Assembly (NCBI GenBank): GCA_049999805.1
Contig: JBNGIO010006113.1
Coordinates: forward strand, 62,001-86,522
Length of the DNA stretch: 24,522 bases
Origin: Folioceros fuciformis
Lineage: Eukaryota
Direction of reading: 5' to 3'
The translations under genes and the position numbers were made by a program. The notes beneath the pieces were generated by a model. It made no database searches. It saw only the letters and a program-made list of their open reading frames with translations, and was not told the origin of the DNA. Positions 1 through 24,522 of the stretch are shown here, in pieces (the first letter of the stretch is position 1; each line of letters begins with the position of its first letter).

Positions 1-66
1 CGGGCCACTTGGTCTACATAATTTTCTCCAACAAGCTTGCAAGACTGACCGAATCTCTCCGGTTCC

Positions 67-357
67 TGTTAGAGATTCAATCCTCTAGTATATTAGGATA
101 TACTTAGGATATTGCACTCTCGAGTCTAGGGCTTACCTTCTCCATAATTGCCTAGCTTAAGGGCTATATATGTAGCACCCTATGCACCATATTGCCTTGT
201 ATTGTTGAGCCTATCTAAGCCAGTGGTGCTATTGCGTGTGCCATCCATAGCCTCTGCTTGTGTCTACTAATTGCATCCATAGCCTCTGCTTGTGTCTGCT
301 AATTGTGTTGATCCTATCCGTTGCCCAGGCTGTGTTGTGTCTGAGCTGTTTCTTTCA
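67..357 (+). repeat. 5' long terminal repeat (~291 bp)
   Basis: Starts TGTTAGAG at 67, ends ...TTTCA at 357 directly before the PBS, and has a TATA-like CTATATAT near 164-171. The 5' boundary is inferred from the TG start only, as no second LTR is available to compare. Confidence 0.7.
242..305 (+). repeat. 32-bp tandem duplication inside the LTR
   Basis: CATCCATAGCCTCTGCTTGTGTCT(A/G)CTAATTG twice (242-273, 274-305), one mismatch. Confidence 0.95.
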
Positions 358-369
358 TGGTATCATAGC
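358..369 (+). promoter_or_regulatory. Primer binding site complementary to initiator tRNA-Met
   Basis: TGGTATCATAGC, one mismatch from the canonical plant copia PBS TGGTATCAGAGC, directly after the LTR-terminal CA. Confidence 0.88.
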
Positions 370-1989
370 AGGAACACTAATCGTGAGACTTGATAAGAGA
401 GGATGGAGTTGTGATGGCGATGGACTTAATAACCACCGCGGCCTTGAGGACACGGGTGTTTGATGGAAAGGAGTTTCATGTATGGAAAAGGTCCGTGAAG
501 GTTTTGCTGATGGCAAAGGATGTGTATGTCATTGCTAAGGGCAAAGAGCCAAAACCCTAAGATGAGGGGAGAGAGTAAAGAGAATGGATGCAGAGAGACC
601 ACTAGGGTACAGCTCTCCTATATATGAATCTCTCTACGATAGTCCAGCTGAAGGTCGGAGAACCAGACAAGGGCACGGAGTACATTTGGAATCTTCTCGA
701 TTAGAAATATGGCTAGAAGGGAGTAGGTGAAGTATTTCACTTGTTTTGTCGTGTGACAAAATTGAAGTATTCAGACGGAGGCGATTTGCGAAAGCACATC
801 GACATCTTTCACGAATTTTTTACAGCGCTAACATCAGCTAGCGAGCGCTTTGCTATCCATGAGGACATACAGAAGATGTTTCTATATCGTTCTATGCCCA
901 AAGCTTGGTCAGGGTTCATAGATTTCCTAATAGCCCAAAACACTCTCACATGGGAGGAGGTCACCTCTAAGATGTTGGTGAAGGAGACTTGCCAATTGGA
1001 CACAATGGCAAGATTTTCAATAGGTCCGGAGCATGCGATGTTCATCAAGGGGAAGGGATGGAACAACCGGAACAAGGACAAGCAGGGGGAGTCCTCGCAG
1101 GGACAGAAGGACAAGAGAATAGTGAAGAGGGGACAATGCCGGAAATGCTTCAAGTATAGTCATTATGAGAAGGATTGCAAGGATCGGAAGACCGCACATC
1201 TCATGGAGGGTGAGAGTAAAGGTGAGGTTGTAGAGGCAAGGCTCGCAAAAGAAGTATCGCACGTGTGCTACAATACACAAGCGAAATGATACCTGACGAT
1301 AGATTCTGCATGTGCATCCTTTATGGTGAAGGATAAGGAGCTCCTTCAAGACTAAAGGGGGGAGAAGATAGCGGTGCACCTAGGGAACGATAGTGAGATA
1401 AGCGTCGAAGGTGTGGGGGGATACAGGCTCAGATTGCTGGACGGCGAGGTCAAGGCAATGGAAGGAGCGCTGTTTGTACAACACCTACGTAGAAATCTCA
1501 TGTCCATGGCACCATGGACCGATGGAGGTTTGAAAGTCCTTTTTACGAAGAAGGAAGTTTTGTTTCTGAAGACTGGTCAGATGCACGGCGATGTGGTGGC
1601 AAAAGGTTACTGTACAGGGAACTTGTAACAGATGGAGGTTTTGACAGTGTCGGAGAAAGGTGGAAATGCCTTACTGTGGCATAGATGATTTGGGCATACC
1701 AACTTGAAGTTTCTCCTAGAGATGGAGCGGAAGAAGCTTGTGACAAGAATGAAGCTTCAAAAGGCAGAACTTGGTCTGTGTGACGCTTGTATGAGAGGCA
1801 AGCATTCCCGAAGATCTTATATTTCAATCACGAAGAGAGGAAAAGAAGTCTTGGAACTTGTCCACTCTAATCTTTGCGGACCGATGCAAGTGGAAGCAAG
1901 GATGATACATGCAAGATACTATATTTTGTTTATCAATGACTACAGCAGAGAACAGCGGTGTACTTCCTGCGGACGAAGAGTGACGCTCT

Positions 1990-2039
1990 CCAAACATTTC
2001 AGATGTTCATAGCGCCAAACATTTCAGATGTTCATAGCG
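1990..2039 (+). repeat. 25-bp perfect tandem duplication in integrase (frameshifting)
   Basis: CCAAACATTTCAGATGTTCATAGCG twice (1990-2014, 2015-2039). Confidence 0.95.
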
Positions 2040-2362
2040 ATTGCGGAGAAACAAACCGGATAGAAGTAGAAGAAACTTCGAACTAATGGGGGAGGAGAGT
2101 ATTTGAGTAAACTCTTCAAGGATGAATGCACAACGGCCGGAATTGAGAGGCAATTGACGACAAGGTACACGCCGCAATAGGCAAGGATTGCTAAACGGAA
2201 GAATTACCATCTGCAATGGCACTAGGAGTATGCTAGTGGAAAGCAGGATGCCAAAATATTTTTGGGCAGATGTAGTGGAAGCGGTGGTACACGTAGGGTC
2301 AATTACCATGGCGCTAGGTGGCTCGATGACACCCATGAAGCTTGGTTTGGTGAGAAACCAAA

Positions 2363-2399
2363 TGTCTCACACTTGAGAGTGTCTCACACTTGAGAGTGT
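2363..2399 (+). repeat. 17-bp perfect tandem duplication in integrase C-terminal region
   Basis: TGTCTCACACTTGAGAG twice (2363-2379, 2380-2396) plus TGT. Confidence 0.95.
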
Positions 2400-2506
2400 T
2401 TGGCTGTGTAGCATACGTGCATGTTCCTAAGCAACTGTGGAAGAATTTGGACGACAAAAGCATAAGTGCAGCTTCATTGGTTATGCGAATGAGCGAAAGG
2501 CTTGTG

Positions 2507-4367
2507 GGACCCCGTAACCGGTCTGCCATGAACTTGGATCTCTTCTGGGAAGGGAAAAAGGTGGCAATCAGGGAACCTCACTTCATGCTTTACAACGATT
2601 TCTGTGCGGGACTGCGGGTGGATCATCTGGACGACTCGTTGCACACCATCCGGCCACGCCTCTAGTGAGTACGGCAAGCTTTCTGAAGTACCTTGAGGTG
2701 ACGTGGACACTGGGGAACTGCTACTTCGCTGCAAAGTCTTGGAGGGGAGCCAGAGCTTCCTACGAGAAGTGCCTGGTTGCATGTCAATCCGCGTCAAGTC
2801 CACATCTGGAGCCTATGCTTCGCAAGCTTGCTCCCTCCAACCGAGCAGAAACAACGTTGCGCTTGGGTGAGCTCAGCATAGCTCTTAACGATGCTGAGCA
2901 GGCCTTAAGTTTGGATCCGAGTCACGAAGAAAGCATGCTCCACAAGGCCAAGGCTCTTTTCGGGCAGCGACGCTTCGGGGAAGCTGTGACTTGCTTGGAG
3001 GCCCTGCTCAAGCGATTGAAAGCTCAGCCTAGCAAGTCGGGGACGCGTCCCATCCAGCACAAGCTGATTCAGGAGGCTCTTACAGAGCCGGGAACGTTGG
3101 ATAAGCAGAGCCGGTTGCCAATGGTTGTGTATAACCCACCTATCCCCTTGCCACGCTATGATCAGTCCGAAGGCTGTGCTCCCCTGTGCAGTCAGTGTGT
3201 GGGGCCTGTAGTGGTCAGGGAAGTGAAAGGCGACGAGGAGAGAGTGCTTGGCCGTGGATTGTTTGTCACTAGAGATGTGCGAGAAGGGGAGCTGCTGCTT
3301 GTCAGCAAGGCTCTGGCAGTGGCGAAATGGGATCACACACACGAGGCCCCGGACCCGACGAAGGGGACGTTATGCGCGTCATCGAAGATCTGGTGACGCA
3401 GCTGGTGCGGGTCGCATCGGCGTCTCCTCGGAAACTGCTGCAGCTCTACACTCTTTCAGATGGCACTAGCCACCCACGGGTGCCTGCAATGACCCTCTAC
3501 AAACCTCCAGTAGGACTCGGACTCGTAGCCGCACGCTCAGGTTTGGCGCAGGAACCAGACCAGTTACCCGAGATCGATGAGGATCGAATCCGTCGCATTG
3601 TGAAAGTTAATGGCTTCGTGAACAGCGCATCCAGTCAGGTGTTTGGGACCCCACCAGCCATTCGTGGTGACACCTCCAGCCTGCCGTCGGCTAATGGTTT
3701 ATGGGACCTGCCTTCCATTTTGAACCACTCCTGCATCCCCAATTCCTTCCGGCGGACTCTACGAGATACCATGTTTGTGCGGGCATTCCGTGACATTTCT
3801 GCAGGGGCAGAAGTCACAGTCCCCGAAGTTCACATCAGACTTCACATCCGGGAGCCGGTGCAGGTGAGAAACATGGCCACCAGAGGTATGGACGGCATGG
3901 GCTTTATTTGCTGCTGCCCGAGATGCTCCTTCGAGCGAGTCATGGTTGCAAAATTTCCTCCGGCCAATAAGAGTGTCGCGTACGTTAACACACCTGACCA
4001 GGATTCACTATTAGAGCTTCCCCACCCCGCACATGCCAGCATTGTCTTAAAGTTACAGGAAGTCCTTCTGGCATTCGAACCCAAATACTGGAACCCGACA
4101 AAAGGCCTGGGTCATCAGTCTGCCACTGGGTCACACTGCTGCTACTACATCAAGGTGAGGCTGCACAACGAGATCAGCCATGGTCATGGATGCTGAACTA
4201 CTGACCTTCGTTTTCAACCTTACGATCTCACTCCGACATCGTCATCATTGGACTCTGTCAAACTGGGCTGTATGCCGCGAGCTGTAATCACCCTGTCCCA
4301 GCTGTATCAGGACGTTAGAGTTCCTGCTGCGAGAATCTGTAAATGCCTGTTTGGACCCTGGGAATAA
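2507..4367 (+). pseudogene. TPR + SET-domain methyltransferase pseudogene (ATXR1/SDG35-like architecture)
   Basis: Spread over three frames: GKKVAIREPHF...GLRVDHLDD; TPR helices (LGNCYFAAKSWRGARASYEKCL, SNRAETTLRLG..ALNDAEQALSLDPSHEESMLHKAKALFG); SET-N GRGLFVTRDVREGELLLVSKA; SET-C LNHSCIPN..MFVRAFRDISAGAEV; post-SET GFICCCPRC. Frameshifts at ~2634 and ~3330-3390, TGA at 4194, possible C-terminus AARICKCLFGPWE* ending 4367. Confidence 0.8.
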
Positions 4368-4936
4368 ACCTGAACGCAGTTCAGAGTCACCCCAGAGAGC
4401 CTGTCATGCTAGATGGGCTCATCTCAGGAAAGTGCACTCTACAGTGTCATCCCCTAGGTAGGCAACAGAAGAGCTTGAAAGTTTGGCAACTTCTCGCCAC
4501 CCAATCGTATCACACTCTTAACTAAATAGGAAATGGATGATGTACATACCACACCACCTAGCTAGTACACTTGTATGTTTCCGCAGGATCACAGATAGAC
4601 GTAACCAGAATCCATTCGTCGGGGAAACTTGGCTGAAATGGCGGCTTGTGGGATGCACAGGGCATGCTGGTGCCATAAAACAAAAGAGATGAGCGACGAG
4701 GTGCGTGCGCATCGACCAGTGTGACAAAAAAGATCAACTTGTCAGCCCTGATTACATACCTGGATGAGTGCCAGACAGGTGGGCAGCTCACTGGAATCGG
4801 AATTCCGTAACATCACTTCCGGGGGCAAGGTTACACCTTCACACAGGTGGACACCTGGCCATGGCCACAACCTGAGTGACAGGGTTGTGCCTTTACTGAT
4901 AGCCTGTGAAGACACGAACCTTGAGAAGACATTCCC

Positions 4937-6478
4937 TCAACCCCACACACAGATGACACCACTCTTATCTGCTGTAGCCAGAGGCTTTCCCACGCCACTC
5001 CATGCACACGAGAGCACAGAGCTCTTGTGTTCCTTGAGAGCCCTGTCACACACAGCAGCTTTGTCCTTCCACAGATACACAGTCCCGTCTGCCGATCCAG
5101 CCACCACGTGCTTCTCATCAGGACTCATGCATGAACGTGACCAGTTGGACGCAACCTGGAATCCCGGACTTCTAAACGAGGCGCGGACTGCAAAGGTCCG
5201 GACATCGAACACATTGTTGATGTTGTCCCTGCCTGTAGTCAAGAGACTTCGCCCGCTCCTTGACAGGGAAACCGAGGATATCCCGTTGTTGTTGTGAGCA
5301 ACAACTTCATTTGCCAGCTTCCCTGTTCGGGCATCCCAGAAACGAAGGTTACCGTCAACGTGCCCTGAGCAGAAAATGTTTCCCTCCATCGTCACACACA
5401 AGGAATTACAATTACTGTGGCACATGAGTGTAGTGATACCATAGCCCTTGTTCAGATCCCACGTTTTGATAGTTCTGTCGTGGGCAGCACTGACAGCTCG
5501 CGAGTGGCTGGTCTTGCTGAAATCCACAGTCACCACTTTGTCAGCGTGCCCTGTCAACGTGTGCCTGATCCGCCCAGTCTGCAAATCCCAAAGGAAAAGC
5601 TTGTGGTCACTGCAGGCAGCCAGAAGATGCCTGTTGTCCGTGGACATGGAGAGAGCAAGCACGGAGCCAAGGCAGCCTCGCAGAGTATTCAAAGCGACCC
5701 CAGAGCCAGCATCCCATAACTTGATCAGTCTATCGAATCCGCCACTGAACAGCGTGGAGCTGCTGTGCTCATACAGCAGGACAGTGCAGCTGCCATCATG
5801 CGCATTTGCGAAGGTATGGCGAACCTTGGTGGGACTGGCTCCCGGCTCCACATAACTGTCTGCCCCGAACTCGGAATTCCGCACAATTCCATCAACCTGC
5901 TGCCTTGCCAGCTCCTCCAGCTTTCCTGCCTTCTGCTCCCGGATCATCTCCAAGTATATCTCGTTGGCCTCGTTCATCCTGTCCGATTCCCGCAACTTCA
6001 AAGCCATCCACCGATCCACCAGCGACTTGTTGTCCGCCATGACCCGCTTCAGCTCCGCTTCCTGCTCCTGCAACCGCTTCTGCAGCGCCTGCCGCTCCTC
6101 CTCCCCCAGTTCCACCGCCTTCCTCGTCTCATCTAGCGCTTCCCTCAAGTCCGCCAGGCTGGCTCGAGCCTCCGACGCCTCCTTCTCCCGCTCCTCCGCC
6201 CGAGCCTCCTCCTTGGCCAATTGGGCCTTCAGGGCAGCCACAGACTGCACCTCCTGCACCAGCTGCTCGGATGCCTGCGCGTTGGCCCGGTAGAGCTGGA
6301 TCACCTCCTGCTGCAGGCTCTCCACCTTGCTCTCCAATTCTGCTCCCCTTGAATTGAAGCCCGCCAGCAGCGCAGTGAGCGCCGGGGCATGGGCTCCTTC
6401 TTCCACCTCGTGCCGCCTCCTCAGGGACCTGCAGGCCTCCAAGATCGCCTTGAACGCCCTCTCCTCCATGGTGCGCAT
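4937..6478 (-). CDS. ATG16: Autophagy-related protein 16 (N-terminal helix, coiled coil, WD40 propeller); single exon
   Basis: LRRRHEVEEGAHAPAL and DNKSLVDRWMALKLRESDRMNEANEIY match plant ATG16, followed by WD40 repeats (GGFDRLIKLWD, GHADKV, HDRTIKTWD, GHVDGNLRFWD). First ATGs are at 6478 (MRTMEE) and 6469; the ORF-track start at 6511 is not ATG. Confidence 0.93.
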   Translation of the reverse strand: MRTMEERAFKAILEACRSLRRRHEVEEGAHAPALTALLAGFNSRGAELESKVESLQQEVIQLYRANAQASEQLVQEVQSVAALKAQLAKEEARAEEREKEASEARASLADLREALDETRKAVELGEEERQALQKRLQEQEAELKRVMADNKSLVDRWMALKLRESDRMNEANEIYLEMIREQKAGKLEELARQQVDGIVRNSEFGADSYVEPGASPTKVRHTFANAHDGSCTVLLYEHSSSTLFSGGFDRLIKLWDAGSGVALNTLRGCLGSVLALSMSTDNRHLLAACSDHKLFLWDLQTGRIRHTLTGHADKVVTVDFSKTSHSRAVSAAHDRTIKTWDLNKGYGITTLMCHSNCNSLCVTMEGNIFCSGHVDGNLRFWDARTGKLANEVVAHNNNGISSVSLSRSGRSLLTTGRDNINNVFDVRTFAVRASFRSPGFQVASNWSRSCMSPDEKHVVAGSADGTVYLWKDKAAVCDRALKEHKSSVLSCAWSGVGKPLATADKSGVICVWG

Positions 6479-6681
6479 CCCGCCTCTGTGAGGCACTACA
6501 GGACCACGCAATCCACAGGGACAGGGACAACCCTAGCTTCAGATCGGAGTCCGACACTTCCCCTTTCCAGAAAATTAGAGGGTGGGAACGGATTCTTCAC
6601 CGATGCTGTTAGCCAGGAGCAGGAACAGGAGCACTTGCAGCAACTTCCCCTTTGTGGAGCCTATCTGGTGGTGGGACAAAT

Positions 6682-6743
6682 AGACGAGACCAGACGAGAC
6701 GAGACGAGCAGAGCCGAGGCGAGACCAGACGAGGCGAGGCGAG
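6682..6743 (+). repeat. Degenerate pentanucleotide (AGACG/AGGCG/AGACC)n microsatellite upstream of ATG16
   Basis: agacgagaccagacgagacgagacgagcagagccgaggcgagaccagacgaggcgaggcgaga. Confidence 0.85.
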
Positions 6744-7315
6744 ATGGGAAGCGCTCTCGCGCCCGGCTCGATTTCAATCATGCTCCAGCCAAATGATACA
6801 GATGAACAGGTTCTTTTGTTGAATTCGCGTTTGGGTCATGGTGCCTCTCCTTACAACGCCACCTCGCCAATGGAGTCGTAACAAGCAGGTAATGGACTAT
6901 TTGGTAGCCGCAGACAGAGACGTCCGTTTTCCATCAAGTCTGGTGTGGGGCTCAAACTGTGAAAAGGTCCTCCGTAACAGGAGACTTTATTGGTGCTTGA
7001 CAAGCTTCCAAAGTAAGCTCCTTGCATGTCTCGTGCAAAGCAGGCATGAACGCAAATGTGGCAGTAAGCCTCAGTATAAAAAGGGCCACTGGCTTTCTCT
7101 ACACCCAGCTCAAAACTGAGCTCCTCCTCCGGCAATGTGTAAGAGTGTCCGCAGAGCCTTCGGCTTTGCCCTAGGGCTTTTCCGGATCCCGCAATGGGTG
7201 AGTGTCCTTGAAGTCCGTGAAAAATCCATCTACCCCAAAAACAGAGGAAAAACGCAACCGGGCACAAAGAGGCGTGGTAGGCCAATTCCCTGGTGGACAT
7301 GGGACGAAAAAAGTG

Positions 7316-7623
7316 GCCCCTTTCCCGAAGCTGGGTGGAGCTGCTTCCCATGCTGAGGGCTAAGACAGCAGCATCTGCCTAATACAAGGCAACCAAACGT
7401 CTTGCGATTGGCTTATGCCCTCAAGCTGCATGCCTGCACACAGAGCTAGAGCTTCTGCCCCGGGGCCCCCGCCGTGTAATCAGGTAAGCCCATGCCAGTA
7501 CGCTTCTTGTGGGCAACTGTCAAACACCCTGCGAGCCTCATTCAAGCCTCCACACTTGAGGGCACGGTTCACCAGGCTACTCATGAGACATGTGTCCGTC
7601 TTGACCACACTAGCTTGAATGTG
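7316..7623 (-). pseudogene. Degraded PLS-class PPR fragment (about L-S-P-L)
   Basis: Across frameshifts it reads HIQASVVKTDTCLMSSLVNRALKCGGLNEARRVFDS / AEALALCAGMQLEG / ANRKTFGCL..GKQLH / LRERG. This is collinear with DIQASAVKPDIFVGNSLVCMYAKCGSLGDARKVFDS...REALALYAGMQHDG..ANRVTFICL...GKQLH..IRERG at 13561-13884. Confidence 0.85.
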
Positions 7624-7749
7624 TCTCGATGACCCTCCTTGCTCACGCAAGATGCTGTGCAGAGGCACAATTCTTTCGTGTCTCGGTCTCCTTTGCCGGT
7701 GATAAGTCTGATTTAAGCTCTTCCTTTTTCACTCTGAACGTAACCTTTG

Positions 7750-10230
7750 TCAACTCTGCTTCACACCGGAGAATCGATGCTTTTCATCCCCAACGAGAAA
7801 TGTATGCACTAGTCCGTCATCGTCTGTCCACCAGCTCTGACCCAGCTCTTTCCATGCCCTGATCCCTACTCTCCTGGCCTGCATCTCGAGTGCTTGCATC
7901 CACATCTGGGCTCCTGTGTAGATGTTTGCCATCAGCACATACGCAGCCGCATCTTTTGGGTCTAGCTTCACTGCTTCGTCGAAAGCATGGCGGCCCACCT
8001 CCACGTTGCTCCACTTCCGACAAGCACCAAGAAGGGTGTGCCAAACTCCAGACTTAGGAAGTGCGGGCATCGACTTCACTAAACTAAGTGCTTCATCCAG
8101 GTGTCCTGCACGAGCCAGCAGATCGACCATGCATGCATGATGCTCCTCCGAAGGGTGGATGCCATACTTTCTGCCCATTGCCTCAAAGCACTCTCGCCCC
8201 TTGTTCACTAGACCCACATGGCTGCATACTGTTAATACACTAAGAATTGTGACGCTGTTTGGCTGGATGCCATCCTCTCCCATTCTGTGGACCAGGTCAA
8301 AGACTAAGTCACTGTTTCCTTGGCAGGTGTAACCTGCAATCAATGCATTCCACACGACAATGTCTCGTTCGTGCAACGAATCAAATACCTGCTTGGCATC
8401 GACCATACTCCCAGCCTTCCCATACATGTTTATCAAACTGCCGGCTACAAACACATCACCTTGCAGCCCTTGTTCTACAATCTCTGCATGTAGGTGCCTT
8501 CCCAGTTGCAAGGCTGCTACATTCGCACATGCCTGCAAGAGGCACACAAATGTCACCGAATTTGGTGAACCCATGCCTCCTTCTTGCATCGCATAGAATA
8601 GCCGAAAGGCTTCCTGAACCATACCCTGCTGAGAATACCCTGCTATCAAAGCATTCCAGGCTACCACATTCTTGTTTCCAAGCCCATCAAACACTCTCTG
8701 TGCATCTTCCAAGCTGCCACATTTTGCATACATGTTCACCAAGCTGCTACCTACAAACACATCTGTTTGATATCCTAATTCTCTAGTTTGGGCATGAAGG
8801 TCTTTGCCCTGCTCCAAAGCTGGGCTGCCCACACTTGTGCATGCCTGCAGGAGGCATGCAAATGTCACTGAATCCGGTACAGCAATGCCTTCCTCTCGCA
8901 TAGCTCTGTACAGACGAAGAGCTTCTTGGCCCATTCCTTTTTGGGAATACCCGGCAATGAGAGCAGTCCACGTCACTACCTCTTTAGCACTGAGCCTGTC
9001 AAACACGGCCTGAGCATCTTCCAGGCTGTCACACTTTGCATACATGTTCACCAAACTGCTGGCTACAAAGACGTCGCCCTCAAGTCCGCGTTTTCTAACT
9101 TGTCTGTGAAGCTGTTTCCCTTCCTCTAAAGCTGAGGCGCCAAGGCTTGCACATGCCTGCAGGAGGCACGCAAATGTCACACAACTGGGTACAGCGACGC
9201 CCTCCTCTCGCATCGCATCGTAAAGATGGAGGGCTTCCTGCCCCTTGCCCTGTTGGGAATAGCCTGCTATGAGGGCATTCCACATCACCACATCCTTTTC
9301 ACCAAGGCCGTCGAACACTCTCCGAGCATCCTCCAAGCTGCTACACTTTGAGTACATGTTGACCAAACCGGTGCACACAAACAAACCAGGCTTCACGCCA
9401 GTGGCCAGCACATCTGCATGAACTTGCTGCCCGGTGTTCAAGTCCGATCCCCTTGCACAAGCCTGAAGAACTGCCACAAAGACATGGTCATCTGGCTTCA
9501 CCCCTGACCTGCGCATGTCGTGATAGAGTTGTATGGCCTCTGTTTCTTGTCCATGCTCAACATGCGCAGAGATGATGGCAGACCACGTGAAGGCATCTGG
9601 CTTGGCAACCATTCCAAACACATCCTTCGCTTCTTGCAACTGGCCATGAGAAGCATACATCCGCAGGATGTGGAAGCCCAGGAACGTGTCGGACTGATAC
9701 CCCGTGCTCACCGTGTAAGCATGTATGCGGCGACCCAGAACAATACTGTTCTTGACCACACATTTCTTCAGGACAGTGTAAAGCAGAGACTTGGAAATGC
9801 GACACTCTGTTTGAACCAGAACCCCCAAAGCCTCCACAGCCTGAGCGAGACGGCCCTCATCACATAGCTTGCTCACGGTTTCAGCCGTTACGGCCCCATC
9901 GATACATGCGGGCCTGCTGCCAGGGTCGGGATCAATCCTCATAGCCCTGCCCACATCCATCCCCTTGCCCATATCCACACCCATAACCAGAGCAGCAGGC
10001 TGCGGATGTGCACATGCTGTTCTCTTGAAGGACTTGTTCAACCAGAGGACCTCCTGGGGCTGCCTGTCCTGGAGGCCAGGGCAACAACATGATGGATGTG
10101 GAAATGAGTGCTCTCTAGCAAAACAGAAGAGTTCCTGACGATGACGAATCTCGCTCGAACATCCTTTAGGACAGGCTGTCATTCCTGCACAGGTAATGCA
10201 GCTCCCGACTTGGTGGTCCAACACAGCCAT
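7750..10230 (-). CDS. PLS-class PPR protein with E1/E2 and a WW-type PG box, DYW deaminase domain missing (E+-like); organellar RNA-editing specificity factor
   Basis: About 17 L/S/P motifs ending P2-L2-S2, then E1 (VWHTLLGACRKWSNVEVG), E2 (AAAYVLMANIY) and KELGQSWWTDDDGLVHTFLVGD followed by a stop. First ATG at 10230. A TTTGCAG acceptor near 10294 suggests an upstream exon, so the start is uncertain. Confidence 0.9.
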   Translation of the reverse strand: MAVLDHQVGSCITCAGMTACPKGCSSEIRHRQELFCFAREHSFPHPSCCCPGLQDRQPQEVLWLNKSFKRTACAHPQPAALVMGVDMGKGMDVGRAMRIDPDPGSRPACIDGAVTAETVSKLCDEGRLAQAVEALGVLVQTECRISKSLLYTVLKKCVVKNSIVLGRRIHAYTVSTGYQSDTFLGFHILRMYASHGQLQEAKDVFGMVAKPDAFTWSAIISAHVEHGQETEAIQLYHDMRRSGVKPDDHVFVAVLQACARGSDLNTGQQVHADVLATGVKPGLFVCTGLVNMYSKCSSLEDARRVFDGLGEKDVVMWNALIAGYSQQGKGQEALHLYDAMREEGVAVPSCVTFACLLQACASLGASALEEGKQLHRQVRKRGLEGDVFVASSLVNMYAKCDSLEDAQAVFDRLSAKEVVTWTALIAGYSQKGMGQEALRLYRAMREEGIAVPDSVTFACLLQACTSVGSPALEQGKDLHAQTRELGYQTDVFVGSSLVNMYAKCGSLEDAQRVFDGLGNKNVVAWNALIAGYSQQGMVQEAFRLFYAMQEGGMGSPNSVTFVCLLQACANVAALQLGRHLHAEIVEQGLQGDVFVAGSLINMYGKAGSMVDAKQVFDSLHERDIVVWNALIAGYTCQGNSDLVFDLVHRMGEDGIQPNSVTILSVLTVCSHVGLVNKGRECFEAMGRKYGIHPSEEHHACMVDLLARAGHLDEALSLVKSMPALPKSGVWHTLLGACRKWSNVEVGRHAFDEAVKLDPKDAAAYVLMANIYTGAQMWMQALEMQARRVGIRAWKELGQSWWTDDDGLVHTFLVGDEKHRFSGVKQS

Positions 10231-10436
10231 TGGCTGAGGAGGAGACCGTCCCTCGCAGTGGCAGGCAGCGGCAGGGCAGGGCAAGGCCAGGCCCTGCAAA
10301 CAATCCAGAAAAACCTAAAGCTTTTGTACGTTATTGTTGGCGTGATGTGGACTAAATTGGATTCAGTTTGTGTAGTGATCGAAGTTGCGAATGCGGTTGC
10401 GGTTGCAGATCGAGCATTTTCCAGAATTCGGGCGGG

Positions 10437-11733
10437 ATGCAGGGCGCGACTAGCAGGCGTGAGCAGCCGTCCGGCGGTCTGCTCGGCCAGGTGCAGGTGA
10501 AGCTGAGGGAAATTGATGTGGGAGTGAAGACATGGCTTCGGCAGCAACCAGCCCCTGTAGAGGTCGTACTGGTCACAGCCTCCAGCGCCCTGCAGGGCGG
10601 AGCTATTGGTGCACTCATGGGCACCTTCACGGCTGACATGGCCGCCACGCTGCCGACCCCTCCTCCGGGAATGAGCCCCCAGACAGCTGCTTCTCTACAG
10701 CAGGCTAAGGTTGGCCTCCTCGTCGCTGCAAGCAGTCAAGATAGAATCATAGGTTAATCTCCCTGGCTTGATTCTTGCTTGCAGGCGCTCTCGGGTGGAC
10801 CATTTCATCAAGCTCGAAATTTCGCTGTCATGACGGGTGTAAACGCTGGCCTCACATGTGCCCTCAAGCGAATGAAGGGTGGAACAGAAGATGCCCAGAC
10901 CAGGTGAGAGGGCTTCAAAGGATGCATGTGGCGGAGGTTTAAGGGGGGTTTTGCCCTCTCTGTCCTTGTGTTGCTTCTGCTACTCCCTTCACCAAATGAT
11001 TTCGGGCTGCCAGTATGCTAGCGGCGTTCGGATCCGGAGCAGTGTTTTCAGTCGTGAGCGGAATGGGAGGTCCCAATTTGGCAAGCAATGCAGTCACTAC
11101 TGGGATTTTCTTCGCTCTTGTACAGGGTGGCTTGTTTAAGGTGACCGATGAATTCTGCAGCTTGTACTGTACACATTCTAGTCCTTCACGTCAGTTGCTA
11201 CGGCTCCTGTGATTTGGGGCTGTTCACTAATTGGATCGCAACTGGCCGTGTGAGCTCAACAGCTCGGTCAAACGTTCTCCCAGCCGTCATCAGAAGACAA
11301 GTTCTATTCCCAGACGAGGAGCATGCTCAACAGTCTTGGTCTTCAAAAATATGAGAGGAATTTCAGAAAGGGCCTCCTTTCTGATAAGACTCTTCCGCTG
11401 CTACACGATAGGTACAAAATGTCTCCCTCGGCATTCCTTGCTTGCATGCCGTCCTTTTGATCATTTTTCTTGATTGTTCACTCATGCTGGTGGGTTGGAT
11501 TGCGGGCAGTGCCCTTGCTGAGGTCAGAGTTCCTCCAGGTGCAAGGTTGCTAATTCTTGACTACATAGAGAGGTAATAAGCTGTTTTCTATCGAGAAGCT
11601 GCTCCTTACCTCCCGGTGTCACTTGTGTTAGGAGGTAATCGGATATATATCCTTGGAACTCATAAGATGGGGGCTGACTTCACTGTCTGCCTACGTGGGA
11701 TGCAGAAACCACGAGGTTATTAAGAGGTCGTGA
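10437..11733 (+). CDS. TRIC1: Tim17/Tim22-family (PRAT) protein with C-terminal SAM domain, TRIC/HP30-like organellar tRNA/protein import component. Exons 10437-10709, 10785-10903, 11014-11140, 11263-11411, 11510-11572, 11706-11733
   Basis: Five GT-AG introns join in phase to give KTWLRQQPAPVEV..QGGAIGALMGT..QQAKALSGGPFHQARNFAVMTGVNAGL..AAFGSG..QGGLFKLGQTFSQP..LGLQKYERNFRKGLLSDKTLPLLHDSALAEVRVPPGARLLILDYIERNHEVIKRS*. This is collinear with Arabidopsis HP30/TRIC as I recall it; TRIC1 and TRIC2 cannot be distinguished. Confidence 0.92.
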
Positions 11734-12669
11734 GGGGCACTAGGGAATGTTATCATGTTCCTTCACAGGTCGAATGGTTCAGCTGCGGTGTCGAGTGTCA
11801 TGTTCGCTGGAATGAGCCCGGCAACCTTTTTGTGCTTCCCTTCCCCGGAATGAGCCCTATGTTTCAATCTGCGCTGTGATCGATGTAGGTTTCCATCGGA
11901 GTTTTCACACGGCGGGTGAGTGCCCGCGTTCGATTCCATTTAGACGAGGAAATCGTTCCTGCAGGAGAAGCTGTTGTTGTTGTATCCATACGGGCTGGGT
12001 ATGTACCAAAACCATCAAGAGATATCCATTTCGTTTTGTGGGAACTCAGGATGTCGAGGATGTTTACTTACGGCTGTGAATGTATCGCACCATCTTCATG
12101 TTCCCTTCACTCCCACCTGCCACCGTGTTTCCTTCTCCATCTCGTGAGGGTGGGTGGCTCTGTGTTCCACCCGCCTCTCTTTCACACACTGTAAGTGGTG
12201 GTCAGCAAAGTACGTGCAATCCATGCCTTTTCTCACACTAAACAGATGTCCGATGACTACAGTGGCTGCGATTGATGGTGGTCACTGTTCGCAGAGCATG
12301 GTCTCTAAGGTAAGGCTTATCTTTGCCTACGCATCAGGTCACAACAAGTATGGCAAAGAGATTGCCCCATTGCCCATCTCACCATAGGACCTTCCATTAT
12401 CAGCAACCTCTGGAGAAAGCTGTCGACCCCAAGTCGTGTACGTGAGACGATGTGGGTCACAGCAAGCCCCCTTCCGTCCTTGCCGCCAGACAAGGAACGG
12501 CAAGCTTGTTCCTTGACTATGACTTGTTCCATGACTACGGCGCCCTGTCTGCGGCATTTCTCCTTGCTCTGGGGCTTTCGCTTTTGCAGAATGGAGGGGG
12601 CGTAGTAGCAGCAGCGGCGGACAGTGTGTGTGAACGAGGAATGAACAATACGCGTGCTCGTTTAGTGCA

Positions 12670-15210
12670 ATGACCACCAGGCTAGATCTGTCACAGCTGC
12701 CGCGGAATGGCAGTTGCGTGGCCCGCCACCTCCGGCCTGGTGGTGGGTCGGAGCAATGCGGGACGACACGACGGTCAGCTTCATGCACAGGGAAGGGCGC
12801 CGGCACCACGGAAGTTCTCACCCAGAAGCAGCGGAAGGAGCTCCTGTGGCAGGAATTCTTTCTGGATCCATCTGACTGGTTGGACAACAGGGCTGATAAG
12901 AAGAGTCCCCGCGATCCCGACTTCAGGCATAAGAGCTTCAGGAAGGAGCCCCTATGGCTCAGCAGCTCGCACAAGCCTGCTTGGGTGGATGCCCAGTTAG
13001 CTCGGTGGGATCTTCAGATGAGGGGGCTCGGGCCCGGGCCAGGCCTTGGGAGTCATGATGATGGTGATGCACAGAATGGGCTTGTTCGGATTTTGAGCAA
13101 ACGTTGTGAGGAGGCAGAGCTGCTGAGCGAGGCTGTGGAAGCATTGGATCTCCTCGTGGAGCAGAAATGTCCCATCAGCAAAGCTCTCCTGCATCGTGTT
13201 CTCACCAGGTGCATAGCTCAAAAGGATTTTGTTTGCGGTGGCCGCGTCTATTCCATTTCTGTGCAAGCTGGTCACGGCTCCAATGCTTTTTTGGCTAACC
13301 AGTTCATTGGGATGTATGCTTGTCATGGCAAGCTGGAGGATGCGCGACAGGTGTTCACCCACGTTAGTAGGCCAGACGTCCACATGTGGTCATCCATCAT
13401 TTTGGCCCACGCCCGGCATGGAGAGCCCGCTCAGGCCATCAGTCTGTACCGACAGATGAGGGATGCAGCGGTTGTGGAACCAGATAACCACTTGTTCGTG
13501 GCGGTTCTCAAGGCTTGTGCGTCTGCGGAGGACTTGGTTTGTGGCAAGCAGGTGCATGCTGATATTCAGGCAAGTGCTGTGAAGCCCGATATCTTTGTTG
13601 GCAACAGCTTGGTGTGCATGTACGCCAAGTGCGGGAGCTTGGGTGATGCTCGCAAAGTGTTTGACAGTTTGCCCAAAAGAGATGTAGTGACATGGACCAC
13701 CATGATTGCAGGATACAGTCAGCATGGGCTGGGGCGAGAAGCCCTGGCTCTGTACGCAGGTATGCAACATGACGGCACTACTCCAGCCAATCGTGTGACG
13801 TTCATTTGCCTTCTCCAGGCATGTGCAAGCGTCGGGGCCCTGGAGGAAGGGAAGCAACTACATTCGCTAATTCGGGAAAGAGGCCTCGCATCTGATGTGC
13901 AAATTGGTAACTGCCTGGTGGACATGTATGCTAGATGTGGTAGCTTGAAGGATGCTCGCAGAGTGTTCGACGGTTTGAGCAGCAAAGATGTGGTGACGTG
14001 GAGTGCCATGCTTGCTGGATATAGTCAGCAGGGACTCGGGCGAGAAGCCCTTGCTCTGTATGGGAGTATGCAAAGCGAGGACATCACTCCAGGCGATCAT
14101 GTCGTATTTGTGAGCCTTCTTCAAGCCTGCGCCTCTGTGGGAGCGTTGCAGCAAGGGAAGGAGCTTCATACACTGGTCCGTGCCCAACAGCTTGAAGATA
14201 ACATGGTGGTGGGAAACTGCCTGGTGGACTTGTACGCGAAATGTGGGAGTTTGGAAGATGCCCGCAAAGTGTTCGACGGACTGTCCAGGAGAGATACAGT
14301 GACATGGACGGCTATGCTCAACGGATATGCTCAACACGGTGACGGTCACATGGCAATTGGCTGTTTCGAACGGATGGTGGAAGAAGGTGTACTGCCAGAC
14401 GCAGCAACTTTCACCAGCCTTCTGGTGGCCTGCAGCCATGCAGGACTGGTGGATGAGGGCCAAAGGTATTTCAGAAGGATGGTGGAGGAGCATGGTATCG
14501 TGCCCACCGATGTTCACTACAGCTGCATAGTTGATCTTCTGGGCCGATCAGGCAAACTGGAGGAGGCTGAAAATATGCTGAGAAGTACATGGTTTGGCCA
14601 TGAGGTGGTGGGCTGGACAGCCCTGCTAAGCGCGTGCAAAAGCCATGGCGATGTGGAGCGTGGAAGGCGCTGTTTTGAGCATCTCGTGGGGTTGGACGCG
14701 GATGATGCCAGCCCGTATGTGCTGCTGGGGAACCTGTATGCGAGTGCAGGCAGGTGGGACGACGTGGACAAGATAGAAAGTATGAGGAAGGCAGCAGGTG
14801 CTGTGAAGAAAGCTGCCAAAGCCTGCATCGAAGTGAAGAAGGAGGTGCACGAGTTCACTGTCGGGGAAGAGAGGTCTGACATTTCTTCAACGCTGCTGAG
14901 GAGCGTGAACAGGAGTCTGAGGGAGGGAGGCCATGTGCCACAAACAGAGCTGGTGTTGAAGGCGGTGTCTGAGGAGGAGAAGCAGGATTCCTTGTGCGGT
15001 CATGCGGAGAAACTGGCCCTGGCGTATGGTCTGCTCAACACACCAGATGGCTCGACTTTGGTGGTGACCAAGAACCTGCGCATGTGCGATGACTGCCACA
15101 GCAGCACGAAGGTGATGTCGCATCTCGAGAAGCGAGAGATCATCGTGAGGGATGCGCATAGAGTGCATCGATTCATGGACGGCTCTTGTTCTTGTGGGGA
15201 TCGGCATTGA
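12670..15210 (+). CDS. PLS-E-DYW PPR protein, DYW:KP (DRH-type) candidate U-to-C RNA editing factor, with N-terminal OSB-type PDF motif
   Basis: 846-aa intact ORF: R/S/T-rich leader, PDF motif, 14 PLS motifs, E1/E2, then KAAKACIEV..VHEFTVGEE..LCGHAEKLALAYGLLNTP..KNLRMCDDCH..RDAHRVHRF.DGSCSCGDRH*. Confidence 0.95.
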   Translation: MTTRLDLSQLPRNGSCVARHLRPGGGSEQCGTTRRSASCTGKGAGTTEVLTQKQRKELLWQEFFLDPSDWLDNRADKKSPRDPDFRHKSFRKEPLWLSSSHKPAWVDAQLARWDLQMRGLGPGPGLGSHDDGDAQNGLVRILSKRCEEAELLSEAVEALDLLVEQKCPISKALLHRVLTRCIAQKDFVCGGRVYSISVQAGHGSNAFLANQFIGMYACHGKLEDARQVFTHVSRPDVHMWSSIILAHARHGEPAQAISLYRQMRDAAVVEPDNHLFVAVLKACASAEDLVCGKQVHADIQASAVKPDIFVGNSLVCMYAKCGSLGDARKVFDSLPKRDVVTWTTMIAGYSQHGLGREALALYAGMQHDGTTPANRVTFICLLQACASVGALEEGKQLHSLIRERGLASDVQIGNCLVDMYARCGSLKDARRVFDGLSSKDVVTWSAMLAGYSQQGLGREALALYGSMQSEDITPGDHVVFVSLLQACASVGALQQGKELHTLVRAQQLEDNMVVGNCLVDLYAKCGSLEDARKVFDGLSRRDTVTWTAMLNGYAQHGDGHMAIGCFERMVEEGVLPDAATFTSLLVACSHAGLVDEGQRYFRRMVEEHGIVPTDVHYSCIVDLLGRSGKLEEAENMLRSTWFGHEVVGWTALLSACKSHGDVERGRRCFEHLVGLDADDASPYVLLGNLYASAGRWDDVDKIESMRKAAGAVKKAAKACIEVKKEVHEFTVGEERSDISSTLLRSVNRSLREGGHVPQTELVLKAVSEEEKQDSLCGHAEKLALAYGLLNTPDGSTLVVTKNLRMCDDCHSSTKVMSHLEKREIIVRDAHRVHRFMDGSCSCGDRH
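12841..12999 (+). other. OSB-type PDF motif (ssDNA-binding module) within the PPR protein
   Basis: LLWQEFFLDPSDWLDNRADKKSPRDPDFRHKSFRKEPLWLSSSHKPAWVDAQL matches the W..FF..P..WWDNR..K..P..PDFKHK....LW....P.WV pattern of OSB-family PDF motifs. Confidence 0.85.
14806..15210 (+). other. DYW:KP-class deaminase-fold domain ending in DRH
   Basis: KPAxA-like box (here KAAKA), HAE at 15001-15009, CDDC at 15085-15096 with HxE(x25)CxxC spacing, terminal CSCGDRH. Confidence 0.9.
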
Positions 15211-15512
15211 CACCTCCCACCAGCTAGCTGCCTTGTGCAAGGCAAAGTTGTAGCCAGAATGTGCGAAGATCGTTACCACTGACATGACATTTTCATCGCG
15301 TCATCTCTGAACCTGATGTCCTTACTGTAAAGTCGGAGGCAGACACATTCGCAAACAATTGATGACCTTGTTGTCCAACATAAAAGTGTCACAGCCCGTC
15401 AGCAGCAGCACGCAAGGAAGTGTTCAAGGAGATGGCAACGTTTGAACAACTCTTCATTGATTGACTGTATGCACCAATTCTTTGAGGAAGAACAAACGTC
15501 ATCTGCATCGGC

Positions 15513-15645
15513 CTACTTCTTGGCAGCTTTCTTATCCTTCTTGTCGGCCTTCTTTTCCTCTTTCTTGTCGCCCTTCTTGTCATCCTTTTTGTCCCCCTTC
15601 TTATCATCCTTTTTTTCCCCTTTCTTCTTGTCCTTGTCTTTGTCT
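15513..15645 (-). repeat. Coding low-complexity (K/D-rich, DKK-type) tail of HYDIN
   Basis: DKDKDKKKGEKKDDKKGDKKDDKKGDKKEEKKADKKDKKAAKK*, roughly 12-nt periodicity. Confidence 0.9.
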
Positions 15646-18600
15646 GTGGCAGGGCCATGGCAATACACGGGTTCTTCGTCGACAGCCTGAAGATAAAAGA
15701 GCCAGGAGTAATCCACGTCTGGAGAGCTGATGGTGAGCCGCCCATGTTTGGATGCTGTCGGCGAGCCCTTGAAGGAGATAGGAATCTTGGTGGCCTTTTT
15801 GGGAGTCATCTTTTCTCCTTTCCCAACCGTGAATGCAGGGTTGTCCACGGTGTACACGTATTGCACCGGTTTCAAGAACACATTGGAGAAATTGGCTTGA
15901 CCTTTACCCTTGATGACGAGAATAGGACCTTGGGGACTGGGTGGCGTGCAAGTTCCAAATAAGTTGCACTTGTAGGTGCCCGCTGTCGGTGAAGATATGG
16001 TCAGCTGGCCTTGCAGTTTGGTGACCACATCGTGAGGTTCGAATTTCACCAACATCTGCTTGTAGCATGTTGTTTTCAGTTTCTAGTTGTTAGCGAGTGT
16101 GTGCACCTTGTCACCTCATACAGTAAGTACATTGTTACAGTGGGCTTTAAAGGATGGCATGCAAGTCACGAAAAGCGAGCTGTAGAAGGGTAGAGGTAGG
16201 ACAGCGAGGAGGAGGAGACATAATGTTACCTGCACAGGAACACCTAGTTCCGAGGTTGCCGCATCTGCGTTCACTTTGGAATCCACGGAAAAGCCTCCGT
16301 CCAGTCCAGCTTGGTTGATCTCACAGGTGTAGGTGGTCTTGTCGTGGAAGTAGTGCGTGAAGAAACAGGGTTTGGCCTGCTGACTGCCCAAAGGCACTAC
16401 AAAACTGAGGGGAAGCTCGAAGGCAGGGGCCAGACCCACGAGCTTGAGGCTGTACAGATAGTCTCCGAGGAGAGGGTTGGAGAGGGTTAGAGTGGTGTCG
16501 TAACTGGTTTCCAAGATGGGACGATAAGACACTTCCACAGGGAGAGAGGCTTTGGGCAGCAGGTCCAGGGTGGGAGGCACAGTGATGTCCTCGTGCTCGC
16601 AGGTACACTCTAGTGTGATGGGGACATCCAGCGGATTGGTGAATTTGAAGCTCTTGGTCTGCTTTTGCCTCACCAGACAGCGGAAGAGCAGCTCCTGGAC
16701 AAGATCTGGCTCGCTGGCCTCAAAGGTAATATTGTAGAAGATGTACTCCCCGGAGGCCTGGTTGGTGAAGGTAACTATTGCAGCGGTGAGCCCAGGCTTC
16801 TGGGCGTAAAAGTGGAGCACGCAGTCCCTGGAAGAGTTTCCCGGCACATCGATGAGCGTAGGGCCCTTGAGAGTGTCGTACAACGGCTGCTGCTGGTCGG
16901 GAGATCCCTTAGTTCGACCTTTGGTAGGCTCAGCTGCTGCTTTGGGCTTCTTCACTTTGTCCTTGTCAGCAGCAGCCTTCTTCTTCTCCTTGTCTTTCTC
17001 CTTGTCGGCAGGGGCCTTCTTCTTCTCCTTCTCCTTATCAGCAGCTGTAGGGGACTTGCTCCTACCATCCTTCTTATCCGTTCCAGCCCCAGCAGCAGGC
17101 TTGGAGAGCTGCACAGAGACGGTGAACTGCTGTGGGACCTTGAGCCAGTTGAGCACCTGCAAGTGCACGGGGTGATCACACCGTGCCTTCACATCGTACT
17201 TGACGTCCCCAGCCGACAGGGGCGGCTGCGTATCTCCCACCAGATCATAGAAGAGCGCAGAGCCATCCGGGAGAGGGAAGAAGACGGATCCCTGGTGCTT
17301 CACCAGCACGCTGGTCGGAGCAGCGGCAGCAGCAGCCTTCCCCTTCTTGGAAGCAGGGTCCCCGGCAGGGGTGACAGGAGCAGCAGGGGGAGACGTGATG
17401 ATGGTCGGGCACATGTGCATTGGCGTGTATGTGACGTTGTAGCCCACAACCTGCCCCGCCTTGACAGCCACATGGGTCGCGCCCTTCCAGTACTGGTTCC
17501 GGATCCTGGGAAGCAGGAGCCAGTCCTCCTTCATCTCGTTCTTGAGCTGGATGGTGATGGTGTGCGAGCTCCGCACTGGGGCCGTGAAGGCCAGCAGGGC
17601 CTCAGCCGGGGCGTGCTCCACGCACCTCCCCGTGAGCGTTAGGTACTGGGTATCCCCGCACTCCACCTGGCATGGTATGTTCTCCACGCTCACATCCGGG
17701 TTCACCTTGGAAGGGTGGAACGTAATGTCCACCACCGCCACCTGCTGCGGCGCCAGAAACCCGTCCTCGGGGAAGATGGTGAAGTCTTCAGCCAGCTCAG
17801 GGGAGACGGCGAAGTGGAAGTTGGTGCCCATATCTCCCGTGTTGTGGATACTGAGCTTCTTGGACTGGCGGGAACCCAACACCACCTCGCCGAAGGGGAG
17901 GTTGTTGCTGCTCAGACTGAGCTGAGTCCCGACGCAGGCCCCGGACACCCACAGCACCGTCCATTTGGTGCCGGACACGTCCAACTCCAAACCCTCGGTG
18001 AAGGCCGAGATCCGGCAGTGCGGCCGGAAATGCAGCTCCGCCACGCCGGACAAGCGCGGCCGGATGTCCAGCCCCTCCGCCGGCAGGGCCTCCACGTCGA
18101 ACTGTGCCAGGGCCGCGCGGCTGGGCTGGAAGCTGACATGCATCTGGGCTCGGCTACGGTTCACCAGCTTCACAGCGATCTTGGCAGTCTGCCCCAGCTT
18201 GAGCGGCTTGAAGGCCAGGCACTTCTGCTTGGGGTCTAGGAGCTCCAGGTGCACGGGGACTCCCTCCCCAGCCACCGCGATGTTCACCGTGTCCAAGCTG
18301 TTGATCTTGAAGGGCACGGTGGCCTTAAAGGGGCCCAGCATCCGCGGCCGGAAGATGATGCGCATGGTGGCCACCTGTCCCGGTGCCATGTGCAGCCGCC
18401 TGGTTCTCGTCTCCACCTCCACTTCCGGCACCGTGTTGTCGTACTGCAGCTCCACCACTGTGTCGTAGGATGCCTTGTTCTCGATCTCCAGGACTGTGGC
18501 AGCGGGCTCCAGTCCGGACACGTACGGGAAGGTTGGCCCGAAATCGTAAGACAGGAAGCTGAAATGCACCTTGGGCCTGTACACGGTGCCCGCCAGCACC

Positions 18601-21600
18601 AGCCTGCGGCAGCCATGGCCACCACACAACGGAATTGTGAGAGGACGAGCAAAGCTGAAGATGAACGAATCCGGGCAGCAGGAAATGGTGGACGACAGAA
18701 AGGCAACTTGGGGGGACTTGGGTTAGCCTACGACTTGTCTTAGGAATGATGCATAGGGTTTCAACACGGAGGTGAAGAATGCAGCCTAGGGTATCAACGT
18801 TTTAGTAGAGGAACGACGGTTAAGGAGGAAAAAAAGCAAGAAGAGGAAAGCAAACGAGGGATCACTTACTTGTAGGTGGGACCATGGTGGATTGAGAAGG
18901 AGACGGGGACGGCGAGCTCGGCGCAGGGGCTGGTCGGGCAGAGCGAGAGGAGGCAAGTGACCTGCTCGCCGCCAACACCCACGGCCGAGGCCACAGGATC
19001 CACGGACAGCTGAGCGTCGGGAGTGTCGGGGAGGTGCCAGTGGAACTCGTATGGCCTGGTGCCGGCGTTGGCGAAGGTGAGAGTGTTCACCACGGTGTCG
19101 TTGATGAGCACCTGGCCGTAGTGCACAGTGTTGGTGTCGGTGGCAGTGAGGAGGATGGGGGGAAGGCCGTCGGCGGACGCCTCCATGTACACCCGCTCGT
19201 GGATGGCGTAGGCGTCCCCCTTGATGTTGACGCTGAGCAAGGAGCCCGCGATGATATTGCAGAGGACGTTAAAGTTGTGCGGGCCCTCGGAGACGGGGGC
19301 GAACACCACCTCCAGTGGCAGCGTCGACAGCTCCCGCACGATGCCCTTGTCGGGGGTGAAGCGCAGGATGGTGGAGCTGTAGGTGGATCTGTCGAACTGG
19401 AAGGAGTACGGCACCTGCTCCGCGTTGAGCAGGTTGAGGAGCCGGCGGTCCTTCTTCCCCACCTGCACCAGGCCGAAGTTGACGCAGGCCTGGCCCAGGC
19501 TCACGTCCGGCTTCTTCACCCGCCCTACCAGCAGAAATTGCACCGAGATGTCCAGCTCCAGGATGTTGAAGCTCCAGAAGCTCTCGTGCAGGTCGAGCTG
19601 CGTCGGGACGAACTCGAAGCGCATCTCGTAACGCGCTCCTGGTCCCATCTCCCCGCCGATGGTGAGGCAGCGGAAGGGGTCCTTGCAGCAGCCGCTGGCC
19701 TTGTCGCAGCACCGCTGCTCGGCCGACACTGGCGGCACCGGCTTGGGCTTCTTGTTGGCCTGCCACATGAACTCGTATGCCCTGTTGGTCGGGTTGATGG
19801 CGATGAAGCTCAGCTTGTTCCGCACCTGCGTTCCAATGGACGTGACCTCGATTATGTGCGTGCCCAGGTCCAGCGGGCCCGGCTGCCCGTCCGGCCCTGG
19901 CAGCGCCGGGTCCCTGCGCAGCGCCGTGATGTAGTCGCTTCGCGCCAGCTCGAAGTGGCACCAGGGCCTAGTAACCTTCCCCGTCACCTTCACCTTCAGG
20001 GGCTCCATCTCCTCGTGGAGGTGCTCGATCTCGCACGTCAGAACTCGGCTGCAATCTTCAATCTCCCGGGGCGCGAATCGCACCCTCATGTTCATTTCCT
20101 CCCCGCAAGCAATCTGTCCCGTAGCGGGAACCACCGTGTACTGTCCCCTCCTGTCCACAACTCCGTCCATGTTCTCCACCTGCACATAGACGCATACGTG
20201 AAACTGATGCACCACATCAAAGTCACCCTAAAACCCTAAACCCCTGAACCCTCGTGAAACAAAGATCATCCAAACCCAGGTTGCACTTGACCATCTATCT
20301 CGTGGCAACCATTGCATCACAATAGAAGGTTTGTCACAATGTCACAAACCAGCACCTGCCACGCGAAGGACATGCAAGCCTTGCTCAAATTCTTCACGTG
20401 GAAGGTTATGCTTCTCGTTTGAAACATCATGGTAGTCCGAAAGCATAGTTCCTTAGTAGTGCAGGCGTATCGAATATTATCGGCCACTGCATTCACTCTC
20501 AGTGTCAACTGCTTATTGCTACCCTTCACCACCTCATGTGGCGGTTCCGCTGCATACACAACCTCTTCTTCTTCCTTCCCCTCCTCTTCTTTCTTCGAGT
20601 CTCCTTTTTTATCACCTAAGCCCTTAATACCCTTCCCTTCCACTTGCAATTCTGATTCTTCCTCTGATCCTTTCTTTGCTTTCCCTCCCTTGCCTTGCTT
20701 CTTGTCCCCTTTGGATGATGCACCGTCATCTAGTGATGCCCCCTTTTCTCCCTTCTTACTTTTAGAAGAAGCATCTTTATTTTGCTTGTTATCCTTACTC
20801 TTCTCATCGTCTCCAGTGGAAGCTTGCTTCCCCTTCTTGCCACCAGCTGCTCCTCCCTCCTTTTTGCTACCTTTCAGTTCTTCAGGCTTTGACAATCTGT
20901 CATCCCAATCGATCACCTCGCATCCCTCTTGCACCTTGTAAACAATATTGCTCAATTCCATCTTTATCTCCTTATTCTTGTACTCAACTGTGGATGTCGG
21001 ATGGAAAGTGACAATCATGCTCTTGGAAGTTCCAGCTCTCAGATGACCTACAGTGGGGATGAACTTTATGAAGGGAATGGAAGGGCAAACAAATTTCCAA
21101 TCCTTATCAATCATATTGTTTTGAAGGGTGAAGGTGGTGGATCGAGCCAAGCCAACAGGACCATCAGCAAAGTGTATTTCTTCATCGTTGTTATCGTTAT
21201 TGGGTAGACCCAAACACATGACATCCGGATTATATCCTTCTCCAGTGATCAAGATTGTGGAGCTATCAAAAGGGTTCTCATCAATCATCAACCTGATTTC
21301 TTGCGTGTATTTTGCCACACTATTTGCTGCTACATAAATCATGATAATCTTTCTTTCATTTATTGCGACATTGAACTTTTTCTTCACCTTTAGAGGAACA
21401 AATGTGCCATTCAAATCAAAAGTCATTTGGATCCATGGAATGGGTGCAGCCATAGCAATCCAAGCCACCACAGGAACCAAACCATTATTGTGCAACATTA
21501 TTGGGAGACACCTTGATCTACCCACAGGGATGTGTGGGAACTTAAGCCAAACTAGGCCTTCGGGGCTAAATAGTGAAGGGACCTCGATCTTGACATGAGG

Positions 21601-24522
21601 TAAAGTTCCCTCTCCTTTCAAGCCACATCGAAATTGTTTATTGGGTGTATCTCCAGCACCTACTACATTTGCCTCAAAATGAGCACAGTACTTTTGCATT
21701 GATAAAGGTCTAAAACAAAGGCACACATATCGATATTCATGAGATGGGATATAAACATGCGCTGGTTGAACTTCCATGCAAAATGGCTCTTGAGTAGACC
21801 CAACCAAATCTACTTCTGAGTTGCACGAAATAATCGAAAAGTTTACTGTACATGGGACCTTAAAGGGATTATCAATGCGAAAATTGGCTTTCACTGCTTT
21901 AGGTGTCTTGCATGGAGCATTGGGTTCATTTCCTATTGATCTCTCGAAACCCAATACCACAGCTCCGAAAGAAAAGACCTCATCCTGCTTCGAGAATGTT
22001 CCATATGGTTGAGTCGGACCTGGAAGCTCAAAATTGTCAACAACTCTATGCTCTTCAAATATCACTTCCGGCTCCACACTTAATCCGGGCCAACACGAAT
22101 TTGCAGAGATCTCATAGTAGTGTCCATCAGGATGGGTGAATGGATTTTCATCTTCGATCTCAATTCTAATCTTCTCCACAACATTACAAGGAAGGGATGA
22201 TAAGAAAACAATAGAAACATCTTTCGAAGTCCCCGGATGCACGATTCCTTGAGCTGAATTTATAGTCAAAGTCCTCATTTGTAAGATCTCTATGGGCAAC
22301 TCCTTACTGCTCCCCTTGTCACCCTTTTTTCCGTCTTTACCTCCTCCCTTATCTGAAGCATCCGACTTCTCCTTTTGTTTCTTAGTATTATCTTCCTTGC
22401 CTTTCTTCTTTCCTGCTTTCAGAGAGCCTGACTCCTCGTCTTCATTGCCTTTCTTCTTCCCTACTTTTGGAGAGCCCGACTCCTCATCTTCCTTGCCTTT
22501 CTTCTTCCCTGCTTTTCGAGAACCTAATTCCTCAACATCTTTCTTGTCCTTCTTTCCTTCTTTACTAGCTCCTCGTTCTTTCTCGTGCAATGCCTCTACA
22601 TTTTTCTCGTCTACGTTTTGCATCTTATTCTTCTTATCCTTCTTATCGCCTTTGCCTGAGTCGATTTTTAAAAGCCTTCAATTTATTAGCATGTTGCATT
22701 CATTGAATATTACAAAGAGAAACCTAGAATGTTAGAAATAGGAGGTTTCTATAATCTAGAAACATACCTGGTACACCCATATCCTCATCCTCAACAAGAG
22801 GTTGCTCTATCACAAAAGGTATTGCTCCATCTATCATATGGTATTTGAATGGGAAAAAGCCATTGTTCACTATTTTCAAGATCCTGGGCTCTGAAGGGAT
22901 CAAACAAGTCTGGTATCCAAAATGAATTCCGTGATTCGGCAACAAAGCATATTTGGAGTAAACAGTTTCCAAGTCTATGTAAATAGCTACAGATTGTTCT
23001 GCTTTGCCTCGGAATGGGTCTATTATATCTAGTCTCACGTCCTCATTATGTCTTAGGCATACTTCTCTTTCTATCTTCTTCTCCTTATTAAAGTGAACAT
23101 TCACCTAAAGGTTGTAAAAGTTAGACATCTAATACCCCCCTTGTCTCCAAAGCTTACATAATGGGTTGCAAAACATTGAATACTAGACTTACAGTGGCAG
23201 ATCCCTTGGGCTTCAACTCTCCTTCCATTGTAGAGATGATGAAGAGCTCTTTTATAAGATGGGTTGTCATAACAAACAAGAAACTTATCGCATATTTGCC
23301 TTTGTTTTCCAAGACAATGGGTTTTGAAGAATCCTCTCCAACCTTTAAGGTTCCATAATTAAGTCCTACCATAGGGGCTTGTTCTCCTTTGTTTGTAGGC
23401 CACTTGAGATTGAAGTCTATCTTATATGCCTCCGCATTTATTACCACAGGTAATTCTTGCATCACATTAGAAGGCTCCTTGCTGTCACTCACCTAGAAAC
23501 TTAACCAAGTAAGTACAAATAATATTCTCCTGTCATTTGGTAAAATATAGGCATTTCAAGTAACTTTGATTTCTTTCCAAAATTAGGGTGTTGTTAACAA
23601 AGCTCTTAGCATGCCATACCTGCAACAGTAATTTTTGATTGAACATTTTCTCCTCTATGGAGGTAAAAATCATGCTTATCAATGTACTACATTCTGGATC
23701 AAGAAGGCCATTTGTTTCGGAAAAGCAAAACTCTCTAGGAAGGCTCTCAAGTCCAGCAAATCTCCACATGACTTTTAAGGCTGACACATTTCTGTAACGC
23801 AATATTCAAGTTCAAAATCAATATAATTTATTTTGACTCTCACTTCACTTTAAAGTAACAATAATATGTACAACTTAATGAAACAAATATTGATCTTTTA
23901 TATATTTACATATATCTTGTAAAATGCACCAATAAATTGTACTGCATACTAACGTTATATTAATTTGTTTTCTAGCTGAATATCCAACAAGTAAGCGCTC
24001 GAATGTGATGACATTTGGGTCCAACTCCACATGTGGAAAGTCGGCAAGGCATACCACCTTGATCTCAATCGGATTTGGATTATCTTTCACTTTGAAAATT
24101 AATTTTCCCTCGCGTTGTCCTAAGTGATCCTGGATTATGTGTTCATCAATATAAGAAAATTAGTCAACAACATAAACAAAAGTGTTAGTATAATAATACT
24201 CATATAGAAAGCAAACTTTCACAACTAAGTTTTTTAGGTTTAGGGTTTTGTCTGTTGAGCATGGGGAAAATTCTTACCTTACTAGGGTAGCCAAATACTC
24301 GTAGCACTTGACTCTCATTTACTTTAAGTTTCATTGCAATGGGATGGATTAAGAAAAATGCATCAGATTTTGATCTCATCTTGCCGCCACCTTCGAGGCT
24401 ACCTTGTTTTCCTTCCAAGAAAAAAAAAGTTAGAAAAAAATAATAAAAAATAATACATAAATTAAATTATAATAGGCTCATAGTTAATAGTATATACCTT
24501 TCGTATTTGGGACTCCTGCAAC
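15513..24522 (-). CDS. HYDIN: HYDIN (axonemal central-pair protein), 3' part. Exons 5'->3': <24522-24498, 24411-24278, 24129-23954, 23791-23620, 23492-23193, 23104-22768, 22655-20356, 20179-18870, 18603-16230, 16055-15513
   Basis: Tandem ASH/Ig-like domains with HYDIN-typical segments: VKDNPNP, ITFERLLVG, FRTTMMFQTR, RPWCHFELARSDYITALRR, FIAINPTNRAYEFMW, FSFLSYDFGPTF, HNTGDMGTNFHF, HQGSVFFPLPDGSALFY, NWLKVPQQF, FTNQASGEYIFY, PQGPILV, SWLFYLQA. All nine GT-AG introns join in phase. The gene continues past the window edge. Confidence 0.92.
20226..20252 (+). repeat. Short degenerate plant telomere-like repeat (CCCTAAA)n / telo-box in a HYDIN intron
   Basis: CCCTAAA-A-CCCTAAA-C-CCCTGAA-CCCT, containing AAACCCTAA at 20231-20239. 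Confidence 0.65.
22391..22533 (-). repeat. Three-copy 48-bp coding tandem repeat in HYDIN
   Basis: Units at 22391-22438, 22439-22486 and 22487-22533 encode EE(L/S)GS(R/P/L)K(A/V)GKKKG(K/N)ED three times. Confidence 0.9.

What the first reader, a model, noticed from the sequence alone, without database searches (positions are those of the whole stretch)
12841..15210. OSB-type ssDNA-binding PDF motif fused to a candidate U-to-C RNA-editing enzyme (PDF-PLS-E-DYW:KP)
Seen: between the leader and the PPR array lies LWQEFFLDPSDWLDNRADKKSPRDPDFRHK..KEPLWL...PAWV, joined by a flexible GLGPGPGLGS linker within one intact ORF. The neighbouring WW-type PPR has no such motif. Known: PDF motifs are the ssDNA-binding modules of plant organellar OSB proteins involved in recombination surveillance, and DYW:KP domains are linked to U-to-C editing. 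Inference: the editor could be tethered to nucleoid ssDNA or R-loops for co-transcriptional editing, use PDF as an accessory RNA-binding or oligomerisation module, or act on ssDNA. I know of no functional description of this architecture but cannot confirm novelty without a search.
Basis: partly seen in the sequence, partly recalled or inferred. Interest (0 to 1): 0.85.

Follow-up and report, generated by a model that had tools for sequence, protein, structure and literature searches.

The report
OSB-type PDF motif on PPR editor
A plant nuclear gene for an organelle RNA-editing protein carries, ahead of its RNA-reading repeats, a small module otherwise known from organelle single-stranded-DNA-binding proteins; the combination is real, recurs widely in mosses, liverworts, lycophytes and ferns, and seems not to have been described.

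Summary
Window 12670..15210 (+) is one intact 846-aa ORF: a disordered leader, one PDF motif (residues 51-117), a Gly/Pro linker, about 15 PPR motifs, E1, E2 and a DYW domain. The motif matches named OSB1-4 proteins (562 hits at E<=1e-3). It is the only PDF hit in the window (E 1.3e-30).

The DYW domain is of the KP kind. It has HAE, a KAAKAC box where its nearest relatives have KPAKAC, a DRH tail, a deletion of about three residues where moss domains have (S)HP, and Lys at position 88.

The implied special link between PDF and U-to-C editing is not supported. Among 119 related PLS proteins, 19 carry an N-terminal PDF: 9 of 59 HSE (PG-like), 2 of 19 HAE (KP-like) and 8 of 22 without DYW. Carriers come from Sphagnum, Ceratodon, Calypogeia, Riccia, Diphasiastrum, Adiantum, Ceratopteris and Pteridium. 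None of 19 named seed-plant rows has it.

So this gene belongs to a widespread PDF-PPR architecture that I could not find described. RNA-derived contigs identical to the window cover the PDF segment. What PDF does here is untested. My best inference is an unspecific single-strand nucleic-acid grip at the 5' side of the PPR footprint.

The parts
12670..15210 (+). Whole coding sequence (846 codons plus stop), apparently without introns
   Evidence: It is the longest ORF and starts at the first ATG after a stop. RNA-derived contigs of run X1, identical to the window, cover at least 12523-13041 and 13620-15105. No joint of X1 inside the ORF is among the 15 of 320 joints shown.
12670..12813 (+). 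Leader, residues 1-48: probable organelle presequence
   Evidence: pLDDT is below 50 for residues 1-48 in the full-length model. The first 50 residues hold 6 Arg, 7 Thr, 5 Ser, 8 Gly and only 3 acidic residues. Targeting itself is inferred, not tested.
12820..13020 (+). PDF motif, residues 51-117 (folded mini-domain 51-120)
   Evidence: Profile hit with E 1.3e-30. phmmer hits named OSB proteins. AlphaFold2 gives pLDDT 88 and pTM 0.73, with the order helix, strand, strand, helix. The segment stays near pLDDT 90 in the full-length model.
13030..13065 (+). Gly/Pro-rich linker, residues 121-132
   Evidence: pLDDT is below 50 for 121-132. The related contig of run X2 has a 6-nt deletion at 13041 that keeps the frame.
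13066..14604 (+). PPR array, residues 133-645: about 15 motifs in five P-L-S triplets
   Evidence: Pfam PPR families score up to E 1.8e-66. Self-search finds P motifs with a 102-residue period at 237, 339, 441 and 543. The model has 15 helix pairs between residues 133 and 639.
14605..14805 (+). E1 and E2 motifs, residues 646-712
   Evidence: Pfam E_motif covers 659-714 (E 3.2e-13). The model has two further helix pairs at 646-675 and 681-709.
14806..15207 (+). DYW domain of the KP kind, residues 713-846
   Evidence: Pfam DYW_deaminase E 2.2e-36. HAE, CDDCH and CSC are present, and Lys falls at position 88 of a 133-residue count. The box reads KAAKAC where moss domains have EPGR[ST]W, the domain has a deletion of about three residues where the mosses have H/SHP, and the tail is DRH instead of DYW. 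The nearest relatives have the box KKKPAKAC, HAE and a DRH tail.

Best explanation
This is a nuclear gene for an organelle-directed PLS-class PPR RNA-editing factor. Its layout is leader, PDF, flexible linker, (P-L-S)x5, E1, E2, DYW:KP.

Shown here: the architecture, the homology of the N-terminal module to the PDF motif of OSB proteins, the KP-type features of the DYW domain, and transcription of the segment. It is also shown that an N-terminal PDF recurs on many PLS PPR proteins of bryophytes, lycophytes and ferns, whatever their C-terminal type.

Inferred from established knowledge of PPR proteins: the PPR array reads one organellar RNA site in parallel, with the N-terminus at the RNA 5' side. 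The DYW:KP domain then converts a U to C just 3' of the footprint.

Inferred, and the weakest step: the PDF mini-domain hangs on a disordered 12-residue tether at the 5' end of the array. There it works as an unspecific grip on single-stranded nucleic acid, most simply the RNA upstream of the PPR footprint. This would raise affinity or keep the site unfolded. It is an old accessory of PLS proteins, not an adaptation to U-to-C editing.
For: Architecture.

PDF homology: 562 phmmer hits at E<=1e-3. They include C. quinoa 'protein OSB3' at 3.2e-43. The profile search also found rows named OSB1, OSB2, OSB3 and OSB4.

Conservation: the same residues are conserved in PPR-linked and OSB motifs. D23, R25, P34 and W56 are invariant; W11, F15, P18, W21, K28, D35, F36, H38, K39, L46, W47 and P54 are at 90% or more in 56 sequences.

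Fold: the module folds confidently alone (pLDDT 88). In the whole protein it is flanked by disordered stretches.

Recurrence: 17 of the 150 listed phmmer representatives are PPR proteins (Pfam confirmed all 10 that I scanned). In the 25 PPR-labelled rows whose PDF coordinates I listed, the motif lies in the N-terminal part of the protein (within the first 300 residues). Among 119 relatives, 19 carry it.

Biochemistry of PDF: review passages say the motif is responsible, and in AtOSB1 sufficient, for ssDNA binding (PMC6963530, PMC4166229 and PMC6451138).

KP type. These were compared with passages of PMC9478123 and PMC11845758.

Expression: run X1 is identical to the window and shows exact GT..AG intron removal in neighbouring genes, so it is RNA-derived. 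It covers 12523-13041.

Selection: the related contig of run X2 is about 92% identical over 12491-13938. The two indels listed for it inside the ORF are 3 and 6 nt long; upstream of the start codon they are 1 to 6 nt long.
Against: No experiment bears on PDF in a PPR protein. AtOSB1 and AtOSB2 are reported to prefer ssDNA to dsDNA or RNA (passage of PMC4166229), which favours a DNA partner over RNA. The predicted fold has no solved analogue (best Foldseek E 6.9, TM <=0.24), and no PDB sequence matches. Structure therefore gives no hint of a binding surface, and the conserved aromatic residues may simply be the core of a very small domain. Some close paralogues have let the motif decay (P0281 and P0274 score only 12.9 and 12.6 bits), and P0251 has lost the W-V pair. 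The module is therefore dispensable for at least some family members. U-to-C activity has been shown for synthetic consensus KP proteins, not for this protein. Its box reads K-A where relatives have K-P.
Confidence: 0.55

Rival explanations
1. PDF keeps its OSB job of binding single-stranded DNA. It tethers the PPR protein to the organelle nucleoid (displaced strands, R-loops, replication or recombination intermediates), so that RNA is met as it is transcribed.
For: Review passages say PDF is the ssDNA-binding part of OSBs and that OSB1 and OSB2 prefer ssDNA over RNA. The conserved residues are the same in OSB and PPR-linked motifs. The disordered linker would allow a tether.
Against: PPR proteins already bind single-stranded RNA with high affinity, so a second contact to the same RNA strand is the simpler reading. 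A single PDF copy is the rule in PPR proteins: 22 of 25 PPR-labelled rows have one copy, while the non-PPR rows have up to 11 copies. Nothing here addresses localisation.
Confidence: 0.2
2. PDF is a protein-protein contact module. It would mediate self-association, or docking to OSB or other PDF-bearing proteins or to an editosome partner.
For: AtOSB2 is reported to be a tetramer (passage of PMC6963530). PDF copies are often arrayed in tandem in OSB-like proteins, with up to 13 matched stretches in P0004 (11 passed my domain cut).
Against: No result here supports it. The reviews attribute DNA binding, not oligomerisation, to the motif.
Confidence: 0.1
3. The motif is an inherited relic with no present function in this gene, or it lies in the part removed on import.
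For: The motif has decayed in some close relatives (P0281, P0274) and is partly eroded in P0251. About five sixths of the related PLS proteins do without it (100 of 119).
Against: All ten positions invariant in 18 PPR-linked motifs are intact in the window. The module folds with pLDDT near 90. The related contig of run X2 keeps the frame through it. The motif starts at residue 51, after a disordered leader of 48 residues, which is a usual length for a presequence (inference).
Confidence: 0.1

Closest known systems
[quoted passage not shown]
   Same: They share the roughly 50-60-residue PDF motif with the same conserved W, F, D-x-R, K, P-D-F-[KR]-H-K, L-W and P-x-W-V positions. Identity to named OSB proteins is 34-47% over most of the 76-residue query.
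   Different: The window protein has no OB-fold or SSB-like domain (Pfam PF00436 was not found). Its single PDF copy lies at the N-terminus, not the C-terminus, and the rest of the protein is a PPR-E-DYW editing factor.
PPR-DYW:KP proteins of hornworts, lycophytes and ferns, and the synthetic KP1-KP7 editors built from their consensus (PMC9478123, PMC11845758)
   Same: It has a PLS array, E1, E2 and a DYW domain with HAE, an altered PG box, a non-DYW tail, the shorter form without (S)HP, and Lys88.
   Different: It carries an extra N-terminal PDF module that is not mentioned in the passages I read. Its box reads KAAKAC, where the nearest relatives have KPAKAC.
PDF-PPR proteins of other non-seed plants, annotated only as hypothetical or PPR proteins
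   Same: They show the same order: leader, 1-3 PDF copies, then the PPR array. Examples are Diphasiastrum P0126, P0100 and P0175; Ceratopteris P0119 and P0090; Adiantum P0077, P0106 and P0189; Sphagnum P0075, P0188 and P0266; Ceratodon P0191 and P0198; Calypogeia P0258 and P0273; and Riccia P0145.
   Different: Most end in a PG-like DYW domain or have no DYW domain. Only P0251 and P0238 (unnamed contigs) share the HAE/KP-like end.
PPR proteins fused to other nucleic-acid modules (RRM-PPR fusions listed in PMC13386178)
   Same: The principle is the same: a PPR array plus a second, unspecific RNA- or DNA-binding module (passages).
   Different: The module is a different one. That survey's main text has no occurrence of 'OSB' or 'PDF'.

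Membership tests
OSB family | One or more PDF motifs | tested here: met
   The profile hit has E 1.3e-30. phmmer and the profile search hit rows named OSB1-4.
OSB family | Central OB-fold / SSB-like domain ahead of the PDF motifs (as described in PMC4166229 and PMC6963530) | tested here: not met
   The Pfam scan of the whole protein finds only PPR/TPR-type families, E_motif, DYW and a weak Clathrin match. It finds no SSB family, and nothing in residues 1-157. The full-length model has no beta-barrel ahead of the array. The protein is therefore not an OSB; it only shares the module.
PLS-class PPR-E-DYW editing factor | Tandem P, L and S PPR motifs | tested here: met
   Pfam PPR E 1.8e-66 with 10 stretches. 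The repeats have a 102-residue triplet period. The model has 15 helix pairs.
PLS-class PPR-E-DYW editing factor | E motifs followed by a DYW deaminase domain with HxE and CxxCH | tested here: met
   E_motif 3.2e-13 and DYW_deaminase 2.2e-36. HAE lies at domain position 66, CDDCH at 94 and CSC at 128.
DYW:KP subtype | PG box replaced | tested here: met
   The window has KKAAKACIEV where moss domains have K[KE]EPGR[ST]WIEV. The six nearest relatives read K(K/R)(P/S)AKAC. The eponymous Pro is Ala in the window. The name 'KPAxA' for this box is recalled, not taken from a call (no paper holds the word).
DYW:KP subtype | Ala in HxE (HAE), where PG types have HSE | tested here: met
   HAE is present. 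The paper passage says this Ala is highly conserved in KP proteins.
DYW:KP subtype | C-terminal triplet other than DYW, and the shorter (132-133 residue) domain lacking xHP | tested here: met
   The tail is DRH, and the domain has a deletion of about three residues where the moss domains have H/SHP. Counted from the box, the domain is 133-134 residues long. The criteria come from passages.
DYW:KP subtype | Lys88 in the active centre | tested here: met
   The Lys of TKNLRMC falls at position 88 of a 133-residue count. The paper notes that this Lys is also conserved in PG types, so it does not discriminate.
DYW:KP subtype | U-to-C editing activity | not testable with these tools
   It has been shown only for synthetic consensus proteins (PMC9478123 and PMC11845758; abstracts and passages).
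DYW:KP subtype | Occurrence restricted to hornworts, lycophytes and ferns | not tested
   The organism of the window is not given, and I did not try to name it. The nearest DYW relatives are unnamed contigs.

The most novel reading that the evidence does not exclude
N-terminal PDF modules define a large, so far unnamed subfamily of PLS editing factors in bryophytes, lycophytes and ferns. The module would be a built-in helper that grips the single-stranded substrate. It would be absent from seed-plant PPR proteins, which use separate helper proteins (MORF proteins; in PMC13386178 their tree is drawn from angiosperms and gymnosperms). PDF would then be a second, RNA-directed career of a motif so far known only as an organelle ssDNA binder. 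It could also be a part worth adding to synthetic PPR editors.
Probability: 0.15. Interest if true: 0.7.

Novelty: new variant of a known kind. Interest (0 to 1): 0.5.

Why it matters
PPR-DYW editors are being built into programmable RNA base editors, and the KP kind is the only known route to U-to-C changes. Natural accessory modules that change affinity or access are therefore of practical interest. For evolution, the finding links two organelle nucleic-acid systems, OSB-type ssDNA binders and PPR RNA binders, through a shared module. The module sits on roughly one in six of the related PLS proteins sampled from non-seed plants (19 of 119) and on none of the 19 named seed-plant proteins in the same sample. 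For OSB biology, it shows that the PDF motif is a free-standing, portable mini-domain and not an appendage of the OB fold.

Tried and rejected
- Word-index protein search with the 76-residue fragment ('longer' lengths): 15 candidates, none scored. This reflects the limits of the index, because the exhaustive search found 562.
- Own genome: none is held, so I could not count how many PPR genes of this organism carry PDF.
- Earlier findings of the scan: nothing by place, sequence or words.
- Self-association of the PDF fragment (complex prediction, two copies): no verdict, score 0.20 against a mark of 0.32, and the alignment was not used. This is evidence neither way.
- AU test of whether all PPR-linked PDF motifs form one clade: not finished after two runs of 288 s. 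Single against multiple fusion events stays open.
- RNA runs: no listed holder is on record as RNA. I inferred the RNA origin of X1 from spliced contigs. Contigs cannot give expression level or transcript ends.
- Pfam on four exon-sized ORF pieces of the spliced gene at 10356-11460: no family.
- Literature: 'DYW KP' with 'U-to-C' gave 0 papers and 'KPAxA' gave 0. Zaegel et al. 2006 (PMC1785405), the paper that defined the motif, is not held, so I could not check whether it mentions PDF outside OSBs.
- Rejected idea, that the fusion is a gene-model or assembly artefact: it is one ORF in the window, is covered by identical RNA-derived contigs, and is repeated in independent genomes of at least eight genera.
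Full report
**1. What is there**

Window 12670..15210 (+) is a single open frame of 846 codons, starting at the first ATG after a stop (DNA). Pfam finds these families:
- PPR families (PF01535, E 1.8e-66, 10 stretches);
- E_motif at residues 659-714;
- DYW_deaminase at residues 754-844 (E 2.2e-36).

It finds nothing in residues 1-157. The finding's coordinates begin at the motif; the gene begins at 12670.

**2. Is the N-terminal segment a PDF motif?**

Yes. A word-index search found nothing. An exhaustive phmmer of residues 50-125 against 1.84 billion cluster representatives gave 562 proteins at E<=1e-3, 106 at E<=1e-10 and 12 at E<=1e-30. Many hits carry the motif several times, up to 13 matched stretches.

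Look-ups show that the hits include proteins named by their sources:
- 'protein OSB3, chloroplastic/mitochondrial-like' of Chenopodium quinoa (P0007, E 3.2e-43);
- after a profile search with 18 aligned motifs (A1): OSB1 (Prunus), OSB2 (Aristolochia, Sesamum), OSB3 (Actinidia), OSB4 (Argentina), and an Arabidopsis hybrid protein named 'Primosome PriB/single-strand DNA-binding'.

Review passages describe the PDF motif as a stretch of about 50 residues named for conserved Pro, Asp and Phe. They say it is responsible for ssDNA binding by OSBs, and in AtOSB1 sufficient for it (PMC6963530; PMC4166229; PMC6451138).

Conservation supports the match:
- In 56 aligned motifs from PPR and OSB-like proteins, D23, R25, P34 and W56 are invariant. 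W11, F15, P18, W21, K28, D35, F36, H38, K39, L46, W47 and P54 are conserved at 90% or more.
- All ten positions invariant among 18 PPR-linked motifs are intact in the window.

In the six-frame translation of the whole window the profile hits once (nt 12820-13020, E 1.3e-30). The next match has E 0.98.

**3. Is it an OSB?**

No. The defining OB-fold or SSB-like domain is absent. The protein shares only the module.

**4. The C-terminal end**

I aligned the window's DYW domain with two moss DYW domains that also belong to PDF-bearing PPR proteins (Sphagnum P0075, Ceratodon P0191). The differences are these:

| Feature | Moss domains | Window |
|---|---|---|
| Box | K[KE]EPGR[ST]WIEV | KKAAKACIEV |
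| Length | has H/SHP | deletion of about three residues |
| Catalytic triplet | HSE | HAE |
| Tail | DYW | DRH |

These are the three regions that PMC9478123 says separate DYW:KP from DYW:PG, plus the missing xHP and the conserved Ala (passages). CDDCH and CSC are intact. The Lys needed for U-to-C editing falls at position 88 of a 133-residue count (PMC11845758).

Most of them read KKKPAKAC or a close variant, nearly all have HAE, and their tails are DRH, DAH, GRP and similar. The HSE...DYW domains (apart from one KPA-box, DRP-tailed exception at 138 bits) score 131 bits or less. The window's domain is thus of the KP kind, with Ala in place of the eponymous Pro. U-to-C activity has been shown for synthetic consensus KP proteins (abstracts and passages), not for any natural protein that I read about.

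**5. Anatomy of the whole protein**

A full-length AlphaFold2 model from a 42-sequence alignment has mean pLDDT 89 and pTM 0.77. It shows:
- residues 1-48 disordered;
- residues 51-120 folded, with pLDDT about 90;
- residues 121-132 disordered;
- 17 helix pairs, which I read as 15 PPR motifs plus E1 and E2;
- an alpha/beta DYW domain.

P motifs recur every 102 residues at 237, 339, 441 and 543, which fits five P-L-S triplets.

The PDF fragment alone, with 56 sequences, gives pLDDT 88 and pTM 0.73. Its order is helix 3-16, strands 21-23 and 36-38, and helix 56-70. No solved structure resembles it by sequence or by fold.

**6. Is it expressed and in frame?**

Run X1 holds 95% of the sampled words, and the X1 contig pieces listed lie on the window without a single difference. 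Its contigs skip GT..AG introns exactly in the neighbouring genes: 10707/10783, 10899/11010 and 11138/11261. One contig also joins 16055 to 16230. The run leaves 21198-24522 uncovered. It is therefore RNA-derived.

X1 covers 12523-13041 at depth about 10 without indels, and one contig spans 13620-15105. No X1 joint inside the ORF is among the 15 of 320 joints shown, so I cannot fully exclude one.

A contig of run X2, from another organism code, is about 92% identical. It lies on 12491-13938 in one piece. The two indels listed for it inside the ORF are 3 nt (12796) and 6 nt (13041, in the linker). Upstream of the ATG the listed indels are 1 to 6 nt long. The frame through the PDF is thus kept in a relative.

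**7. How common is the architecture?**

Of the 150 listed phmmer representatives, 17 also match the window's PPR part. Pfam confirmed PPR repeats in all 10 that I scanned. One of them, Sphagnum compactum P0075, also has E, E+ and a DYW domain. In the 25 PPR-labelled rows whose PDF coordinates I listed, the motif lies in the N-terminal part of the protein, within the first 300 residues; 22 have one copy, 2 have two and 1 has three.

Named carriers:
- Diphasiastrum complanatum;
- Ceratopteris richardii;
- Adiantum capillus-veneris;
- Pteridium aquilinum;
- several Sphagnum species;
- Ceratodon purpureus;
- Calypogeia fissa;
- Riccia sorocarpa.

**8.

I searched with the whole protein (2856 proteins at E<=1e-30, best 120 listed). 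I classified 119 of them. The 120th, P0126, is PDF-positive and had already come from the PDF search, so I left it out. Nineteen carry a PDF at profile E<=1e-5:

| C-terminal type | With PDF | Total |
|---|---|---|
| HSE (PG-like) | 9 | 59 |
| HAE (KP-like) | 2 | 19 |
| HCE, HQE, HVE or unreadable | 0 | 19 |
| No DYW domain | 8 | 22 |

Further results:
- HAE against HSE gives Fisher p = 1.0.
- Named seed-plant rows (Ginkgo, Cryptomeria, Pinus, Glycine) give 0 of 19, against 19 of 100 for the rest (p = 0.04).
- Diphasiastrum rows give 8 of 14.

Caveats apply. The sample is ranked by similarity to this protein. About a tenth of the search words came from the PDF region. Some gene models are truncated.

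Two further relatives keep only a decayed remnant: P0281 at 12.9 bits and P0274 at 12.6 bits, against control scores of -0.7 or less in all but one of the internal segments; the exception scored 42.1 bits and I did not identify it.

**9. One fusion or several?**

On trees of the motif alone, the PPR label is strongly clustered:
- FastTree, 337 motifs: 11 changes against 20.6 expected, with 0 of 500 shuffles as low.
- IQ-TREE quick search, 46 PPR-linked plus 90 randomly drawn of 329 OSB-type motifs: 6 changes against 38.7 expected, with 0 of 500 shuffles as low. Here 41 of 46 PPR-linked motifs fall in one cluster that also holds 5 OSB-labelled rows. One of those rows is a 250-residue fragment with a weak PPR match.

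With about 60 columns most forks are open, and the AU test did not finish. One or a few old fusions followed by PPR gene expansion and repeated loss is the simplest reading, but it is not shown.

**10. Mechanism**

Established knowledge of PPR editing factors (recalled, not tested here) says two things. The array binds RNA in parallel, with N-terminal motifs at the 5' side. The DYW domain acts a few nucleotides 3' of the footprint.

The PDF mini-domain therefore hangs, on a 12-residue disordered tether, at the 5' end of the bound RNA. Its conserved aromatic and basic positions are shared with OSB motifs that bind single-stranded DNA.

I take it to be an unspecific grip on a single strand, most simply the RNA upstream of the footprint (confidence about 0.55 for the whole statement; the PDF step is the weak one). 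The main rival is a tether to nucleoid ssDNA, favoured by the reported preference of OSB1 and OSB2 for ssDNA over RNA. A protein-contact role and a relic are less likely. The one test of self-association gave no verdict.

**11. Novelty**

These searches of the held library found no description of the fusion:
- 'PDF motif' with 'pentatricopeptide': 1 paper, which does not mention the fusion.
- 'PDF motif' alone: 5 papers, 3 of them relevant, none on PPR.
- 'organellar single-stranded DNA' with PPR and DYW: 0 papers.
- pentatricopeptide, OSB and DYW as whole words: 1 paper, unrelated.
- A 2026 survey of 182 OSB genes in 59 species: no occurrence of 'PPR' or 'pentatricopeptide' in its main text (PMC13393729).
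- A 2026 kingdom-wide survey of editing factors and their domain fusions: no occurrence of 'OSB' or 'PDF' (PMC13386178).

The claim 'not described' is therefore limited to these searches.

The proteins themselves are already in public databases, under 'hypothetical' or 'PPR' names. I rate the finding a new variant of a known kind: real, moderately interesting, and not specific to U-to-C editing.

Noticed in passing
window 7750..10299 (-): The neighbouring PPR gene (P0001, 849 aa) has PPR repeats and an E motif. It ends about 30 residues after a GQSWW box, at ...VHTFLVGDEKHRFSGVKQS, where a DYW domain would go on. No second DYW match exists anywhere in the six frames of the window. An identical RNA-derived contig runs through the stop without a joint (6958-8436). 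It looks like a truncated DYW (E+-like) protein. It has no PDF motif.
   Followed up: partly
window 15078..15210: One RNA-derived contig of run X1 begins at 15078, inside the last 133 nt of the PPR reading frame. It continues through the minus-strand flagellar-type gene, with a 174-nt intron removed at 16056-16229. The two convergent genes seem to overlap at their 3' ends.
   Followed up: no
window 16116..18629 (-) and 20317..22623 (-): These large ORFs have HYDIN/CFAP65/ASH-type Ig-like domains and long Lys-rich stretches. This suggests a cilium or flagellum protein gene, and so an organism with motile sperm.
   Followed up: partly
window 10409..11470 (+): A well-expressed gene lies between the two PPR genes, with at least three short GT..AG introns removed in contigs of runs X1 and X17. 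Its four exon-sized pieces gave no Pfam family. By eye it resembles a Tim17/22/23-type membrane protein with a C-terminal SAM-like end, but that is recalled and unverified.
   Followed up: partly
window 4937..6511 (-): This ORF encodes an ATG16-type autophagy protein: an ATG16 coiled coil (62.4 bits, cut-off 33.7) followed by WD40 repeats. It is covered by an identical X1 contig (4760-6777).
   Followed up: partly
P0281 residues ~20-75; P0274 (relatives): Two close PLS-DYW relatives keep only a decayed PDF remnant (12.9 and 12.6 bits). This suggests repeated loss of the module within the family.
   Followed up: partly
P0004 (Kingdonia uniflora, 1160 aa), P0005, P0009, P0015, P0017: Some non-PPR proteins carry 7 to 13 tandem PDF copies. 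That is far more than the one to five copies per OSB mentioned in the passages I read.
   Followed up: no
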